A stretch of DNA of 64,000 bases from Erythrobacter sp. (GTDB lineage: Bacteria > Pseudomonadota > Alphaproteobacteria > Sphingomonadales > Sphingomonadaceae), in NCBI GenBank assembly GCA_019739335.1, contig CP073261.1:996818-1060817 (forward strand). The letters are read 5' to 3'. Below the pieces are notes generated by a model. The model was not told the DNA's origin. It did no database searches and saw only the letters and a list, made by a program, of their open reading frames with translations. This document shows, piece by piece, positions 1-64,000 of the stretch; position 1 is the first letter of the stretch, and each line of letters begins with the position of its first letter. The position numbers and the translations under genes are program-made.

Positions 1-363
1 CTTGACCTGTTCCACCGCGATGCCCGCCGCGGGTCGCGCTGGCTCGGCCTGCATCCGCGCGAATTCGGGCTGATCTGGCGGCTGGCGGACACGCCGGGGG
101 AGCGGGTAACGCGGCGGCAATTGCTGCAGGACGTGTGGCGGATCAATCACGAGCCGGAAACCAACAGCGTCGAAGTCCACGTCTCCCGCCTGCGCTCCAA
201 GCTGGCCGGGGCGGGCTGCGAGGGGCTGGTCGCCACCGCCACCGAGGGCGGTTACCGGCTCACCCAACCCGAACAATTCATGCTCGCAAAGGAGCCGCCC
301 GCAGCCGACGCGCTGGATGCCTATCTGCACGATCTCGGTTGGCTGAAGGAGCCTTCTGCCTGA
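1..363 (+). CDS. OmpR-type winged-helix DNA-binding protein / response regulator C-terminus (5' end outside window)
   Basis: Frame 1 is open from base 1: LDLFHRDARRGSRWLGLHPREFGLIWRLADTPGERVTRRQLLQDVW...TNSVEVHVSRLRSKL...EGGYRL, a typical Trans_reg_C pattern. Confidence 0.85.
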   Translation, partial: LDLFHRDARRGSRWLGLHPREFGLIWRLADTPGERVTRRQLLQDVWRINHEPETNSVEVHVSRLRSKLAGAGCEGLVATATEGGYRLTQPEQFMLAKEPPAADALDAYLHDLGWLKEPSA

Positions 364-432
364 TTGGGACTGGCGCGCCGTGGCGATGACGGTTAGGCTG
401 CCGGACAAAATCAATCTGGGGAGCAGGTTCAG

Positions 433-1839
433 ATGGCGTCGTCGCCGCAATCCACGCCGGGATCCACGCTGGACGTGTCGCGATTCCTGCAGGAATTGCC
501 CTTCTCCCGCTATCATTTCACGATCCTGATCCTGTGCAGCCTGGTCACCTTTTTCGACGGACAGGATTTCGCCGCGCTCACCTATGCCTTGCCCTACCTG
601 CGCGAAGACATGGCGCTGGACGACACGATGACCGGCTATGTCAGTTCGGCGGCCTTCCTGGGGCAGATGATCGGCTCGCTGGTGGGTTCCTACCTGGGGG
701 ACATGTTCGGGCGGCGGCCGGTCATCATCTGGTGTACCCTTGGCAGTGCGGTAATGACCGTGCTGGTGGGCTTTGCCGGATCGCCCGAAGCACTGATCGT
801 GTTGCGCTTCGTTTCCGGCCTCGCCATCGGCGGGCTGCTCGCACCGGTCTGGTCGCTGAGCATCGAATCGATGCCGAAATCGATGCGCGCCACCAGCGTG
901 ACGATCATCATGATGGGCTTTTCCTTCGGCGGAGCCTCGTCCGCGCCGATTGCCAACTGGGTCGCCCCGGTGCTTGGCTGGCAAGGCATCTTCTGGGTCT
1001 GCGGCGCGATGACCGGGGTATTCGCGCTGATCCTGCTGTTCACCCTGCCGGAAAGCACGAGGTGGATGGTGGCCAAGGGCAAGCCGGCCAGCAAGATCGC
1101 CCCCGCCCTCGCCCGCTTTTCGCCCAAGCTGGATGCCAGCGCCTATACGGCTTTCGAACTGTCGGACGAACGCAAGACGACCACCAGCGCCAATCCCATC
1201 CGCAAGATGCGCGAACTGTTCGTCGGCGCGATGCTGATCGTCACTCCGCTGATATGGGCGGCCTATTTCTTCTCCAGCTTCGCCATGTATCTCAAGAGCT
1301 CCTACGGCGTGATCTTCATGGAAAACCTCGGCATGGCGCGCACCGATGCGGCCTGGCTGGGCGCGGCCTCGGGCATTCTCGGCGCGATCGGCGGGGTAGC
1401 GCTGCTGGCGCTGACCGAAAAGCGTGGACCGGGCTGGATTGCTTTTGCGCCCATCGTTGCGCTGCCCTTCACGCTGCTGGTGGGGCTTGGCTATGTGCTG
1501 GGCGAATCTTGGCTGTTCGTGCCGGTGCTGCTGATCGGGGCGACGCTGGTGGGTGCGGGCCATGCTGCGGTGATTTCCATCACCAGCGTCTATTACCCCA
1601 GCGCGGTGCGCGCGACGGGCGGCGGCTGGGCCAGCTTCATGGCGAAGTTTGCTGCCGTGGCCGCTCCCAATATCGGCGCGGCGGCGGGTTTCCTGCAAGG
1701 GACGCAAGGGGCGATGGACGGCTATGTCTTCACCGCCTTCTGCCTTGCCGGGATCGCCGTGTGCATCCTCGCGCTCGCCTGGTTTGCAAGGGGCCTGCGG
1801 GCGGCCGAGACGCCCGCCATCGCCCAACCCGCTCAATAA
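433..1839 (+). CDS. MFS transporter, aromatic acid:H+ symporter (PcaK/BenK-like) family
   Basis: About 12 hydrophobic segments; FFDGQD in TM1, GDMFGRRP loop motif, PES motif. Confidence 0.85.
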   Translation: MASSPQSTPGSTLDVSRFLQELPFSRYHFTILILCSLVTFFDGQDFAALTYALPYLREDMALDDTMTGYVSSAAFLGQMIGSLVGSYLGDMFGRRPVIIWCTLGSAVMTVLVGFAGSPEALIVLRFVSGLAIGGLLAPVWSLSIESMPKSMRATSVTIIMMGFSFGGASSAPIANWVAPVLGWQGIFWVCGAMTGVFALILLFTLPESTRWMVAKGKPASKIAPALARFSPKLDASAYTAFELSDERKTTTSANPIRKMRELFVGAMLIVTPLIWAAYFFSSFAMYLKSSYGVIFMENLGMARTDAAWLGAASGILGAIGGVALLALTEKRGPGWIAFAPIVALPFTLLVGLGYVLGESWLFVPVLLIGATLVGAGHAAVISITSVYYPSAVRATGGGWASFMAKFAAVAAPNIGAAAGFLQGTQGAMDGYVFTAFCLAGIAVCILALAWFARGLRAAETPAIAQPAQ

Positions 1840-1848
1840 GGAAATCCC

Positions 1849-3510
1849 ATGGTAACCCTGCGCTCGCTCGCCGCCAACAATCCCGGTCGCCGTGCCAACT
1901 GGCGGGCGCTGGGGCTTTCGCCGGAGGACATGCTCAAGCCCAAGATCGCAGTGGTCAATTCCTCCAGCGAACTGGCGATCTGCTACGCACATCTCGATGG
2001 CATCGCCAAGATGGTGAAGGAAGAAATCCGCGCGGCGGGCGGCGTGCCGTTCGAGGTGCGCACTGCCGCTCCGTCGGACTTCATCACCGGCGCGGCCAAG
2101 GCGGGCTCCTACATCCTCGCAGGACGCGACATCATCGCCAACGATATCGAGGTGCAGGTGGAAGCCGCGCTGCTCGACGGGATGATCTGCCTCACGTCCT
2201 GCGACAAGACCCCGCCGGGCCACCTGATGGCGGCGGCACGGCTGAACATTCCCACCATCCTGGTGATCGGCGGGTACCAGCAGGCGGGCGAGATCGACGG
2301 CGAGCCGGTGGACGTAGAGGATGTCTGGTCGGGCCAGGTTGGGGCGATGTTCGGCAACGAGCCGAAATTCCCGATCCCGCTGATGGCCGAGAACGCGATC
2401 ATGGGCCCCGGCGTCTGCGCCGGCATGGCGACGGCGAACACCATGCATTGCGTGGTCGAGGCGCTTGGCATGGCGCTTCCCGGCCACGCCCCGGTGCGCG
2501 GCAATTCGCCCAGGATGCAGGCCAACGCCCGCGCGGCGGGGCGCCGGATCGTCGCGATGGTGCACGAAGACCTGCGCCCCCGGCAGATCCTCACCGAAGC
2601 CGCCTTCCGCAATGCTGTCGCCACCGTGCTGGCGGTCAGCGGCTCGATCAACGCGATCAAGCATTTGCAGGCCACCGCAGTGGAAGCAGAAAACGGCGTC
2701 GATGTCTTCGCGCTGTGGGAGGAAATGAGCGACGTGCCGGTGCTCTCCGCCGTGCGCCCGACAGGTGCGGTGCGGATCGAGCAATTCGAGGATGCGGGCG
2801 GAGCGCGCGCCACCCTTAAGCGGCTGCTGCCGCGCATTTCGGGCGAGGCGTTGACGGTGACGGGGCGAACACTGGCGGAAAACCTCGCCGGTTATGAGAT
2901 CGAAGGGCCGGACGTGATCCATCCGATGGAGGACCCCGTCGGCCCCGGCCCCGCCATTGCCATCCTGCGCGGCACCATGGCCGATACGGCCGTTGTCCGG
3001 CTCGGCATCCGCGACGGTTCGCGGTTGGAGGAATTCACCGGCACAGCGCGGGTGTTCGAGGATACCCACGCCTGCATGGCGGCCATCGCAGCGGGCGAGA
3101 TCAAGGACGGGGACGTGGTCATCAGCCGCAACCAGGGGTTGAAAGGCGGCCCGGCGATGGGCGGCGGGGCGAGCCTTATCCTGTTCGCGCTCGATGCAGC
3201 CGGGCTGGCGAAGACCACCGCCTTTGTGACTGACGGCCAGCTTTCAGGCCTGTGCCTGAAGGGCCTGACCGTGGCCGAAGTCTCGCCCGAAGCGGCAGCG
3301 GATGGTTCCCCTATCGGGCTGGTCCGGGACGGCGATACGGTGCGCATTTCGGTAGCCAACCGCAGCCTCGATCTCGATGTCCCGGCAACCGAACTGGCGC
3401 AGCGCACCGGCCCCGGTTATCGCACCGGTGCGACCGGTTATCTGGCAAACTTCCGCGAAGCCGTGCGGCCAATGCGCACGGGCGGGGTGTTGCGGCCGGA
3501 AAGCTGCTGA
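1849..3510 (+). CDS. Dihydroxy-acid / sugar-acid dehydratase (IlvD/Edd family)
   Basis: CYAHL, SCDKT, GPGVCAGMATANTM (three Fe-S Cys), GSINAIKHL, TDGQLSG, VAEVSPEAA. Confidence 0.9.
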   Translation: MVTLRSLAANNPGRRANWRALGLSPEDMLKPKIAVVNSSSELAICYAHLDGIAKMVKEEIRAAGGVPFEVRTAAPSDFITGAAKAGSYILAGRDIIANDIEVQVEAALLDGMICLTSCDKTPPGHLMAAARLNIPTILVIGGYQQAGEIDGEPVDVEDVWSGQVGAMFGNEPKFPIPLMAENAIMGPGVCAGMATANTMHCVVEALGMALPGHAPVRGNSPRMQANARAAGRRIVAMVHEDLRPRQILTEAAFRNAVATVLAVSGSINAIKHLQATAVEAENGVDVFALWEEMSDVPVLSAVRPTGAVRIEQFEDAGGARATLKRLLPRISGEALTVTGRTLAENLAGYEIEGPDVIHPMEDPVGPGPAIAILRGTMADTAVVRLGIRDGSRLEEFTGTARVFEDTHACMAAIAAGEIKDGDVVISRNQGLKGGPAMGGGASLILFALDAAGLAKTTAFVTDGQLSGLCLKGLTVAEVSPEAAADGSPIGLVRDGDTVRISVANRSLDLDVPATELAQRTGPGYRTGATGYLANFREAVRPMRTGGVLRPESC

Positions 3511-3512
3511 GC

Positions 3513-3830
3513 CTACCGCACCACCAGCGCATCGAACTTGTCGAACACCGTTTCGTGCAGCGGCTGTTCGAAAGCGATTCCGGCACGGCCGTCTTCGATC
3601 CACACCAGTTCGCCGGGTTGCGCGGAAAGGCCCGGCAGCGTCACCAGCATCCGTTCCCCCGGCGTGCCCGCCCAGCCTCGCGCTTCCACCATCGCCCCGC
3701 CAATCGAAAGGTCGAGCACTTCGAGATCGGCGCTGTTGCCCCGGCGTGATCGGCACTTGATCCGCAGTGCCTGCCGTTCATGCAATGCCGCCGAAACCAT
3801 TCGCGCGCTCCTTGGGGGGTGAGTCGGCAA
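3513..3830 (-). CDS. PilZ domain protein
   Basis: RQALR and DLSIGG motifs, WIEDGRAGIAF; start uncertain. Confidence 0.8.
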   Translation of the reverse strand: MPTHPPRSARMVSAALHERQALRIKCRSRRGNSADLEVLDLSIGGAMVEARGWAGTPGERMLVTLPGLSAQPGELVWIEDGRAGIAFEQPLHETVFDKFDALVVR

Positions 3831-3894
3831 ACTAGGGCGGCAATGGTTTACCCCGGCCTACCGGAAAGGGTAAATGCATCTTGAGCGAACAGGG

Positions 3895-5376
3895 TTAATG
3901 CGCCGGAACCGCCTGCTCTGCCTGCGCCGCTGCCACCACCGCATCGTCGTGCAAATGCGCCCCCTGCTCACGCAGCACCTTGCGGATTGCATCGATCGGG
4001 ACCGCGCGCGGCTGAATGTCCAAATCCACCGCCAGCGCCGCGCCCACACCTGCCGCGTGCCCGGTCAGCCAGCATTGGGGGATCTCGCGCATGAAGCCGT
4101 GGCTGTTGGCATCGCAGCTGATGTGCCGCCCGCCCACCAGCAGCCCGTCGAGCGCGCGCGGAACCAGCGATCCGTAGGGCACCGAGACAACCGGGAACTT
4201 GGGGCTGATCGACGGTGATACCCCAACTTCATCCGGCACCGGTGTGCCGTCGCTCCAGTCCTTGCGCTCGATCCGCCCGACCCCCGCCAGCCGCCGCGTG
4301 TGGCGCACGCCCAGCTGGCTGGCGCTTTGCAGCGAATAGACCTGCTCGAACCCCGGCGCGTGGCGGCGGAAGAACTGGCAGTGGCCTTCCATCAGCCGAT
4401 GGCTGCGGATTTCCACCTCGGTCTGGTCATCGACGTCCAGCGCCGAAAGCCCGCTCTGCCGGGGCCCAAGGAACAGCGCGATATCGGGCCGCCAGCTGAC
4501 ATAGGGGGTCTGGAAATAGCCCAGCTCCGCCCGCCCGCGCTCCATGAACTGGCGCAATTCGTCAGGGTGATGGACTTTCCAGTCGATCCAACGGTCCATG
4601 TCCACCCCGCCCAGCACCCAGCCGGTGTTCATCGAATGGTGGACATCGCCTTCCTCGATATCGGTATCGAACTGCGCGCCCGCGCGGGCGAACATGTCGC
4701 CATCGCCGGTGGTATCGACCACCACCTTGGCGAGCAACGCCTGCCGCCCCGCCTTGCTTTCGAAAATCGCGCCCTTGGCAACGCCGTCTTCCACCAAAGG
4801 CCGCGCGGCCCAGGCATGGAAGACGATCCGCACCCCAGCCTCGAGCAGCATTTCCTGGTTGTTGAGCTTCATCCGCTCCGGATCGAGCGTCGGCGCCCAT
4901 TGCACCACGCCATGGAAGGCCGTGGTGCGCTGCCCCCAGTAGGCCGCCTTGACCGGATCGCGGCTGCCCCAGTCGGCGCGCGGCGGCCCGGCTATGCCTT
5001 CTGCCGGCATCCGTTCGATAAAGTGGCGCGCGAAGCCCTGGATTACGTGGTTGCCCGCCCAGTCGGTCATCCGGTCGATCCACATCACCAGTCCGCCAGT
5101 CGAAAGCCCGCCAAGGCAGTTGTAGCGTTCGAGCAGGCACACATCCGCCCCCGCCTTCGCCGCCGCCCAGGCCGCCGCGCAGCCTGCCGGACCTCCCCCG
5201 ATCACCGCCACGTCGCACTCGTGATAGATCGCGATATCGCGCGCCTCTTCGCGGAGTGTTCCTGTGCCGTTCGGCGGCGGCAGGTTGCGCGAATCGCTGG
5301 AGAACACGTCCGAGCCGAGGAAGCGATCCTCGCGGTGCCCCTCGACCTGCTGCAATTTGACTTTGTCCTGACTCAT
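3895..5376 (-). CDS. FAD-dependent oxidoreductase (FAD_oxidored family)
   Basis: VIGGGPAG, LGGLSTGG, VVDTTGDGD, VPYGSLVP, LLVGGRHIS, GHAAGVGAAL. Confidence 0.85.
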   Translation of the reverse strand: MSQDKVKLQQVEGHREDRFLGSDVFSSDSRNLPPPNGTGTLREEARDIAIYHECDVAVIGGGPAGCAAAWAAAKAGADVCLLERYNCLGGLSTGGLVMWIDRMTDWAGNHVIQGFARHFIERMPAEGIAGPPRADWGSRDPVKAAYWGQRTTAFHGVVQWAPTLDPERMKLNNQEMLLEAGVRIVFHAWAARPLVEDGVAKGAIFESKAGRQALLAKVVVDTTGDGDMFARAGAQFDTDIEEGDVHHSMNTGWVLGGVDMDRWIDWKVHHPDELRQFMERGRAELGYFQTPYVSWRPDIALFLGPRQSGLSALDVDDQTEVEIRSHRLMEGHCQFFRRHAPGFEQVYSLQSASQLGVRHTRRLAGVGRIERKDWSDGTPVPDEVGVSPSISPKFPVVSVPYGSLVPRALDGLLVGGRHISCDANSHGFMREIPQCWLTGHAAGVGAALAVDLDIQPRAVPIDAIRKVLREQGAHLHDDAVVAAAQAEQAVPAH

Positions 5377-5460
5377 CCCCTGCGTCTATCGCCGCGCGCC
5401 AAGCTGCGCAAGGAAGGCCATTGCGCCCCCGTCCCTTGTGGGCTAGGTGGCGCGCCTTCC

Positions 5461-5534
5461 GGCCCGATGGCGGAGTGGTTACGCAGAGGACTGCAAATCC
5501 TTGCACGCCGGTTCGATTCCGGCTCGGGCCTCCA
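5461..5534 (+). tRNA. trnC: tRNA-Cys(GCA)
   Basis: Cloverleaf GGCCCGA...TCGGGCC-T-CCA; anticodon loop CTGCAAA; T-loop GTTCGAT. Confidence 0.97.
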
Positions 5535-5595
5535 TTCCCTGCTGACAAATGGCGTTGCGGCCCGGCCCCAGCGCGATTAAGGGCCGGGTTCGGGA

Positions 5596-5671
5596 GCCGC
5601 TTTAGCTCAGTTGGTAGAGCATCGCATTCGTAATGCGGGGGTCACAGGTTCGAGTCCTGTAAGCGGCACCA
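5596..5671 (+). tRNA. trnT: tRNA-Thr(CGT)
   Basis: GCCGCTT...AAGCGGC-A-CCA; D-arm AGCTCAGTTGGTAGAGC; anticodon loop TTCGTAA; GGTTCGAGTCC. Confidence 0.97.
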
Positions 5672-5783
5672 TCGACATATGTTCCCTTGCCGGTGCTGTG
5701 CTTCCCTTGGGGTCGGCATTGCAAGGGGGATATTTACCGCGGATGGCTTGCCCGCACGCCGCAGTTGGGGAATTCCAACGCAT

Positions 5784-6338
5784 ATGGCTATTCTTTCAGA
5801 CAAATGGATTCGCGAACAGGCGCAGACTGCGGGGATGATCGAGCCCTTCGTCGAAAGCCAGCGGCGTGAGGGGTGCATTTCGTACGGTCTCAGTTCCTTC
5901 GGCTATGACGCGCGGGTTGCGGACGAGTTCAAGATCTTCACCAATGTGAATTCTGCCGTGGTCGATCCGAAAAACTTCGACGGTGACAGCTTGGTCGATC
6001 GCAAGACCGATGTCTGCATCATCCCGCCCAACAGTTTCGCCCTGGCCCGAACCGTGGAGTATTTCCGCATTCCGGACGACGTTCTGGTGATCTGCCTTGG
6101 CAAGAGCACCTATGCCCGTTGCGGCATCATCGTCAATGTCACCCCGCTAGAACCGGGTTGGGAAGGGCATGTGACGCTGGAGTTCTCCAACACCACCCCG
6201 CTGCCAGCGAAGATCTACGCCAATGAAGGGGCGTGCCAGTTCCTGTTCCTGCAGGGCAACGAGAGGCCCGAAGTGACCTATGCCGACCGGGCAGGCAAAT
6301 ATATGGGCCAGCGCGGAGTGACACTGCCGCGCCTGTGA
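5784..6338 (+). CDS. dcd: dCTP deaminase
   Basis: [40 protein letters not shown]; start placed at the Met of MAILSD, not the ORF-track start 5679. Confidence 0.97.
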
Positions 6339-6349
6339 GGGAGCACGCC

Positions 6350-6946
6350 ATGCCGACAATCGAGGACCTGCTCGCCCGCATCGAAGCACTGGAAAGCCGT
6401 GCTTCCGACGCGGAGGCCTATCGCGATATCTGCAACTTGCAGGCGGCCTATGGCTACTATGTCGACAAGGGGATGTGGGACAAGGCGGCGGATCTGTTCG
6501 CCAGTGGCGGCACACTGGAGATCGCCGGTCGCGGGGTTTACGTCGGGCGGGAACGGGTGCGCGCCTACCTCCACTGCCTGCCCGCATATGGCGACGGGAC
6601 AATCTTCAACCACATGCAGTTGCAACCGGTGCTGCATATCGATGCACAGGCGGGAACGGCAAGGGGGCGCTGGCGCACCCTGATGATGGTCGGCTTCGTC
6701 GGTCGCGAGGGGCGCTGGGGGGAGGCGACCTACGAAAACGCCTATGTCGTCGAACATGGCAAATGGCGCATCGCTTCGCTGCACGGAATCATCAACTTCT
6801 ACGCCGAATATGACGAAGGTTGGCACCGCGGCGGAGTGCCGCTGCTGCGTTCGACCGACGGGCTAGAGCCTGACCGCCCGCAGTCCTTCGAATATGAGGC
6901 GCACCCGAAAGCCGTGATCGCCCCATTCCACTACGACGAGGTATGA
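6350..6946 (+). CDS. NTF2/SnoaL-like domain protein
   Basis: ICNLQAAYGYYVDKGMWD, NHMQLQPV, WGEATYENAYV...WRIASL; GGGAG upstream of ATG 6350. Confidence 0.8.
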   Translation: MPTIEDLLARIEALESRASDAEAYRDICNLQAAYGYYVDKGMWDKAADLFASGGTLEIAGRGVYVGRERVRAYLHCLPAYGDGTIFNHMQLQPVLHIDAQAGTARGRWRTLMMVGFVGREGRWGEATYENAYVVEHGKWRIASLHGIINFYAEYDEGWHRGGVPLLRSTDGLEPDRPQSFEYEAHPKAVIAPFHYDEV

Positions 6947-6972
6947 CGCTGTCCCGACGGTCGCCGGGTGCC

Positions 6973-7215
6973 TTATTCCGCCGCTGTATCGGCTTCCGGG
7001 TCAGCGGGCACTTCTTCGGGCGGGACGCTGGTCATCTCGGTTTCGGGAAGATCGACCGGCACTTCGCCTTCGACCGGCTCGCGCACCTGGATCTCGCCGC
7101 CGCCCAGATCCTCGACATCGGCTTCGTAGGCGGTGTTTTCCTCGGATTCGCCACAGGCGGCGAGCGGCAGGGCCAGCACGGCTAGGGCAAGAACGGGTCC
7201 GGTCAGTTTCGACAT
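6973..7215 (-). CDS. Small acidic lipoprotein (80 aa)
   Basis: MSKLTGPVLALAVLALPLAAC lipobox; AAGGAG upstream; Glu/Pro-rich mature part. Confidence 0.75.
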   Translation of the reverse strand: MSKLTGPVLALAVLALPLAACGESEENTAYEADVEDLGGGEIQVREPVEGEVPVDLPETEMTSVPPEEVPADPEADTAAE

Positions 7216-7338
7216 CGCAGGTCTCCTTGGCAGATGCCGGCAGTGTAGCGTCCGTGGCGGAGCATACAAGCGGCGCGCGGGGGAATCGGGGCGGATTGGC
7301 CCTGCCCTTCCGCGCGATAACTCGCTAGGCTCCGCGCC

Positions 7339-8004
7339 ATGAACCAGCGCCCCCTTGCCCTCGCCCCGCTCCTCATCGCCCCCCTTGCGCTCGGATTGGC
7401 CGCCTGTGCCAGCACGCCCGACTTGCCCGCGCTGCCTCCGTCGCAGGAGGCGTTCTGGAGCGCGCTGGAAAGCCATTGTAACGATTCGGGGGGCGGCAAT
7501 GCCTATGCGGGCTCCCTCGCCAGCAGCGATGAGCGCGATGCGGACATGGCGGGCAAGGCCATGCTGGCACACTGGGCCGAGTGCAGCCCCACGCGGATCG
7601 CCGTCGCCTTCCACATTGCCGATTCCAGCGCGCCCGGCGGGTGGGACCGCAGCCGCACGTGGGTCATCACCCGCACGGGTGACGGCCTGCGCCTCAAGCA
7701 CGATCACCGCCATGCGGATGGCAGCGAGGACGAAGTGACGCAGTACGGCGGCGATACGCTCAGCAGCGGCACCGCGCGGGTGCAGGATTTCCCGGTGGAC
7801 GCCTACTCGATCGCCATGTTCGAGCGGCTGGGGATGGATGTTTCCACCACCAATGTCTGGCGCGCGGAAGTCGACCCGGCGGGCACCCGCGGCGCGCGCT
7901 TCGCCTACCAGCTCACCCGCCGCAACGATCCGACCCGGCTGTTCCGCGTGGAGTTCGACGCCAGCCGCCCGGTCGCCCCACCCCCGCCCGCCTGGGGCTG
8001 GTGA
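7339..8004 (+). CDS. Putative lipoprotein, hypothetical
   Basis: LGLAAC lipobox; LRLKHDHRHADG...VTQYGG conserved-looking core. Confidence 0.75.
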   Translation: MNQRPLALAPLLIAPLALGLAACASTPDLPALPPSQEAFWSALESHCNDSGGGNAYAGSLASSDERDADMAGKAMLAHWAECSPTRIAVAFHIADSSAPGGWDRSRTWVITRTGDGLRLKHDHRHADGSEDEVTQYGGDTLSSGTARVQDFPVDAYSIAMFERLGMDVSTTNVWRAEVDPAGTRGARFAYQLTRRNDPTRLFRVEFDASRPVAPPPPAWGW

Positions 8005-8026
8005 GCCTGCCGAACCCGCGAACCGC

Positions 8027-8320
8027 CTAGTCGAAAATCTCGCTCAGCCAGTGCTTGGGCTTCTTGTGCTGGCGGGTGCCGTGGCCGAAGCCGGAATGGC
8101 CCTGCCCGCCGTGGCGCGCATATTCGGGGGCGGGGCGCTGCGGAGCCTGCGCCGCCTGCGGCGCGCTGCGCTCGACGATCTTGTCCAGCTCGCCGCGATC
8201 GAGCCACACCCCGCGGCACTGCGGGCAGTAATCGATCTCGATCCCCTGCCGGTCGCTCATCGCCAGCGGCACGCGGCAGACGGGGCATGGCATGGCGGCG
8301 ACTTCGGCTTCGGTGCGCAT
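8027..8320 (-). CDS. zf-TFIIB-like zinc-ribbon protein
   Basis: CPVC...EIDYCPQCRGVWLDRGELDKI; C-terminal WLSEIFD. Confidence 0.85.
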   Translation of the reverse strand: MRTEAEVAAMPCPVCRVPLAMSDRQGIEIDYCPQCRGVWLDRGELDKIVERSAPQAAQAPQRPAPEYARHGGQGHSGFGHGTRQHKKPKHWLSEIFD

Positions 8321-8400
8321 GGGATACTCTCTCTCGGTTGATTGTCGTCGCTAGATGGCGCTTCCGGACGGCGGTTCAAGCCGTGCCGGTGGCGCACAGC

Positions 8401-8433
8401 AAAGCGGCCGCCTCCTTTCCAGGAAGCGGCCGC
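8401..8433 (-). terminator. Probable intrinsic terminator after the Gln/Gly-rich ORF
   Basis: Stem GCGGCCGCCTCCT / AGGAAGCGGCCGC, followed by TTT on the minus strand. Confidence 0.55.
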
Positions 8434-8474
8434 CGCGCGCGACAAGGTGGGGTGGAACCGCGCGCGTTACGCAA

Positions 8475-8762
8475 TCAGCGCTGGTTCTGGCCGGAGCCGC
8501 CCTGCTGGCCGGACTGGCCGCCCTGCTGTTCCTGCTGGCCGCCGCCCTGCGACTGCCCGGACTGGCCACCCTGGCGCTGGCGATCGGAGTCCTGCTGCTG
8601 CTGCTGCTGCTGGCCCGACTGACCGGCCTGTCCGGCACCCGGCTGGGTGCCCTGCTGGCCGCCCTGCTGGTTACGCTCCTGCTCCATCTGGCGGTTGCGA
8701 TCCTGCTCGCTTCCGCCCTGGCCGCCCTGTTGATTGCGGTTCTGGTCCTGGTTGTGGTCCAT
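8475..8762 (-). CDS. Gln/Gly-rich low-complexity small protein (95 aa)
   Basis: GAGGAG upstream, terminator downstream; repeated QQGGQ/GQSGQ units. Confidence 0.75.
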   Translation of the reverse strand: MDHNQDQNRNQQGGQGGSEQDRNRQMEQERNQQGGQQGTQPGAGQAGQSGQQQQQQQDSDRQRQGGQSGQSQGGGQQEQQGGQSGQQGGSGQNQR

Positions 8763-8926
8763 GATAATTCTCCTCTCTCGATTGTGGCCGGAAAAACCCG
8801 GTCATGCCCTATCAAGCGCCGGGAGAGAGAGTCGTTTCCAGACCTGCGCCGAACCGCACGGATTCCGCGCCCAGTGACCGCCCAGTCACCGCCAAGTTAC
8901 CGAAATGGTGGAGAAATTGATCTGGG

Positions 8927-9182
8927 TTAGGCCGCAGCCCCGGCTTTGGCGAGCATCGCCGCGATCTCGTCCCCCAGGGCAAGCCGCTGCTTCTTGAGGC
9001 TTTCCGCATGGGCATCGCTGGTGGGTTCGATTTCGGTCTCGATCCGGTGGATCGCGCGGTTGACCGTGTGATACTCCTCCGCCAGCCGCGCGAAATGCGC
9101 GTCGCTGGTCTTGAGATCGTGGATCAGCGCGGCGCTTTCGGGAAATGCGTCGTGCAATTCGTGCGGGGTGTGCTGGGGACAT
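8927..9182 (-). pseudogene. YdcH/DUF465-family protein with an apparent +1 frameshift just after the start (real or sequencing error)
   Basis: HTPHELHDAFPE...HFARLAEEYHTVNRAIHRIE...LKKQRLALGDEI. The ATG at 9182 with an AAGGA RBS is one base out of frame across a CCCC run; deleting one C gives MSQHTPHEL. Confidence 0.6.
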
Positions 9183-9292
9183 CTGAGGTTCCTTCCGGTG
9201 GTGTGTGGGGAGGAGCCTAGGCGCGATTGCGGGCGGGGGATTTGCTTTGGGTCAAGGATGGGGGAGGGGAAAGGGGTGTTACCGAAGACAGG

Positions 9293-9392
9293 CCCACCCC
9301 TAACCGCTGGGGCTTCGCCCCCTCTTCGAGTCCCCGCCAGCGGGAGGGGGACCTGAACTCCCCTCCCGCTGGCGGGAGGGGCCGGGGGTGGG
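9293..9392. repeat. Left REP-doublet (REPIN-like) arm
   Basis: CCCACCCC...CCCCGCCAGCGGGAGGGG / CCCCTCCCGCTGGCGGGAGGGGCCGGGGGTGGG; internally palindromic. Confidence 0.85.
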
Positions 9393-9437
9393 AACGACAG
9401 CCCTAGCGATAGAAGCACCAAAAACCCCTTGCCAACA

Positions 9438-9452
9438 AAACAAACCAAGAAC
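9438..9452. promoter_or_regulatory. Alphaproteobacterial LexA (SOS) box-like site
   Basis: Minus strand GTTC-TTGGTTT-GTTT (GTTC-N7-GTTY), overlapping a TTGCCA...CATCAT promoter-like region before the DUF559 ATG. Confidence 0.6.
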
Positions 9453-9464
9453 ATCATTCCCAAT

Positions 9465-9893
9465 ATGACCGACTGGGAACCCCGCGACACGCAGCGCGCC
9501 CGCGCCCTGCGCAGCGCCGCCACTCCGGCAGAGCGCGCCCTGTGGCGACACCTCTCCCGCCGCCAGACCGGTGGCGCAAAATTCTCCCGTCAGTTGCCAG
9601 TAGGCCGCTACTACGCCGATTTCCTCTGCCGCGAACTGGCGCTGGTGGTGGAGTGCGACGGCTTCAGCCACGACCTGCGCCCCGAACACGATGCCCACCG
9701 CGACGCCTTCATGCGCCGCGCCGGTTACACCGTGCTGCGCTTCGCCAATGCCGACGTGCTGGGGAATACCGAGGGGGTGGTTTACATGATCGCCGCTGAG
9801 GTGGAGCGGTTGCGCTCGTTGCGAGGTCAGCGCTCCGTTTCAGACGGCTGTCAGGCCCACCCCCAGCCCCTCCCGCCAGCGGGAGGGGAGTAG
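9465..9893 (+). CDS. DUF559 / Vsr-like PD-(D/E)xK endonuclease domain protein
   Basis: TPAERALWRHL, FSRQLPVGRYYADF, VVECDGFSH, RDAFMRRAGYTVLRF; ATG 9465 preferred over TTG 9429. Confidence 0.9.
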   Translation: MTDWEPRDTQRARALRSAATPAERALWRHLSRRQTGGAKFSRQLPVGRYYADFLCRELALVVECDGFSHDLRPEHDAHRDAFMRRAGYTVLRFANADVLGNTEGVVYMIAAEVERLRSLRGQRSVSDGCQAHPQPLPPAGGE

Positions 9894-9961
9894 AACGACA
9901 AGTCCCCCTCCCGCGGGCGGGGACTCGAAGAGGGGGCGGAGCTCCAGCGGTTAAGGGTGGG
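9856..9961. repeat. Right REP-doublet arm, inverted copy of 9293-9392
   Basis: Reverse complement reads CCCACCCTTAACCGCTGGAGCTCCGCCCCCTCTTCGAGTCCCCGCCCGCGGGAGGGGGAC...CTCCCCTCCCGCTGGCGGGAGGGGCTGGGGGTGGG, near-identical to the left arm. Confidence 0.85.
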
Positions 9962-10019
9962 AACGACAACCCTCAGTGGGAACGACCACCCTCACGACAA
10001 CGAACCCAAGAGCCCAACC

Positions 10020-10214
10020 CTACCGCCAAGGCTCACAAGCCACCCCATCCGCATCACCATCCATAGTCACCCGATAGCCCGGCTCGCCTTCATGGATCGG
10101 CGCCCTGCCCAGCGCGCGGACCTCGTCGCAGCCGGAATAGGTGACGCTGCCCTCGATCGCGGCGCGCTCTGCGGGGCTCATCATGGCCAGTTCGACCTTG
10201 CCGGCGGCGATCAA
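10020..10214 (-). CDS. Excalibur calcium-binding domain protein (5' end unclear or truncated)
   Basis: YSGCDEVRALGRAPIHEGEPGYRVTMDGDADGVACE. Confidence 0.75.
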   Translation of the reverse strand: MIAAGKVELAMMSPAERAAIEGSVTYSGCDEVRALGRAPIHEGEPGYRVTMDGDADGVACEPWR

Positions 10215-10271
10215 CGTTCCGGCGAAGGCGATTGCGGCAGATGCTAAGTCAGCAAAAGCGTCAAAATATCA

Positions 10272-10421
10272 TCAGTCTCGATCTGGAGGAGGGAGAATAT
10301 CTCGCGGGTCCGATCGCTTTACATAGCCTTCATCAATCCGCGGTGGCGGAGGTGGAGGTGGTGGCGGGGGAGGAGGAGGAGGAGGAGGAGGCGATGGTGG
10401 TGGTGATTTCGGATCGGCCAT
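10272..10421 (-). CDS. 49-aa poly-proline microprotein (not in ORF track)
   Basis: GGAGG-N7-ATG; MADPKSPPPS-P17-RIDEGYVKRSDPRDILPPPDRD-stop; all four Pro codons used. Confidence 0.6.
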   Translation of the reverse strand: MADPKSPPPSPPPPPPPPPPPPPPPPPRIDEGYVKRSDPRDILPPPDRD

Positions 10422-10953
10422 CAGATTTCCCTCCGTATGCAACGATAGCAACAGCAGTAGTGCTCAAAGAAATGATAAATAGCAGATATGCCGCATTCTG
10501 ACAACGGACTAGCCATTTTGAAAATTTTGGGTCGGAAGTTTTTACGCTCTTTTTTAAATAATATTCCTGCGCAATCTTAGCGCGACGCTTATATGCGATT
10601 CCAGATAAGTACTGCTCCCCCATCGCGGCAATGAGCGTTAACAAGAAACAGATCAGGCCAATGTAAAGAAGATAAGCCTCAGAAAAATCAGGGAATTTCC
10701 CTTCAACGCCGAAAATTAGCCCCGGCACTCCAAGAAGCGAAGCTGAGGTTATTTGGATTACCGTTGAGATTAGACTATCTTCTCTTGCTTCCCTCGCTGT
10801 TTCGTATTGGGAGCAATCCTCGCGCATCCACTGATGACGACGAGCTGCCTCAACGTGAGACAGCGGGTGCTCGCCGCGCTTCTTAGTCGCTAGCTTCCGA
10901 TTTGCTCGACCTTCTGCGAGCCTTTTCCAATTGTCTGAGCGGTACGTGGGCAA
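10333..10953 (-). CDS. Hypothetical membrane protein, about 3 TM (cassette gene 3)
   Basis: Hydrophobic segments ITSASLLGVPGLIFGV, YLLYIGLICFLLTLIAAMG, AYLLFIISLSTTAVAIVAY; low GC; TTG start uncertain. Confidence 0.7.
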   Translation of the reverse strand: MPTYRSDNWKRLAEGRANRKLATKKRGEHPLSHVEAARRHQWMREDCSQYETAREAREDSLISTVIQITSASLLGVPGLIFGVEGKFPDFSEAYLLYIGLICFLLTLIAAMGEQYLSGIAYKRRAKIAQEYYLKKSVKTSDPKFSKWLVRCQNAAYLLFIISLSTTAVAIVAYGGKSDGRSEITTTIASSSSSSSPATTSTSATAD

Positions 10954-10955
10954 AT

Positions 10956-11408
10956 CTAAAAAACCCTATTGTACAACCAGCCCAAGCCGTAGAATAAGCT
11001 ACAAACGAAGATTATTGCCGGAATAATCTGCTCAATTCCGGATGGGCCAAACGTAAATGGCCCCTTAATTCTTTTGTAGCAATCCCACTCGCGGGTGAAC
11101 GGAGCGTAGGCAAGACTTTTCTCGATATCGTGGATAACGTCCCATTTCGCTTTGGCAAGCTGTTGATAAAATCGAACAGTTACAAACCAAATAGAAGATA
11201 TTATGAGAAATGGGATTATTAAGTAGGAGAAGGAAAACCCGCGGTCAGATGCAAAAATAGCGACGCCCGCCGAGATCAATGCAGTAGAGGTAACCGAGAC
11301 GCTCTGGCGTTTCGTTTCGGACGCGCAAGCAGTTTCGACTACGGTAGCATGCAGTGCTAGTAGCTGTTCAATTTCCGCAGTAGAGGTTCCAGATTCCGTC
11401 GATGACAC
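10956..11408 (-). CDS. Small 2-3 TM membrane protein, resembling the RipA/octameric membrane-protein family found next to DUF1863 TIRs
   Basis: KRQSVSVTSTALIS, IWFVTVRFYQQLAKAKWDVIHDIE, PFTREW, IEQIIPAIIF. Family assignment is from recalled pattern only. Confidence 0.65.
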   Translation of the reverse strand: MSSTESGTSTAEIEQLLALHATVVETACASETKRQSVSVTSTALISAGVAIFASDRGFSFSYLIIPFLIISSIWFVTVRFYQQLAKAKWDVIHDIEKSLAYAPFTREWDCYKRIKGPFTFGPSGIEQIIPAIIFVCSLFYGLGWLYNRVF

Positions 11409-11796
11409 TTTGCTTATTCCACCCCACCAGTTTTTTGGCTGCTTGAGCTACTACCGCTGACTTTTTTTCCTGACCCCAAGGGTTAACTGCTAAAATGGGC
11501 TTTGCGAACGAAACAGCCCCTTCAATCTCTTTTTGAATCCAAGTGCTGTAGTTTGCATACATTCCGGTTGGAATCACCACCACATCCGACAGTGTTATCT
11601 TTGTATAGATTGCCCCCCGGAGCTGGGCCTCGCTATTTGCGAAGTGGATCGGATCGCTTTTGGGAACGGAGAAATTTTCAAAGATCAAGGGAACGCCTGA
11701 TACGTTCCAGTTCTCCTGAAATATCCAATTCGCGAGACTGTCGTAATGTCCCGAATATGACCACGAATGGCTGATGAATATCCGGACCTTATGCAT
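11368..11796 (-). CDS. TIR-domain protein, DUF1863/ThsB-like
   Basis: IFISHSW, FENFSVPK, SDVVVIPTGMYANYSTWIQKEI (catalytic Glu), KPILAVNPWG, LVGWN; ATG overlaps the nrdB TGA (GTG at 11799 is the alternative start). Confidence 0.9.
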   Translation of the reverse strand: MHKVRIFISHSWSYSGHYDSLANWIFQENWNVSGVPLIFENFSVPKSDPIHFANSEAQLRGAIYTKITLSDVVVIPTGMYANYSTWIQKEIEGAVSFAKPILAVNPWGQEKKSAVVAQAAKKLVGWNKQSVIDGIWNLYCGN

Positions 11797-12869
11797 CACT
11801 CCGCCGCCACGCTCCCACTCGCCGCACCGCCGGACCGCTCGCCAAACATATCCGGCCCCTCGTCCTCAACCTCGTTCGCCGCGACCGCCTTGGCCTTCTG
11901 GCGCGAGTCGAAGCTGGACCAGACGTCGTTCCAGTTGCCCTTGGTTGCGGCCTTCGAATATTCGGTCGCGCGGGTTTCGAAGAAGTTGGCGTGTTCCACC
12001 CCGTTCAGCAGCGGGGCGAGCCAGGGGAGCGGGTGGTCTTCGACCATGTAGATGCTCGGCAGGCCAAGCTGGCCCAGCCGCCAATCGGCGATGTAGCGGA
12101 TGTAGCGCTTGATTTCCTTCGCCGTCATCCCCGGCACCGGCCCCTGCTCGAAGGCGAGGTCGATGAAGGCATCTTCCAGCCGCACCGTCTTCTGGCACAT
12201 GTCCATGATGTCTTCCTTCACCGCCTTGGTGAGGCAGCCGCGTTCGGCGCAGAAGGCGTGGAACAGCCGGGTGATGCCTTCGCAGTGCAGGCTTTCATCG
12301 CGCACAGACCAGCTGACGATCTGCCCCATGCCCTTCATCTTGTTGAAGCGCGGGAAGTTCATCAGCATGGCGAAGCTGGCGAACAGTTGCAGCCCTTCGG
12401 TAAAGCCGCCGAACATTGCCAGCGTGCGGGCAATGTCCTCGTCGTTATCGACGCCGAACTGCTGCAGGTAATCGTGCTTGTCGCGCATTTCCTGGTATTC
12501 GAGGAACATGCCGTATTCGCTTTCGGGCATGCCGATGGTGTCGAGCAGGTGCGAATAGGCGGCGATGTGCACCGTCTCCATGTTGGAGAAGGCGGCGAGC
12601 ATCATCTTCACCTCGGTCGGCTTGAACACCCGGCCGTATTTCTCGTGGTAGCAATCCTGCACCTCGATATCGGCCTGGGTGAAGAAGCGGAAGATCTGGG
12701 TGAGCAGGTTGCGCTCATGATCGGTGAGGTTCTGCGCCCAGTCGCGGCAATCTTCGCCGAGCGGAACTTCTTCCGGCATCCAGTGGACCTGCTGCTGGCG
12801 CTTCCAGAACTCGTAAGCCCAGGGATATTCAAAGGGCTTGTAGGTCTTGCGGGCTTCGAGCAACGACAT
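11796..12869 (-). CDS. nrdB: Ribonucleoside-diphosphate reductase class Ia beta subunit
   Basis: FTQADIEV, ETVHIAAY, FTEGLQLFASF, RDESLH, VEHANFFE; start at MSLLEARKTYKPF. Confidence 0.97.
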   Translation of the reverse strand: MSLLEARKTYKPFEYPWAYEFWKRQQQVHWMPEEVPLGEDCRDWAQNLTDHERNLLTQIFRFFTQADIEVQDCYHEKYGRVFKPTEVKMMLAAFSNMETVHIAAYSHLLDTIGMPESEYGMFLEYQEMRDKHDYLQQFGVDNDEDIARTLAMFGGFTEGLQLFASFAMLMNFPRFNKMKGMGQIVSWSVRDESLHCEGITRLFHAFCAERGCLTKAVKEDIMDMCQKTVRLEDAFIDLAFEQGPVPGMTAKEIKRYIRYIADWRLGQLGLPSIYMVEDHPLPWLAPLLNGVEHANFFETRATEYSKAATKGNWNDVWSSFDSRQKAKAVAANEVEDEGPDMFGERSGGAASGSVAAE

Positions 12870-12991
12870 CTGGTATCTCCGGCAGGTATGCGAACAACCT
12901 ATATAGGGAATCACGGCAGCGATTCGATAGCAAGCCCGGACTTTCGGCGGGGGATAAACGGTGGAACCTTTTGTGCGGCGGGCTGGAGGGG

Positions 12992-13016
12992 GGAACGCGG
13001 GTGCGGGAGGCCCGTT
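12992..13016 (+). promoter_or_regulatory. EcfG/sigmaT-type (general stress) promoter
   Basis: GGAAC-N16-CGTT, upstream of ATG 13053. Confidence 0.7.
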
Positions 13017-13052
13017 TCAGCACTGTAGCAATCGTAAATGCAGGAGGCCCCG

Positions 13053-13259
13053 ATGGGCGAATACGAACCCGACGACAGCCGCAAGGTCACGCTCGAGCCC
13101 GGTCACGAACCCGGCGGCATCAAGCGCACCGGCCCGCAGGAAGACGGGGCGCGGCGCGTTGCCCTCGCCCGCGAACGGGCGAAGGAGCGCGGCGAGCGCG
13201 CGGAGGATGGCGACCAGAAGCGACCGGGCGACGGAACCGACCCGCGCCATCGGGGTTGA
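13053..13259 (+). CDS. Small charged hypothetical protein (68 aa)
   Basis: CAGGAGG RBS; MGEYEPDDSRKVTLEPGHEPGG; EcfG-type promoter upstream. Confidence 0.65.
   Translation: MGEYEPDDSRKVTLEPGHEPGGIKRTGPQEDGARRVALARERAKERGERAEDGDQKRPGDGTDPRHRG
13233..13257 (+). promoter_or_regulatory. EcfG-type promoter
   Basis: GGAAC-N17-GTT, upstream of ATG 13294. Confidence 0.55.
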
Positions 13260-13293
13260 GGATTCATGTCATCATCGCAGCGGAGGTTGCGCC

Positions 13294-13452
13294 ATGTTCG
13301 ATCATGTTTCCAATAACTTGCCAGCGCGGGACCAGCAGCCGAAATCCCGCGCGCCCAGAGTGCTGACCATGGACCAGTCGCAGCATGTCGGGGTGCAGAA
13401 GCACGGCTTCGCCAGTCTGGAAAGGCCGCCGCGGGAACGCGACGCGATCTAG
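13294..13452 (+). CDS. Small hypothetical protein (52 aa)
   Basis: CGGAGG RBS; MFDHVSNNLPARDQQPKSRAPRVLTMDQSQH. Confidence 0.55.
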   Translation: MFDHVSNNLPARDQQPKSRAPRVLTMDQSQHVGVQKHGFASLERPPRERDAI

Positions 13453-13455
13453 CGG

Positions 13456-13761
13456 CTAACCTTCGTCCTTGTTGAACCGGCGCGAAATTTCCAGCGCGAT
13501 CAGGATCGGCGTGGCCCACAGCCAGGTGAGCAGTGCCGCCTCGCGCCAGCCGCCGCCGTCCATCGGCAGGCGTGCCGAGCAGCCGTAGATCTCGAGCAGG
13601 TTTTCCGGCTGGCAGGTGGAGGGCCAATAGGCGCCGGAATAGAGGTAGAGACCGAGCGTGAACCAGGCTACCTGCGCGACATAGAGGACGAAGTAGCGCG
13701 AGACCTGGATCTCGCCATGCCCGTGGTGCGTCAGAAAGCGCCTGCTGCCTCGTCCTGCCAT
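13456..13761 (-). CDS. Small membrane protein
   Basis: Two hydrophobic segments flanking WPSTCQP...YGCS; start uncertain. Confidence 0.6.
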   Translation of the reverse strand: MAGRGSRRFLTHHGHGEIQVSRYFVLYVAQVAWFTLGLYLYSGAYWPSTCQPENLLEIYGCSARLPMDGGGWREAALLTWLWATPILIALEISRRFNKDEG

Positions 13762-13815
13762 GCGCGAAGGGATAACCCGGAAATGGTTAGGAAATGCTTA
13801 CCCGCCGGCACGTGG

Positions 13816-14211
13816 CTATTTCCAGAACAGCCCGCCTTTCAGCCCCTTGGACTGGCGGTTGCCCCACATGCGCAGGTACATCCACATGCCAGAGACGGTG
13901 AAGAACACCAGCGCGAGGCCCGATAGCATGACAATGATCTCGCCCCAGATTCCGCCCTCGGTGCCGGCATGGAGGTGGTGGAACAGGCCGAGATATTCGC
14001 CCAGCGGATTGCCGGCGTCCGGGCGCGGCGCCATGCAGCGCCACCCTTCGGGGCAGGTAAAGCCGGGCGGCGGCTGGGTGGCGGCAATGGCGGCCGCCGT
14101 CGGCTCGCCCGCAGGCCACCACACCACGGCGTAATGCAGCAGCCCGGTGATCGCGACCCAGATCATCACCACGGCGAAAAAGACGCTCATCCAGCGGTGC
14201 CACTTGCGCAT
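13816..14211 (-). CDS. PepSY-associated TM helix protein (short form)
   Basis: MRKWHRW...WVAITGLL; FHHLHAG; SGMWMY. Confidence 0.85.
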   Translation of the reverse strand: MRKWHRWMSVFFAVVMIWVAITGLLHYAVVWWPAGEPTAAAIAATQPPPGFTCPEGWRCMAPRPDAGNPLGEYLGLFHHLHAGTEGGIWGEIIVMLSGLALVFFTVSGMWMYLRMWGNRQSKGLKGGLFWK

Positions 14212-14239
14212 TGTCGAAGATCCCTGCTCACTGCGGTTG

Positions 14240-14258
14240 AATTAGAATTATCGTTATA
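14240..14258 (-). promoter_or_regulatory. Fur-box-like AT-rich site upstream of the PepSY-TM gene
   Basis: TATAACGATAATTCTAATT, 13/19 match to GATAATGATAATCATTATC. Confidence 0.4.
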
Positions 14259-14381
14259 TAATTGCGGCATATCCGCCCCTGCAGGGTCCGAGGCAAGTCG
14301 CAAATTGTCGCTTCCTGTCGCATGTGTTTCGCGAACTTGTTCCGATTGCCTTGCCTGCTCCGCGAAGGCATTTGGCAAACC

Positions 14382-15245
14382 ATGCAAACCGAGCGACAAC
14401 TCCCGGCTTATCTCTCCCGCATCGGTTTGGCGCAGGCCCCTTTGCCCGATGCCGCCAGCCTTGCCCGCGTGCAGGCGGCCCATCGGCAGACGATCCCGTT
14501 CGAGAACCTTGCCATTCGCGCGGGCGGAAGTGTGGCCTGCGATAGCGAAGCGGTGTTCGCCAAGCTGGTCACCGCCCGGCGCGGCGGGTTCTGCTTCGAA
14601 CACAATCGTTTGCTGGCGGACATGCTGGCCGCGATGGGTTTCGATGTGCGGCTGCTGCTCGCCCGCGTGCTGCTCGGCGAGCCCGCGGAACTTCCCCCGC
14701 GCACCCACTGCCTGGTGCTGGTGCAGATCGACGGCGCCCCATGGATCGCCGATGCCGGGTTTGGCGGCGCCTATGCCCCGCCGATGCCGCTGATCGACGG
14801 AGCCGAAGCAGAGAGCGGCGACGGCGCGCGCCACCGGCTGCGGCGGATCGGCGAAGAGGGTACGCTGCCCGGCTCGTGGCTGCTCGAGCGGCTGGGGCCG
14901 CTCCATGCCACCGATGGCCGCGCGCGTAGTGAAAGCGCGTGGGAAAAGCAGTTCGCCTTCGATCTTGGGCAGGTGGCACAGGCAGACATGGCGCTCGGCT
15001 GCCACTGGGCCGCCACCCATCCCATGTCGCGCTTCACGCAGGTGACGGTAGCGAGCCTGTGTCTGGCCACGGGCTTCGCTAGCCTGGTCGATCGCGAGCT
15101 TTCCCTCGGGCAGGCTGGATGCGAGCCGGTGAAGCGCACGATTGCCGATGTTGCCGATTACCGCACAACGCTGGCGCAGCAATTCGGGCTCGATCTCGCC
15201 GCGCAGGACATCAACCGCCTGCCGCTCTTCACTGGCGAGTGTTAG
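14382..15245 (+). CDS. Arylamine N-acetyltransferase family protein
   Basis: YLSRIG, IPFENL, RRGGFCFEHN (Cys), RTH (His), ADAGFG (Asp). Confidence 0.9.
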   Translation: MQTERQLPAYLSRIGLAQAPLPDAASLARVQAAHRQTIPFENLAIRAGGSVACDSEAVFAKLVTARRGGFCFEHNRLLADMLAAMGFDVRLLLARVLLGEPAELPPRTHCLVLVQIDGAPWIADAGFGGAYAPPMPLIDGAEAESGDGARHRLRRIGEEGTLPGSWLLERLGPLHATDGRARSESAWEKQFAFDLGQVAQADMALGCHWAATHPMSRFTQVTVASLCLATGFASLVDRELSLGQAGCEPVKRTIADVADYRTTLAQQFGLDLAAQDINRLPLFTGEC

Positions 15246-15508
15246 TCGCTCACCACGACGTCGCTGGCATCCCGGTCGATGGCCCAGGCCCACAGGCCGA
15301 TGCTGGCGAGCCAGCCAAGGTTGAACGCGATCAGGACAGCGATCACTTTCCGGCGCGATGCGGTGCGCGGGCCTGGTCCCGGAACGATCCCACGATGGTT
15401 GCCGAATGCGGCGGCAACGCTGCGCAAGTTGAGCAGCAACCAGAGCCCGCTCGCCAGCGCGATAACGCCGAACGTCGCGATGAGCATTTGCGGCACTTCA
15501 AGCGGCAT
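15242..15508 (-). CDS. Small 2-TM membrane protein
   Basis: Two hydrophobic helices; EcfG-type promoter upstream. Confidence 0.6.
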   Translation of the reverse strand: MPLEVPQMLIATFGVIALASGLWLLLNLRSVAAAFGNHRGIVPGPGPRTASRRKVIAVLIAFNLGWLASIGLWAWAIDRDASDVVVSD

Positions 15509-15544
15509 GGTTCGCTCCTTCTCGCCCCTTCCCGCGATCCGTCT

Positions 15545-15570
15545 AATGGGCGAGCGGGGGGCAAGGTTCC
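15545..15570 (-). promoter_or_regulatory. EcfG-type promoter
   Basis: Minus strand GGAAC-N17-CATT. Confidence 0.5.
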
Positions 15571-15694
15571 GAACCTGTGCTACTTGCCCTTCTTGGAACT
15601 AAGCCGGCTTTCCCCGCCCGAAACGCAAATTCCGAGGAATAAGCCGGGACCGGAACCGGGCGCGGAGGCTTCGTCAAAAGTACCAATCGCTGTT

Positions 15695-15865
15695 CTACAC
15701 CGCCAGAACGACCGAAAGCGCTAAGAACACTGCGCCGACTCCGAGCAGGACAGGCGCCTGCTTCTTCGCCTGCGCCGCCTTTTCGGCGTCCTTCACGACC
15801 TTGTCTGCCGCTAGCAGGAAGATAATTCCCGCAACAACCAGGCCGATGCCACCATAGAAAAGCAT
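15695..15865 (-). CDS. 56-aa 2-TM microprotein (not in ORF track)
   Basis: GGGAG RBS; MLFYGGIGLVVAGIIFLLAADKVVKDAEKAAQAKKQAPVLLGVGAVFLALSVVLAV. Confidence 0.7.
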   Translation of the reverse strand: MLFYGGIGLVVAGIIFLLAADKVVKDAEKAAQAKKQAPVLLGVGAVFLALSVVLAV

Positions 15866-15936
15866 ATGCGTCTCCCCCCGCGCCTCAGCGCGCCCAGCGA
15901 CCGCATGGCCGGGATACGCCTGATTCTGCTACTTGG

Positions 15937-16236
15937 CTAGCTGCGCTTGCGTGAGCCGAAAAACGAGCCGCCGCCGAGGACGGTGATACCGAGAAAGAAG
16001 CCGAAATCGTACCAGCCGCCCGAGTTTGGCACGGCGTAGACGGCGATGTCGGGGCGGAACAGCGAACCGATCCAGGCGAAGGGGAAAATGAACCCGTGCC
16101 AGATGCCCCACCAGAAGCCGGGGGTCTGCGGTGCAGTATCGACGGCGGCAGGCATCTGGCTGGCGCAGGCGGACAGGAGGAGAGTGACGAGTACGAGCGT
16201 GACCCACCGCGCTCTAAACTCCTCAGGCTGCTGCAT
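15937..16236 (-). CDS. Small membrane lipoprotein, hypothetical
   Basis: LLLSAC lipobox; PGFWWGIWHGFIFPF...YDFGFFLG; start uncertain (16236, 16251 or 16278). Confidence 0.75.
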   Translation of the reverse strand: MQQPEEFRARWVTLVLVTLLLSACASQMPAAVDTAPQTPGFWWGIWHGFIFPFAWIGSLFRPDIAVYAVPNSGGWYDFGFFLGITVLGGGSFFGSRKRS

Positions 16237-16567
16237 GTCGTTCTTCGTCATTGATCGCGCCCTCAAGAGCAAGAGCAATTGCCGCCCGACCTACGTGATC
16301 AGACCGAGGCATGATGCAGACCGACACTCCCAGTTCACCGTGGCGAAGCAGGCGACAATAGAAATCTTTGACCTTGAGATTGGACTCGTCAGCCTCTGCG
16401 AGGTCGTTTGCCGCGTGGAAGCATAACGCTTGAACCTCGAGGTCTCTTACGACCGTCACTGCGTAGATCCCCGGAGACCCAGCGAATGACTCGCTTTGGT
16501 GCTTCCTTCGAAAGCGAATTTGCCGACCGTCAACGGTTTGAAAATTGTTCCAAATATTCATCAACAT
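16223..16567 (-). CDS. Low-GC hypothetical protein
   Basis: GAAGGAG RBS before ATG 16567; 25/60 GC at 16501-16560. Confidence 0.5.
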   Translation of the reverse strand: MLMNIWNNFQTVDGRQIRFRRKHQSESFAGSPGIYAVTVVRDLEVQALCFHAANDLAEADESNLKVKDFYCRLLRHGELGVSVCIMPRSDHVGRAAIALALEGAINDEERHAAA

Positions 16568-16666
16568 CTCCTTCTTTGAGACGAAATGTTGAGAGCATCC
16601 TTGATTTCCAAACTCTCCCGACGCATTGTCGGGTTGCACCGAGTGGAGAGGAAACTCTCAGCTCAT

Positions 16667-16695
16667 GGCCCGGCAAGCTAGCGCTTTGCCGGGCC
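16667..16695. terminator. Stem-loop at the nrdA 3' end
   Basis: GGCCCGGCAA / TTGCCGGGCC 10-bp stem; the T-tract follows on the + strand. Confidence 0.6.
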
Positions 16696-16709
16696 TAATT
16701 TTTTCTCCC

Positions 16710-18716
16710 TCACTGGCAAGCCAGACACTCGTCATAATCCGTCGTGGGCAGTTCATAGACCGCAGCTTCGGCAGTATTGTCCGCTTCCACCCCGCCCGCA
16801 AACCCGGCGCGCTGGACCGACTTCGAACGCAGGTAATAGAGCGATTTGATGCCCTTCTCCCACGCCTGGAAGTGCAGCATCGCCAGATCCCACTTGTCGA
16901 CGTCCGCCGGGATGAACAGGTTCAACGACTGAGCCTGGTCGATGAACGGCGCACGGTCGGCGGCGAATTCGAGCAGCCAGCGCTGGTCGATCTCGAAGCT
17001 GGTCTTGTACGCCGCCTTTTCCTCGTCGCTGAGGAAATCGAGGTGCTGGACAGAGCCGCCCTTTTCCAGGATCGAATTCCACACGGTAGTGGAATTCTTG
17101 CTCTTCTTGTCGAGGATCTTTTCCAGGTAGGGGTTCTTCACCACGAAGCTGCCCGAGAGCGTCTTGTGGGTGTAGATGTTCGCCGGGATCGGCTCGATAC
17201 AGGCGCTGGTGCCGCCGCAGATGATGCTGATCGACGCGGTTGGTGCGATCGCCATCTTGCAGCTGAACCGCTCCATCGCGCCCATGTCCTCGGCATCGGG
17301 GCAGGGGCCGCGTTCCTTGGCCAGCATCATGCTCGCCTCGTCCGCCTTGGCGCTGATGTGCTTGAACATTTTCAGGTTCCACACCTTGGCCATCGTGCTT
17401 TCGAAGCCGATGCCCTTCATCTGCAGGAACGAGTGGAAACCCATGACCCCCATGCCGACCGAACGTTCGCGCATGGCGGAATACTTGGCGCGGGCCATTT
17501 CTTCCGGCGCGCGGTCGATATAGTCCTGCAGCACGTTGTCGAGGAAGCGCATCACGTCCTCGATGAACTGCTTGTCGCCTTCCCACTCTTCCCACTTCTC
17601 GAGATTGAGCGAGGACAGGCAGCAGACCGCGGTGCGATCGTTGCCGAGGTGGTCGATCCCAGTCGGCAGGGTGATTTCGCTGCACAGGTTGGAGGTCGAA
17701 ACCTTCAGCCCCAGATCGCGGTGATGCTTGGGCATCATCCGGTTCACCGTGTCGGAGAAGACGATATAGGGCTCGCCCGTGGCCAACCGGGTTTCGACCA
17801 GCTTCTGGAACAGCGCGCGCGCATCCACCGTCTTGCGCACCGAACCGTCCTTGGGGCTGAGGAGATCGAAGCTCTCCCCGGCGCGCACCGCTTCCATGAA
17901 TTTATCGGTCAGCAGCACGCCGTGGTGCAGGTTCAGCGCCTTGCGGTTGAAATCGCCGGAGGGTTTGCGGATTTCGAGGAATTCCTCGATTTCCGGGTGG
18001 TGCACGTCGATGTAGCAGGCGGCCGATCCGCGCCGCAGCGAACCCTGGCTGATCGCCAGCGTCAGGCTGTCCATCACCCGCACAAAAGGAATGATGCCGC
18101 TGGTCTTGCCGTTCAGCCCCACCGGTTCGCCGATGCCGCGCACATTGCCCCAGTAGGTGCCGATGCCGCCGCCCTTGCTGGCGAGCCAGACGTTCTCGTT
18201 CCAGGTGCCGACGATGCCGTCGAGGCTGTCGCTGACCGAGTTCAGGTAGCACGAAATCGGTAGCCCGCGGGTGGTGCCGCCATTGGACAGCACCGGAGTG
18301 GCGGGCATGAACCAGAGGTTGGAAATGTAGTCGTAGAGCCGCTGCGCGTGTTCGGCATCGTCGGCATAGGCATCGGCGACGCGGGCGAACAGATCCTGAT
18401 AGGACTCGCCCGGAAGCAGGTAGCGGTCCTTGAGCGTTTCACGGCCGAAATCGGTGAGATTGGCGTCACGCGACGAATCGGTCTGCACGTCGAACCGGCG
18501 GGCCTGGATGGTCTTGGAATCACTCTTCGATGCTGCCGCCGCCGTGGCGACTGCCGCCAGCGCCCCGGCGCTCGCCTGCGCCACCAGCGCTTCCGAAGCC
18601 ATATCCTTGGTATCCATGCTTACTGCCTTTGAAGGCTCCACAGGATCATTACCGACGGAGCTTACATGCGACTGATCAGGTGACATTGATTGGCGATCAT
18701 TCGCTGAAAATTCCAT
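16710..18716 (-). CDS. nrdA: Ribonucleoside-diphosphate reductase class Ia alpha subunit (no obvious ATP cone)
   Basis: PATPVLSN, PISCY, SNLCSEI (radical Cys), AIAPTASIS, IDQAQS, LYYLRS, C-terminal CLACQ. Confidence 0.97.
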   Translation of the reverse strand: MEFSANDRQSMSPDQSHVSSVGNDPVEPSKAVSMDTKDMASEALVAQASAGALAAVATAAAASKSDSKTIQARRFDVQTDSSRDANLTDFGRETLKDRYLLPGESYQDLFARVADAYADDAEHAQRLYDYISNLWFMPATPVLSNGGTTRGLPISCYLNSVSDSLDGIVGTWNENVWLASKGGGIGTYWGNVRGIGEPVGLNGKTSGIIPFVRVMDSLTLAISQGSLRRGSAACYIDVHHPEIEEFLEIRKPSGDFNRKALNLHHGVLLTDKFMEAVRAGESFDLLSPKDGSVRKTVDARALFQKLVETRLATGEPYIVFSDTVNRMMPKHHRDLGLKVSTSNLCSEITLPTGIDHLGNDRTAVCCLSSLNLEKWEEWEGDKQFIEDVMRFLDNVLQDYIDRAPEEMARAKYSAMRERSVGMGVMGFHSFLQMKGIGFESTMAKVWNLKMFKHISAKADEASMMLAKERGPCPDAEDMGAMERFSCKMAIAPTASISIICGGTSACIEPIPANIYTHKTLSGSFVVKNPYLEKILDKKSKNSTTVWNSILEKGGSVQHLDFLSDEEKAAYKTSFEIDQRWLLEFAADRAPFIDQAQSLNLFIPADVDKWDLAMLHFQAWEKGIKSLYYLRSKSVQRAGFAGGVEADNTAEAAVYELPTTDYDECLACQ

Positions 18717-18835
18717 ATGGAAGTCCTCTTTCTCTTGCCTATTTTCACTCTGTTAGAACAGGCACGAGTCAGACTGACCCGAAAAGCGATATCGCTTTTC
18801 GGGCTGGATCACCCCTAATCAAACGTCGATCTGCC

Positions 18836-18883
18836 CTACACAATCTTGCGTGCGGAAGTAGCCGTTCACACAAGCGATTGTGG
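18836..18883. promoter_or_regulatory. Tandem NrdR-box-like pair upstream of nrdA
   Basis: CTACACAATCTTGCGT (18836-18851) and ACACAAGCGATTGTGG (18868-18883), 32 bp apart. Confidence 0.65.
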
Positions 18884-18947
18884 TTAGAGTCGATGTAAGG
18901 TTGATTGTCAATCTGACGGAAACAGGAAATTTCGATCAAAATGCCGG

Positions 18948-19133
18948 CTAAAACGGGCAGGTGTCAGGGGCTGAATCGCCGGACCACGGCAGAATCTCGT
19001 CGTCTGCGTAATTCTCGTTAATGACCGACATCCATTTTTGCCTGAATTTTGGAACGTGAATATCCACAACCCAGATTAGCCGATTCACATAACCCGCTAT
19101 CTCAACCGGCGGTCTGCGATTCCAAGAGCCCAT
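18948..19133 (-). CDS. Possible 61-aa hypothetical protein between two NrdR-box pairs
   Basis: AAAGGA-N6-ATG; no recognisable domain. Confidence 0.3.
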   Translation of the reverse strand: MGSWNRRPPVEIAGYVNRLIWVVDIHVPKFRQKWMSVINENYADDEILPWSGDSAPDTCPF

Positions 19134-19153
19134 TTGCTGTCCTTTGCAAAATT

Positions 19154-19211
19154 ACACAAGATGTTGGGCCTCGCACCTTCAAACAGGCTTGGCGACCACA
19201 ATCCATAGTGA
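19154..19211. promoter_or_regulatory. Second NrdR-box-like pair
   Basis: ACACAAGATGTTGGGC (19154-19169; core fits CwAnATnTwG) and CCACAATCCATAGTGA (19196-19211), 42 bp apart. Confidence 0.55.
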
Positions 19212-19238
19212 ATAGGGAGGGGCCGGGGCGCAAGAGGG

Positions 19239-19254
19239 TTAAGTCGGCTTTAAC
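19239..19254. promoter_or_regulatory. CtrA binding site
   Basis: Exact TTAA-GTCGGCT-TTAAC (TTAA-N7-TTAAC). Confidence 0.7.
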
Positions 19255-19544
19255 ATGCGACCGTGCCTGATTCTGTCGCTGTATTGCCGGGCCAACACGC
19301 CGCGACGTGTGGAATTCCCACGGCTGGTGGGCTGCGCAAGGGGCAAAATGCAGCGGGGGAAAAATTCTCCGGCGTTGCGCGATTGCGATTCTTTGTGTGC
19401 CAGCGGGGAATCAATGGAATCGGGCAGCGCAACAAAGCTGCGAAATGTTCACCCGGCTTTTACCCGTGCTGGACGAAAGGCTGCCGGGCAGGCACTATGC
19501 CGGCACGAGATCGACGGCTCAATCGCAGATTACGGGGGCGCAGC

Positions 19545-19766
19545 ATGATCGCTTTCATCAAGGCCATTCCCTTTGGCATATTGCTGACCATTCTGGTCGC
19601 CCTGTTCATGGGCTCGGGCGGCGCGACCGGCGGGATGCTCAATATCTTCCGCGTGGACGTGGACTATCCCACACTGTGGCTCGATTTCAGCTTTTACTGG
19701 AGCTGGATGCTGTTCCTCGGCGGAACCGGGCTGGCGTTCGTGTTCATGCTGATGATGGGGGATTAG
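19545..19766 (+). CDS. Small 2-TM membrane protein (73 aa)
   Basis: MIAFIKAIPFGILLTILVALFMGSGG...FYWSWMLF; GGGGG upstream. Confidence 0.7.
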   Translation: MIAFIKAIPFGILLTILVALFMGSGGATGGMLNIFRVDVDYPTLWLDFSFYWSWMLFLGGTGLAFVFMLMMGD

Positions 19767-19771
19767 ATCCA

Positions 19772-20317
19772 TCAGTGCATGATTGTTCCGGCGGGAACAC
19801 CGGATGTACCGAAGATGTGGCTATCGCCTTCCATGTACATTGTGATCTGCACCTTGTCGCTGAGCCAACGGAAACTCTGGCTGTTCAGTTCCAAACCGGG
19901 AACGTAGAGTTGATGGAATTTTGACCCGGCAAAAGTTTGGGTGGTGTCGATCGTTTCCAGGACATGACCTTCGTAAGTGCGCTGCTGAGGCCTGGACAGG
20001 CCCGTCCAAGCACGCAAATCGGTGAGCAACCGAACGCTAACCATAACACGCATTGTGCTGTATGAATGCAGGACGGAAGCCAGCAGCCGGGCAGCGTGCG
20101 TTGACGGGATACCTTTCTCGCTCGCGTAGCCGTCGATAATCGCAAACTGTTTGGCCGATATCCACCAAGTGCCGGATTTTGCTTTCTCGAAAGTATCTCC
20201 GAAGCGGTACAGGCGAGTGCCCGCCTGAAGGGACGTTGGCTGAGGGGCAACAATGCCCTTGGCAACATCAGTGCGATGTTTTTGGTCGTTAAAATCGGTC
20301 TCGTTCACAAATGGCAT
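19772..20317 (-). CDS. Low-GC hypothetical protein, possible ART/TNT-like fold
   Basis: RLYRFG...GTWW...AWTGLSRPQ...QLYVPG; 29/60 GC at 19861-19920; GGGGGA RBS. Confidence 0.6.
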   Translation of the reverse strand: MPFVNETDFNDQKHRTDVAKGIVAPQPTSLQAGTRLYRFGDTFEKAKSGTWWISAKQFAIIDGYASEKGIPSTHAARLLASVLHSYSTMRVMVSVRLLTDLRAWTGLSRPQQRTYEGHVLETIDTTQTFAGSKFHQLYVPGLELNSQSFRWLSDKVQITMYMEGDSHIFGTSGVPAGTIMH

Positions 20318-20360
20318 GACAATTCCCCCCTTTGTCCTTCCGTAGTCTACTATTCTCTGT

Positions 20361-21959
20361 TCAAGGCACCAGCACCGTATCCACCGCCACTGCGTCGGTC
20401 TCCGGATAATCGAGCGTATAGTGCAGCCCCCTACTCTCGTGCCGCCGCAGCGCGCACTGCACGATCAGGTCGGCGCACTGGTGGAGGTTCCTGAGTTCGA
20501 TCAGGTCGGTCGTCACCCGGAAATGGCCGTAATAGTCGGCGATCTCGCTCGCCAGCAGGTCGATGCGGTGTTTGGCGCGTTCGAGCCGTTTGGTGGTGCG
20601 GACGATGCCGACATAGTTCCACATCATCCGCCGGATTTCGGTCCAGTTCTGCTTGATGACTACTTCCTCGTCCGAATCGGTCACCCGGCTTTCGTCCCAC
20701 TCGCGCACTAGCGGGGGGGCTTCGAAGCTGTCCCAGCGCGTGAGAATATGCTGCGCCGCCGCCTCGCCGAACACGAAGCATTCGAGCAGCGAGTTCGATG
20801 CCAGCCGGTTCGCGCCGTGCAGCCCACTTTCGGTGCATTCGCCCGCCGCATAGAGCCCCGGCAGGTCGGTGCGGCCATCGAGATCGATCACCACGCCGCC
20901 GCAGGTATAGTGCTGCGCAGGAACCACCGGGATCGGCTGCGTGGTCATGTCGATGCCGAGGCCGATCAGCTTTTCGTAGATGTTGGGGAAATGCTCGCGG
21001 ACGAATTCCGGCGGCTGGTGGCTGATGTCGAGATGGACGTAATCGAGGCCGTAGCGCTTGATCTGGTCGTCGATCGCGCGGGCAACCACATCGCGCGGGG
21101 CCAGTTCCATCCGTTCAGGATCGTAATCGGCCATGAAGCGGTGGCCGGTTTCGGGATGGTAGAGCCGCCCGCCCTCGCCGCGCACGGCCTCGGTGATGAG
21201 GAAGTTCTTGACCTCCAGATTGTACAGGCAGGTGGGGTGGAACTGCATCATCTCCATGTTGGAAACTCGCGCCCCCGCACGCCAGGCCATCGCGATCCCG
21301 TCCCCCGTCGCCCCGCGCGGAGAAGTGCTGAACTGATACACGCGCCCCGCGCCGCCCGCCGCCAGGATCGTCGCCCGCGCGGTATAGGCCACCACCTTGC
21401 CGCTCGCGCTGTCGAGCGCATAGGCGCCCCAGACCCGGCCCGAACCCGAATAGCGCTCCTCGTTGCGCCCGGTGATCAGATCGACGCAGCTCTGTTCGGG
21501 CAGCAGGGTTATGTTGGGATTTTCCTCCGCCGCCTTCAGCAGCGCCGCCTGCACTGCCCAGCCGGTCGCGTCGTTCACATGGACGATGCGGCGATGCGAA
21601 TGCCCGCCTTCGCGCGTGAGGTGGAGGTCGCCGCCTTCCTCGATCCGCTCACGGTTGAACGGCACGCCCAGTTCGCACAGCCGGTCAATCGCGGCAGGGG
21701 CGCGCTCGATGACCATTTCCACCGTCGCCAGATCGTTCAGCCCCGCCCCGGCGACCATCGTGTCGCGGATGTGATCCTCGAACGTATCACCTGCATCGAG
21801 CACGGCAGCGATCCCGCCCTGCGCCCATGCGGTCGAACCGGAGTTGAGCGGGCCCTTTGCCAGCACCAGCACCTGGAGCTTCGTCGCCAGGGTGAGCGCG
21901 GCGGTGAGACCGGCGGCGCCGGAACCAATGATGAGGACGTCGTATTCGCTTGCCGCCAT
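20361..21959 (-). CDS. nadB: L-aspartate oxidase
   Basis: GSGAAG, STAWAQGGIA, EGGHSHRRIVH, QFHPT, HYTCGG, GLHGANRLASNSLLE. Confidence 0.97.
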   Translation of the reverse strand: MAASEYDVLIIGSGAAGLTAALTLATKLQVLVLAKGPLNSGSTAWAQGGIAAVLDAGDTFEDHIRDTMVAGAGLNDLATVEMVIERAPAAIDRLCELGVPFNRERIEEGGDLHLTREGGHSHRRIVHVNDATGWAVQAALLKAAEENPNITLLPEQSCVDLITGRNEERYSGSGRVWGAYALDSASGKVVAYTARATILAAGGAGRVYQFSTSPRGATGDGIAMAWRAGARVSNMEMMQFHPTCLYNLEVKNFLITEAVRGEGGRLYHPETGHRFMADYDPERMELAPRDVVARAIDDQIKRYGLDYVHLDISHQPPEFVREHFPNIYEKLIGLGIDMTTQPIPVVPAQHYTCGGVVIDLDGRTDLPGLYAAGECTESGLHGANRLASNSLLECFVFGEAAAQHILTRWDSFEAPPLVREWDESRVTDSDEEVVIKQNWTEIRRMMWNYVGIVRTTKRLERAKHRIDLLASEIADYYGHFRVTTDLIELRNLHQCADLIVQCALRRHESRGLHYTLDYPETDAVAVDTVLVP

Positions 21960-21960
21960 C

Positions 21961-22893
21961 TCACCCCGCCCCGGTCAACTGCACGAATACATCTTCGAGG
22001 TCCGCCTCGCGTGTCGTCACGTCCTCGATGCCATAGCCGTGCTGCTGGATCAGTGCCAACACCTGCCCCGCGCTGGCAGCATCGCGGTTATAAGTGACTT
22101 CGAGCACCCGGTCCTCGATCACCTCGGCCTTGGTGAAGGCCGCTTCCATAATCGGGCCGGCGAGGTCCTTGTCCAGCGTGACGCGGACAATCTTCTCGCG
22201 CGCCATGCCCACCAGTTCGCGGGTGGTCTTGTTGGCGATCACCTTCCCCTTGTCGATAATGGCGATGCGCTCGCAAAGCTGCTCGGCCTCTTCGAGGTAG
22301 TGGGTAGTCAGCACCACCGTCACCCCCTCGCCGTTCAGTTGCTGCACCAGTTCCCACAGCTGGCGGCGCAGTTCCACGTCCACCCCGGCCGTCGGCTCGT
22401 CCAGCACCAGGATCGGTGGCGAATGGACCATGGCCTTGGCAATCAGCAGTCGCCGCTTCATCCCGCCCGAAAGCGTTCGGGCATAGGCGTTGCGCTTGTC
22501 CTCCAGCCGCACCGCGCGCAGCAGGTCCTCGCTGCGGCGCAGCGTCTTGGCGATGCCGTACATACCGGCCTGGTTTTCCAGCACTTCGAACGGGGTGAAG
22601 AACGGATCGAAGACGATTTCCTGCGGCACGATGCCGATGTTGAGTTTCGCATTGCGATGGTCGGCATCGATATCATGGCCCCAGATCTTCACCGTCCCGC
22701 CGGTCTTGTTCACCAGCCCGGCCATGATGTTGATCAGGGTGGACTTGCCCGCGCCGTTCGGACCGAGCAGTCCGAACACCTGCCCCTGCGGCACATCGAA
22801 ACTCACCCCGTCGAGCGCCAGCTTGGGCGGGGCTTTTTTGCTCCCGGCATAGGTCTTGCGCAGGTCGCGGATTTCAATTGCGGCTTCGGTCAT
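21961..22893 (-). CDS. ABC transporter ATP-binding protein (drug-export/YadG-like)
   Basis: GPNGAGKS, LSGGM, LDEPT, TTHY. Confidence 0.92.
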   Translation of the reverse strand: MTEAAIEIRDLRKTYAGSKKAPPKLALDGVSFDVPQGQVFGLLGPNGAGKSTLINIMAGLVNKTGGTVKIWGHDIDADHRNAKLNIGIVPQEIVFDPFFTPFEVLENQAGMYGIAKTLRRSEDLLRAVRLEDKRNAYARTLSGGMKRRLLIAKAMVHSPPILVLDEPTAGVDVELRRQLWELVQQLNGEGVTVVLTTHYLEEAEQLCERIAIIDKGKVIANKTTRELVGMAREKIVRVTLDKDLAGPIMEAAFTKAEVIEDRVLEVTYNRDAASAGQVLALIQQHGYGIEDVTTREADLEDVFVQLTGAG

Positions 22894-22949
22894 ATCGACG
22901 TGCTCTTAGGGGCTTTTCCAGCCCTGCGTAAAGCGATAGGAGCGCGGGA

Positions 22950-23192
22950 ATGGAACAGGCACCACAAACCACTCTTGTCGAAACCGATCGCGTCTGGTGC
23001 GATGGCGCCGGGGACATTCGCGGCGGTGCGAATTATCTGCCCGCCAGCCTCGGCCACCCGCGCGTCTGGATGCAGATCGACGAGAAAGGGTATGTCGATT
23101 GCGGCTATTGCGACCGGCGCTTCGTGCTGAAGGGCGGTCCGGCAGACGGGGGCGATGCACCCGATGTGACCGCCGCGGGAGCCGCTGCCTAG
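22950..23192 (+). CDS. zf-CHCC zinc-finger protein
   Basis: VWCDG...GHPRVW...CGYC. Confidence 0.88.
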   Translation: MEQAPQTTLVETDRVWCDGAGDIRGGANYLPASLGHPRVWMQIDEKGYVDCGYCDRRFVLKGGPADGGDAPDVTAAGAAA

Positions 23193-23256
23193 GCCGCTTG
23201 CGGTCAGCCTGCGTTCAGTGATATCCTGCTAGGCCACGGCAAACAGGAGAATCGTC

Positions 23257-23658
23257 ATGAAAATACCGATGATTGCCGCAGCTGCCACCGCTGCACTCGC
23301 GCTGGCCGTTCCCGCGTCCGCGCAGGATCGGGCCGAACGTGCCGAAGCTGCCTTTGCCGAGCTGGTCGATGGCCGGGTTGCTGGCGAACCGCAGTCTTGC
23401 ATCAATACCTTCAACAGCAACCGCCTGCGGGTGGTCGAGCGCGTGGGCCTTGCCTATCGTGACGGCGACACGCTGTGGGTCGCGCGGGCCAGCAATCCCG
23501 AAGACCTGGGCGCGTGGGACGTGCCGATCATCGAACGTCACGGCAGCCGCCTGTGCCGCCACGACGTGATGCGCACGATTGATCGCGGTTCGGGCTTCTT
23601 CACCGGAAACCTGTTCCTGGGTGATTTCGTGCCCTACACCGAGGTGGCCGAAGGCTGA
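23257..23658 (+). CDS. Exported hypothetical protein
   Basis: Signal peptide ending PASA; GRVAGEPQSCI...RLC; CAGGAG RBS. Confidence 0.8.
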   Translation: MKIPMIAAAATAALALAVPASAQDRAERAEAAFAELVDGRVAGEPQSCINTFNSNRLRVVERVGLAYRDGDTLWVARASNPEDLGAWDVPIIERHGSRLCRHDVMRTIDRGSGFFTGNLFLGDFVPYTEVAEG

Positions 23659-23665
23659 TCCACGG

Positions 23666-24220
23666 GTGAGCGGGGCACAGCGGCGCTGGGCCGGGGAACT
23701 GCTGCACTTCTGGTTCCATCGCCTGACCCCGCGTGCCTGGTTCGGCGGATCGGCGGAACTGGACAGAGAAATCGAAAAGCGCTTCCGGCCAGAGCTGGAG
23801 GCGCTTTTTCTTATGCCGCCCGCCAGCTTTACCGCCACGCCCGCCGAAGCATTGGCGGCGGTGCTGTTGTTCGACCAGGTGCCGCGCAATTTATTTCGCG
23901 GAACCCCGCGCGCCTTCGCCACCGATCCGCTCGCTTGCGCAATTACCCGTCAGGCGCTGGATCTGGGTTTCGACTCGGCGCTTACAGGAGAGCAGGCGCA
24001 ATTTCTCGCGATGCCGCTGATGCACAGCGAGCATATCGCCGATCAGCGGCTATCGCTGAAAGTGTTCCGGCGCATCAATAGTGGCAGCAATCTCGCCTTT
24101 GCGCGCAGCCATTACCGGATGATAGCCCGCTTCAGCCGCTTCCCGCATCGTAATAAGGTACTCGCTCGCCGAAGCACTCCTGCGGAAAAGCGCGCGGTGG
24201 AAGCGGGATTTGCCTGGTGA
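23666..24220 (+). CDS. DUF924 family protein
   Basis: LLFDQVPRNLFRG, FLAMPLMHSE, RFPHRNKVL; GTG start inferred. Confidence 0.88.
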   Translation: MSGAQRRWAGELLHFWFHRLTPRAWFGGSAELDREIEKRFRPELEALFLMPPASFTATPAEALAAVLLFDQVPRNLFRGTPRAFATDPLACAITRQALDLGFDSALTGEQAQFLAMPLMHSEHIADQRLSLKVFRRINSGSNLAFARSHYRMIARFSRFPHRNKVLARRSTPAEKRAVEAGFAW

Positions 24221-24223
24221 CGC

Positions 24224-25012
24224 TCAGCCCTTCGGCTTGACCAGCTTCTCCGGTCGCCGCCGCTGCGCCTCGCCGAACAGGCCATAGGTCTTGTTGACGT
24301 AATTCGACACGTCGATGATCGAATCGAGAAAGGTGGTCAGTTCCGGCGTCAGTTCCTGTTCGACCAGCCGAACCCGCGCCGAGGGATTCTCTGTCTCGAA
24401 CGAAACATAGAACCACGGCTCCCCGCGCGTCAGCTTGAGCGGCTGGGAGAGGTCGTACCATTCGAACGCCCAGGCCAGCGGGCGCGGCCAGATGTGGACC
24501 GGGAACCGCCCGCCCATCGCCACCCCGGGGCGCGCCTGCGGGAACCAGTGCAGGTAGGGCGCGGTCTGCACGACGTAGCACGGCTGGTCCGCCACGAAGA
24601 CATAGGGCGCAGTGAATTGCAGGATCGGGCGATCGGGATGCCGCCATTCGCTCGGCGGCTGCAACTGGAACAGATTCGCCCGCCCCTGCGGCCGCATCGC
24701 CGATTGCTCGCCATCGGCGTCGGTCAGCTGCAATTGTCCCTGCCCATTGCGCACGAAGGCGAGTTCCAGATCGACCGGGCAGGGAATGACGAAATGCCGC
24801 CGGTCGAAATCGATCGCCGCCGGGCAGGCCTGAATAGACTTGGCACTGGCGCTCTTGGGATCGGTGCGTGCGAAGGCCTTGGGCGGGCCCCAGATCGAGC
24901 CGCCTGCCCCGGGCCAGCGGACCGTCCAGCCGACCGTGACCGTGCGGCCCTTGCCGCGTTCCTCGGCCTCGGAGGCGCCTGCATCTTCGGCGAAATAGTC
25001 GTCCCAGCTCAT
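24224..25012 (-). CDS. Hypothetical protein, possible dUTPase-like/DUF6065-related beta fold
   Basis: SIQACPA...FVIPCP, RGEPW; assignment is tentative. Confidence 0.65.
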   Translation of the reverse strand: MSWDDYFAEDAGASEAEERGKGRTVTVGWTVRWPGAGGSIWGPPKAFARTDPKSASAKSIQACPAAIDFDRRHFVIPCPVDLELAFVRNGQGQLQLTDADGEQSAMRPQGRANLFQLQPPSEWRHPDRPILQFTAPYVFVADQPCYVVQTAPYLHWFPQARPGVAMGGRFPVHIWPRPLAWAFEWYDLSQPLKLTRGEPWFYVSFETENPSARVRLVEQELTPELTTFLDSIIDVSNYVNKTYGLFGEAQRRRPEKLVKPKG

Positions 25013-25097
25013 GGACGCGGCAATCGCCTGAATCGCCTTATCATGCAAGGCCGCGCGGAGTTGCACCAAGCAACGCGCGCGGCCTCGAAGGCTCTAC

Positions 25098-25553
25098 TTA
25101 ATTGTCGTCGTCGCGCAGCTGGCCGCGGATCGCGCCGTTGGGATACTGTGCTGTGTGGACGTTGACGTAAAAATCCTGCGGATTGCCGTCGAGCCGGTTC
25201 TGTGTCCATTCGGCGGCATCGGTGCAGCCGGTATATGTCCCTTCGTTCGACGCGCGCAGCGGGAACACCGGCGGGCCGTTCGTTCCTGCCCTACCGAAGT
25301 GGATATGCGCGGCAGTAATAGGCCCGATGTTGCGGATGTTGTTCAGGTCCCAGCAGACCTGGTCGGTTTCGTCGGAGAAGGAAATCTCCGCTTCACCTGC
25401 GCCATCGGTATCCCCGCCGCCGACTTCGGCAGCTCCGGTGAGCGTGGCGTAATAGGTTTCGGCGACTTCCTCGGCGACACTCTCTTCGAGCGTGGCACAG
25501 CCGGACAAGGCGATAATGGCAGCGCTAGCGGCCAGACTTGCAGCAATTTTCAT
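25098..25553 (-). CDS. CHRD-domain lipoprotein
   Basis: ALSGC lipobox; LTGAAEV, AAHIHFG, FYVNVHTAQYPNGAIRGQL. Confidence 0.9.
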   Translation of the reverse strand: MKIAASLAASAAIIALSGCATLEESVAEEVAETYYATLTGAAEVGGGDTDGAGEAEISFSDETDQVCWDLNNIRNIGPITAAHIHFGRAGTNGPPVFPLRASNEGTYTGCTDAAEWTQNRLDGNPQDFYVNVHTAQYPNGAIRGQLRDDDN

Positions 25554-25602
25554 GGCATTTCTCCTCGGGCGACACGTGCGACCTCGCGCCCATGTCAGCT
25601 CC

Positions 25603-25628
25603 AACGAGTGGTCACGAATTTACGTTCC
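25603..25628 (-). promoter_or_regulatory. EcfG-type promoter
   Basis: Minus strand GGAAC-N17-CGTT upstream of the CHRD gene. Confidence 0.6.
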
Positions 25629-25657
25629 CTGCGGCAGTGACGCGGTGAGCGATGCGC

Positions 25658-27229
25658 CTACTCCCATTCAATCGTTCCCGGGGGCTTGCTGGTGTAGTCG
25701 TAGACCACCCGGTTGATGCCCTTCACCTCGTTGACGATGCGGGTGGCGCACTGGGTCAGGAAAGCGGCATCGAAGGGATAGATGTCCGCCGTCATCCCGT
25801 CCATGCTCGTCACCGCGCGTAGCGCACAAACGTTGTCATAGGTGCGGTGATCGCCCATCACGCCCACGGTCTTGACCGGCAGCAGCACCGCGAAGGCCTG
25901 CCAGATCGCGTCGTAGAGGCCGGCGTTGCGGATTTCCTCGAGATAGATCGCGTCGGCCTTGCGCAGGATGTCGCAGCGCTCCTTGGTGACTTCGCCGGGG
26001 ATGCGGATCGCGAGGCCGGGGCCGGGGAAGGGGTGGCGGCCGACGAACAACTCGTTCAGCCCCAGTTCGCGGCCCAGCACCCGCACTTCGTCCTTGAACA
26101 GTTCCCGCAGGGGTTCGACCAGCTGCATGTTCATGCGTTCGGGCAGGCCGCCGACATTGTGGTGGCTCTTGATCGTCACGCTCGGCCCGCCGGTGAAGCT
26201 GACGCTCTCGATCACATCGGGGTAGAGCGTGCCCTGGGCAAGGAAATCCGCGCCGCCGATCCTGGCCGCTTCTTCCTCGAAGACCTTGATGAATTCACCG
26301 CCAATGAACTTGCGCTTCTTCTCCGGGTCGGTCTCGCCCGCGAGACCCGCCATGAAGCGTTCCTCGGCATCGACCACCACCAGCGGGATGTTGTAATGAT
26401 CGCGGAACAGGCTCTCGACCTGCTCGCGCTCATTCATCCGCAGCAGCCCGTGATCGACGAAGACGCAGGTGAGCTGGTCGCCGACTGCTTCGTGGATCAG
26501 GATCGCGGCGACCGAGCTGTCGACCCCGCCCGAAAGCCCGCAAATCACGCGCCCACTGCCAACCTGCCGCCGGATATCGGCGACCTTGGTCTCGCGATAG
26601 GCGGCCATCGTCCAGTCCCCCTTGAGCCCGCAGACGCGGTGGACGAAGTTGGCCAGCAGTTTCGCCCCATCGGGGGTGTGCACCACTTCGGGATGGAACT
26701 GGGTGCCGTAGAACTGCCGCGCTTCGTCGGCGATCACCGCGAAGGGCGCACCATCGCTGACGGCGACGATTTCAAAACCGGGCGCAAAGCGGGTTACCTT
26801 GTCGCCGTGGCTCATCCACACCTGGTGTCGCTCGCCCACCTGCCACAGCCCATCGAACAGCGCGCATTCTTTCGTGACGGTGAGAAAGGCCCGTCCGAAT
26901 TCGCCGCCGTCACCCACTTCGTGGCCCGGCCGCACTTCGCCGCCCAACTGGTGGCTCATCACCTGCTGGCCGTAACAGATGCCGAGGATCGGCACCCCGG
27001 CTTCGAACAGCATGGCCGGCGCGCGCGGGCTGCCTTCCTCCGGCACGCCGGCGGGTGATCCGGAGAGAATAATGCCCTTGGGTTTCAGCCGGTGAAACGC
27101 TTCCTCCGCCAGCGTGAACGGAGCGATTTCGGAATAGACCCCGGCTTCCCGCACCCGGCGGGCGATGAGTTGAGTCACCTGACTGCCGAAATCGACGATC
27201 AGGATGGAGTCGGTGGGCTGATTCATCAT
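25658..27229 (-). CDS. guaA: GMP synthase (glutamine-hydrolysing)
   Basis: [48 protein letters not shown]. Confidence 0.98.
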
Positions 27230-27312
27230 GGGCAGGCGCTTAGGTCGGCGGCGCCTGCCTGTCTAGAAGATGGCGAGAGCCGAACGCCGCGATCTTCGCA
27301 GCGAAAGCAGTG

Positions 27313-28170
27313 TCAGCGCGGCGACACTTCGTCGTCGATTTCGAACAATGGCAACAATGCCGCGTAAAGCTCATCCGAAGTCACGGCAGCCCGTTGCCCG
27401 CCAGCCTCGGCAAGCAATCGCTCCTGCGCCACGGAAGGCACCACAGTATAAAGGAAGAACGGCGTAGGGTCATTGCGACGCCGCATCTCGCGCACCAGTT
27501 CAAGCCCTGCCAGTGGCGTTTCGCCGCGATTCATGTCGGAAATGACCGCGTTATAATCGTACATTTCCAGCAAGGCGAGCGCCTGCTCGGTGCTGGGGGC
27601 CTGGTAGACGGCGATCCCCCGCCGCTCAAGGTAGCTGGTCTCCTCGGAATTGTTGTCGGGGTTGTCGTCGACCCACAGCACGCGTCCGACCGCGTCGGCG
27701 GCCTCGCCGCGCTGGAGCGCGGAAAGTTCCGATGCCGAGCCGGTACGCGGCGCGCTGACCAGCCACCAGGTTGCGAGCACCCCCACCGCCAGGCTCGCCG
27801 CGATCAGTGCCGCCTTGTTGCGGTCGAGCCTCGGCGTGGCGGGCCGGACCGCCGAAGTGGCGGCCGGCTCCGGCTCGGTTTCCAGCCGGTAGCCGTAGCC
27901 GTGGACCGTCCTGAGCGCGTGGCCATCCTCGCCCAGCGCGATGCGCAGTCGCCCGATCGCCTTGGCGAGCGAGTTCTCGTGCACGACGCGGCCGGGCCAG
28001 CCCGCTTCGAGCAGGCGATCCTTGTCCACGGTGCTGCCGGGATCGCTGAGCAGGATGGCGAGGATGGCGATGCAGGGACGGTCAATCTCGACCCGGCGGC
28101 CGTTCACCGTCAACCGGCTGTGCGCGGCGTCCAACTCGACCTTGCCGAAACGCGTCACGCCGTGGTCCAT
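27313..28170 (-). CDS. Membrane-anchored regulator: N-terminal winged helix, one TM, C-terminal receiver domain
   Basis: LLEAGWPGRVVHENSLAKAIGRLR...GYGYRL; TM AALIAASLAVGVLATWWLV; LWVDD...ISDM; GGAGG before ATG 28170. Confidence 0.8.
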   Translation of the reverse strand: MDHGVTRFGKVELDAAHSRLTVNGRRVEIDRPCIAILAILLSDPGSTVDKDRLLEAGWPGRVVHENSLAKAIGRLRIALGEDGHALRTVHGYGYRLETEPEPAATSAVRPATPRLDRNKAALIAASLAVGVLATWWLVSAPRTGSASELSALQRGEAADAVGRVLWVDDNPDNNSEETSYLERRGIAVYQAPSTEQALALLEMYDYNAVISDMNRGETPLAGLELVREMRRRNDPTPFFLYTVVPSVAQERLLAEAGGQRAAVTSDELYAALLPLFEIDDEVSPR

Positions 28171-28340
28171 CGGCCCTCCGGTCCCGATATGACATTGTTT
28201 TTCAGCGCCGTCGATACGTCCTAGAGAGCGCGTTTTCATAATTTTTCAGAACTCGGGAAAGACATGGTGCACGTTCGGCTGGAAGTAGCCTGAAGGTCGC
28301 GGGCGCAGCGATCCGGCCTATGATCGACGGGGGGAAGGCG

Positions 28341-30164
28341 ATGAAGCGGAAATTGCAGGCCATGGCACTGGCTGGCGCGAGCATGATCACTCTGGCTCTG
28401 GCTGCCCCGGTGGCGGCGCAGGAGACAGAAATGCTGCGCGATTTCGCGGTGCGCGCCGCAGACTCGAACAGCCGTCTGTACGATCTGTTCGGATCCGCCC
28501 AACCATTGGAGCCGTGCGACCTTGAAGGATTCCGGAGCGAACTTGAAACGCTCCAAGGTCTGGCAAACGAAGGCCGGGCGATTGCGCGCGCAGCCGCGGC
28601 CGCCGCCGAAGCAGGTGCCCCGAGTCAGGTGGACGCTGGCCAGGCGTCAGCCGTATCGGCATCGGTGGACGACATTCTGACCCGCTGGCGCGCGTCGTTA
28701 CCCGAATGCGAAAGGCGATCCCGCTTAGTCATGGACGATGAGGGACGGTTCGTCGATCCGTCAGCGCTGGCCCCTTCACCACAGGCGGAGGCCGCGCCCG
28801 ACGCGGATGATAGCGCCGATATCTCCGACGATCCGGACGCGGGGACGCGCTCGAGCGGTATGACGCCAGGGGATGCGGACGCGACGCCGACTCCTGACGC
28901 CGCCGGAGCGGGCGCGCCAGCGCTCACCCCCGCGCAGCAGGCGCGGCTGGACCTGATCGGGCCGATGGTCGCACAGATGGAGATTGCCGCGCGCAACGGC
29001 GATTGCCGGCGGGTCGCGGAGTTGCGCGATTCCTTCCTGCAATTGTCATTCATGACGATACCTGACGCCATGCGCGATTCGATGATCGCCGAAATGCGGG
29101 CGATCTACGAGGAATTTTGCGCACCCCGGCCGGGCCCGCAGAGCAACGGGCCGACCATCGGCTTGCTCGGCGGCTTCGGCCAGGCACGCGTCCCGCAGGC
29201 GAGCGGCGGCTTCCAGGAGCAGGGCGGCGAGGAAGTCGCAGCCGGAACCAGCCCGCGCGGAATCGACTACTTCCGCCTGGCAGGGTTCATCGAGTTCAAT
29301 GCCGGAAGCCTGCCGCTGCGCTTCGGCGCCAGTTACGGCGAAGGGTCGGGTTCAAGCGTGTTCGATGTCCCGTCCGGAACCCGCTCGGGCGTGGTCAACG
29401 GCGCCGAATCGCCCAACGGCAGCACCGGGATCAGCGCCTCTGAGGGCGTCGGCGGCACCGCGCGCGTCGAGCGCCAGGACATCACTGTGGCCGGCTCTGT
29501 GCAGATCGCGGGTCGCAGAGGCATCGTGCCGGTCTTCGAGCTTGGCATCTATAGTGGCGGCGCATGGAACGAATCGTGGTTCGACGGGGGCGAGAGCTTT
29601 CCGACCCAGCCCCTGTTCGGAGCCTCGTTCTGGACCAGCTACACTTTCAGTGAGAGCGATTACGGCGTGCGCGCGGGGGCTTCGGGCACTACCTCGGGCG
29701 GCTTCAGCTTCGCTTTCGAGCAGGACCGCGCTTTCGAGATCCGCGAACATCTGTTCGGGGCCGGGTTGGCCGGTGGCATCGCCATCCCGCTGGCGCCGCG
29801 CGTGATCGCGCATGGCGGGGGCAGCGCCGGGGTGTTCTACCGTGATTCCCGCCTCGCGCTAACCGAGGTCAACACGCTCAATTTCGGTTCGGACGCGCCC
29901 GGCTTCACCATTGAGCTAGAGGACAAGGACAAGGGCGCGCTGTTTCGCGGCGACCTTGGCGCTGGGGTCAGCGTGGCGCTGAGCGACGATGTCGCGCTCA
30001 CCATCGGCGGCTCGGCCAGCTGGTTCTCCAACCTCGCCGCGCCCTTTGCGCCCGAGGATGGCGACGCGGTGCTCGCCGGTGTGATCGCTGGCCTCGGGCG
30101 TGACGATGCCTGGATCTATCAGGGCACGATCGGCATTACCTTCAGGATTCCGAACCCGCGCTAG
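28341..30164 (+). CDS. Secreted protein with probable C-terminal outer-membrane beta-barrel
   Basis: Signal peptide to VAA; helical Cys-containing N-half; Gly/aromatic alternating strands; ends YQGTIGITFRIP. Confidence 0.75.
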   Translation: MKRKLQAMALAGASMITLALAAPVAAQETEMLRDFAVRAADSNSRLYDLFGSAQPLEPCDLEGFRSELETLQGLANEGRAIARAAAAAAEAGAPSQVDAGQASAVSASVDDILTRWRASLPECERRSRLVMDDEGRFVDPSALAPSPQAEAAPDADDSADISDDPDAGTRSSGMTPGDADATPTPDAAGAGAPALTPAQQARLDLIGPMVAQMEIAARNGDCRRVAELRDSFLQLSFMTIPDAMRDSMIAEMRAIYEEFCAPRPGPQSNGPTIGLLGGFGQARVPQASGGFQEQGGEEVAAGTSPRGIDYFRLAGFIEFNAGSLPLRFGASYGEGSGSSVFDVPSGTRSGVVNGAESPNGSTGISASEGVGGTARVERQDITVAGSVQIAGRRGIVPVFELGIYSGGAWNESWFDGGESFPTQPLFGASFWTSYTFSESDYGVRAGASGTTSGGFSFAFEQDRAFEIREHLFGAGLAGGIAIPLAPRVIAHGGGSAGVFYRDSRLALTEVNTLNFGSDAPGFTIELEDKDKGALFRGDLGAGVSVALSDDVALTIGGSASWFSNLAAPFAPEDGDAVLAGVIAGLGRDDAWIYQGTIGITFRIPNPR

Positions 30165-30187
30165 CAGCCACCCGCCTGTTGCTGACG

Positions 30188-30206
30188 CCCCGGCAGCGCG
30201 GGGTTT
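30188..30206 (+). terminator. Possible intrinsic terminator
   Basis: CCCCG-GCAGCG-CGGGG-TTT, about 25 nt after the stop. Confidence 0.4.
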
Positions 30207-30424
30207 GCCAATGGTGAGGGCCATGCAATAGATTGTTGCATCGGACGCAACACTTGGCGACTATTTCGCATTTGCCTAACAATATTACACCGCCTATCTG
30301 CGCCCCGTCAGGCGACGCCGGGTAAGCGGCGCGCCGGGAATTTCATTCCCATCCCGAACCCCGGCCCGGAAGCACCCTCCCCCCAAACCCGCTTCCGGGC
30401 CACCCTTTCCCCTCCTTGCAATAG

Positions 30425-33438
<3,014 letters not shown>

Positions 33439-33460
33439 CTACGAAGGGGGAAAGAGACGG

Positions 33461-34537
33461 ATGACGCAGGGAGAAGGACGCGCAAGGCTGGAAAGTGGCG
33501 GCTATCTGCTGTTCCTCGCGCTGGTCACCCTCGCCTTCATCGTCGTCATCTGGCCGTTTGCTTCGCCGCTGCTGTGGGCGACGCTGGCGGCGATCATGTT
33601 CCAGCCGCTCTACCAGTGGTTCCTGCGCAACCTGGGCGGCGGAGGCAATCGCGCGGCCATTGCCACGCTGCTGGTGATTACCGTTGCGGTGATCATCCCC
33701 GCGCTGTTCATCGGCGGAGTGGTGGTGGAGCAGGCGACGGCAGTCGTGCTCGCTTTCCAACGAGGCGATATCGACCTTGCCGGATGGTTTGAGACTATCC
33801 AGTCCGCACTGCCCGCAGCGGTGCGCGATAATCTCGATATGGAAGGTCTGGGCACCGCAGAACTGGTGCAACAACGCGCACAGGATCTCGCGCTCGAAAG
33901 CTCGGGCCTGATCGCGCAACAGGCACTGGCAATCACCGGCAGTGCAGTGGGTTTTGTGCTTTCGTTCGGCGTCGGGCTCTATGTCACCTATTTCCTCCTC
34001 CGCGACGGCAGGCAGATGGGCCAGCGGTTGCTCGCGCACCTACCTCTCGCAGGCGACGTGGCGGAGCGGCTGGCCGAGCGGTTCCTGTCGATCGTCCGTG
34101 CGACGATCAAGGGATCGGTGGTGGTTGGGTTGGTGCAGGGCGCGCTGGGGGCAATCACCTACTGGATCGCGGGAATGCCTTCGGTAGTGCTGCTCGGCTT
34201 GCTGACCGCGCTGTTCTCGCTGCTGCCCGCGGTGGGCCCGGCGATCGTCTGGGCGCCGGTGGCGATCTACCTCCTGGCGACGGGGGAGATCTGGCAGGGC
34301 GTACTGGTGCTTGTCTCCGGTGTAGCGGTGATCGGTATGGTGGACAATGTGCTGCGGCCCATATTGGTCGGACGCGATACCGGCATTCCCGACTGGATGA
34401 TCCTGATTTCCACATTGGGCGGCATCGCGGCGATGGGACTCGCGGGGATCGTGGTCGGGCCGATGATCGCGGGGCTGTTCCTCGCCGGATGGTCGATCCT
34501 CTACGCCTCGCGCAATCCTGACGCGGGGTCAGCCTGA
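33461..34537 (+). CDS. AI-2E family transporter
   Basis: YFLLRDG, VGPAIVW, DNVLRPILVG, GIVVGP. Confidence 0.9.
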   Translation: MTQGEGRARLESGGYLLFLALVTLAFIVVIWPFASPLLWATLAAIMFQPLYQWFLRNLGGGGNRAAIATLLVITVAVIIPALFIGGVVVEQATAVVLAFQRGDIDLAGWFETIQSALPAAVRDNLDMEGLGTAELVQQRAQDLALESSGLIAQQALAITGSAVGFVLSFGVGLYVTYFLLRDGRQMGQRLLAHLPLAGDVAERLAERFLSIVRATIKGSVVVGLVQGALGAITYWIAGMPSVVLLGLLTALFSLLPAVGPAIVWAPVAIYLLATGEIWQGVLVLVSGVAVIGMVDNVLRPILVGRDTGIPDWMILISTLGGIAAMGLAGIVVGPMIAGLFLAGWSILYASRNPDAGSA

Positions 34538-35256
34538 TGTCGCTGGTGCGCCCCGGTTCGCGGGAGGAGCAGGTCGGGCGGCTGATCCTTGCCGCCGTGC
34601 TGGTCACCATGCTGCCTGCCGTACCGCTGGGCAATTACCTGATGTTCCCGTTCGTGATCCTCTCCACCTGGTATCACGAAATGGGCCACGGACTCGCGGC
34701 GCTGGCGACGGGGAACCGCTTCGAACTGCTGGTGATCAATGCCGATGGCTCCGGCTACGCGCAATCGAGCACGGCAATGGATGCCTCCGGTTTCACTCGC
34801 GCTTTCATCGCGATGGGCGGGCCGCTGGGGCCGAGTGTGCTGGGCTCGCTGTTGATCCTAGCCAGTTCGGCGCATCGCTATTGGAAGCCGGCGCTGCTGG
34901 CGCTGGCCTTGGCCCTCGCTTTGTCGACGCTGATCTGGGTGCGCAGCCTGGTCGGGTGGGCGGTGCTGCCGTTGCTGGCCTTGGGGATTGCCTGGCTCGC
35001 GCTGCGCGGTCCCGCATCGTGGCAAGTATTCGCGCTGCAATTCTTCGGCGTGCTCGGCGCGCTGAGCATGTTCGCCGACTGGAGCTACCTGTTTTCCGAA
35101 AGCGGCGTGGTCGGCGGGCAGGCGATGCTCTCGGACACTGGAGCAATGGAGGCAGAACTGTGGCTGCCCCACTGGCTCTGGGCGGCGCTGATCATCGGGC
35201 TCTCGGGTCTGATGGTTGGGGCCAGTCTCAAATACGCGCTCAAGCGCGAGGGCTGA
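34537..35256 (+). CDS. M50B-family membrane metallopeptidase
   Basis: HEMGH, MGGPLGP, SDTG; multiple TMs. Confidence 0.85.
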   Translation: MSLVRPGSREEQVGRLILAAVLVTMLPAVPLGNYLMFPFVILSTWYHEMGHGLAALATGNRFELLVINADGSGYAQSSTAMDASGFTRAFIAMGGPLGPSVLGSLLILASSAHRYWKPALLALALALALSTLIWVRSLVGWAVLPLLALGIAWLALRGPASWQVFALQFFGVLGALSMFADWSYLFSESGVVGGQAMLSDTGAMEAELWLPHWLWAALIIGLSGLMVGASLKYALKREG

Positions 35257-35265
35257 CCCCTTTCA

Positions 35266-35919
35266 TCAATCGCGCACAGCCGCAGAGGGTGCTCGCAGAT
35301 CAGATTGCCCGTCCCCGTCCAGATCGGTTCTGCGGGTCGTCGCCGGCGGATTTGGGTCGTGCGTTTCGGCGACGGTGGGCGCAGCCTCATTGCCGGTCGA
35401 GAGGTGATCGAACACCGCTTCGTAATGCTTCATCGCCTGCCGCATGTCTTCGGTGGTGGCGGCGCCCTGGCCGTGGCGCTGGACGATGGCATTGCCTTCA
35501 CGGTAATGCCGCGCAACATCGCCGTGGTTCACCGTCAGGTCTTCGAAGCGGCGGTCGAAATCGGCCATCGGGTAGCCGACGGTCTTCATCATCGTCGCCA
35601 GCATCCGGTCCGCGTGCAGCACTGCTTCGGTCGGACTATCGACGAACACCGCCTTCACTTCTCGCCACTCGGTGGCAAAGCGCTGGTTCTCGTCGGCGGT
35701 AAGCTGGCGAATTTCCAGCGCCTCGACCCGCTTCTCGCGTTCGAGCAGCGCGCGTTCCGCAGCAGTGCGATCGCCACTTTCCTTCACCGTCCGGTCGTAT
35801 TCGTCGCCGAAGCGGTCGCGAAGATGGTCGGTATGCCGCCGCCGCACCATCAGCCACACGCCGATGATAATAACCAGCACCACGAGGGCGAGTATGGCAA
35901 TAAGTGTATTCTGGTCCAT
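35266..35919 (-). CDS. N-terminally anchored hypothetical protein
   Basis: TM then RRRHTDHLRDRFGDEYDR, FVDSP, GYP, TEDMRQAMKHY; GGAGA RBS. Confidence 0.8.
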   Translation of the reverse strand: MDQNTLIAILALVVLVIIIGVWLMVRRRHTDHLRDRFGDEYDRTVKESGDRTAAERALLEREKRVEALEIRQLTADENQRFATEWREVKAVFVDSPTEAVLHADRMLATMMKTVGYPMADFDRRFEDLTVNHGDVARHYREGNAIVQRHGQGAATTEDMRQAMKHYEAVFDHLSTGNEAAPTVAETHDPNPPATTRRTDLDGDGQSDLRAPSAAVRD

Positions 35920-35959
35920 CGGAATTCTCCAGTAGAGACCCCTCCGCCTTGCGCTTCCT

Positions 35960-35984
35960 AACGCGCGATAACGTTGGCCGTTCC
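35960..35984 (-). promoter_or_regulatory. EcfG-type promoter
   Basis: Minus strand exact GGAAC-N16-CGTT. Confidence 0.7.
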
Positions 35985-35996
35985 GCTCAACGGCTG

Positions 35997-36794
35997 TCAG
36001 GACTTGCGCGGAACCCAGGGGACAAACGCGGGAGTTCGTCGCACATAGTCGGCAAACGCCGCGCCATATCTCTCTCGCATTCCTTCCTCGGTCATCCCTG
36101 CTCCGGACCAGCGGACAAGCGTGAAGGTCAGGAACAGCGGCCCTGGCAAAGTCCAGATCACGGCTTCCGGAGCGATAGTCACCGCCACCAGCCAGATTCC
36201 CCACCAGACGCAGGCGTCACCGAAGTAATTGGGATGGCGGGTATAACGCCACAGGCCGCAATCCATCACCTTGCCGCGATTGAACGGATCGGCCTTGAAC
36301 CGGTCGAGCTGCCAGTCGCCCACCCATTCGAACAGCAGACCGAGGAAGTAGATCGCAATCCCGATCCAGGCGAGCGAGCCGGGGGTTTGCACGGCGTCGC
36401 TGGCGAGGATGCCCACCTGCGACGGGCTGCTCACCAGCAGGATCAGCGCGGCCTGCAGCAACCAGACCTTCCACAACGCGGTCATGGCAAAGCGGCCCGC
36501 TTCGCGCGCGGGAGCGAGCATGGCGGCGTAACGCTTGTCCTCCCCGTGGCGGAGGAAACGCCGCAGCAGGTGCAGTCCCAGGCGCAGACCCCACACGATC
36601 GTCATTGCCGCGATAAGATGAGCCGAGGGCCCCTGCGGCTCCGCCTGCCACCAACTCAGCACTGCCAGCCCGGCCATCGCCAGCCCCCAGACGGCATCGG
36701 CGTAACTGACCTTGTGCATCACCAGCGAGAGCAGCCACAACGCCAGCGCCGCGGCAAACATAGCAGCGGCGTTGAGCGCCAGCGCTTCAGCCAT
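35997..36794 (-). CDS. DUF1295 family membrane protein (steroid 5-alpha-reductase-like)
   Basis: EDKRY, GDWQLDRFK, GLWRYTRHPNYFGD, YVRRTPAFVPW. Confidence 0.9.
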   Translation of the reverse strand: MAEALALNAAAMFAAALALWLLSLVMHKVSYADAVWGLAMAGLAVLSWWQAEPQGPSAHLIAAMTIVWGLRLGLHLLRRFLRHGEDKRYAAMLAPAREAGRFAMTALWKVWLLQAALILLVSSPSQVGILASDAVQTPGSLAWIGIAIYFLGLLFEWVGDWQLDRFKADPFNRGKVMDCGLWRYTRHPNYFGDACVWWGIWLVAVTIAPEAVIWTLPGPLFLTFTLVRWSGAGMTEEGMRERYGAAFADYVRRTPAFVPWVPRKS

Positions 36795-37473
36795 CGTCCA
36801 GCCTTACAGGCGGAATTACCAGCAACGGGCGGGGCGAGAGCGGCTTGGGCGTCGCCACTTCGCCGCTAGCCTGCTCGGCCAGCACCGCGAACCGCGCACA
36901 TTCGGGGTAGTTCTCGCGATAGAACGCGGCCAGCTTGGCCAGATCGGCATGGAAATCGCCGCTCGGCCAGATCGGTTCGCCAAGCCCGCCGCGCTTGGTC
37001 TGCTGGTTTACCCAGGCCGGAACAATCGGCACCCCTGCACCCAGGGCGATATGATAGAACCCGCTGCGCCAGCGCCCGTCGCTGTTGCGGCTGCCCTCCG
37101 GCGCGATCACCAGCGCAATCCGGTCCGCCGTCTTCACCGCCTCGATGACCGTGCCGACATAGCCGCGCGGGGAGGATCGATCGATCGGCATTCCGCCCAT
37201 GTCGAGCATGAACCGCGTCATCGGCCATTTGAACAGCGTGTGCTTGCCGATGAAGCTGGGGCTGATCCCCAGTTCCTTTACCGCCCCGGCGAAGAAGACA
37301 AAATCCCAATTGGTAGTGTGCGGAGCGCCGATGAGGATGAACTTCGGAATGTGTGGCGCGCAACCTTCGAGCCGATAGCCTTTCCACCGGTAGAGGCCGC
37401 GTAGCAAGCGCCAGACTATGCGGGAGAGGAGGCTAGGGGTGCGGGTCACGCGCGTTCTTCTCCCAACCTCCAC
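36787..37473 (-). CDS. Lysophospholipid acyltransferase (PlsC family)
   Basis: PHTTNWD (HX4D), FIGK, APEGSR; start uncertain. Confidence 0.9.
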   Translation of the reverse strand: MEVGRRTRVTRTPSLLSRIVWRLLRGLYRWKGYRLEGCAPHIPKFILIGAPHTTNWDFVFFAGAVKELGISPSFIGKHTLFKWPMTRFMLDMGGMPIDRSSPRGYVGTVIEAVKTADRIALVIAPEGSRNSDGRWRSGFYHIALGAGVPIVPAWVNQQTKRGGLGEPIWPSGDFHADLAKLAAFYRENYPECARFAVLAEQASGEVATPKPLSPRPLLVIPPVRLDDG

Positions 37474-37525
37474 GGGCTAGGTTTGGGGAGGATTTAAGTG
37501 CCATAATCGTTGCCCCCTCGACGCC

Positions 37526-39127
37526 TCACATCCGAAACACCCCAAAGCGCGGCGCATCCGCAATCGGCGCTTCCAGACAAGCAGCGAACGCCAGCCCCAG
37601 CACGTCCCGCGTTTGTACCGGGTCGATCACTCCGTCGTCCCACAACCTCGCAGTCGCATAATACGGGTTGCCCTCGTCCTCGTACTTCTGCCGGATCGGG
37701 GCCTTGAACGCCTCGGCCTGTTCGGGCGTCCAGGAATCCGCATCGCGGTGCACTGTCGCCAGCACCGAAGCCGCCTGTTCGCCGCCCATCACCGAGATCC
37801 GCGCGTTGGGCCAGGTGAACAGGAAGCGCGGGGAGTAGGCCCGCCCGCACATACCGTAATTGCCCGCGCCGAAGCTGCCGCCGATCACCACCGTCACCTT
37901 GGGCACCTGCGCCGTCGCCACTGCCGTCACCAGCTTGGCGCCGTGCTTGGCGATGCCTTCGGCTTCGTACTTGCCGCCGACCATGAAGCCGGAGATATTC
38001 TGCAGGAACAGCAGCGGGATGCCGCGCTGGCAGGCGAGTTCGATGAAATGCGCTCCCTTCTGCGCGCTTTCGGAAAACAGCACCCCGTTGTTGGCGAGGA
38101 TCGCGACCGGCATTCCCCAGATATGCGCGAAGCCGGTGACCAGCGTGGCACCGTATTCGCGCTTGAATTCATGGATCTCGCTGCCGTCCACCAGCCGGGC
38201 GATCACTTCGTGCACATCGTAGGGCGCGCGCACGTCGTCGGGTATCAGCGCGTAGAGATCGTCGGCGTCGAATCGCGGGGCGCGCGGCTCCCTCATGTCC
38301 ACTTGAGCTTTTGTGGAAGAGCCCAGATGCGAGACGATATCGCGCACAATGGTAAGCGCATGCTCGTCGTTCTCGGCGAGGTGATCGACCACGCCGCTCT
38401 TTCTCGCGTGGAGCGCTCCGCCGCCCAGATCCTCGGCGCTGATTTCCTCGCCCGTCGCGGCTTTCACCAAAGGCGGACCGGCGAGGAAGATCGTCCCCTG
38501 TTCGCGTACGATCACGCTCTCGTCGCTCATCGCCGGGACATAAGCCCCGCCCGCAGTGCAGCTGCCCATCACGCAGGCGATCTGCGGGATGCCCATGCTG
38601 CTCATTTGCGCCTGATTGTAGAAAATCCGCCCGAAATGGTCGCGGTCCGGGAAAACCTCCGCCTGATAGGGCAGGTTGGCCCCGCCGCTGTCGACCAGGT
38701 AGATGCACGGCAGGCGGTTTTCCTGCGCCACTTCCTGCGCGCGCAGGTGCTTCTTCACCGTCATCGGGTAATAGGCACCGCCCTTCACCGTCGGATCGTT
38801 GGCGGCGATCATCACCTGCCGCCCGGACACCCGGCCGATCCCGGCAATGATCGAGGCACCGCTGACATCTCCCTCGTACATGCCGTTGGCCGCCAGCTGA
38901 CCGATCTCCAGAAACGGCGAACCGGGATCGAGCAGCCGCTCGACCCGCTCGCGCGGCAGCAGCTTGCCGCGCGAAACATGCCGCTCGCGGTGCTTCTCCG
39001 GCCCGCCCAGCGCGGCCTCGGCCACGCGAGTGCGCAGGTCTTCTGCGAGCGCCTTGTTATACGCGAACCTCGCCTTGGCTTCGGGGCTTTCGCGGTCGAG
39101 CTTGGAAGACAGTACAGGAGCGGTCAT
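37526..39127 (-). CDS. mccB: 3-methylcrotonyl-CoA carboxylase beta (carboxyltransferase) subunit
   Basis: [41 protein letters not shown]; ivd nearby. Confidence 0.92.
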
Positions 39128-40140
39128 TGGGCCTCGATTGCAAGATGCTGTGCAAAGAACGGCAGCACTTCGGTGCGGATGCGTTCGCGGATGCGGTTGC
39201 CGTGGTCGCCTTCGTAGAGTTCGAACTGGTATTCCACGCCGAAGCGATCCAGCTCGCGGCGGAACTGGGCATTGCCTTCGAGCAGGAAGTCGGCATCGCC
39301 GATGTCCATCGCAAAGCCTTCCAGTGCCGCCAGTTCGGGCAGGAATTGCGGCATCAGTACTACCGGCGAATTGGCAGCGAGGCGCTGGTTGATCAGCGGA
39401 TCGATGGTGCCGTCTTCGCGCAGGCCGGTGTCGATACGGAGGAAGTGCTCGGCTGTTGGATCGGGCGACCAGGTTGCCAGCGTCGACACGCTCGCCAGCT
39501 GGAAGAATTCGGCGGCGGCCACGTCCTCCTCGCTCATGGCTTCGATGGCGCGCGCCTGATCGGGCGTCATTTCCATCGGCGGCAGGCAGCAGGCGCTCAT
39601 CATGTAGATGCTGGAGAAGATGCCGGGGCGGTGCATGGCGATGCGGATCGTGCCGTAGCCGCCCATCGAATGCCCAGCCAGCCCGCGCGAGGCGGGATCG
39701 GCAAGCGTCCGGTAATTGGCATCGACCCAGCCGACCAGATCATCCGCCACCATGCTTTCATAGTCACCCACGATCGGCCCGGACGAATAGAAGCCGCCGC
39801 GCAGCTTCGAGAACCCGTCGGGCATCACCATGATGAAATCATGCCCCGTCTCGCTGGACGCCTGCACCGCCTCGTCCAGCCGGAAGCCGGCCTGCTGCAC
39901 CTCGACCGGCATCCAGTAACCGTGCAGGAAATAGACCACCGGATAGCGGCGTTCGGGGTTCTCGTCATAGCCGGGAGGAGTGACGACCACGACATTGCGC
40001 GCGGTGGAATTGCCTTCGAGATTGCCCGCCAGCGAGGGCGCCTCGAAGGTCAACTGCGCCACCCGTGCGGTGTCCTGCGCAGCAGCGGGGGCAGCCAGCA
40101 ACAGCAGGGCGGACAGAGCGGTAACGGCGGATTTCAGCAT
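39124..40140 (-). CDS. Secreted putative esterase (alpha/beta hydrolase)
   Basis: Signal peptide; [20 protein letters not shown]. Confidence 0.88.
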
Positions 40141-40297
40141 GATTCCTCCTCCTCTTGCATGTCCCTAGGCGGAGGGGCCGCGCCTGACAATCGCCCGACA
40201 ATCGCATCGGCCATGCCGTAGGCGGGAGCGCCGGGCAGCTGAAGATGGCGCAGGAAGTTATCACCCCGGCGGTGTTGTCTGGATGGCAAGGAGGGCG

Positions 40298-41458
40298 CTA
40301 AACCCCGATCAATTCCCGCCCGATCAGCATCCGCCTGATCTCGTTCGTCCCCGCGCCGATGTCCAGCAGCTTTGCGTCGCGCAGGTAGCGTTCGACAGGC
40401 CAGTCGGTGGTGTAGCCCGCGCCGCCCAGCGCCTGCACCGCTTCGCCCGCTACGCGGAAGGCGTTTTCGCTCGCCAGCAGGATCGCGCCCGCCGCGTCGA
40501 AACGCGTGGTCTGACCGGCATCGCAGGCGCGGGCCACGGCATAGGCATAGGCGCGCGCCGATTGCAGCGCGACATACATGTCCGCCACCTTGGCCTGGAT
40601 CAGCTGAAACGCGCCGATCGGCTTGCCGAACTGGCTGCGTTCGCGGACATAGGGGATCACCGTGTCGAGGCAGGCCTGCATGATGCCGAGCTGGACGCCG
40701 GAGAGCACCACGCGCTCGTAATCGAGCCCGCTCATCAGCACCTGCACGCCCCTGCCTATTTCTCCGAGCACGTTCTCTGCAGGCACCTCGCAATTGTCGA
40801 ATACCAGTTCGCTGGTGATCGAGCCCTTCATGCCCATTTTTGCGATCTTCTGCCCGCAGGAGAAGCCGGGCATGTCCCGCTCGATCAGGAAGGCGGTGAT
40901 GCCCTTGCTGCCGGCATCGGCATCGGTGCGGGCATAGACCACCAGTGTCTGTGCAGCGTGACCGTTGGTGATCCAGAACTTGGTGCCGTTGAGCACGTAG
41001 CCGCCCTGCACGGCATCGGCCTTCAGTTTCATAGAAACGACGTCCGAACCCGCCCCCGGCTCGCTCATCGCCAGTGAACCCACATGTTCGCCCGAAATCA
41101 GGCCAGGGAGGTATTTCGCTTTCTGCGCGGCATTGCCCCAGCGGGCGATCTGGTTGACGCAGAGGTTCGAATGCGCGCCGTAGCTGAGCCCGACCGAGGC
41201 GCTGGCGCGGCTAACCTCCTCCACCGCGATGGTATGTTCGAGATAGCCGAGCCCGGTGCCGCCGTCGGCCTCGCTTACGGTCATGCCGTGCAGGCCCAGT
41301 TCACCCATCTCGGGCCAGAGCTCGATCGGGAACCAGTCCTCGGCATCCACCTGTGCAGCCAGCGGCGCAATCCGCTCGTCGGCGAAGCGGGCAACGCTTT
41401 CGCGGATCATCTTGGCCTCTTCGGTCAGGCCGAAGTCGAAATCGGGAGTGGCACGCAT
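40298..41458 (-). CDS. ivd: Isovaleryl-CoA dehydrogenase
   Basis: GLSYGAHSNLC, AMSEPGAGSDV, LNGTKFWITNG, IGAGTNEIRR; start at MRATPDFDFG. Confidence 0.93.
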   Translation of the reverse strand: MRATPDFDFGLTEEAKMIRESVARFADERIAPLAAQVDAEDWFPIELWPEMGELGLHGMTVSEADGGTGLGYLEHTIAVEEVSRASASVGLSYGAHSNLCVNQIARWGNAAQKAKYLPGLISGEHVGSLAMSEPGAGSDVVSMKLKADAVQGGYVLNGTKFWITNGHAAQTLVVYARTDADAGSKGITAFLIERDMPGFSCGQKIAKMGMKGSITSELVFDNCEVPAENVLGEIGRGVQVLMSGLDYERVVLSGVQLGIMQACLDTVIPYVRERSQFGKPIGAFQLIQAKVADMYVALQSARAYAYAVARACDAGQTTRFDAAGAILLASENAFRVAGEAVQALGGAGYTTDWPVERYLRDAKLLDIGAGTNEIRRMLIGRELIGV

Positions 41459-41603
41459 GGGAATGGTCCTTGGTTGGTCGGCGGGGGCAATAGCAAGCGA
41501 GCGCGGGGAGGCAAACAGGTTGCACGCGAAACCGGCACTGATAAGCTCGGCTTTGCAATTCCCGCAAAACCGCGCTAAAGCTCGCCTGTTGGGGAATAAG
41601 CCT

Positions 41604-43118
41604 TTGAATTTAAATACTATTCTACCAGATCCGGGAAAGTTTGTCCCCGCTCCACGAATCGTGGACGAGGCTGAGCGTTTGCGCGTGCTCGATAGTTTCG
41701 CGCCTGATTCACTGCAGGACGATGCCGAACTCGCCGCCATCGTGCAATTTGCCGCGCGCTTGTGCGATGTGCCGATTGCGCAGGTCACGCTGGTTGAGCA
41801 ATTGCGCCAGCGCTTCCTTTCCGGCCTGGGACTCGACGTGTGCGAGGCTTCGCGCGACGGCTCCTTCTGCGCCGAGGCAATGCTGTCGCCGGGACTGATG
41901 GAAGTGCGCGATGCCACCGGCGATCCGCGTTTCGCTTCCCATGCAATGGTCACTTCCGCGCCTGCTATCCGCTTCTATGCCGGACAACCGCTGATTTCTG
42001 CAGAAGGAGTGCCGCTAGGTGCGCTTTGCGTCATCGGCACGGTCGTGCGACCAGATGGGCTCACCGCGCTTCAGCGTCAGGGTATGGAAGTGCTGGGTCA
42101 GGCGGTAATGCGTCGGCTCAACGCGCAGCGTGAAAGCATTCGGGCGGAGCGGGAAATCGCCTTGCGCGAAGACCGCCTGCAACGCATTCTCGAAGGCATG
42201 CCGCAGATCGCCTGGTCTGCCGATGCGGAGGGCAATTTCGACTATTTCAACGCTCGCTGGGAAAAGCAGATCGGCGCGGCGCCGCCGGGATCTTCCGACG
42301 AATGGCAGCGCTTCATCCATCCCGACGATCACGAGATGATCTTCGCAGATTGGTATGGGGCACTCAGGAGCGGGGAGGAATTTGCTGCAGAATATCGGCT
42401 GCGTTTCGCTGATGGAAGTTACCGTTGGGTAATGGGGCAGGCCCTACCGGTAACCGAAGCGGACGGAACCAAGCGCTGGTTCGGCACGGTCACCGACGTC
42501 CACGAATTGCGCCAGGCGCTGGAACAGCGCGACATGATCGCCAGCGAATTGTCGCACCGGATCAAGAACATCTTCGCGGTAATGATCGGACTGGCAACCT
42601 TAAAGGTGCGCAAAACGCCTGAACACCAGCCCTATGCAGACGAACTGGTCGAAGTGCTCCGCGCGCTGGGCCGGGCGCACGATTTCGTCCAGCCGGGTGC
42701 AGCGTCGGCGCAGGATCGGTTGCAGGGATTGCTGGCAGCACTGTTCGCGCCCTACTCTGACAATGCGAGCACCCCGCGGGTGCTGGTGAGCGGGGCAGAC
42801 AGTGCCATCGGCCTGAATGCCGCGACGCCACTGGCGCTGGTATTCCACGAGCTCGCGACAAATTCCGCGAAGTATGGCGCTCTTTCGGGAGAGGTTGGCC
42901 ATGTGACATTGGCGGTGGAGGATCGCGGCGAACACATCGCGCTGAACTGGGCCGAGCATGGTGGCCCTCCCGCAGTTGATAGCGGGCAGGACGGTTTCGG
43001 TTCGCGGCTGGTGGAAATGAGCGTGAAGGGGCAGCTCGGCGGCAGCTGGGAACGCCGGTTCACGCCCGACGGACTGGTTGTGCAACTGACCGTCTCGAAG
43101 AAATCTATCGCGCGTTAG
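41604..43118 (+). CDS. GAF-PAS-HWE family sensor histidine kinase
   Basis: EAERLRVL...IRFYAGQPL (GAF); IHPDD...YRWV (PAS); SHRIKN, ELATNSAKYGAL, NWAE, GFGSRL; TTG start inferred. Confidence 0.88.
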   Translation: MNLNTILPDPGKFVPAPRIVDEAERLRVLDSFAPDSLQDDAELAAIVQFAARLCDVPIAQVTLVEQLRQRFLSGLGLDVCEASRDGSFCAEAMLSPGLMEVRDATGDPRFASHAMVTSAPAIRFYAGQPLISAEGVPLGALCVIGTVVRPDGLTALQRQGMEVLGQAVMRRLNAQRESIRAEREIALREDRLQRILEGMPQIAWSADAEGNFDYFNARWEKQIGAAPPGSSDEWQRFIHPDDHEMIFADWYGALRSGEEFAAEYRLRFADGSYRWVMGQALPVTEADGTKRWFGTVTDVHELRQALEQRDMIASELSHRIKNIFAVMIGLATLKVRKTPEHQPYADELVEVLRALGRAHDFVQPGAASAQDRLQGLLAALFAPYSDNASTPRVLVSGADSAIGLNAATPLALVFHELATNSAKYGALSGEVGHVTLAVEDRGEHIALNWAEHGGPPAVDSGQDGFGSRLVEMSVKGQLGGSWERRFTPDGLVVQLTVSKKSIAR

Positions 43119-43121
43119 CGG

Positions 43122-44222
43122 TCAGGCGACGGGCGGGGCGAAGCCGACTGCATCAGGCCAGTCGGGTCCGGTCAGGCCCATCACCTTGAACAGGCTGCCC
43201 ATTTGCTCGGGCGAAGTCAGCCGGTCGCGCGCGCGCATCAGCGCTTCGCGGTGCTGCGGGGCGAATTTGGCCAGCGCCTCGGCGCGCTGGTCGATCCCCA
43301 GCGCTTTCAGCCAGGCCCCCTGCTCCACCGTGCCGAGCACCCGCGCGCCCCGCGAACGGGCGATCTGTTCCATCTGCGCGAAATCGACATGGGCGGAGAG
43401 GTCCACTTCTCCCGGAGCATCGAACACGCCGACCCTCTGGTGATCGCGTACCGCTTGCAAGCTGGCACCGGAACGCCCATCGGCATGGCCGTAATCGATG
43501 AACAGGGCCGCACCGCCCTGTTCCGCCAGCCGCCCCGCCACTTCGAACAGAATGGTGGCGCAGGCGGGCGAGGTTTCGATCACCGTACCCAGCTGTGAAT
43601 TGCGTTTCGCTTCGGCCACCGCGGAATCCATCGGTTGGCGACCGGGCACTTCGATGAAATTGCCCGCGGTGTCCACGCTCACCATGATCTCGCGCCAGCC
43701 TTCCTCGGTTTTCACAAGCTGCCGCACCGGCAAGGCATCGAGGAATTCGTTGGCCACCAGCAACACCGGTCCGGCCAGCGGAATGCGGGAGAGATCGTGG
43801 TGATGGATTGCTTCGGGAAGCGTCGCCAGTTGTGCATCGCGCATCCGCCGCGAAGTCTCCACAAGGTGCATCTTCGGCTTGAGTCCGTAGCGCAGCATCG
43901 CCCGGAAGGCATCGCGCGCGAGCGTGCCCCTACCGGGGCCAAGCTCGACATAATGCACCGGCTCGGTTCGCCCGGCGCGGATCCACATGTCCGCCAGCCA
44001 CAGCCCGATCAGCTCGCCGAACATCTGGCTCACTTCGGGGGCGGTGATGAAGTCCCCGCCCCCCACACTGCTGGGACCGCCTATGGGCTTGCGATCGGTA
44101 TAATAGCGGGCATTGGATTCGCCCATGTAATGCGCCAGGCTGATTGGCCCGGTAGCTGCGATCAGGCGCCGGAAGGTTTCGCCAAGGTCGCGCCGGGCAT
44201 CCTCTTCGCGCAAGTCGCTCAT
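43122..44222 (-). CDS. SAM-dependent methyltransferase, MidA/NDUFAF7 family
   Basis: DFITAPEVSQMFGE, VELGPGRG, ANEFLDALP, DLSAHVDF, MGSLFKV. Confidence 0.92.
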   Translation of the reverse strand: MSDLREEDARRDLGETFRRLIAATGPISLAHYMGESNARYYTDRKPIGGPSSVGGGDFITAPEVSQMFGELIGLWLADMWIRAGRTEPVHYVELGPGRGTLARDAFRAMLRYGLKPKMHLVETSRRMRDAQLATLPEAIHHHDLSRIPLAGPVLLVANEFLDALPVRQLVKTEEGWREIMVSVDTAGNFIEVPGRQPMDSAVAEAKRNSQLGTVIETSPACATILFEVAGRLAEQGGAALFIDYGHADGRSGASLQAVRDHQRVGVFDAPGEVDLSAHVDFAQMEQIARSRGARVLGTVEQGAWLKALGIDQRAEALAKFAPQHREALMRARDRLTSPEQMGSLFKVMGLTGPDWPDAVGFAPPVA

Positions 44223-45148
44223 GCGGAAGTGGTATCCACCTCCGGCGGCGCGCCCGTGGGCGTTGCCGGGATTTTCTTCGCGCCGGTGGCGGTGGCCGGG
44301 CGGGTCAAAGACCAGACCACCAGCCCCAGCCCCAGCACGAGCATCGGCACCGTCAGCCATTGCCCCATGCTGAGCCCGGTGCGCTCGGCGAATTCGGTCA
44401 GCTGTGCGTCCGGCTGGCGGAAGAATTCAACCGTGAAGCGGGCTACCGCGATCAGCACGGTGAACACGCCGACAAGAAACCCGGTGCGGAAGCGCGCGCG
44501 GGTCAGCCAGAACAGGCTCAGCATTACCACCAGCACCAGCAGCCCCTCACCAAACGCCTGGTAGAGCTGGCTGGGATGGCGCGGGAGCGCGTCGGGATCG
44601 GTCGGGAAGATCATTGCCAGTGGCGCGTCCGGCCCCGCAACGCGACCCCACAACTCGCCGTTGATGAAATTCGCCAGCCGCCCGAGCAGCATCCCCATGC
44701 CGACATTGACGCTGATATAATCGCAGACCCGCAGGAACGGCAGCCCGCCGCGCCAGCTGACATAGCCGATGGCTGCTACCACGCCGGCCAGTCCGCCGTG
44801 GAAGCTCATCCCGCCGTCCCACAATCGCAGCGCGCGCCAGGAGATGAAGCCATCGCCCGAAAAGTCGGTCCACAGGCCGGGTTCGTAAAAGGTCAGATAA
44901 CCGATCCGCCCGCCGAGGATGATGCCCAGCGTACACCAGAAAAACAGGTCATCGACATGGACCTGCGCCATCGGCGCGCCAGGAGCCTTGATCATTCTCG
45001 ACAGGTGCCAGTAGGCGAAAATAATCCCCGCCAGATAGGCGAGCGAATAGTACTTCAGCTCGAAAAACCCGAGATCGAGGCCGGGGCGCAGGCCCAGCTC
45101 GCTCCAGCGGATGACTTCGCCCGATGCTGTGGCCAGCATATCCAGCAT
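44219..45148 (-). CDS. lgt: Prolipoprotein diacylglyceryl transferase
   Basis: GGRIGY, GGMSFHGG, GRLANFINGELWGR, RHPSQLY. Confidence 0.97.
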   Translation of the reverse strand: MLDMLATASGEVIRWSELGLRPGLDLGFFELKYYSLAYLAGIIFAYWHLSRMIKAPGAPMAQVHVDDLFFWCTLGIILGGRIGYLTFYEPGLWTDFSGDGFISWRALRLWDGGMSFHGGLAGVVAAIGYVSWRGGLPFLRVCDYISVNVGMGMLLGRLANFINGELWGRVAGPDAPLAMIFPTDPDALPRHPSQLYQAFGEGLLVLVVMLSLFWLTRARFRTGFLVGVFTVLIAVARFTVEFFRQPDAQLTEFAERTGLSMGQWLTVPMLVLGLGLVVWSLTRPATATGAKKIPATPTGAPPEVDTTSA

Positions 45149-45297
45149 TGTATGTGCGCCCCTTGGCGTTGCGACCGCGCGCGGCCCGTTATGCGCGCGG
45201 CTTTGGCATAGAGCAGGCGCGGGTTAAAGCCCCGCTAACCCGCACGGAAGGGATTGCCGCTTTGCAATGCGGCCAGCGCGCGCCTATTTCCGCCCGC

Positions 45298-48066
45298 GTG
45301 AACCTTCCCAGCATCCCCCAGCAGCGCAAGATCATCGATCGCCGCGCGCTTGCGGCCAGCGTCGCCGCAATCGTCGAGCAGCACGGCGCAACGGCTGGGC
45401 GGCAGCGGGTGGTCGATGCGCTGCGCCACGCGCTGGCCGAAGGTCGCAAGGAAATCGGTACCAGGCTCGCCCGACACCCCGGCGCGGGGCACGAGCACGC
45501 GCACAGCCAGGCATTCCTGATCGACCAGCTGATCCGGGTTATCCACGATCACGTGATCGACCACGTCTATCCTGCCGCCAACCGTTCGAGCGGCGAACGT
45601 ATCGCGCTGCTGGCAGTGGGCGGCTACGGGCGCGGCGAGATGGCACCCTATTCGGATGTCGACCTGGCGTTTATCACCCCGCACAAGCCGACCAGCTGGT
45701 GCGAACAGGTGATCGAGGCGATCCTCTATTACCTGTGGGACCTGAACTTGCAGGTCGGCCATTCCAGCCGTTCGCTGGCGGAAATGGTGCGGATGGCGAG
45801 GGGCGACCTGACGATCCGCACCGCGCTGCTCGAAGGGCGTTACCTGTGGGGTGATAAGGGCGTGTACGACATGGCCAGCGCCCAGTTCTGGAACGAAGTC
45901 GTCCCCGGCACCCAGGCCACTTTCGTGCAGGAGAAGCTCGAGGAAAGCAACGCGCGGCACAAGCGGATGGGCGATTCGCGCTATGTCGTCGAACCCAATG
46001 TGAAGGATGGCAAGGGCGGCCTGCGCGATTTGCAGACGCTCTACTGGATCGGCAAATATACCCACCGGGTCAAAAGCGCCGCCGATCTGGTCGAAACCGG
46101 GCTGTTCACCGAACGCGAATACCGCAGCTTCCGCCGTGCCGAAGGGTTCCTGCTGGCAGTGCGCGCGCACCTGCATTCGATCTCGGGTCGCGGAGAGGAC
46201 CGGCTGACCTTCGATCTCCAACGCGAAGTGGCCGAGCGGATGCAGTATGCCGACCGCCCCGGCAAAAGCGCGGTCGAACGGTTCATGCAGTTCTACTTCC
46301 TCCAGGCCAAGCACGTCGGCCACCTGACGGGGGTGTTCCTTGCCGAGCTGGAGGAACAGGCGACGCAAAAGAGCCGGGTGGCAGGGTTCTTTTCCTCGAT
46401 CCGCCGGGGCCGCTCGCGGAAGGTCGATGGCTATCTGGCCGAAGGAGACAGGCTGGCTGCGCCCTCGGACGACTGGTTCGCCAAAGACCCGGTGCGCCTG
46501 CTCGAAGTGTTCGCCGTGGCCGAACGCGAGGGGCTGGAAGTCCACCCCGGCACCATCCGCATCGCCCGCCGCGATGCCGGGCTGATCGGCCCCGAAGTTC
46601 GCCGCGACCCGCGGGCCAACGACCTGTTCATGCAGGTGCTGGCAGGCAAGCGCGATCCTGAGACGGTGCTGCGCTGGATGAACGAAGCCGGCGTTTTCGG
46701 CCGGTTCGTGCCGGATTTCGGCAAGGTCAACGCGCAGATGCAGTTCGACATGTATCATCATTATACGGTGGACGAACACACCATCCGCGCCATCGGTCTG
46801 CTCAGCGAGATCGAGCGCGGATTGCACGGCGAGGATCACCCCCTCGCCAGCGAGATCATACCCAAGCTGGTCAACCGCCGGGTACTGTTCGTCGCCACCT
46901 TGCTGCACGATATCGCCAAGGGGCGCGGCGGCGATCATTCGGTGCTGGGGGCAGAGGTGGCGCGCAAGCTGTGCCCGCGGCTGGGGCTGGACGAGAAGGA
47001 GACCGAACTCGTCGCCTGGCTGGTCCGCTACCACCTGTGGATGAGCGCCACCGCCTTCAAGCGCGACCTGTCCGATCCGCGCACCATCGCCAATTTCGTC
47101 GCCGAAGTGCAGAGCCTTGAACGGTTGCGGCTGCTGACCGTGCTCACCATCGTCGATATCCGCGCGGTCGGGCCGGGGGTGTGGAACAGCTGGAAGCGGC
47201 AATTGCTCGCCGATTGCTACGAAGCGGCGCAGGAATTGCTGCGGCTCGGACACAAGACCCACGGGCGCGCCGAGCGGGTGGCGGCGAAGAAGGAGCGGGT
47301 GGGCGACCTGCTCGGCGCAAAGGCGCACTTGGTGGCCGATCTGGATGATCGTTTCGACGATACCTACTGGATCGCCGAGCCGGAAGACGTGATCGCCATC
47401 AACCTCGCGCATTATGCTGCAGCCCGCGCAGCGCAGGATTCGCTTTCGATCCATACCGTGTATTACGCTGCACTGGGGGCCACGCTTGTGACGGTGATCG
47501 GCAACGATCATCCGGGCCTGTTCTTCCGCATTGCCGGGGCCATCCATCTGGCAGGCGGCAATATCTGCGACGCTCGCATCCACACCAACAAGGTTGGCAA
47601 GGCGGTGGACAATTTCCTGGTGCAAGACCCGCTGGGCAAGCCGTTCAGCGAGCCATCGCAGCTCAAGCGCCTGCAGAAGGCGATCGAGGATGCACTGGCA
47701 AATCGCATCGACATGGTACCGAGCCTGGCCAAGCGCCCGCTGAAGCACATGCGGGCGCAGAATTTCCGCGTTTCGGCTGAAGTTACCTTTGATAATGACG
47801 CGAGCAGCCGCTTTACGGTTATCGAGGTCAACGCAACCGATCGCCCGGCGCTGCTCAACCGGCTGACGCGGGCGATGTTCGAACAGAACCTGTTGATCAA
47901 TTCGGCGCACATTACCCATTACGGGGAGCGCGCGGTGGATACCTTCTACGTCACCGACCTCTTGGGGATGAAGGTCGATTCGGCGGAACGGCTACGCAAG
48001 GTGGAACGGGCCCTGCTCGATGCAGTTGCGGCGGGCGAGACCGAACTGGAGGAAGCGGCGCAATAG
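45298..48066 (+). CDS. glnD: [Protein-PII] uridylyltransferase
   Basis: AVGGYGRGEMAPYSDVD, EPNVKDGKGGLRD, YHHYTVDEH, LLHDIAKG, two ACT domains; GTG start inferred. Confidence 0.96.
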   Translation: MNLPSIPQQRKIIDRRALAASVAAIVEQHGATAGRQRVVDALRHALAEGRKEIGTRLARHPGAGHEHAHSQAFLIDQLIRVIHDHVIDHVYPAANRSSGERIALLAVGGYGRGEMAPYSDVDLAFITPHKPTSWCEQVIEAILYYLWDLNLQVGHSSRSLAEMVRMARGDLTIRTALLEGRYLWGDKGVYDMASAQFWNEVVPGTQATFVQEKLEESNARHKRMGDSRYVVEPNVKDGKGGLRDLQTLYWIGKYTHRVKSAADLVETGLFTEREYRSFRRAEGFLLAVRAHLHSISGRGEDRLTFDLQREVAERMQYADRPGKSAVERFMQFYFLQAKHVGHLTGVFLAELEEQATQKSRVAGFFSSIRRGRSRKVDGYLAEGDRLAAPSDDWFAKDPVRLLEVFAVAEREGLEVHPGTIRIARRDAGLIGPEVRRDPRANDLFMQVLAGKRDPETVLRWMNEAGVFGRFVPDFGKVNAQMQFDMYHHYTVDEHTIRAIGLLSEIERGLHGEDHPLASEIIPKLVNRRVLFVATLLHDIAKGRGGDHSVLGAEVARKLCPRLGLDEKETELVAWLVRYHLWMSATAFKRDLSDPRTIANFVAEVQSLERLRLLTVLTIVDIRAVGPGVWNSWKRQLLADCYEAAQELLRLGHKTHGRAERVAAKKERVGDLLGAKAHLVADLDDRFDDTYWIAEPEDVIAINLAHYAAARAAQDSLSIHTVYYAALGATLVTVIGNDHPGLFFRIAGAIHLAGGNICDARIHTNKVGKAVDNFLVQDPLGKPFSEPSQLKRLQKAIEDALANRIDMVPSLAKRPLKHMRAQNFRVSAEVTFDNDASSRFTVIEVNATDRPALLNRLTRAMFEQNLLINSAHITHYGERAVDTFYVTDLLGMKVDSAERLRKVERALLDAVAAGETELEEAAQ

Positions 48067-48091
48067 CGCGGCGCAATGCTGCCGGCTTGCG

Positions 48092-48430
48092 TCAGCCGCA
48101 GGTGGCGACGATGTGATCAAAGACGTAGGGGCTGATCGGGGTCAGGAAGCGGCAACCCGCCGTGTCCACCTTTGCCCAGCACACTTCGGCCTGAAGCAAC
48201 TGGATTCCGGCGAAGCGGATAAACAGCGGAGTGCCGCGCGGCGGCATGTCGAGAATGGTGACCTGGAAGCCGTCCGGCGTCAGATCCGCCAGTTGCGCCC
48301 GGCGCCAGGCGCGGTTGCCGATCCGGATATCGCAATCGATATCGACACGCGCCCGGCCATTGTTCCGGTGATCGGAGTCGGTGCCTTCGGACAGACCGGT
48401 CTGCTGGGCCACATCTATCATCGCGTTCAC
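48092..48430 (-). CDS. PilZ domain protein
   Basis: RNNGR, DLTPDG, AEVCW...AGCRF. Confidence 0.8.
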   Translation of the reverse strand: MNAMIDVAQQTGLSEGTDSDHRNNGRARVDIDCDIRIGNRAWRRAQLADLTPDGFQVTILDMPPRGTPLFIRFAGIQLLQAEVCWAKVDTAGCRFLTPISPYVFDHIVATCG

Positions 48431-48539
48431 CCGTTAACCTTGCAATTCCTGAGGGGGTCTGTGTGTTGCAACGCAATACCCCCGGTGGCATTAAGGTTCG
48501 GTTGCGGCGTACCTGCGTAAAGTACGACCTGTAGCAAGA

Positions 48540-49007
48540 TTATCGCATCCGTTCGACGCGCAGATAGCCCGAGCCCTCTTCGAAGCGGATTTCGTACGCC
48601 CCGCTCCAGTGGCGCGAGATCGTTCCCACCCATCCCACGCGGACGCGATTGCGCAGAGTCGAGCCGTCGATCTCGCGCCAAAGCTGGCCGTTGTCGAACA
48701 GCACCACTTGTGACCGGCGCGCGCCTTGGAGGATCTCGGTGACGGTGGCGGTGACACTGTTGTCGGTGGCGTCACGCTCGATATTCTCGTCACTGGCACG
48801 AAAACCGAACACCTCCTCGCGCTGTTCTGCGGCCTGCTCCGCCCGCTCGGCTATCACCACGCTTTGGCGCGCATAGGTGGCGTCGAAACAGGCCAGCCGC
48901 TCGGCATCGCTCTCCATCGCGGCGCAGGCGGCATAGGGGTCGTCCTGTGCAGCGGCGGGCGCGGCGAAAAGGAGCAGGAGCGGCAGGGCGAGAAGGCGGC
49001 TGGTCAT
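48540..49007 (-). CDS. Exported hypothetical protein
   Basis: Signal peptide; CAAMESDAERLACFD; LFDNGQLWRE. Confidence 0.75.
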   Translation of the reverse strand: MTSRLLALPLLLLFAAPAAAQDDPYAACAAMESDAERLACFDATYARQSVVIAERAEQAAEQREEVFGFRASDENIERDATDNSVTATVTEILQGARRSQVVLFDNGQLWREIDGSTLRNRVRVGWVGTISRHWSGAYEIRFEEGSGYLRVERMR

Positions 49008-49065
49008 GGCGTGGCGTCCCGGAATTGGCGGATATGAAGGACTTGGCGCGTGCAGCACCCCCGCG

Positions 49066-49746
49066 TCAAGTGCGGGCGCCAAACAGCGCGGTACCTACGC
49101 GCACATGGGTCGCGCCAAGCATGATCGCGGTGGGGAAGTCCCCGCTCATCCCCATGCTGCGGCCTGTCAGGCCGTGATCGTCGGCCAGCTTGGCCAGCAG
49201 CGCGAAATAGGGGGCGGGTTCGATGCCTGCGGGGGGGACGCACATCAGCCCGGCAAGAGGCAGTTCAGCCGCGCGCGCCTGTGCCAGCAAGGCGGGCAAA
49301 TCGGCAATCGGGCAGCCGCCTTTCTGCACTTCCTGCCCGATATCGACCTGCACAAATGATGCAACCTGCCGCCCGAACTTGTCGAAGGCCCTGGCCAGCG
49401 CGGTGACAAGGCTCGGCCGGTCTAGAGAGTGGATACAATCGAACAGCCGCGCGGCGTCTTCCGCCTTGTTCGATTGCAGGCTGCCGACGAGGTGCAGTTG
49501 AATGCCAGGGGTCGCTTCACGCAGGGCTGGCCACTTGGCCTGCGCTTCCTGCACCCGGTTTTCGCCGAATACCCGCTGTCCGGCGGCTATCAAGGGCGCG
49601 ATATCCCCGGCGCTGTGGGTCTTGCTGACCGCGACCAGCGTGACCTCCTCCGGCTTGCGGCGGGCGATGGCGCAGGCGCGGGCGATTTCCGCGTTCACGG
49701 CGGCGATGCGACCAGAAGAATCGGAGGCAGTGGCACTTTCACTCAT
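49066..49746 (-). CDS. yggS: YggS family PLP-binding protein
   Basis: LVAVSKT, FGENRVQE, GSLQSNK, SMGMSGD, HVRVGTALFG. Confidence 0.93.
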   Translation of the reverse strand: MSESATASDSSGRIAAVNAEIARACAIARRKPEEVTLVAVSKTHSAGDIAPLIAAGQRVFGENRVQEAQAKWPALREATPGIQLHLVGSLQSNKAEDAARLFDCIHSLDRPSLVTALARAFDKFGRQVASFVQVDIGQEVQKGGCPIADLPALLAQARAAELPLAGLMCVPPAGIEPAPYFALLAKLADDHGLTGRSMGMSGDFPTAIMLGATHVRVGTALFGART

Positions 49747-49769
49747 GGGCGCGCTATAGCGCGAGAGGC

Positions 49770-50306
49770 ATGTCTTTCCAGTCCCTCCCCCGCCTGTGGC
49801 TGCTTTCCGACGCGCGCAACGATGAGGTGCTCGAAATTCGGCTGCGGCAACTGGGCGCGCCTTCCGCCTTCGTTTACCGGCATTACCACCTGCCACCGAA
49901 AGGGCGGCTGGCGCGATATCGCCAGCTGGCGCGGGTCGCGCGCGCCGAGGGGCATCTGGTGATCCTCGCCGACTCGGCGCTGACGGCGCGCGAATGGGGT
50001 GCGGACGGGATCTATGGTGCCCCGCTGGCGCTCTATCCGCGTCGATGCGATCTGCTGCGGGTGGCCACGGCACATGATATGAGCGAGATTGCGCAGGCCA
50101 ATCGCGTGGGGGCGGACGCGGTGATGCTTTCTGCGGCCTTCCCGACCAATTCGCATCCCGGCGGCAAGGTGCTCGGCCCGCTGCGCTGGCATAGCCTCGC
50201 GCGGCAGGCGCAAATGCCGGTCATCGCGCTGGGAGGGATGAACTCCGTCACTTCGCGCCGCCTTGGATGTGAGCGTTGGGCTGCGATTGATGGGCTTTCA
50301 GCCTGA
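49770..50306 (+). CDS. Thiamine-phosphate-synthase-like (ThiE/TenI) protein
   Basis: ATAHD, SAAFPTNSHPG, VIALGGM. Confidence 0.8.
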   Translation: MSFQSLPRLWLLSDARNDEVLEIRLRQLGAPSAFVYRHYHLPPKGRLARYRQLARVARAEGHLVILADSALTAREWGADGIYGAPLALYPRRCDLLRVATAHDMSEIAQANRVGADAVMLSAAFPTNSHPGGKVLGPLRWHSLARQAQMPVIALGGMNSVTSRRLGCERWAAIDGLSA

Positions 50307-50435
50307 AACGCTGAATTTGCCAAATCTCGGGCCGAAGGCCCGCAAGGGCAACCGCCCGCCCGGACCGGCCCCGCAGTGAAGCGGAGGGAATAGCCGGGAG
50401 GACGAAGCCGCGGACGCGGCTTCATGACAAACAAA

Positions 50436-50464
50436 TTGACCCATGAGTCCCCATGTGGGATTCT
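50436..50464 (+). promoter_or_regulatory. sigma70-like promoter of ftsK
   Basis: TTGACC-N17-GATTCT. Confidence 0.5.
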
Positions 50465-50497
50465 CCCCGTCGGGACGCATACGCAAGGGGATTCACC

Positions 50498-52846
50498 ATG
50501 GCCACGCGGGCCAACACTGCCGGGACAGACTGGAAAGCCGCTTTCCGCCGCTCGCTCGCGCGTTCTGCGCAGCTGACGGGCGCGGTGTTGCTGTTCGGCT
50601 TCACAGTTTTCCTTGCACTGGCGCTGGTCAGCTACAGCCAGACCGATCCCTCGCTTTCCACCGCTGCCGGGGACGTGGTGGACAACTGGATGGGCAAGCC
50701 CGGCGCCTTCATGGCCGATCTGGCGCTCACTGCATTCGGCTGGACTTCGCTGCTGTTCCTGCCGCTCACCTATGCCACTGCGCGCAAGCTGTGGCGCGAT
50801 GCCGAGGAAGAAGAGCACTGGGACGGCAAATGGTGGCGCGCGGTCGGCCTGCTGCTGTTGGCGATGGCCCTGCTGGCGACGACTTTCGCGCTCGTCACCG
50901 ATCCCGGCAACCACTCCTGGCCGGCAGGCTTTGGCGGGCTCGTGGGCCTGCTGGGCGAAGGCGCGATCCAGGCCCTGGCCGGACTGCTGCCCGAACCGGC
51001 GCGGGTCTGGACCATCCTTGGCGCTGGCCTCGCCACCCTGATCGGCGGCGCGGTACTGGCGGGCCGGGTTTTCGCGCTCGACTGGGCGAGTCTGCTCACC
51101 GTACCCGACTGGATCAGGAATCGTCCGCGCCTCACTGATCCGGTCAATCCTCTCAAGCCCGAATCCCGCAAGCAACGCCGCAAACCCGCAGTGGCGGAAG
51201 ACGAGGACGAGCGCGACGACGACGAGCAAGCCCTGGCCGAACGTCGCCGCGCGCCCGAAATCAGCGATGCCGCCGCTCCGCCGCGCCGCGCGAGGCCCGA
51301 ACCCAAGGTCAGCCAGAAGGACCTGTTCGCCGAGTACGAATTGCCCTCTGTCGAACTGCTGGAGGAAGCCAAGGGCAACCAGGCCCCGCCGCTCGACAAG
51401 CTGGCGCTCGAACGCAATGCCCGCCTGCTCGAAACCGTGCTCGACGATTTCAACGTCAAGGGCGAGATCGTGGCGGTCAAGACCGGCCCCGTCGTCACCA
51501 TGTACGAACTCGAGCCTGCCCCCGGTATCAAGGCCAGCCGGGTAATCGGCCTTGCCGAAGACATCGCCCGCAACATGAGTGCGATCAGCGCCCGCGTCGC
51601 CTCGATCCCCGGCAAGACGGTGATGGGCATCGAACTGCCCAATGCCAACCGGCAGACGGTCAACTTCCGCGAACTGGTCGAAAGCGAGGCCTTTGCGGCC
51701 AACAAGGGCGGGCTGCCGATCATTCTGGGTAAGGGAATCTCGGGCGATCCCATCGTGGCCGATCTCGCCGCCATGCCGCACCTGCTGGTGGCGGGCACCA
51801 CGGGTTCGGGCAAGTCGGTGGGGCTCAACGCAATCCTGCTCAGCCTGCTATATCGCTTCACGCCCGCGCAGTGCCGCCTGATCCTGATCGATCCCAAGGT
51901 GCTCGAACTCAAGAGTTACGACGACATCCCCCACTTGCTCGCCCCGGTGGTGACCGAGCCGCACAAATCGGTACGCTCGCTCAAGTGGGCGGTGGAGGAA
52001 ATGGAACGCCGCTACCGGATGATGAGCGAGATCGGCGCGCGCAATCTGCTCGGCTTCAACGAACGCGTCGCCGCCGCCGCTGCCAAGGGCAAGCCATTGA
52101 AGCGGACGGTGCAGACCGGTTACGATCCCGACACCGGCGAAGCGGTGGTCGAGGAGAAGGAACTCGATTACGCCGCGCTGCCGCAGATCGTGCTGATCGT
52201 GGACGAACTGGCCGACCTGATGGTGACCGTAGGCAAGGAAATCGAAGTGCTGATCCAGCGGCTCAGCCAGAAGAGCCGCGCGGCGGGCATCCACCTGATC
52301 ATGGCGACGCAGCGTCCTTCGGTCGATGTCATTACCGGGGTCATCAAGGCCAACCTCCCTACCCGCATCAGCTTCAACGTCACCAGCCGCATCGATTCGC
52401 GCACCATCCTCGGCGAACAGGGCGCCGAACAGCTGCTCGGCAAGGGCGATATGCTTTACAAGCCGAACACCGGCTCGCTCGCCCGCGTCCACGGGCCATT
52501 CGTCTCCGACGAGGAAGTCGAGAAGGTGGCCGAACACTGGCGCGCGCAGGGCGCCCCCGCCTATGTCGATTCGGTTACCGAGGAGCCGGAAGACGGCGGC
52601 TACGGCTACGACGAGGACGAGTTCACCGGCTCCGACAATCCGGAAGAGCGCAAGTACCGGCAGGCCTGCCAGATCGTGATCGAGAACCAGAAGGCCAGCG
52701 GATCGTGGCTTCAGCGGCAGATGGGAGTGGGCTACAACACCGCCGCCAAGTGGATCGAGCGGATGGAGGAAGACGGACTGGTCGGCCCGGCCAACCACGT
52801 CGGCCGCCGCGAAATCTACCGCGACAGGGACGGCAATCCGCTCTAG
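50498..52846 (+). CDS. ftsK: DNA translocase FtsK
   Basis: 4-TM N-terminus; PHLLVAGTTGSGKS, IVDELAD, ATQRPSVDV; gamma domain LQRQMGVGYNTAA. Confidence 0.96.
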   Translation: MATRANTAGTDWKAAFRRSLARSAQLTGAVLLFGFTVFLALALVSYSQTDPSLSTAAGDVVDNWMGKPGAFMADLALTAFGWTSLLFLPLTYATARKLWRDAEEEEHWDGKWWRAVGLLLLAMALLATTFALVTDPGNHSWPAGFGGLVGLLGEGAIQALAGLLPEPARVWTILGAGLATLIGGAVLAGRVFALDWASLLTVPDWIRNRPRLTDPVNPLKPESRKQRRKPAVAEDEDERDDDEQALAERRRAPEISDAAAPPRRARPEPKVSQKDLFAEYELPSVELLEEAKGNQAPPLDKLALERNARLLETVLDDFNVKGEIVAVKTGPVVTMYELEPAPGIKASRVIGLAEDIARNMSAISARVASIPGKTVMGIELPNANRQTVNFRELVESEAFAANKGGLPIILGKGISGDPIVADLAAMPHLLVAGTTGSGKSVGLNAILLSLLYRFTPAQCRLILIDPKVLELKSYDDIPHLLAPVVTEPHKSVRSLKWAVEEMERRYRMMSEIGARNLLGFNERVAAAAAKGKPLKRTVQTGYDPDTGEAVVEEKELDYAALPQIVLIVDELADLMVTVGKEIEVLIQRLSQKSRAAGIHLIMATQRPSVDVITGVIKANLPTRISFNVTSRIDSRTILGEQGAEQLLGKGDMLYKPNTGSLARVHGPFVSDEEVEKVAEHWRAQGAPAYVDSVTEEPEDGGYGYDEDEFTGSDNPEERKYRQACQIVIENQKASGSWLQRQMGVGYNTAAKWIERMEEDGLVGPANHVGRREIYRDRDGNPL

Positions 52847-52855
52847 GGGGCGGGC

Positions 52856-53347
52856 ATGTCTGACCAAGCCTCCGGAAAGCCTGCTAAAATGGCGGCCCGG
52901 CCCATCGAAGTGATCGGCTGGCGCGAACGGGTGGACCTGCCCGATCTCGGCCTCCACGCCATCCCCGCCAAGATCGATACCGGCGCACGCACTTCCTCGC
53001 TGCACGCCACCGTGCTCGCGCAATTCGAGCGAGACGGGAGGAATTTCGTGCGGTTTGCGGTCGATTTTCCGGCGCAGCACGTGCGACAGGTCTGCGAAGC
53101 GGTGCAGGTGGATTGGCGCGGTGTGACCAGTTCCAATGGCGAGACCCAGCGGCGGATGATCATCAAGACTCCGCTCAGGATCGGCGGGCAGATCTTTCGC
53201 GTGGAAATCAGCCTTGCCGACCGTTCGGACATGAAGCTGCCGATGCTGATCGGGCGTTCCTCGCTGCGTCGCCGGTTTGTCGTCGATTCCGGGCATAGCT
53301 GGTTGCAGACGCCGGGAATGCGTCCGGCCAAAGGACACAGATCATGA
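52856..53347 (+). CDS. RimK-associated putative ATP-dependent zinc / retropepsin-like protease
   Basis: [24 protein letters not shown]. Confidence 0.9.
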
Positions 53348-54249
53348 AAATCGCCATGCTGGCGCGCAACCCCACGCTCTATTCGCACCAACGGCTCGTC
53401 GAAGCGGCAGAGGCGCGCGGACACACGCTCGATATCCTCAACACCACCCGCTGTTCGGTGAACATCGCCAGCCATCGCCCCACGGTGCTGTACGAAGGCA
53501 AGACTCTCGGCAAGTACGATGCAGTGATCCCGCGCATCGGCGCATCGATCACGCATTACGGGCTGGCGGTGCTGCGGCAGTTCGAGATGGCGGGGGTCTG
53601 GCCGCTCAACGAAAGCGTTGCCATCGGTCGCAGCCGCGACAAGCTGCGTTCGATGCAGATCCTTGCCAAGCACGGGCTGGGCCTGCCGCTGACCGCCTAT
53701 GCCAATGACCCCAAGCAGGCGGAGGAGATCATCAAGGCGGTCAAGGGGCCGCCGGTGGTGATCAAGCTGCTCGAAGGCACGCAGGGCATCGGGGTGGTGC
53801 TGGCCGAAACCATGAGCAGCGCCAAATCGGTGATCGAGGCGTTTCGCGGGGCCAAGGTCAACATCCTGGTGCAGGAATTCATCAAGGAAGCGGGCGGCAC
53901 CGACATTCGCGCGCTGGTGGTGGGAGGCAAGGTGGTGGCAGCCATGCAGCGTACCGGCGCGGCAGACGATTTCCGTTCGAACCTGCACCGCGGCGGCAGC
54001 GCCAAGATCATCAAGATCACCCCAGAAGAGCGCTCGACCGCGGTGCGCGCGGCCAAGCACATGGGTCTGAACGTGTGCGGGGTGGATATGCTGCGATCAA
54101 ACCACGGCCCGGTGGTGATGGAAGTCAATTCCTCTCCCGGACTGGAAGGCGTGGAAGCGGCGACCGGCATCGATGTTGCAGGAAAGATCATCGCATTCCT
54201 CGAAGACAATGCAATCGCCGGGAAGACGAAGACGCGGGGCAAGGGATAG
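53344..54249 (+). CDS. rimK: RimK alpha-L-glutamate ligase
   Basis: [36 protein letters not shown]. Confidence 0.96.
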
Positions 54250-54336
54250 GGCCGGAGCGGGTCCGGATCGGGGCGGTCAAACCTTTCGTTTTACAGTTAG
54301 CAAGTTGTAAACCATCACTACGTAAAAGCCCCGAGT

Positions 54337-55281
54337 ATGAACGGGGCAGCCATTTTTCGCGCACATTTTCGGGTGCTTTCCATGGCGGTGGGGCTTGCGG
54401 TCGCCACCCCTATTGCCGCGCAGGCAGATCCCGGCGGCGGCTGGAGCCTCGATCCCTTTGCGCGGCTGGAGGCGGGCGTAGTCCTGTCGCAAAGCGAGGA
54501 CCGTGACGACGAGCTGATCATCAACGGTGACGGTGGCTATCTGCGCGGGCAAATCGGAGTCGAACTTGGCAACGAGACGACACAATTGCGGCTTGAGGCC
54601 GACCGGATCGAGGTCGAGCGGTTCGGTTCGGCCACCGGGCGGTCAGGTTACAATCGCGACCGCATTTCGGCCTCGCTCACACAGGAGCTGGGCGAGCAAT
54701 GGGAAGTCGAACTCGCCCTTCGCGCCTATGACGATCTGGTCTCGGTCGAATCCGCCGATACCGACGAGCGGCAAACCTCGATCCTCGTGCAGTTCGAACC
54801 TGAACAGGCGCACCGCTTCCGCCTGCGCGGAACCTGGCGGGATCGCGAGTATGACGATGGCGCAGGACCAGGGGGCGCATCGTCCACGGGCGATGGCCTG
54901 CGCGTGGATGCCGATTACCGCCACCGGCTGGGACGCTATCACTATATCAATTTCGACCTGCGCACCGAAAGCATCGATTCCGCCAATCCGGACCGGCGCT
55001 ACAGCCGCGAAAGCGCCAGTGTTTCCTACACCCACCCGCTCACCAGTGACCTCAGGGTGCGCCCCGCCGTGGAACTGCGCCAGACCCGCTTTGGCGGTCG
55101 GCTGACCCCAGCAGGCGAAGCGCGCGAGGACAGCCAGATCGTTCCCGAAGTGGAACTGCTGTGGTGGCCGGGCCAGTGGCGCATCGAAGCGGAAGCCAAG
55201 TACGTGTTCGGCGATAGCAACGATCCGGTTCGGGACCGGCGTGGCTATCGCCTGTCGCTGAGTGTCGGCTATGCCTTCTAG
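54337..55281 (+). CDS. Outer-membrane beta-barrel protein
   Basis: Signal peptide to IAA; amphipathic strands; terminal LSLSVGYAF beta-signal. Confidence 0.82.
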   Translation: MNGAAIFRAHFRVLSMAVGLAVATPIAAQADPGGGWSLDPFARLEAGVVLSQSEDRDDELIINGDGGYLRGQIGVELGNETTQLRLEADRIEVERFGSATGRSGYNRDRISASLTQELGEQWEVELALRAYDDLVSVESADTDERQTSILVQFEPEQAHRFRLRGTWRDREYDDGAGPGGASSTGDGLRVDADYRHRLGRYHYINFDLRTESIDSANPDRRYSRESASVSYTHPLTSDLRVRPAVELRQTRFGGRLTPAGEAREDSQIVPEVELLWWPGQWRIEAEAKYVFGDSNDPVRDRRGYRLSLSVGYAF

Positions 55282-56419
55282 AGCCGTGCGGCATTGGCGG
55301 CTGAGCCGCTGGCGAAAATGGCGGCGGGTGCTTGCAAAGGCCACCCCGCAGATCAAGCGCCCGGCGCTGATCGGGGCTGCCGTGATCGGCCTCATCGGCG
55401 TGCTGGTGATCCTCGGCCTGATCCGCACCGAAAACCCGTTCCAGATGCCGAGTTCGCTGGGCGAACGGGCGGTGTCCTATGCCGTCTGGGGCATGAAGCC
55501 GTCCAACCTGCTGATGGCGCTGCCGATCGGTGCCTTCCTGGTGGTGCTGGCGCGCAGTTTCATCGGGATGAAGGCCTTCGGCCTGTTCACCCCGATGCTG
55601 ATCGCCATCGCCTTCCTCCAGATCGGCCCGGTGTTCGGGCCGGTGGTGCTGATTGCGGCGGTGGGCGTCGGCATGATCGCGGCGCCGTCGCTGCTCAAGC
55701 TGCGGATGACGCGGGTGGGCTTCCTCGGGGTGCTGATTTCGTTCGTGGTCTTCGTGCTCGCAGGATTGCAGCAGGTGCTCGACACCGAATTGCAGGTCGA
55801 TGCCTTCCCCGTGGTGGTGACCGCACTGTGCGTCGAACGCTGGTGGCGGCAATGGGAAAAGGACGGCCCCGCCCCCGCCGCGCAGATGGCGCTCAACACA
55901 CTGGTGCTGGCATTGGTGATCCAGTTCGTGATGGTGAGCCACGTCGCGCTCACCCTGATCGAGATTTCGCCGCTGGTGCTCCCCGGTTTCGCCGGGCTCG
56001 CGATTGCCCTGCTGGGCCGGTATCGCGGGCTGCGGCTGTCCGAAATCAAACGTTTCGCCCCGATCTGGCTTGAAGGAAGACGCAATGCCAAGGCTGCTGC
56101 AACTCTCGACGAACGTGCTGGAATTGCCGTCCGGGATACCGACCGAGCTGTCGAGGCCAGCCCGGCGGTGGTGGTCCCGCTTTTCCCGGAGCCCAACTTC
56201 GGATCGACCTTCGGCTTCGCCACTGAGAATTCCGCAGAAGGGACACATCGACGAGATCCTCGGCATCAACCTGCGCAACGCGATCATCTCGAAGTACAAC
56301 CCGCGCTGGGCCATCGAGGCAGCGCGCGACAAGGTGGCAGCCAAGGTGGCGCTGAACGCTGGCGGCGTGGTAACCACCGGAACGGTATGCGTCATCTCCA
56401 GCTATGGGGATCTGCTTGA
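55271..56419 (+). CDS. 7TM domain protein (7TM_transglut-like, without a transglutaminase domain); 3' extension overlaps the next gene
   Basis: LPIGAFLVVLARSFIGMKAFGLFTPMLIAIAF, FPVVV, GRYRGLRLSEIKRF. Confidence 0.82.
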   Translation: MPSRAVRHWRLSRWRKWRRVLAKATPQIKRPALIGAAVIGLIGVLVILGLIRTENPFQMPSSLGERAVSYAVWGMKPSNLLMALPIGAFLVVLARSFIGMKAFGLFTPMLIAIAFLQIGPVFGPVVLIAAVGVGMIAAPSLLKLRMTRVGFLGVLISFVVFVLAGLQQVLDTELQVDAFPVVVTALCVERWWRQWEKDGPAPAAQMALNTLVLALVIQFVMVSHVALTLIEISPLVLPGFAGLAIALLGRYRGLRLSEIKRFAPIWLEGRRNAKAAATLDERAGIAVRDTDRAVEASPAVVVPLFPEPNFGSTFGFATENSAEGTHRRDPRHQPAQRDHLEVQPALGHRGSARQGGSQGGAERWRRGNHRNGMRHLQLWGSA

Positions 56420-57104
56420 TTTCGATCCGCTGCGCGACTTGCCCGACAGCTGGGCGATCAAGCCTGCGCGCGGCAGCCAGGGCGATGGCATCCTGCTGGC
56501 AGTGCGGCGCGAGGGCAACGACTGGTACAAGGGATCGGGTACCAAGCTTACTGCGACAGATGTGATGAACCACCTGCGCCGGATCGTCGATGGCGGTTTT
56601 TCGGGTGATACCGCCGCCGAGGACGCGGCGCTGATCGAACCGCTGATCCGCCCCGACAAGCGCATCGCCGGGCTGGTGCCCGAAGGCCTGCCCGATGTGC
56701 GGGTGATTTCGCTGCGCGAACATCCGCTGATGGCGATGATGCGCATTCCCACCGTAGCTTCGGACGGCAAGGCCAACCTCCACCAGCGCGCCATCGGCGC
56801 GGCGGTGGATATCGAGACGGGCATCATCACCCGGGCCATGGTGGTGGGGCAGGAAATCACCCATCATCCCGATACCGGCGCGAAACTGATCGATTTCACC
56901 GTGCCCGAATGGGACCGGGTGCTGCTGATGAGCTCCAAATGCAGCGCCGCCATCGGGCTCGGCTATCTGGGCGTCGATATCATTCTGGACGAGAACGACG
57001 GGCCGATGGTGCTGGAAGTGAACGCCCACCCCGGCATCGAAATCCAGAACATCAACCAGAAAGGCCTGCGCCGGGCAATGATCCTGGCGGGAGAGAAGTT
57101 CTGA
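56085..57104 (+). CDS. Alpha-L-glutamate-ligase-related / sugar-transfer-associated ATP-grasp protein
   Basis: ILGINLRN...YNPR...DK, IKPARGSQGDGI, PDVRVI, ANLHQ, GVDI, LEVNAHPG; GAAGGA RBS. Confidence 0.88.
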   Translation: MPRLLQLSTNVLELPSGIPTELSRPARRWWSRFSRSPTSDRPSASPLRIPQKGHIDEILGINLRNAIISKYNPRWAIEAARDKVAAKVALNAGGVVTTGTVCVISSYGDLLDFDPLRDLPDSWAIKPARGSQGDGILLAVRREGNDWYKGSGTKLTATDVMNHLRRIVDGGFSGDTAAEDAALIEPLIRPDKRIAGLVPEGLPDVRVISLREHPLMAMMRIPTVASDGKANLHQRAIGAAVDIETGIITRAMVVGQEITHHPDTGAKLIDFTVPEWDRVLLMSSKCSAAIGLGYLGVDIILDENDGPMVLEVNAHPGIEIQNINQKGLRRAMILAGEKF

Positions 57105-57213
57105 CGCATGGCCAGCAGCAAATCATGATGGTTAGCCGGTATTAACCACGTTCGCGCAGGCGGTCTTAAGCCAGTTGTCTTATGCCTGACGGGTCGCAAA
57201 GGGGGAAAATCCC

Positions 57214-57735
57214 ATGTTCGGTATGTTCAAAGCAAAGTCTGCCACACCCGTTCAGCAGGGTCCGGCCATCATAGAAGCCGCCATCGCAGTGGATTGCGCC
57301 GCCGATACGCTGTTCGGCCTGCTCAATTTCGCCGATCCGACCTGCTGGAAGCACGCGGTGGGCACAGTGGAAACGGTCGCCACCGGGCGGTTCCGCCTGC
57401 ATCTCGATCTGCTGCCCGAACACGTTTTCACCATCGTGGTGAGCGATGCCGAACCCGGCCGCCTCTACGCTTTCGACACCCAGATCACCCCGCGCGCAGG
57501 CCGCATCACCCACGCCAGCGAACGCTATGAAATCGCCCCGACCGGCGCGGCGACCTGCATCGTCCGGCTACTGACCGAAGCCCATTTCGAAGCGGGCTTG
57601 CCCCGCAGCGAATGGCTCGAAGAAGCCGCGCTGATGGACCAGGCCGTCCACACGACGCTCGCGAAGCTGAAGCTGCACGCCGAATACGGCGCCGATGCGG
57701 TGCGCAATGTGGAGAATTTCCAGCGCGCGGCCTGA
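57214..57735 (+). CDS. SRPBCC/START-like domain protein
   Basis: Helix-grip-like pattern; C-terminal LAKLKLHAEYG. Confidence 0.7.
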   Translation: MFGMFKAKSATPVQQGPAIIEAAIAVDCAADTLFGLLNFADPTCWKHAVGTVETVATGRFRLHLDLLPEHVFTIVVSDAEPGRLYAFDTQITPRAGRITHASERYEIAPTGAATCIVRLLTEAHFEAGLPRSEWLEEAALMDQAVHTTLAKLKLHAEYGADAVRNVENFQRAA

Positions 57736-57759
57736 GGCTTGGGCATTCCAGGCGTCGCT

Positions 57760-59322
57760 TCACCCTCCCCTGCAGGCATAACTCGCTGCCGTATCGGGAT
57801 CGCCGCCGACATAGTGCGGATAGGCCGGATGCGGGCAGAGCGGACGTTCTCCCGGTGCGCCGCTGCTGCGGGTTGCGGTGAGGCCTGCGGGCGCAGTGCC
57901 GCCTTCCACCCATTCCACCATCGCCGTCAGCAGGTCGATCCGGTCGAAACTCTCGCCGCCGCCACAATGGAGCATCCCCGGCATCATGTAGAACCGCGCC
58001 GCCTGATCCCATGCCTCGGCGCCATTGGCTTCGCGGGCGCGCTCGAAATAGTCCCAGGTGTCGTAGGCGGAGAACCACGGATCGGAGACGCCGTGGTAGT
58101 ACATGATCTTGCTGCCGCGCCCGAGATAGGTCGAAAGATTGGTCCAGTAGGCAGTGTCGGTCAGCCGCCCCACGGCATCCCATTCGAGTTCGCGCAGACG
58201 GGCCGCTTCATCCATCGCGCGGGCCGAAGTGGCGGGACCAAACGGGCCGGGCTGGCCGGAAGGGAGATAGCCCGCGATGCCGGGGCCGTTATAGGTGATG
58301 CCGGTGTCCCAGGGGATCGCCGTGTAGAAGTCGCGACCCGCGAAGGCCTCGCGCAGCACCTCGACCTTGGGAGAGGCAATGCATTCGCTGGTCTGGCCCC
58401 CAGTCTGCCCGGCCCGGCATTGCAGCGCCGAGGGATCGAAGGCGCGGCAGGCCTCGACATTGGCGATGATGCCATCCTCGCGCCCGTCCCGCCCGTCGCA
58501 CTGGCGGGTCAGTTCACGCTCGATCACGCGTCGCTCGGTGGCATCGAAACCGGCGGGCGTGCTGGTCCCGGCGGGTTGTGTGGCGTTCAACTGCACCTGC
58601 GCCAGTTCGATCGCCAGGTTGCCATGCCCGGGGCGCATGGCGGGGGCGCCGACCACGATCCCGTCGAACAGCTCGGGATAGCGCTGGCTCGCCAGCATCC
58701 CCTCGCGCCCACCGGTGGAACAGCCGGTCATGTACGAATGGTGCGGGTCGGCCTGATAGAATTGCGCGGTGATCGCGCGGGTTGCCAGCGTAACGGTACG
58801 CACCGAGGCTTCGGCGAAATTGAGCGCCGCCCGTTGGTCGGCGTAGAAGCTGTTGTCGAACACCGCGCCGCGATGGCCGCTGTCATGGCTGGCAACGGCG
58901 AAACCCCGCGCCAGGGCATTGTCCGCACCCGCCGCCACCGGGCCGACGGGCGGGCGCACCGAGCCGTTGAGCCCTCCGCCGCCCTGCAACAGGTACCGGC
59001 CGGTCCATTCGAGCGGCAGGGCCAGTTCGAAACCGATCCCGTATTCGACCCCGCCAGCCCCGGTCCGCCGGTTGATCGTCCCGGTGACGAGACAATGCGG
59101 CGGCATCTGCACCTCCGGGCCACCGAATCCGGCGGGGATGGTGCGACCTTCGGGCAGGAACTCTGCCGAGGTGATGACCACCTCGCCCATCCGCTGGCCA
59201 GTCAGGACTTCACAGCGTGCGCCGAAATCGCTGGTTCCTGTTTGCGCCGGAGTGCCGCCCGCTGAACCCGCTGCCAGTGCCGCCGCGCCCACTGCCACCA
59301 AGGCGATTGCCCGCTTACCCAT
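57760..59322 (-). CDS. Tannase/feruloyl-esterase family hydrolase, secreted
   Basis: GCSTGG, YHGVSD, MLHCGGG, WVEGG, RPLCPHP; signal peptide. Confidence 0.92.
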   Translation of the reverse strand: MGKRAIALVAVGAAALAAGSAGGTPAQTGTSDFGARCEVLTGQRMGEVVITSAEFLPEGRTIPAGFGGPEVQMPPHCLVTGTINRRTGAGGVEYGIGFELALPLEWTGRYLLQGGGGLNGSVRPPVGPVAAGADNALARGFAVASHDSGHRGAVFDNSFYADQRAALNFAEASVRTVTLATRAITAQFYQADPHHSYMTGCSTGGREGMLASQRYPELFDGIVVGAPAMRPGHGNLAIELAQVQLNATQPAGTSTPAGFDATERRVIERELTRQCDGRDGREDGIIANVEACRAFDPSALQCRAGQTGGQTSECIASPKVEVLREAFAGRDFYTAIPWDTGITYNGPGIAGYLPSGQPGPFGPATSARAMDEAARLRELEWDAVGRLTDTAYWTNLSTYLGRGSKIMYYHGVSDPWFSAYDTWDYFERAREANGAEAWDQAARFYMMPGMLHCGGGESFDRIDLLTAMVEWVEGGTAPAGLTATRSSGAPGERPLCPHPAYPHYVGGDPDTAASYACRGG

Positions 59323-59416
59323 AATCTCTCTCCCCAACCCGCGATCTTCACTGATCGCTGGATAAACTGCTTGCCGCACCTAGGCCAAGCGCCCCGCCTC
59401 TCCTATCCCCCCACCC

Positions 59417-60862
59417 GTGAAAGCGGAAATCGAAATCGGGCGGGACGCGCATGGCACGCCGGTAGCCATCGACGTGGAGGAACTGCTCGCCACCCGGCTC
59501 CTCGTGCAGGGCAATTCGGGCAGCGGCAAGTCGCACTTGCTGCGCCGGCTGCTCGAACAGAGCGCGGGCCTGGTGCAACAGGTGGTGATCGATCCTGAAG
59601 GCGATTTCACTTCGCTGGCCGATCATTTCGATCACGTGGTAATCGAGGGCGCAAGCTATTCCCCGCGCGAGATCGAGGCATTGGCGGGCCGCATCCGCCA
59701 GCATCGCGCCTCGGTGGTGCTGGCGCTCGACGATCTCGAAGTCGAAGCGCAAATCCGCTGCGCCGCGCAATTCCTCACCGCACTGTTCGATGCCCCGCGT
59801 GAACATTGGTATCCGGTGCTGGTGGTGGTGGACGAAGCGCAGATGTTCGCGCCGTCAGCCGCAGGTGAGATGGCGGAAGACACCCGGCGGATGTCGCTGG
59901 CGGCGATGACCAACCTCATGTGCCGGGGCCGCAAACGCGGGCTGGCGGGAATCGTCGCCACCCAGCGGCTCGCCAAGCTGGCGAAGAATGTCGCGGCGGA
60001 AGCCAGCAACTTCCTGATGGGGCGCACTTTCCTCGATATCGACATGCAGCGCGCGGCGGACCTGCTCGGGATGGATCGCAAGCAGGCGGAGCGGATTCGC
60101 GACCTCCAGCGCGGGCATTTCCTCGGCCTTGGCCCGGCAATTAGCCGCCGGCCGGTGGCGGTGCATATCGGCACGGTGCAATCGGGGGGCAAAAGCGGCG
60201 CTGCCGCGCTAACTCCGTTGCCGCAGGCCGATGCGGTGGAAATGGGCGCACTGCTGCACGCCGAACTGGCGCAGGAAGCTGCCGAGGCTGTGCATCGCCC
60301 GTCGCCGCCTTCGTCCCCGCCAGCCCCGGCGTTGGAGCAATTGGCGCAGAGCATTGCAGAGATCGGGGCCGAACGCGGGGCCGAACCCGCCGGGCCCGCT
60401 CCCACTGGATCGGTGGAGGAGGTGCTGTGGGAACTCGCAGCCGAAGAAGGCGCAACCTTCCTCCCCACCGCCACCCTGTTCCGCAGCTTTGCCACCCGCT
60501 GCCGGGAGCGCGGCATCGCCTCGGCGCATATCGACATGCCCGCATTCCGCCGCCGCTTCGCCTTTGCTGCCGCCGGGGTCGACCAATTGGAGGCGTCGCC
60601 GCGCGCCGCTGTCGAACGGCTGGCAGAAGGGGTCGCGGACGATGTCCTCGCGCCATATCTCGCCATCCTCGTCTCCGCCGCGCAAGGGCACGGCACCCCC
60701 GACGAAGCGACGCTTGCGCGCGTTTACGGCACCGCTTCACCGGGCCGCATCCGCCGCCTGCTCGAACATCTCGAAAAGACCGGGCTGATCTGCGTCCACG
60801 AAGACTTCGGCGGGGACCGAACCATTACCGTCCCCGGCATCGAAGCAGTGCACGCCGGCTAG
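59417..60862 (+). CDS. HerA/DUF87-like P-loop ATPase
   Basis: GNSGSGKS, VIDPEGD, VVVDEAQ, GRKRGL, ATQR. Confidence 0.88.
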   Translation: MKAEIEIGRDAHGTPVAIDVEELLATRLLVQGNSGSGKSHLLRRLLEQSAGLVQQVVIDPEGDFTSLADHFDHVVIEGASYSPREIEALAGRIRQHRASVVLALDDLEVEAQIRCAAQFLTALFDAPREHWYPVLVVVDEAQMFAPSAAGEMAEDTRRMSLAAMTNLMCRGRKRGLAGIVATQRLAKLAKNVAAEASNFLMGRTFLDIDMQRAADLLGMDRKQAERIRDLQRGHFLGLGPAISRRPVAVHIGTVQSGGKSGAAALTPLPQADAVEMGALLHAELAQEAAEAVHRPSPPSSPPAPALEQLAQSIAEIGAERGAEPAGPAPTGSVEEVLWELAAEEGATFLPTATLFRSFATRCRERGIASAHIDMPAFRRRFAFAAAGVDQLEASPRAAVERLAEGVADDVLAPYLAILVSAAQGHGTPDEATLARVYGTASPGRIRRLLEHLEKTGLICVHEDFGGDRTITVPGIEAVHAG

Positions 60863-61041
60863 AGCCGGCGGCCGACGCCTTTTGCAGCCTTCCAGCCCAT
60901 GACGAGGAACACCACTGTTCCGATCAAGGCGATCACGAAGATGATCAGCGCAATATTGGCCAGCGCGCCGGCAACGCCGCTGAAGCCGAGGATCGCCGCG
61001 ATTAGGGCGACGATGGCGAGGGTAAATGCCCAGCCGTACAT
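60859..61041 (-). CDS. DUF1328 (UPF0391) small membrane protein
   Basis: WAFTLAIVALIAAILGFSGVAG...IIFVI. Confidence 0.9.
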   Translation of the reverse strand: MYGWAFTLAIVALIAAILGFSGVAGALANIALIIFVIALIGTVVFLVMGWKAAKGVGRRL

Positions 61042-61078
61042 GAAATTCCTCCAGAAATGCGAGTTTGTCTGTCAGACC

Positions 61079-61103
61079 AATGGCTGCCCAGGCCGAGAGT
61101 TCC
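61079..61103 (-). promoter_or_regulatory. EcfG-type promoter
   Basis: Minus strand GGAAC-N16-CATT. Confidence 0.6.
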
Positions 61104-61203
61104 GCAACTTCGCTCGGGCGTAAAAGGATCAGCAGCCATCAGCCCGCCGCAGATTGCCCTTTTCCGGTTTCAGTCGTAACGACCCCCGGCAAGGAGACTC
61201 GTC

Positions 61204-62319
61204 ATGCGCATCGGCTGCCCGAAGGAAATCAAGAACCGCGAATACCGTGTCGGCCTGACGCCCGAAAGCGCGGGTGAGCTGGTCGCCAATGGGCACGAGG
61301 TCTGGATCGAGACCGGCGCGGGCGACGGCATCGGCGCGTTCGACCGGCATTACGAGGAGCGCGGGGCAAAGGTGGTCCCCACAGCGGCGGAAATCTTCGC
61401 TGAATGCGAAATGATCGTGAAGGTGAAGGAACCGCAGGCCGGAGAACGCGCCATGCTGCGCGAAGGCCAGTTGCTTTACACCTATCTCCACCTCGCCCCC
61501 GATCCGGAGCAGACCAGGGAACTCGTCAATTCGGGTGCGACCTGCATCGCCTATGAAACCGTCACCAGCCCACACGGCGGCCTGCCGCTGCTGAAGCCGA
61601 TGAGCCAGGTGGCGGGACGGATGAGCATCCAGGCGGGCGCCAGCGCGCTGGAAAAGGCACACGGCGGGCGCGGTGTGCTGCTGGGCGGAGTGCCGGGCGT
61701 TATGCCCGGCAAGGTCGTCATTATCGGCGGCGGCGTAGTCGGCTTCAACGCCGCGCAAATGTCTGCCGGGCTGGGCGCGGATACCGTCATCATGGACCTG
61801 AATCCGGAAGTGCTGGAAAAGGTCGGCACCCATTTCGAAGCCCGGGCAAGCACGCGCTTTGCCAGTCGCGCGAACATCGAGGAAGCCGTGGCCGAAGCGG
61901 ATATGGTGGTGGGCGCCGTTCTCGTTCCCGGTGCTGCCGCGCCCAAGCTGGTGACGTGCGCCATGCTCAAGACGATGAAGCCGGGCGCGGTTCTGGTGGA
62001 CGTGGCCATCGACCAGGGCGGTTGCTTCGAAACCAGCAAGGCCACCACGCATGACGATCCGACCTATGTGGTGGACGATATCGTGCATTACTGCGTTGCC
62101 AACATGCCCGGAGCGGTGAGCCGCACCTCCACCTATGCGCTCAACAACGTCACCTTGCCCCACGCCATCCGCATCGCCAATCTGGGGTGGAAGGAAGCGA
62201 TGCGCCGAGATCCGCACTTGGCGCAGGGGCTGAACGTCCACGCGGGCCGGGTGACCTATCCGGCAGTGGCGAGCGAGCTGGGATACGAGCTGCTGCCGAT
62301 CGCCGAGGCGATCGCCTGA
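61204..62319 (+). CDS. ald: Alanine dehydrogenase
   Basis: GCPKEIKNREYRV, KVKEP, YLHLA, GGGVVG, DVAIDQGG, NMPGAV. Confidence 0.97.
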   Translation: MRIGCPKEIKNREYRVGLTPESAGELVANGHEVWIETGAGDGIGAFDRHYEERGAKVVPTAAEIFAECEMIVKVKEPQAGERAMLREGQLLYTYLHLAPDPEQTRELVNSGATCIAYETVTSPHGGLPLLKPMSQVAGRMSIQAGASALEKAHGGRGVLLGGVPGVMPGKVVIIGGGVVGFNAAQMSAGLGADTVIMDLNPEVLEKVGTHFEARASTRFASRANIEEAVAEADMVVGAVLVPGAAAPKLVTCAMLKTMKPGAVLVDVAIDQGGCFETSKATTHDDPTYVVDDIVHYCVANMPGAVSRTSTYALNNVTLPHAIRIANLGWKEAMRRDPHLAQGLNVHAGRVTYPAVASELGYELLPIAEAIA

Positions 62320-62385
62320 GCGCGTAGCAATACCCCTGTTGGGTTAACCCGATAGAAGGGCAGTGGGGATACCAATCCCTGCATC

Positions 62386-64000
62386 ATGCGGGGGATTCCA
62401 ATCTTTTTTCTTAGCCTGTTGCTGGCCATAAGCGGGCTGGCCCTGCCCGGACCTGCGCGCGCGCAGGAAGCGCACTTTGCGCCCGGCTCGGTGTGCCACA
62501 CTGTTGCAGCTTCCGGTGAAGAGCTGGAGGAACTGGCGCGCCAAGCAGGGCGCTGGAACTGCAATCCGGATGCATGGCCGAGCGAAGGGCAGCGCATAGT
62601 CGTCCGTCTCGATCAGCGGCTTGCGCAAGCACCCGCCGACTATATCTCGATGCGCCGCCAACGCTTTGACGTGCTCGAGGTCCAGTCAGTTGCCGCCGAT
62701 GGCAGCCGCGTGTCGAATCGCCTTGGCCCGGATGATCTCACCGATGGGGAGACCTTCTGGGAGGCATTCGTTCCGGTTCCCCAACTCGGTTCACCGGCAA
62801 CCGCAATCATTCTTGCCATCGACAATCCGAACTTTCCCGGACGGATGCGGGATGTTGCGGCGGTCAGCGGCCCGCCGTTCGAAAAGGTCGCCGGGCTTTC
62901 GCACCTGTTCGCTGCCTTGCTGTGCGGTCTCCTGCTCGCACCGGTGTTCTTCGATCTCGGCTTCGCCCGCACCCTGCGTCAGCGGTTTCCGCTCTATCAC
63001 GGGCTGTTTTGCTTCCTTGCCGCGGTGAACACGGCGACCGTGACCGGCGTGACGCAACTGGTGTGGACGATCGATCCGCACCTCCTCCCGGCGCTATCCA
63101 CGCTATCATTTGACCTGATGGTCGCTGCATCCACCCTGTTCCTGATGAGCTTTATCGAGCCGGGCATTTTCAGCCGCACCGATCGCCGGGTCGCGCAAGC
63201 GCTTCCGGTGCTCGCAATTGGCCTGGGGCTGACAATGTACCTGGGTCCGGCAGTGTTTGGCGCTGGTGCGATACAGGCCTACTACGCAGGCTACTTGCTC
63301 TTCGTGATCATGCTGCTGGTGTTGATGGGGCGTGCCTGGAGGAATGGCAGCCGCGCGATCCGCTTCATTGTCCTTGCCTACACCCCGCTGATACTGGTCG
63401 GGCTGATGCGGATATTCTCGACCCTGTTCGGGCCGATCAATGCCCCGATCGAGGGCCTGTGGCAGCAATGCCTTGCCCTCGCTTTCGAAGTCGTGGTGAC
63501 ATCCTTTGCGGTTGCCGACCGCTTCATGACCATCAAGCGCGAGCGCGATAGCGCCCGCAGCACGGCGCGAGTGATGGAGGAACTGTCAGAACGCGATCCG
63601 CTGACCGGTCTGCTCAACCGCCGTGCGCTCGAAGCCCGGTTTGCCGGCCTGCGCGCAGAAGGCTTCACCGCGCTGGCCGCGATCGATCTCGATCATTTCA
63701 AGGCGGTCAACGATCGCTTCGGCCATGCCGCGGGCGATGAAGTGCTGCGCTGCGTGGGCAAGGTGCTGCGCAGCCGCGATGACCAGATGCGCGCCTTCCG
63801 CATGGGTGGCGAGGAATTCGTGCTGCTGCTGCGCGGCGACCATGCGCTGGCGCGCGCCGAGGAATTGCGCCTAGCGATTGCGGCGGCGGTAGAGAATTGT
63901 GCCGCCGTGCCGATTACCGTCACCGCCAGCATGGGCGTGGTGGAAGCTCCGGCGGACGCCTGGCCGGACGCGGGCTTCCTGTCGCTGTATGAACACGCCG
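62386..64000 (+). CDS. 7TM-DISM-type membrane diguanylate cyclase (runs off the window end; not in ORF track)
   Basis: Open frame from ATG 62386: signal peptide, multiple TMs, DPLTGLLNRR, IDLDHFKAVNDRFGHAAGD, RMGGEEF. Confidence 0.9.
   Translation, partial: MRGIPIFFLSLLLAISGLALPGPARAQEAHFAPGSVCHTVAASGEELEELARQAGRWNCNPDAWPSEGQRIVVRLDQRLAQAPADYISMRRQRFDVLEVQSVAADGSRVSNRLGPDDLTDGETFWEAFVPVPQLGSPATAIILAIDNPNFPGRMRDVAAVSGPPFEKVAGLSHLFAALLCGLLLAPVFFDLGFARTLRQRFPLYHGLFCFLAAVNTATVTGVTQLVWTIDPHLLPALSTLSFDLMVAASTLFLMSFIEPGIFSRTDRRVAQALPVLAIGLGLTMYLGPAVFGAGAIQAYYAGYLLFVIMLLVLMGRAWRNGSRAIRFIVLAYTPLILVGLMRIFSTLFGPINAPIEGLWQQCLALAFEVVVTSFAVADRFMTIKRERDSARSTARVMEELSERDPLTGLLNRRALEARFAGLRAEGFTALAAIDLDHFKAVNDRFGHAAGDEVLRCVGKVLRSRDDQMRAFRMGGEEFVLLLRGDHALARAEELRLAIAAAVENCAAVPITVTASMGVVEAPADAWPDAGFLSLYEHA

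Follow-up and report, generated by a model that had tools for sequence, protein, structure and literature searches.

A DUF559 nuclease gene framed by inverted units of a dispersed palindromic repeat family in Erythrobacter sp.

Introduction

Palindromic repeats of the BoxC/PIT/triplex-motif type have been known since the 1990s and are present in hundreds of genomes, where they go together with local variability of the genome. To our knowledge, neither an enzyme nor an origin nor a mechanism of spread has been identified for them so far. The Rickettsia palindromic elements (RPE) are palindromic repeats that lie in frame within essential protein-coding genes, and we know of no candidate enzyme for these elements either. 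The BoxC/TMECO consensus, CCCTCNCCCN3-6GGGNGAGGGN3GGGNGAGGG, describes three consecutive blocks; in E. coli and many other bacteria the repeats are G/C-rich, dispersed, mostly intergenic, and without an associated transposase (Holder et al. 2015, PMC4666352). The same study found no mobility functions near TMECO sites, mentions neither DUF559 nor endonuclease, and reports a link in E. coli between the sites and raised local genetic variability (PMC4666352).

In the REPIN-RAYT system, inverted doublets of palindromes fold into a long hairpin, and a single-copy gene framed by its own repeats encodes a Y1 HUH transposase; inheritance is mostly vertical with patchy loss, and repeat abundance tracks the gene (PMC3116915, PMC2817692, PMC5581495). 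Here we describe a locus that shares its design with both kinds of repeat and that carries an enzyme of another class.

Results

A nuclease gene between inverted repeat arms

A gene for a DUF559 (Vsr-like PD-(D/E)xK) nuclease is enclosed by inverted repeat arms in the window, by which we mean the whole 64,000-nt stretch of Erythrobacter sp. DNA that was analyzed (Table 1). This enclosure was the original observation of an earlier sequence-only reading, and it is confirmed; DUF559 is the sole cargo, as that reading had it, the arms adjoining the DUF465 gene on one side and the Excalibur-domain gene on the other.

Table 1. Features of the DUF559 locus, in window coordinates
Feature	Coordinates	Strand	Details
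DUF465 gene	8927-9181	-	left boundary of the insertion relative to G043
U1, outer left unit	9289-9353	.	order: CCCACCCC (third-block complement), 28-nt insertion with small hairpin GGGGCTTCGCCCC, degenerate palindrome CCCGCCAGCGGGAGGGG
U2, inner left unit	9357-9402	.	ACT-CCCCTCCCGC-TG-GCGGGAGGGG-CCGG-GGGGTGGG-AACGACAGCC
A-rich leader within cassette (62 nt)	9403-9464	+	promoter-like TTGCCA-17-CATCAT, 9429-9457
DUF559 (Vsr-like PD-(D/E)xK) nuclease gene	9465-9893	+	142 aa; domain at residues 8-113
U3, inner right unit (U2 inverted)	9846-9891	.	GGCTGTCAGG-CCCACCCC-CAG-CCCCTCCCGC-CA-GCGGGAGGGG-AGT
U4, outer right unit (U1 inverted)	9903-9966	.	same 28-nt insertion as U1
Tandem 19-nt GGGTGGGAACGACANCCCT, two copies	9955-9992	.	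from repeat search
Excalibur-domain gene	10020-10214	-	right boundary of the insertion

In a gapped alignment, the left arm (9289-9404) and the reverse complement of the right arm (9846-9966) are identical in 101 out of 123 columns (82%), with a single 6-nt indel. A repeat search returned the ungapped inverted pairs 9293-9392/9862-9961 (100 nt, 77%) and, toward the gene, 9357-9402/9846-9891 (46 nt, 91%). The description of the arms as near-perfect inverted copies thus suits the inner unit but overstates the likeness of the whole arm. Each arm had also been taken to be a doublet of palindromes: the inner ones, CCCCTCCCGC(TG/CA)GCGGGAGGGG, are exact (9360-9381 and 9867-9888; chance expectation 0 in 100 shuffles), whereas the outer ones (9333-9349 and 9905-9921) are degenerate. 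The inserted hairpin said to be common to both outer units is indeed there, as a ~28-nt insertion, CGCTGGGGCTTCGCCCCCTCTTCGAGT, in U1 and U4; this insertion-bearing variant is not unique to the locus and occurs at four more genome sites (2350185, 2511815, 2538492, and 1935431).

U2 corresponds to the left half, and U3 to the right half, of the dispersed doublet described below. In U2, a C-rich block is followed by two G-rich blocks, the second of them next to the gene, and the GGGTGGGAACGACANCCCT motif recurs at the inner end of U2 (9386-9404) and in nine dispersed doublets. U3 supplies the stop codon and the final ~17 residues of the DUF559 protein.

Inverted arms of ~115 nt could serve as an invertible switch, the segment between them flipping to give phase variation of the nuclease or its neighbors, and "DUF559 domain-containing protein" is 14-fold enriched among predicted targets of programmed inversion (PMC9881135). 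That enrichment may merely reflect flanking inverted repeats, however. The promoter-like site ends 8 nt 5′ of the DUF559 ATG (one found vs. 0.1 expected from shuffles, counting a consensus match only), and since gene and promoter-like site share the segment, the two would invert together and the gene would not be switched. Among the neighboring ORFs we saw no transposase or recombinase gene adjoining the cassette. We regard a switch of this kind as very improbable.

The predicted nuclease

The product of the gene matches the Pfam DUF559 profile (PF04480) at E = 6.5e-34 (116.5 bits, cut-off 20.6) over 106 of 109 profile positions, and PDB 3HRL, an "endonuclease-like protein," at E = 1e-17; it was unmatched in PADLOC. 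In an alignment of 12 sequences, D52 and D65 do not vary, and E63 and H69 hardly do; all four are conserved in the cassette-type DUF559 proteins. E63 and H69 are missing from the core paralog, which has no flanking repeats. The window protein, a predicted nuclease, has kept the acidic and histidine active-site residues (D in ADF, E-x-D-G, and H). Its fold and DUF559 domain are shared with Vsr, VsrA (PMC12907096), and 3HRL. VsrA, a Caulobacter DUF559 protein linked to the ScmA methyltransferase, triggers a DNA-damage response in vivo (PMC12907096), and the DUF559 fold can therefore be an active nuclease.

The Vsr-like fold and the link between VsrA and ScmA would also agree with a housekeeping mismatch endonuclease of the Vsr (very-short-patch) type, paired with a cytosine methyltransferase and only incidentally near repeats. 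Vsr and VsrA are tied to cytosine methylation sites, whereas for the window gene we saw no methyltransferase partner or such context, and none of the ORFs scanned on either side of it is a methyltransferase. The clade-A gene, to which the window gene belongs, is moreover patchy in the genus (21 out of 60 congeners), and a role in mismatch repair leaves the repeat framing unexplained. We find this account hardly credible.

A dispersed family of repeat doublets

The palindrome is present in 73 exact copies in the genome, in about 46 clusters. The gene-less copies form about 40 doublets, mostly inverted and ~110 nt long, about 36 of them with a spacing of 61-105 nt; the DUF559 gene occupies the spacer of one doublet (9357-9891), with a second pair of units outside it. 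The unit, of ~35 nt, comprises a C-rich block and a complementary G-rich block, which form a hairpin, followed by a second G-rich block. This third block lies 3-6 nt away in 33 forward and 32 reverse units of the genome, and these 65 units fit CCCTCCCGC-NN-GCGGGAGGG-N3-6-GGGG(T/A)GGG. A doublet is predicted to fold into one long hairpin (-42.9 kcal/mol, z = -7.8). The spacers of different doublets are mutually unrelated. Rfam returned only sub-threshold matches of the repeat to miRNA hairpins, which we attribute to chance.

DUF559 has three matches in all in the source genome, and a search of that genome found no remnants of the DUF559 gene in other doublets. The second paralog, at genome 34.1 kb, is 40% identical to the window protein and is accompanied by a separate repeat family, of which the genome has two more doublets at other places. 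Two ideas about the doublets were rejected. An origin as MITEs by internal deletion of the gene-bearing copy finds no support in doublets that hold no gene remnants and have mutually unrelated spacers. Nor do doublets appear to end just 5′ of start codons with GGGAGGGG as a Shine-Dalgarno sequence: nine palindromes lie 15 nt or less from a called start vs. 2.8 expected, with a control maximum of 10, in a crude test whose ad hoc gene calls are unreliable (41 of the 73 palindromes fell "in coding").

The window repeat has three consecutive blocks, as do the BoxC/PIT/TMECO repeats, and like them it is G/C-rich, dispersed, mostly intergenic, and without an associated transposase (PMC4666352). The sequence-only reading did not place it in this already described design. 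Because the published TMECO consensus has 0 matches in the source genome, we regard the window repeat as a relative of BoxC/TMECO rather than a member by consensus; its form, CCCCTCCCGC-NN-GCGGGAGGGG-N4-GGGGTGGG, departs from that consensus, and its units, unlike those of BoxC/TMECO, mostly come in pairs that make up inverted doublets of ~110 nt, some units having an extra hairpin. Repeats that frame DUF559 homologs in three other genomes (G035, G030, and G038; loci listed: L010, L011, and L012) do have the TMECO consensus.

The parallel with RAYT/REPtron loci, drawn by the sequence-only reading with the proviso of a different enzyme, holds: units of a repeat that also occurs as about 40 dispersed doublets stand on both sides of a nuclease gene present in one copy. 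As in REPIN-RAYT (PMC3116915, PMC2817692, PMC5581495), palindromes are arranged as inverted doublets folding into a long hairpin, and a single-copy gene framed by its own repeats shows mostly vertical inheritance, patchy loss, and repeat abundance that tracks the gene. The enzyme, however, is of the PD-(D/E)xK (Vsr-like) class and not a Y1 HUH transposase, and a search of the complete genome (3.22 Mb) matched no Y1/RAYT gene (PF01797) at E ≤ 0.01, the same search being positive in six out of 14 control genomes. The units differ as well. Those of the window have a third block, which REPIN units do not, and they lack a GTAG/CGTC head (PMC3733652), ending instead in (A/T)CTCCCC.

Genes and repeats across relatives

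Among relatives, 22 out of 24 DUF559 loci of the cassette type have inverted repeats on both sides, compared with one of the 17 loci of the conserved core paralog and none of 63 mock positions, a locus being counted as enclosed when its inverted-repeat score lies above every mock control (maximum 26). DUF559 genes of the cassette type are thus strongly enriched for flanking repeats, and the co-occurrence implied by the sequence-only reading is borne out. A scan for related loci with a single protein as query gave nine loci.

The repeat sequence varies by DUF559 clade. Each of the 11 DUF559-flanking families examined nevertheless has the three blocks, and in each the third block faces the gene and matches the R block at 80% or more. 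In four of them a mirror reading of the third block, as in an antiparallel purine motif, is ahead of the direct reading (by two positions in L002, by a single one in L005, L010, and L015); in the remaining seven, the G-runs fit both readings equally. An alignment of orthologous cassettes, which leaves out the L032 row, has invariant blocks in nine out of 10, every difference falling within the two loops. The 33-nt U2 core is 88-97% identical in nine out of 10 orthologous cassettes, and the CDS 70-91%.

The association of gene and repeat might be passive: repeats would gather in variable intergenic hot spots or create them, or would act as terminators, insulators, or mRNA stabilizers, and the gene would merely have been acquired or retained beside them. 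In E. coli, TMECO sites are linked with raised genetic variability in their vicinity (PMC4666352). The gap between DUF465 and nrdB is itself a variable hot spot, with a low-GC ThsB-TIR/8xMP island in the window and, in the congener G043, a methyltransferase and a second ORF that is putatively restriction-enzyme-like, and the orientation of the repeats around the DUF559 gene differs between species. Yet a passive association leaves three results unexplained, namely, the contrast in enclosure between cassette-type, core, and mock positions, the clade-specific cognate repeats of one design (two of them within one genome), and the invariant blocks beside a diverging gene. We consider it unlikely.

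Repeat abundance also varies with the gene. Over the 60 congeners, with kinship ignored, the median palindrome count is 9 in genomes with the clade-A gene and 1 in those without (P = 3e-5, MWU), and the difference persists after the four cassette copies are removed (P = 0.02, kinship likewise ignored). At least 20 palindromes are found in seven out of 21 genomes with the gene vs. one out of 39 without. Three congeners with nrdB 95-97% identical (G043, G045, and G013) have zero copies. In G073, G056, and G058 palindromes are few, and among them are ones that frame or adjoin the DUF559 gene. The nearest cassette (L064, in G074; 89% identity) has a gene that looks frameshifted, yet its genome has 61 palindromes; the frameshift may be an assembly error.

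Exceptions occur in both directions, and they, like the L064 frameshift, speak against a partnership of nuclease and repeat. Lacking the clade-A gene are G051 (29 palindromes), G006 (17), G021 (10), and G008 (8), and G050 and G060 have the gene and zero exact palindromes.

Empty site and movement

The gene itself had been proposed as a candidate mini mobile element, for which an empty site in a close relative might be expected. Such a site exists: G043, whose nrdB is 97% identical, is without the cassette between Excalibur and DUF465, and there is no doublet at this site. The two genes are 109 nt apart in G043 vs. 838 nt in the window, the boundaries in G043 being set from ORF positions and by eye and the exact junction being blurred by divergence. 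The clade-A gene is single-copy and keeps its place between DUF465 and nrdB in at least six genomes, so the locus is syntenic, as a resident gene would be, but not fixed. The sequence-only reading had named a fixed locus, and DUF559 genes not enriched for flanking repeats, as its refutation, and we see neither. Identity between genomes is 62-71% for DUF559 and 57-66% for DUF465, a divergence similar to that of neighboring small genes. Genomes contain up to seven DUF559 genes, with near-identical paralogs in none of those examined.

The case for the DUF559 gene as a mobile element is accordingly weak, given its single copy, the lack of remnants in the doublets, and its constant locus in at least six genomes. 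Being single-copy and syntenic, it bears a closer resemblance to a RAYT-like resident enzyme than to a jumping element.

One form of mobility that deserves separate weighing is a homing-type selfish endonuclease gene, which would have inserted into existing doublets, or would target them, while the repeats spread by another route. Vsr-like PD-(D/E)xK homing endonucleases are known, for example, I-Bth0305I. The position of the gene exactly in a doublet spacer, its patchy presence with a clean empty site in G043, the seven DUF559 genes reached in some genomes, and the four genomes with at least eight palindromes but without the clade-A gene would all fit. Against this, there is one clade-A copy for about 40 potential target doublets, with no remnants in the others, and no genome has near-identical paralogs. 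The gene keeps its locus in at least six genomes and diverges like the small genes beside it. The empty site of G043 lacks a doublet, so that no intact "target" is seen there, and flanking units persist in genomes that have the gene but almost no dispersed repeats. A homing gene therefore seems to us an improbable explanation.

The valS gene carries two doublets as in-frame insertions, which add 32-38 residues, and because both are absent from most relatives, doublets must have moved. It is the gene-less doublet, and not the gene, that is the part demonstrably moved. The valS doublets are like RPE in being in-frame coding insertions, although sequence and host group are unrelated, and they indicate that these repeats, too, can remodel essential proteins. 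Compared with empty alleles, the two valS insertions show no visible target-site duplication. An element derived from a MITE or IS was rejected on this ground and because no transposase gene was seen among the ORFs beside the cassette.

Two further observations run against a nuclease-repeat partnership. The valS insertions are without visible target-site duplication, and whole-doublet copy-and-paste should preserve the spacers, yet these are unrelated.

A possible nuclease-repeat partnership

From these comparisons of sequences, we tentatively read the locus as a gene-bearing copy of a structured repeat family, in which the DUF559 nuclease would act on the repeat that frames its gene and would have a dependent repeat population; we would give this reading a little less than an even chance. 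The nuclease would recognize the folded or duplex repeat unit framing its gene, binding it and nicking or cutting it. Repair or replication started at the cut units would then copy and homogenize gene-less doublets and occasionally insert them elsewhere. DUF559 would thus stand to the doublets as RAYT does to REPINs: an enzyme encoded once per genome, passed on mostly vertically, and with repeats that depend on it. What we observed is how the locus is built, that its repeat family extends over a genome in which no RAYT was matched, that genes inside repeats recur in relatives whose repeats differ in sequence, that repeat abundance varies with the gene, that doublets move, and that the blocks are extremely conserved; activity of the DUF559 protein, and its action on the repeats, we infer.

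A wider proposal, more doubtful but still plausible, is that cassette-type DUF559 proteins are the cognate enzymes of the BoxC/PIT/triplex-motif repeats. Each clade would read its own three-block unit, and repair or replication initiated by the nuclease would keep the blocks identical and seed doublets, including those in valS. We found no paper that links DUF559 to REP, BoxC, or palindromic repeats. If a cognate nuclease does exist, the question of the origin of BoxC/PIT would become directly testable, also in E. coli via ycjD, and one of the very large families now labeled "domain of unknown function" would receive a function. A second enzyme class would join the RAYT/REPIN paradigm, in which repeat populations are long-lived and inherited vertically, with PD-(D/E)xK instead of HUH as a mechanistically unrelated second route, from Sphingomonadales to E. 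coli.

The DUF559 protein of E. coli K-12, ycjD (b1289), is 41% identical to the window protein. On its 5′ side, ycjD differs from the window gene in having no BoxC unit and, instead, another hairpin, perfect over 17 nt. At its 3′ end, ycjD overlaps a BoxC-like half, CCCCCTCGCTCTTTCAGGGAGAGGGT; a TMECO with the full consensus follows in inverted orientation about 154-170 nt downstream, and between the two is a duplicated fragment of the 3′ end of the gene.

Anatomy of the repeat-framed DUF559 gene

Four repeat units, U1 to U4 from left to right, frame the DUF559 gene, two in each inverted arm; none of the arm or unit matches at this locus is expected by chance. Over their inner 46 nt the arms are 91% complementary. 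Together U2 and U3 make up, as its left and right halves, a doublet (two facing units, ~110 nt) of the type dispersed in the genome, with the gene as the 443-nt "spacer" between them. The variant unit seen in U1 and U4 is found in four further doublets of the genome, which argues that the outer arms are ordinary family members and not unique termini. A sequence-only reading had described a repeat-framed DUF559 gene with two units per arm and a common outer insertion, all of which holds; its description of the arms as near-perfect copies does not.

Features of the window and of related loci in the source genome (G000, contig C1)
Feature	Coordinates	Strand or context	Remarks
Inverted arms	9289-9404 and 9846-9966	Either side of DUF559 gene	101/123 aligned columns shared, one 6-nt indel
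Outer units	U1 9289-9353, U4 9903-9966		Variant unit, 28-nt insertion common to both
Inner units	U2 9357-9402, U3 9846-9891		Exact palindrome CCCCTCCCGC-NN-GCGGGAGGGG
DUF559 nuclease ORF	9465-9893	+	142 aa; Pfam DUF559 match, E = 6.5e-34
Low-GC island	10230-11800		Minus strand; 43-51% versus 64% GC
Third predicted membrane protein	10333-10953		In low-GC island
8xMP octameric membrane protein	10956-11408		In low-GC island
ThsB-like TIR protein	11368-11799		In low-GC island
Second DUF559 paralog	G000:C1:34033-34484 (L002; genome 34.1 kb)		40% identical to window's; own ~50-nt inverted repeats enclose gene
Third DUF559 paralog (core gene)	G000:C1:1570531-1570836 (L003)		One copy in each of 24 congeners searched; without E63 and H69
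valS (valyl-tRNA synthetase) frame	G000:C1:1736282-1739545 (L067)		Minus strand; open through two complete doublets
valS doublets	G000:C1:1736918-1737018 and 1737575-1737695	In frame	Add 32 and 38 residues

A second match of the encoded protein is to the structural-genomics entry 3HRL ("endonuclease-like protein"; 1e-17). When it is aligned with 11 homologs, residues D52, E63, D65, and H69 show no or almost no variation. Its C-terminal ~17 residues and stop codon are encoded within the downstream repeat, unlike its homologs, which end ahead of theirs. A housekeeping Vsr-type repair enzyme, for which Caulobacter VsrA offers a comparison (PMC12907096), is highly improbable here, the ORFs scanned on either side of the gene including no methyltransferase partner. 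The gene has an A-rich leader of 62 nt, in which a promoter-like site, TTGCCA-17-CATCAT, stops 8 nt short of the ATG. This site lies within the framed segment, which makes an invertible switch very hard to credit, even with DUF559 among predicted inversion targets (PMC9881135).

A genome-wide family of doublets

Counted across the complete source genome (3.22 Mb, 63.8% G+C), as had been proposed, the palindrome proves to be a genome-wide family of 73 exact copies, or 84 with up to two mismatches, in 46 clusters. The clusters are mostly doublets with a spacing of 61-105 nt and the layout (A/T)CT-CCCCTCCCGC-NN-GCGGGAGGGG-N4-GGGGTGGGCCTG-[variable 15-30 nt]-CAGGCCCACCCC-N4-CCCCTCCCGC-NN-GCGGGAGGGG-AG, which folds as a single long hairpin (-42.9 kcal/mol, z = -7.8). 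We found no Y1/RAYT transposase in the complete genome. Another G-rich block, GGGG(T/A)GGG, comes 3-6 nt after nearly every palindrome (33 forward, 32 reverse), so that the unit has three blocks, one C-rich and then two G-rich.

The BoxC/PIT/TMECO intrastrand triplex-motif repeats have the same three-block layout (PMC4666352), but the window's repeat does not fit their published consensus, which has 0 matches in the genome. Three genomes from the same order (L010, L011, L012) have DUF559 homologs whose framing repeats fit that consensus exactly. So does a copy in E. coli, ~170 nt downstream from ycjD; the 3′ end of this gene overlaps another BoxC-like half. In E. coli K-12 (NC_000913.3 1351040-1351410; L057), ~23 nt from the 3′ end of ycjD (GAATATTCTCCAGCACCGTCTCC) recur as a duplicate in the interval from this half to the full TMECO copy downstream. 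The third block is better read as a mirror than as a direct copy of the second in 4/11 families, a test left mostly uninformative by G-runs that permit both readings. A 2015 survey found no mobility function near TMECO (PMC4666352).

Doublets often stop 4-9 nt 5′ of an ATG (e.g., G000:C1:2740389, 2764508, 2983598, and 873115), where the GGGAGGGGAG at their end might serve for ribosome binding. Nine palindromes lie within 15 nt of a called start compared with 2.8 expected (control maximum 10), which is not significant in what is a crude test with poor gene calls.

Mobility of the doublets

The doublets have moved. The two within valS encode TPLPLAGGAGGGP...PTPDPSRQREGD and SPLPLAGGAGGGP...PTPNPSRQREGD (38 and 32 residues), with the peptide pattern …PLPLAGGAGGGP…PTP(D/N)PSRQREGD. 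Both insertions are absent from most congeners, alignments joining cleanly over the sites, and site 1 is also occupied in two other genomes (G021 and G008), with other spacers. No target-site duplication is visible on comparison with the relatives' alleles. These in-frame doublets resemble the Rickettsia palindromic elements. The valS of genome G014 (L070) carries short insertions of another repeat, encoding PSTSSG(R/Q)A, at the same two sites, so these surface positions seem to be hot spots in the genus for palindromic-repeat insertion. Three relatives (G043, G045, and G013; nrdB 95-97% identical) have 0 palindromes versus 73 in the source genome, which fits a lineage-specific expansion.

Association of DUF559 genes with cognate repeats

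The source genome contains three DUF559 genes. The repeat enclosing the second, ATCCTCCCCCC-TT-GGGGGAGG-hairpin-GGTGGGGG, shares the design of the window's but not its sequence, and has an additional hairpin ahead of the third block; two doublets of this type lie elsewhere in the genome (2576134/2576224 and 2690486/2690564). The third, the core paralog, has no convincing framing repeat (best score 34, barely exceeding the 26 reached by the mocks); it may be catalytically inactive. By eye, its downstream neighbor is an ABC-ATPase-like gene.

The framing score is that of the best inverted repeat spanning each gene. Among cassette-type DUF559 loci in relatives, 22/24 score 32-155, compared with scores of at most 28 at 16/17 core-paralog loci and at most 26 at all 63 mock positions, bearing out the co-occurrence that the sequence-only reading had suggested checking. 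The repeat sequence varies by DUF559 clade (CCCCTCCCGC, CCCTCTCCC, CCCTTCCC, CCTCCCC plus hairpin, and others), and in every clade the third block lies toward the gene. Were the association passive, arising at variable hot spots, both the clade-specific cognate repeats and the paralog control would be left unexplained; we consider this unlikely. In the 33-nt unit 5′ of the gene, 9/10 orthologous cassettes match the window at 88-97% identity, all differences falling within the two loops, while the coding sequences share just 70-91% nucleotide identity; the blocks are therefore under strong selection or continually homogenised.

The clade-A gene, the DUF559 type of the window (at least 53% identity), occurs in 21/60 congeners. 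Genomes with it have a median of nine palindromes (mean 15, up to 61), versus one (mean 3) in the 39 without it (P = 3e-5, MWU), and counts of at least 20 occur in 7/21 versus 1/39 (P = 0.002); the difference after subtraction of the four cassette copies gives P = 0.02, all three statistics ignoring phylogeny. The exceptions are four genomes with repeats and no clade-A gene (G051, G006, G021, and G008) and two with the gene and no exact palindrome (G050 and G060). Where palindromes are few (G073, G056, and G058), they include copies framing or adjoining the DUF559 gene, which indicates that the flanking units belong to the cassette.

The best-supported reading, which we hold tentatively, is a partnership like that of RAYT and REPIN (a Y1 transposase and its dispersed palindrome doublets) with an unrelated enzyme, whose action on the repeat we infer; the anatomy of the locus, its recurrence, the gene-repeat association, the constraint on the blocks, and the movement of doublets are direct observations. 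The DUF559 nuclease would recognise the repeat unit framing its own gene, and events that it starts at the unit would maintain, and occasionally multiply, the gene-less doublets. Both the repeat design (BoxC/PIT/TMECO) and the logic of the partnership (RAYT/REPIN) are already known. Literature searches on DUF559, alone or with palindromic-repeat and REPIN/RAYT/MITE topics, returned no paper pairing it with such repeats; the pairing is an unpublished pattern, of which the window is a rather rich instance.

History of the locus

A DUF465 gene on one side and nrdB on the other bracket the cassette. At this locus the clade-A gene and the same repeats recur in G041, adjoining DUF465; in G018, G014, and G022, 0.2-1.6 kb from nrdB; and in a MAG (G074, locus L064), 89% identical and with the same Excalibur neighbor. 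In G043 (nrdB 97% identical), 109 nt separate Excalibur from DUF465, versus 838 nt in the window, with neither DUF559 gene nor palindrome at the site, and in several other species DUF465 and nrdB are just 0.3-0.8 kb apart. It follows that the locus is old: some of the genus has inherited it vertically, and elsewhere it is absent.

DUF559 is single-copy per type, and a search of the genome found no remnants of the gene in other doublets. The sequence-only reading had proposed looking for an empty-site allele in a close relative, which G043 supplies, so the locus is not fixed, nor do DUF559 loci lack repeat enrichment; its idea of the gene as a mobile element finds no sign of recent movement in this syntenic, single-copy gene. 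A homing-type selfish gene aimed at the doublets is likewise doubtful, weakened by the single copy, the synteny, and an empty site without a repeat.

The L064 cassette (G074:C9:115572-115945), the closest to the window's and in a genome with 61 palindromes, reads one-base frameshifted near codon 78, which may reflect either an error in the MAG assembly or recent pseudogenisation. A more divergent second DUF559 subclade is found 6-7 kb away in G014. The low-GC island of the window lies in the DUF465-nrdB gap, which in G043 holds two other ORFs (L054:2-918): by eye, one resembles an MT-A70 methyltransferase and the other a restriction enzyme. In the window, a 95-aa Gln/Gly-rich low-complexity ORF with QGGQ repeats (8475-8762, minus strand) has no match in a Pfam search. 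The low-GC island is likely an acquired defence-type module, and at its edge (10357-10400) lies a GGA/GGT triplet-rich tract that translates to poly-Glu from one strand and to poly-Pro from its complement.

What the first reader, a model, noticed from the sequence alone, without database searches (positions are those of the whole stretch)
10272..11799. Low-GC TIR + two membrane proteins + poly-Pro peptide cassette: candidate non-canonical Thoeris-like anti-phage system
Seen: four tightly packed or overlapping minus-strand ORFs with GC far below the host (20/60 at 10501-10560 and 30/60 at 11041-11100, versus 43/60 at 2041-2100). Gene 1 is a DUF1863/ThsB-type TIR with the catalytic Glu (WIQKEI). 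Established: ThsB-type TIRs make NAD-derived signals that activate a separate effector (SIR2-SLOG, TM-Macro or caspase in described Thoeris types). None of those effectors is recognisable here. Instead there is a small 2-3 TM protein resembling the RipA/octameric pore-like family, an unrelated 3-TM protein and a microprotein. Inference: TIR signalling or phage sensing triggers membrane depolarisation and abortive infection.
Basis: partly seen in the sequence, partly recalled or inferred. Interest (0 to 1): 0.85.

Follow-up and report, generated by a model that had tools for sequence, protein, structure and literature searches.

The report
Thoeris-like TIR system, new membrane effector
A small foreign gene cassette placed directly behind the ribonucleotide reductase gene nrdB encodes a TIR immune-signalling enzyme, a conserved partner membrane protein (Pfam family 8xMP), a second membrane protein and a polyproline micro-protein; it is most likely an untested variant of the Thoeris anti-phage defence family.

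Summary
Window 10272-11799 is the lowest-GC stretch of the window (0.48 against 0.64). It holds four packed minus-strand genes:
- a ThsB-type TIR (catalytic Glu in WIQKE)
- an 8xMP (PF24838) protein with three transmembrane (TM) segments
- a second, unrelated 3-TM protein (ORF3)
- a Pro-rich micro-ORF that overlaps the end of ORF3

The conserved unit is TIR + 8xMP. The TIR gene lies directly upstream of 8xMP in all 10 close loci where upstream DNA is available, and in 5 of 6 distant 8xMP loci (Cyanobacteria, Betaproteobacteria, Alphaproteobacteria, a haloarchaeon).

The window TIR is 60% identical to a validated type VII Thoeris ThsB that makes cADPR. The 8xMP-linked TIRs form the sister clade to type VII TIRs. 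However, 8xMP shows no homology to SLATT or to any validated Thoeris effector.

A 2025 preprint lists a "3TM" partner for a TIR of this clade only in a supplementary table, untested.

ORF3 and the micro-ORF occur in about half of the close loci. The micro-ORF is conserved in the +1 frame, with up to 38 consecutive prolines.

In this alphaproteobacterial lineage the cassette always sits at the 3' end of nrdB, which is a recombination hotspot.

Defence function is inferred, not shown. I rate it a new variant of a known kind.

The parts
11368..11796 (-). thsB-like gene: TIR-only protein of 142 aa. The catalytic Glu90 codon GAG is at 11527-11529, in the motif WIQKE.
   Evidence: - PF08937 E 8.9e-12; PADLOC ThsB E 1.5e-6.
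- 59.9% identity to the validated type VII ThsB of Pseudohongiella nitratireducens.
- The ATG overlaps the nrdB stop (GAG-TGA-TG).
- 816 homologues found.
10956..11408 (-). 8xMP-family membrane protein of 150 aa with 3 predicted TM segments; the proposed signal-activated effector.
   Evidence: - PF24838, 56.1 bits against a cut-off of 30.
- 53 homologues at 58-76% identity.
- TM segments at 36-54, 57-82 and 124-147.
- AF2 model pLDDT 89, four helices.
- The GTG start inside the TIR 3' end is conserved in L016.
- Invariant across the wide family: R34, W74, K88, E96, E107, W108, E126, P130.
10333..10953 (-). ORF3: second membrane protein with 3 predicted TM segments. It is 206 aa as read, but the last ~30 residues are probably the Pro tract read in another frame. 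Accessory component.
   Evidence: - Matches no family library.
- 82 representative homologues in 1.84 billion proteins; two of them align from residue 1-2, which supports the TTG start.
- AF2 pLDDT 86.
- TM segments at 61-83, 94-116 and 153-176.
- Found after 8xMP in L009, L016 and L021, and probably at the P0056 locus.
10272..10421 (-). Pro-rich micro-ORF of 49 aa: MADPKSPPPSP(17)RIDEGYVKRSDPRDILPPPDRD. It overlaps the 3' end of ORF3 in the +1 frame.
   Evidence: - ATG preceded by GGAGGG.
- The same +1-frame ORF occurs in L009 and L016, with a shared end SAAPSMPPPPP-K. In L009 the ORF3 frame is closed there.
- The segment is fused in frame in 6 ORF3 homologues, with the Met kept in the four whose listed sequence reaches that position.
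- 31 of 49 full-length ORF3 homologues end in tails made only of T/A/S/P, the signature of (CCN)n read out of frame.
11796..12869 (-). nrdB (class I ribonucleotide reductase small subunit): the host anchor gene directly upstream. The real start is the Met of MSLLEARK.
   Evidence: - PF00268 E 1.5e-75.
- nrdB lies directly upstream of the cassette in window, L001, L007, L009, L016, L018 and L027.
10020..10270 (-). Distal border of the island. A host Excalibur-domain gene lies here; its hydrophobic leader has no start codon, so it appears 5'-truncated by the insertion.
   Evidence: - PF05901 E 6e-14.
- The reading frame is open but without ATG/GTG upstream of TTG 10214.
- Excalibur is also the downstream neighbour in L007.
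- GC rises to host level at about 10230-10270.

Best explanation
This is a Thoeris-type (TIR-signalling) abortive-infection cassette with an effector that has not been characterised.

Proposed mechanism:
1. The 142-aa ThsB-like TIR, with catalytic Glu90, senses infection and converts NAD+ into an ADP-ribose-derived signal. By its nearest relatives the signal would most likely be a cyclic ADPR isomer.
2. The signal binds the cytoplasmic face of an oligomeric ring of the 3-TM 8xMP protein. That face is formed by the N-terminal helix plus the TM2-TM3 loop, which carry the family-invariant R34, K88, E96, E107-W108 and E126.
3. The ring opens or disrupts the inner membrane and stops phage growth.

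ORF3 (a second 3-TM protein) and the overlapping Pro-rich micro-protein form an optional accessory pair, acting either as a modulator or as a second effector.

The cassette is foreign DNA lodged at a recombination hotspot at the 3' end of nrdB. It is probably transcribed and translationally coupled with nrdB.

Shown here: gene content, family memberships, conserved TIR-8xMP adjacency, TIR clade placement, conservation of the micro-ORF, and the nrdB linkage.

Inferred: sensing, signal identity, effector activation, membrane damage and defence.
For: TIR identity and placement:
- ThsB_TIR and PADLOC ThsB hits, with the catalytic Glu present.
- 59.9% identity to the P. nitratireducens type VII ThsB. 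Yirmiya et al. (bioRxiv 10.64898/2025.12.03.692087) showed that this system defends against phage and that type VII TIRs make canonical cADPR on infection.
- 60-64% identical TIRs in Providencia and Shewanella sit next to SLATT effectors.
- 8xMP-linked TIRs form one clade, sister to the SLATT-linked clade. That clade contains a TIR listed with a putative '3TM' effector in the preprint's Table S1.

TIR-8xMP adjacency:
- Present in every close locus with upstream DNA.
- Present in 5 of 6 distant PF24838 loci: the P0053 type, Synechococcus, Haladaptatus, Polaromonas and Haematospirillum plasmids.
- Several of these lie beside RM, PIN, TA, invertase or integrase genes.

Gene packing:
- Overlapping starts and stops, and no internal promoter-like or convincing terminator-like site.

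Precedent:
- 3-TM and other TM proteins without a classical nucleotide-binding domain are validated Thoeris effectors that are modelled as rings (ThsF/DUF2270) or filament-like TM oligomers (ThsH/SLATT).
Against: - No experiment bears on this family. The '3TM' type was not among the 30 operons tested by Yirmiya et al..
- 8xMP has no recognisable ligand-binding domain.
- 8xMP has no solved structural relative (Foldseek PDB best E 5) and no sequence relation to SLATT (hhalign probability 0.15%) or DUF2270.
- The window locus itself is not in a classical defence island. Its neighbours are nrdB and an Excalibur gene.
- The close subfamily is rare: 1 locus in 185,579 species genomes.
- The TIR is broken in some loci while 8xMP is intact (L018 nonsense codon; L023, L025 and L026 frameshift).
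- The role of ORF3 and the micro-protein is unexplained.
Confidence: 0.6

Rival explanations
1. Reversed polarity. The membrane proteins are the sensors (of injection, envelope stress or a phage membrane protein), and the TIR is the effector, an NADase that depletes NAD+, as in TIR-effector systems outside Thoeris.
For: - The TIR has the NADase catalytic Glu.
- 8xMP and ORF3 carry no known nucleotide-binding domain.
- Yirmiya et al. note that many bacterial TIRs act as NAD+-depleting effectors.
Against: - The TIR is a 142-aa TIR-only protein of the same cluster as signal-producing ThsBs (types IV, VII, VIII).
- Its sister clade pairs with SLATT membrane effectors that are activated by the TIR product.
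Confidence: 0.15
2. Not a phage-defence system. It would be an addiction or selfish cassette, or a membrane or nucleotide-related function tied to ribonucleotide reductase. TIR/DUF1863 folds resemble nucleoside-processing enzymes, and the genes are fused to the nrdB operon.
For: - Strict placement within 0-10 nt of the nrdB stop in window, L007, L016 and L027.
- The other cassettes at the same site are toxin-antitoxin-like pairs: BrnT plus a neighbour, and DUF4160/DUF2442.
- The TIR matches MTH538, a protein of unknown function.
Against: - The same TIR-8xMP pair occurs on plasmids of unrelated taxa with no nrdB nearby.
- The closest TIR relatives are validated defence genes.
- L009 carries a duplicated nrdB 3' fragment, which points to nrdB being a recombination anchor rather than a functional partner.
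Confidence: 0.1
3. Sub-claim about the fourth gene. The Pro-rich ORF is not a separate micro-protein. It would be either the periplasmic C-terminal tail of ORF3, reached by a +1 frameshift or lost by mutation, or non-coding low-complexity DNA.
For: - Six ORF3 homologues carry the Pro-rich segment fused in frame.
- (CCN)n has no stop codon in any frame, so open frames there are cheap.
- No RNA or peptide data exist for this organism's locus.
Against: - The Met is kept at the head of the Pro-rich segment in the fused forms whose listed sequence reaches it (P0200, P0207, P0215, P0245).
- A Shine-Dalgarno-like GGAGGG precedes the ATG in the window.
- In L009 the ORF3 frame closes early while the +1 ORF runs on to a motif shared with L016 (SAAPSMPPPPP).
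- The +1 frame is open for only 5 codons upstream of the ATG in L009 and L016, which leaves little room for a frameshift site.
Confidence: 0.25

Closest known systems
Type VII Thoeris (ThsB + ThsH/SLATT; Yirmiya et al. 2025 preprint)
   Same: - TIR-only ThsB of about 140 aa, 55-64% identical to the window TIR (sister clade).
- Two-gene operon with overlapping genes.
- The effector is a small multi-TM protein thought to oligomerise in the membrane.
- The signal in type VII is canonical cADPR.
   Different: - The effector here is 8xMP (150 aa, 3 TM), not SLATT/DUF4231 (about 294 aa).
- hhalign probability of a relation is 0.15%.
- Extra ORF3 and Pro-rich micro-ORF.
- The signal here is unknown.
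Putative 'TIR + 3TM' configuration in Table S1 / Figure 1C of Yirmiya et al. 2025
   Same: One listed TIR (ga0310345_10000007559) falls inside the 8xMP-linked TIR clade. This is very probably the same pairing.
   Different: - It is only a label in a supplementary table.
- The category is heterogeneous: other '3TM' TIRs fall in the SLATT or type IV clades.
- It was not tested, not described and not tied to PF24838.
- ORF3, the micro-ORF and the nrdB site are not mentioned.
Type V Thoeris (ThsB + ThsF/DUF2270)
   Same: - A 3-TM effector predicted to form a ring with pockets between protomers.
- The best, though non-significant, Foldseek hit of the 8xMP model in the viral library is a DUF2270 protein (E 0.82, TM 0.52).
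   Different: - None of 8 diverse 8xMP proteins matches PF10028, even at E <= 10.
- The TIR clade is different.
- The signal there is 3'cADPR.
Type II Thoeris (ThsB + Macro-TM effector)
   Same: A TIR signal activating a membrane-disrupting effector.
   Different: - No Macro domain here.
- The TIR is unrelated in detail.
- The signal there is His-ADPR.
Rst_2TM_1TM_TIR (Rousset et al. 2022; recalled from memory)
   Same: A TIR protein encoded with two small membrane proteins in a mobile hotspot.
   Different: - Here the partners have 3 + 3 TM segments.
- The PADLOC-DB scan returned only ThsB models for the TIR and nothing for the membrane proteins.

Membership tests
Thoeris (TIR-signalling defence systems, generic) | ThsB-type TIR protein with the catalytic glutamate | tested here: met
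   - PF08937 E 8.9e-12; PADLOC ThsB E 1.5e-6.
- WIQKE with E90, aligned to the Glu of validated ThsBs.
Thoeris (TIR-signalling defence systems, generic) | A dedicated partner (effector) gene adjacent and co-oriented, with the pairing conserved across taxa | tested here: met
   The TIR gene is directly upstream of 8xMP in all 10 close loci with upstream DNA and in 5 of 6 distant loci, including an archaeal plasmid.
Thoeris (TIR-signalling defence systems, generic) | The effector belongs to a validated family (SIR2-SLOG, Macro-TM, SLOG, caspase-like, DUF2270, DUF6650, SLATT, CMP hydrolase-TPR, TIR-SLOG, ion channel, HIT) | tested here: not met
   - Pfam, PADLOC and NCBIfam give only PF24838 for gene 2 and nothing for ORF3.
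- hhalign against SLATT: probability 0.15% and 0.4%.
Thoeris (TIR-signalling defence systems, generic) | Enrichment next to other defence genes | tested here: inconclusive
   - Relatives lie beside RM genes (L023), type I RM + PIN + integrase (L033), TA genes + invertase (L035), and NucS + helicase (L032).
- The window locus lies between nrdB and an Excalibur gene.
- No statistical census was possible.
Thoeris (TIR-signalling defence systems, generic) | Phage-triggered production of an ADPR-derived signal that activates the effector and protects the culture | not testable with these tools
   This needs plaque assays, LC-MS and toxicity assays.
Type VII Thoeris | ThsB of the cADPR-producing clade | tested here: inconclusive
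   59.9% identity to the validated ThsB, but the 8xMP-linked TIRs form the sister clade and are not nested inside it.
Type VII Thoeris | ThsH effector with SLATT/DUF4231 domains | tested here: not met
   - No SLATT hit at E <= 1.
- An HMM of four ThsH proteins finds nothing in the window or in any 8xMP locus.
- hhalign is negative.
Pfam PF24838 (8xMP) | Score above the curated gathering threshold | tested here: met
   56.1 bits against a cut-off of 30. Distant partners of TIR genes score 99-143 bits.
Pfam PF24838 (8xMP) | Octameric ring assembly in the membrane (as the family name says) | not testable with these tools
   Only a monomer could be modelled (pLDDT 89, four helices). No paper using the name was found.
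Type V Thoeris effector ThsF (DUF2270, PF10028) | Match to PF10028 | tested here: not met
   No hit in 8 diverse 8xMP proteins at E <= 10. There is only a non-significant fold resemblance.
Rst_2TM_1TM_TIR | TIR plus a 2-TM and a 1-TM protein matching the system's models | tested here: inconclusive
   - The PADLOC-DB scan gave no such hit.
- TM counts are 3 and 3.
- That PADLOC-DB 2.0 holds these models is my recollection; I did not check it.

The most novel reading that the evidence does not exclude
The ORF3 and polyproline micro-protein pair is a new kind of regulatory or sensing module for a TIR immune system. The idea is that a peptide with 17-38 consecutive prolines can only be made when EF-P-dependent translation is healthy. 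Its level, together with co-expression from the nrdB operon, which responds to dNTP demand, would report the translational and nucleotide state of the cell. That level would set the threshold at which the TIR-8xMP pair fires.
Probability: 0.08. Interest if true: 0.85.

Novelty: new variant of a known kind. Interest (0 to 1): 0.55.

Why it matters
- It gives a Pfam family of unknown function (8xMP) a concrete, testable role as a TIR-signal-activated membrane effector. The pairing is seen in Alpha- and Betaproteobacteria, Cyanobacteria and a haloarchaeon.
- It turns an unnamed '3TM' entry in a supplementary table into a defined system with coordinates, starts, conserved residues and accessory genes.
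- It exposes two oddities worth a bench test. One is a conserved overlapping gene for a micro-protein with up to 38 consecutive prolines. The other is a hotspot exactly at the stop codon of nrdB, where defence and toxin-antitoxin cassettes are swapped in a group of Alphaproteobacteria.
- If the TIR product differs from canonical cADPR, it would add to the list of TIR-derived immune signals.

Tried and rejected
- **8xMP + ORF3 as a split SLATT effector (150 + ~170 aa against 294 aa).** Rejected: hhalign probabilities are 0.15% and 0.4%, and 8xMP against ORF3 gives 2.5%.
- **Poly-Pro ORF as a mere frameshift artefact of an S/T-rich ORF3 tail.** This was my first reading. It was reversed by the DNA of L009 and L016 and by the T/A/S/P-tail signature.
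- **Sequencing error in the Pro tract.** Two independent assemblies agree.
- **Solved-structure relatives.** None by sequence apart from MTH538 for the TIR, and none by fold for 8xMP or ORF3.
- **Literature.** '8xMP', 'octameric membrane protein', PF24838, DUF7701 and polyproline + EF-P + anti-phage gave nothing relevant.
- **Viral origin.** No viral contig carries the close subfamily. The one hit in the 'phages' collection is a plasmid.
- **Wider locus sampling.** The metagenome and genome pattern scans returned only 2 and 1 loci, so there is no statistical census.
- **Window genome context from the gene index.** Not on record.
- **RNA evidence.** The RNA runs offered are listed only by species label and hold none of the island's sampled words. 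DNA runs X24 (no reads) and X22 (only 13 poor long reads, confined to the Pro tract), from the samples that gave RNA runs X26 and X25, do not carry the island, so no RNA reads were laid.
- **Flanking direct repeats, integrase or tRNA at the island borders.** No bordering direct repeats were found and no integrase-like ORF lies beside the island; a tRNA scan was not run.
Full report
**1. Observation**

The interval 10272-11799 has GC 0.482. It is the lowest of all 1528-nt windows in the 64-kb sequence (mean 0.638, sd 0.031).

GC3 of the three larger genes is 0.49-0.55, against 0.8-0.9 for the neighbours. The DNA is therefore compositionally foreign.

Four minus-strand ORFs are packed without intergenic space:
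- The TIR gene runs 11368-11796. Its ATG shares a base with the TGA of the upstream gene.
- The second gene runs 10956-11408. It starts at a GTG 41 nt inside the TIR 3' end.
- ORF3 runs 10333-10953. Its TTG start is one base after the previous stop.
- The Pro-rich ORF runs 10272-10421. It starts at an ATG preceded by GGAGGG and overlaps the last 89 nt of ORF3.

Contigs from two independent public runs reproduce 10100-12100 with no difference, including the proline tract.

**2. The proteins**

Gene 1 is a 142-aa TIR-only protein:
- It matches PF08937 ThsB_TIR (E 8.9e-12) and a PADLOC ThsB model (E 1.5e-6). Its only solved relative is MTH538.
- The catalytic Glu is E90, in WIQKE.

Gene 2 matches PF24838, 'octameric membrane protein family (8xMP)':
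- It scores 56 bits against a cut-off of 30.
- It has three hydrophobic segments.
- The AlphaFold2 model is confident (pLDDT 89, four helices).
- It has no solved structural relative (best Foldseek E about 5).

ORF3 matches no library:
- It is a real family of 82 representative clusters among 1.84 billion proteins. Two members align from residue 1-2, which supports the TTG start.
- It also has three TM segments and a confident model (pLDDT 86), with no structural relative.

By the positive-inside rule (my inference), both membrane proteins are N-in, C-out, with a 35-45-residue basic cytoplasmic loop between TM2 and TM3.

**3. Surroundings**

- The upstream gene is nrdB. nrdA lies at 16710-18716, and 3.8 kb of unrelated genes sit between them.
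- Downstream is an Excalibur-domain gene. Its hydrophobic leader lacks a start codon, so it appears truncated by the insertion.
- No sigma-70-like promoter or convincing terminator lies inside the island on the coding strand. No direct repeats bound it.
- The tight junction therefore suggests expression from the nrdB transcript. This is inference.

**4. Related loci**

The 8xMP protein has 53 close homologues at 58-76% identity, almost all metagenomic.

HMM searches on the six-frame translations of every fetched locus gave the following (contexts):
- A TIR gene is directly upstream of 8xMP wherever upstream DNA exists.
- nrdB is directly upstream of the cassette in seven independent loci: window, L001, L007, L009, L016, L018 and L027. 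The P0056 locus probably makes an eighth.
- ORF3 follows 8xMP in about half of the loci: window, L009, L016, L021, and probably the P0056 locus.

At the same site, other loci carry toxin-antitoxin-like pairs (BrnT plus a neighbour; DUF4160/DUF2442) or a restriction-modification pair.

The only hit among 185,579 species genomes is an Erythrobacter MAG. nrdB identities of 81-89% suggest that the window also comes from a sphingomonad or erythrobacterial alphaproteobacterium. This is inference.

In every locus the TIR-8xMP DNA is 0.46-0.54 GC, against 0.59-0.65 for nrdB.

L009 carries a second, diverged copy of the last ~40 codons of nrdB between the nrdB stop and the TIR gene. This is what one expects if cassettes are exchanged by homologous recombination with the nrdB 3' end as one arm.

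**5. The pairing is not confined to this lineage**

Distant PF24838 members (25-31% identical to the window protein, 99-143 bits to the Pfam model) also have a ThsB_TIR gene immediately upstream:
- In a metagenomic type, followed by DUF7701.
- On plasmids of Synechococcus elongatus, the archaeon Haladaptatus caseinilyticus, Polaromonas sp. H8N and Haematospirillum jordaniae.

That is five of six independent loci; the Leptolyngbya plasmid copy has no annotated TIR neighbour. Their neighbours include a type I restriction subunit, PIN_12, integrase, invertase, TA genes and NucS.

Residues invariant across the whole family lie on the predicted cytoplasmic face or at the helix ends: R34, K88, E96, E107, W108, E126 and P130.

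**6. Relation to known Thoeris types**

Yirmiya et al. (bioRxiv 10.64898/2025.12.03.692087) validated types V-XI and listed 29 putative types.

How the window TIR compares:

| Comparison TIR | Identity to window TIR |
|---|---|
| Type VII ThsB, Pseudohongiella nitratireducens SCS-111 (validated) | 59.9% |
| Type IV TIR | 42% |
| Type VIII TIR | 34% |

- The Pseudohongiella system defended E. coli, and the study's type VII TIRs were found to make canonical cADPR on infection.
- TIRs 60-64% identical to ours in Providencia, Shewanella and a hydrocarbon metagenome sit next to 294-aa SLATT/DUF4231 proteins, which is the type VII arrangement.
- In a neighbour-joining tree the 8xMP-linked TIRs form one clade, sister to the SLATT-linked clade.
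- One TIR listed in the preprint's Table S1 with a putative '3TM' effector (ga0310345_10000007559) falls inside the 8xMP-linked clade.

The pairing has therefore been glimpsed. However, it was not among the 30 operons tested, it is not discussed in the text, and the '3TM' label is heterogeneous.

8xMP is not a SLATT protein:
- There is no Pfam SLATT hit.
- hhalign probability is 0.15%.
- It does not match DUF2270, the 3-TM ring effector of type V.

The best Foldseek hit in the viral structure library happens to be a DUF2270 protein, but at E 0.82 and TM-score 0.52. I treat this only as a lead.

**7. The Pro-rich ORF**

My first reading was that ORF3 has an S/T-rich tail and that the poly-Pro frame is an artefact, because many homologues end in T/A/S-rich tails. 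The DNA says otherwise.

In L009 and L016 the +1 frame, just after TM3 of ORF3, opens with Met and encodes:
- L009: MSKPKGPPPPAPKPSRPPAPPVRTGDGIQKGGNRSAAPSMPPPPPPKK
- L016: MSNN-P(38)-GQGVQLGDVTKSAAPSMPPPPPKNK

The two share an 11-residue C-terminal motif. In L009 the ORF3 frame is closed there.

Tails made only of T, A, S and P are exactly what (CCN)n gives when read one base out of frame. 31 of 49 full-length ORF3 homologues have such tails.

Six homologues have the Pro-rich segment fused in frame, ending in the motif G-[RK]-S-[VI]-P-P-x-x-P-P-P-P-P-[KR]; the Met at the head of the segment is kept in the four whose listed sequence reaches it.

The window peptide fits the pattern: MADPKS-PPPS-P(17)-RIDEGYVKRSDPRDILPPPDRD.

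I conclude that this is a conserved small gene, probably translated on its own. A fusion produced by frameshifting is not excluded. No function can be read from it. Long proline runs need EF-P for translation (established knowledge), which invites but does not prove a regulatory idea.

**8. Mechanism and weights**

Most likely (0.6): a Thoeris-type system.
- The TIR senses infection and makes a cyclic-ADPR-type signal.
- The signal binds between protomers on the cytoplasmic face of an 8xMP ring.
- The ring then breaches the membrane.
- ORF3 and the micro-protein modulate this or add a second membrane effector.

Rivals:
- The TIR is the NAD+-depleting effector and the membrane proteins are sensors (0.15).
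- A non-defence or addiction function tied to nrdB (0.1).

Recurrent inactivation of the TIR with 8xMP left intact fits a costly immune gene, but it is weak evidence. The cases are a nonsense codon in L018 and frameshifts in L023, L025 and L026, beside an intact TIR in L024.

**9. Verdict**

- The system is a new variant of a known kind: an uncharacterised effector family for TIR signalling, with an undescribed accessory pair and an unusual insertion site.
- Everything about function is inference until the cassette is cloned and challenged.

Noticed in passing
window 11790-11800; L001, L007, L009, L016, L018, L027 junctions: The stop codon of nrdB is a hotspot. Different cassettes (TIR-8xMP, a BrnT-type TA pair, DUF4160/DUF2442) begin within 0-10 nt of it in related genomes. 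L009 holds a duplicated, diverged nrdB 3' fragment between nrdB and the TIR, as if cassettes are swapped by homologous recombination using the nrdB end as an arm.
   Followed up: partly
window 12915-16710: nrdA (16710-18716) and nrdB are separated by 3.8 kb of unrelated genes: an arylamine N-acetyltransferase at 14262-15245, a PepSY_TM fragment, and a low-GC orphan ORF at 16223-16639 directly after nrdA. L001 and L016 have different fillers in the same gap, so the nrdA 3' end also looks like a variable site.
   Followed up: partly
window 9293-9961: A DUF559 (Vsr-like endonuclease fold) gene at 9429-9893 is bracketed by about 100-nt imperfect inverted repeats (9293-9392 / 9862-9961) containing nested GC-rich palindromes. 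It looks like a small mobile or MITE-like unit. A DUF559 gene also sits in the nrdA-nrdB gap of L001.
   Followed up: no
window 10020-10270: The Excalibur-domain gene downstream of the island has a signal-peptide-like hydrophobic stretch but no start codon before it. It was apparently decapitated by the insertion. The intact homologue in L007 is 110 aa.
   Followed up: partly
L018 5535-5987; L023, L025, L026: The TIR gene is inactivated while the 8xMP gene stays intact. In the Erythrobacter MAG the Trp codon of the LANWIF motif reads TAG. In three metagenome contigs a frameshift splits the TIR, while a fourth (L024) has it intact.
   Followed up: partly
L012/L013 2523-6568; L033 2348-4339: A PIN_12 protein follows both a tandem pair of ThsB-SLATT (type VII) operons in Providencia stuartii and the TIR-8xMP pair on the Polaromonas plasmid. 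It may be a recurrent neighbour or accessory of this TIR clade.
   Followed up: no
L028 625-924; L029: In a distant TIR-8xMP locus the third gene is a soluble 99-aa DUF7701 protein rather than ORF3. Its start shares a base with the end of the 8xMP gene. It is a different accessory partner for the same core.
   Followed up: no
window 18400-20400: This is a second low-GC patch (about 0.49-0.55), upstream of nrdA. It holds orphan ORFs, for example 19772-20317 (181 aa) and a small membrane-like ORF ending at 19766. None has a Pfam match.
   Followed up: no
window 11368-11796: The TIR matches PHROG family phrog_6988 (unknown function, E 3.5e-25), so close TIR-only proteins are also carried by phages or prophages.
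   Followed up: no
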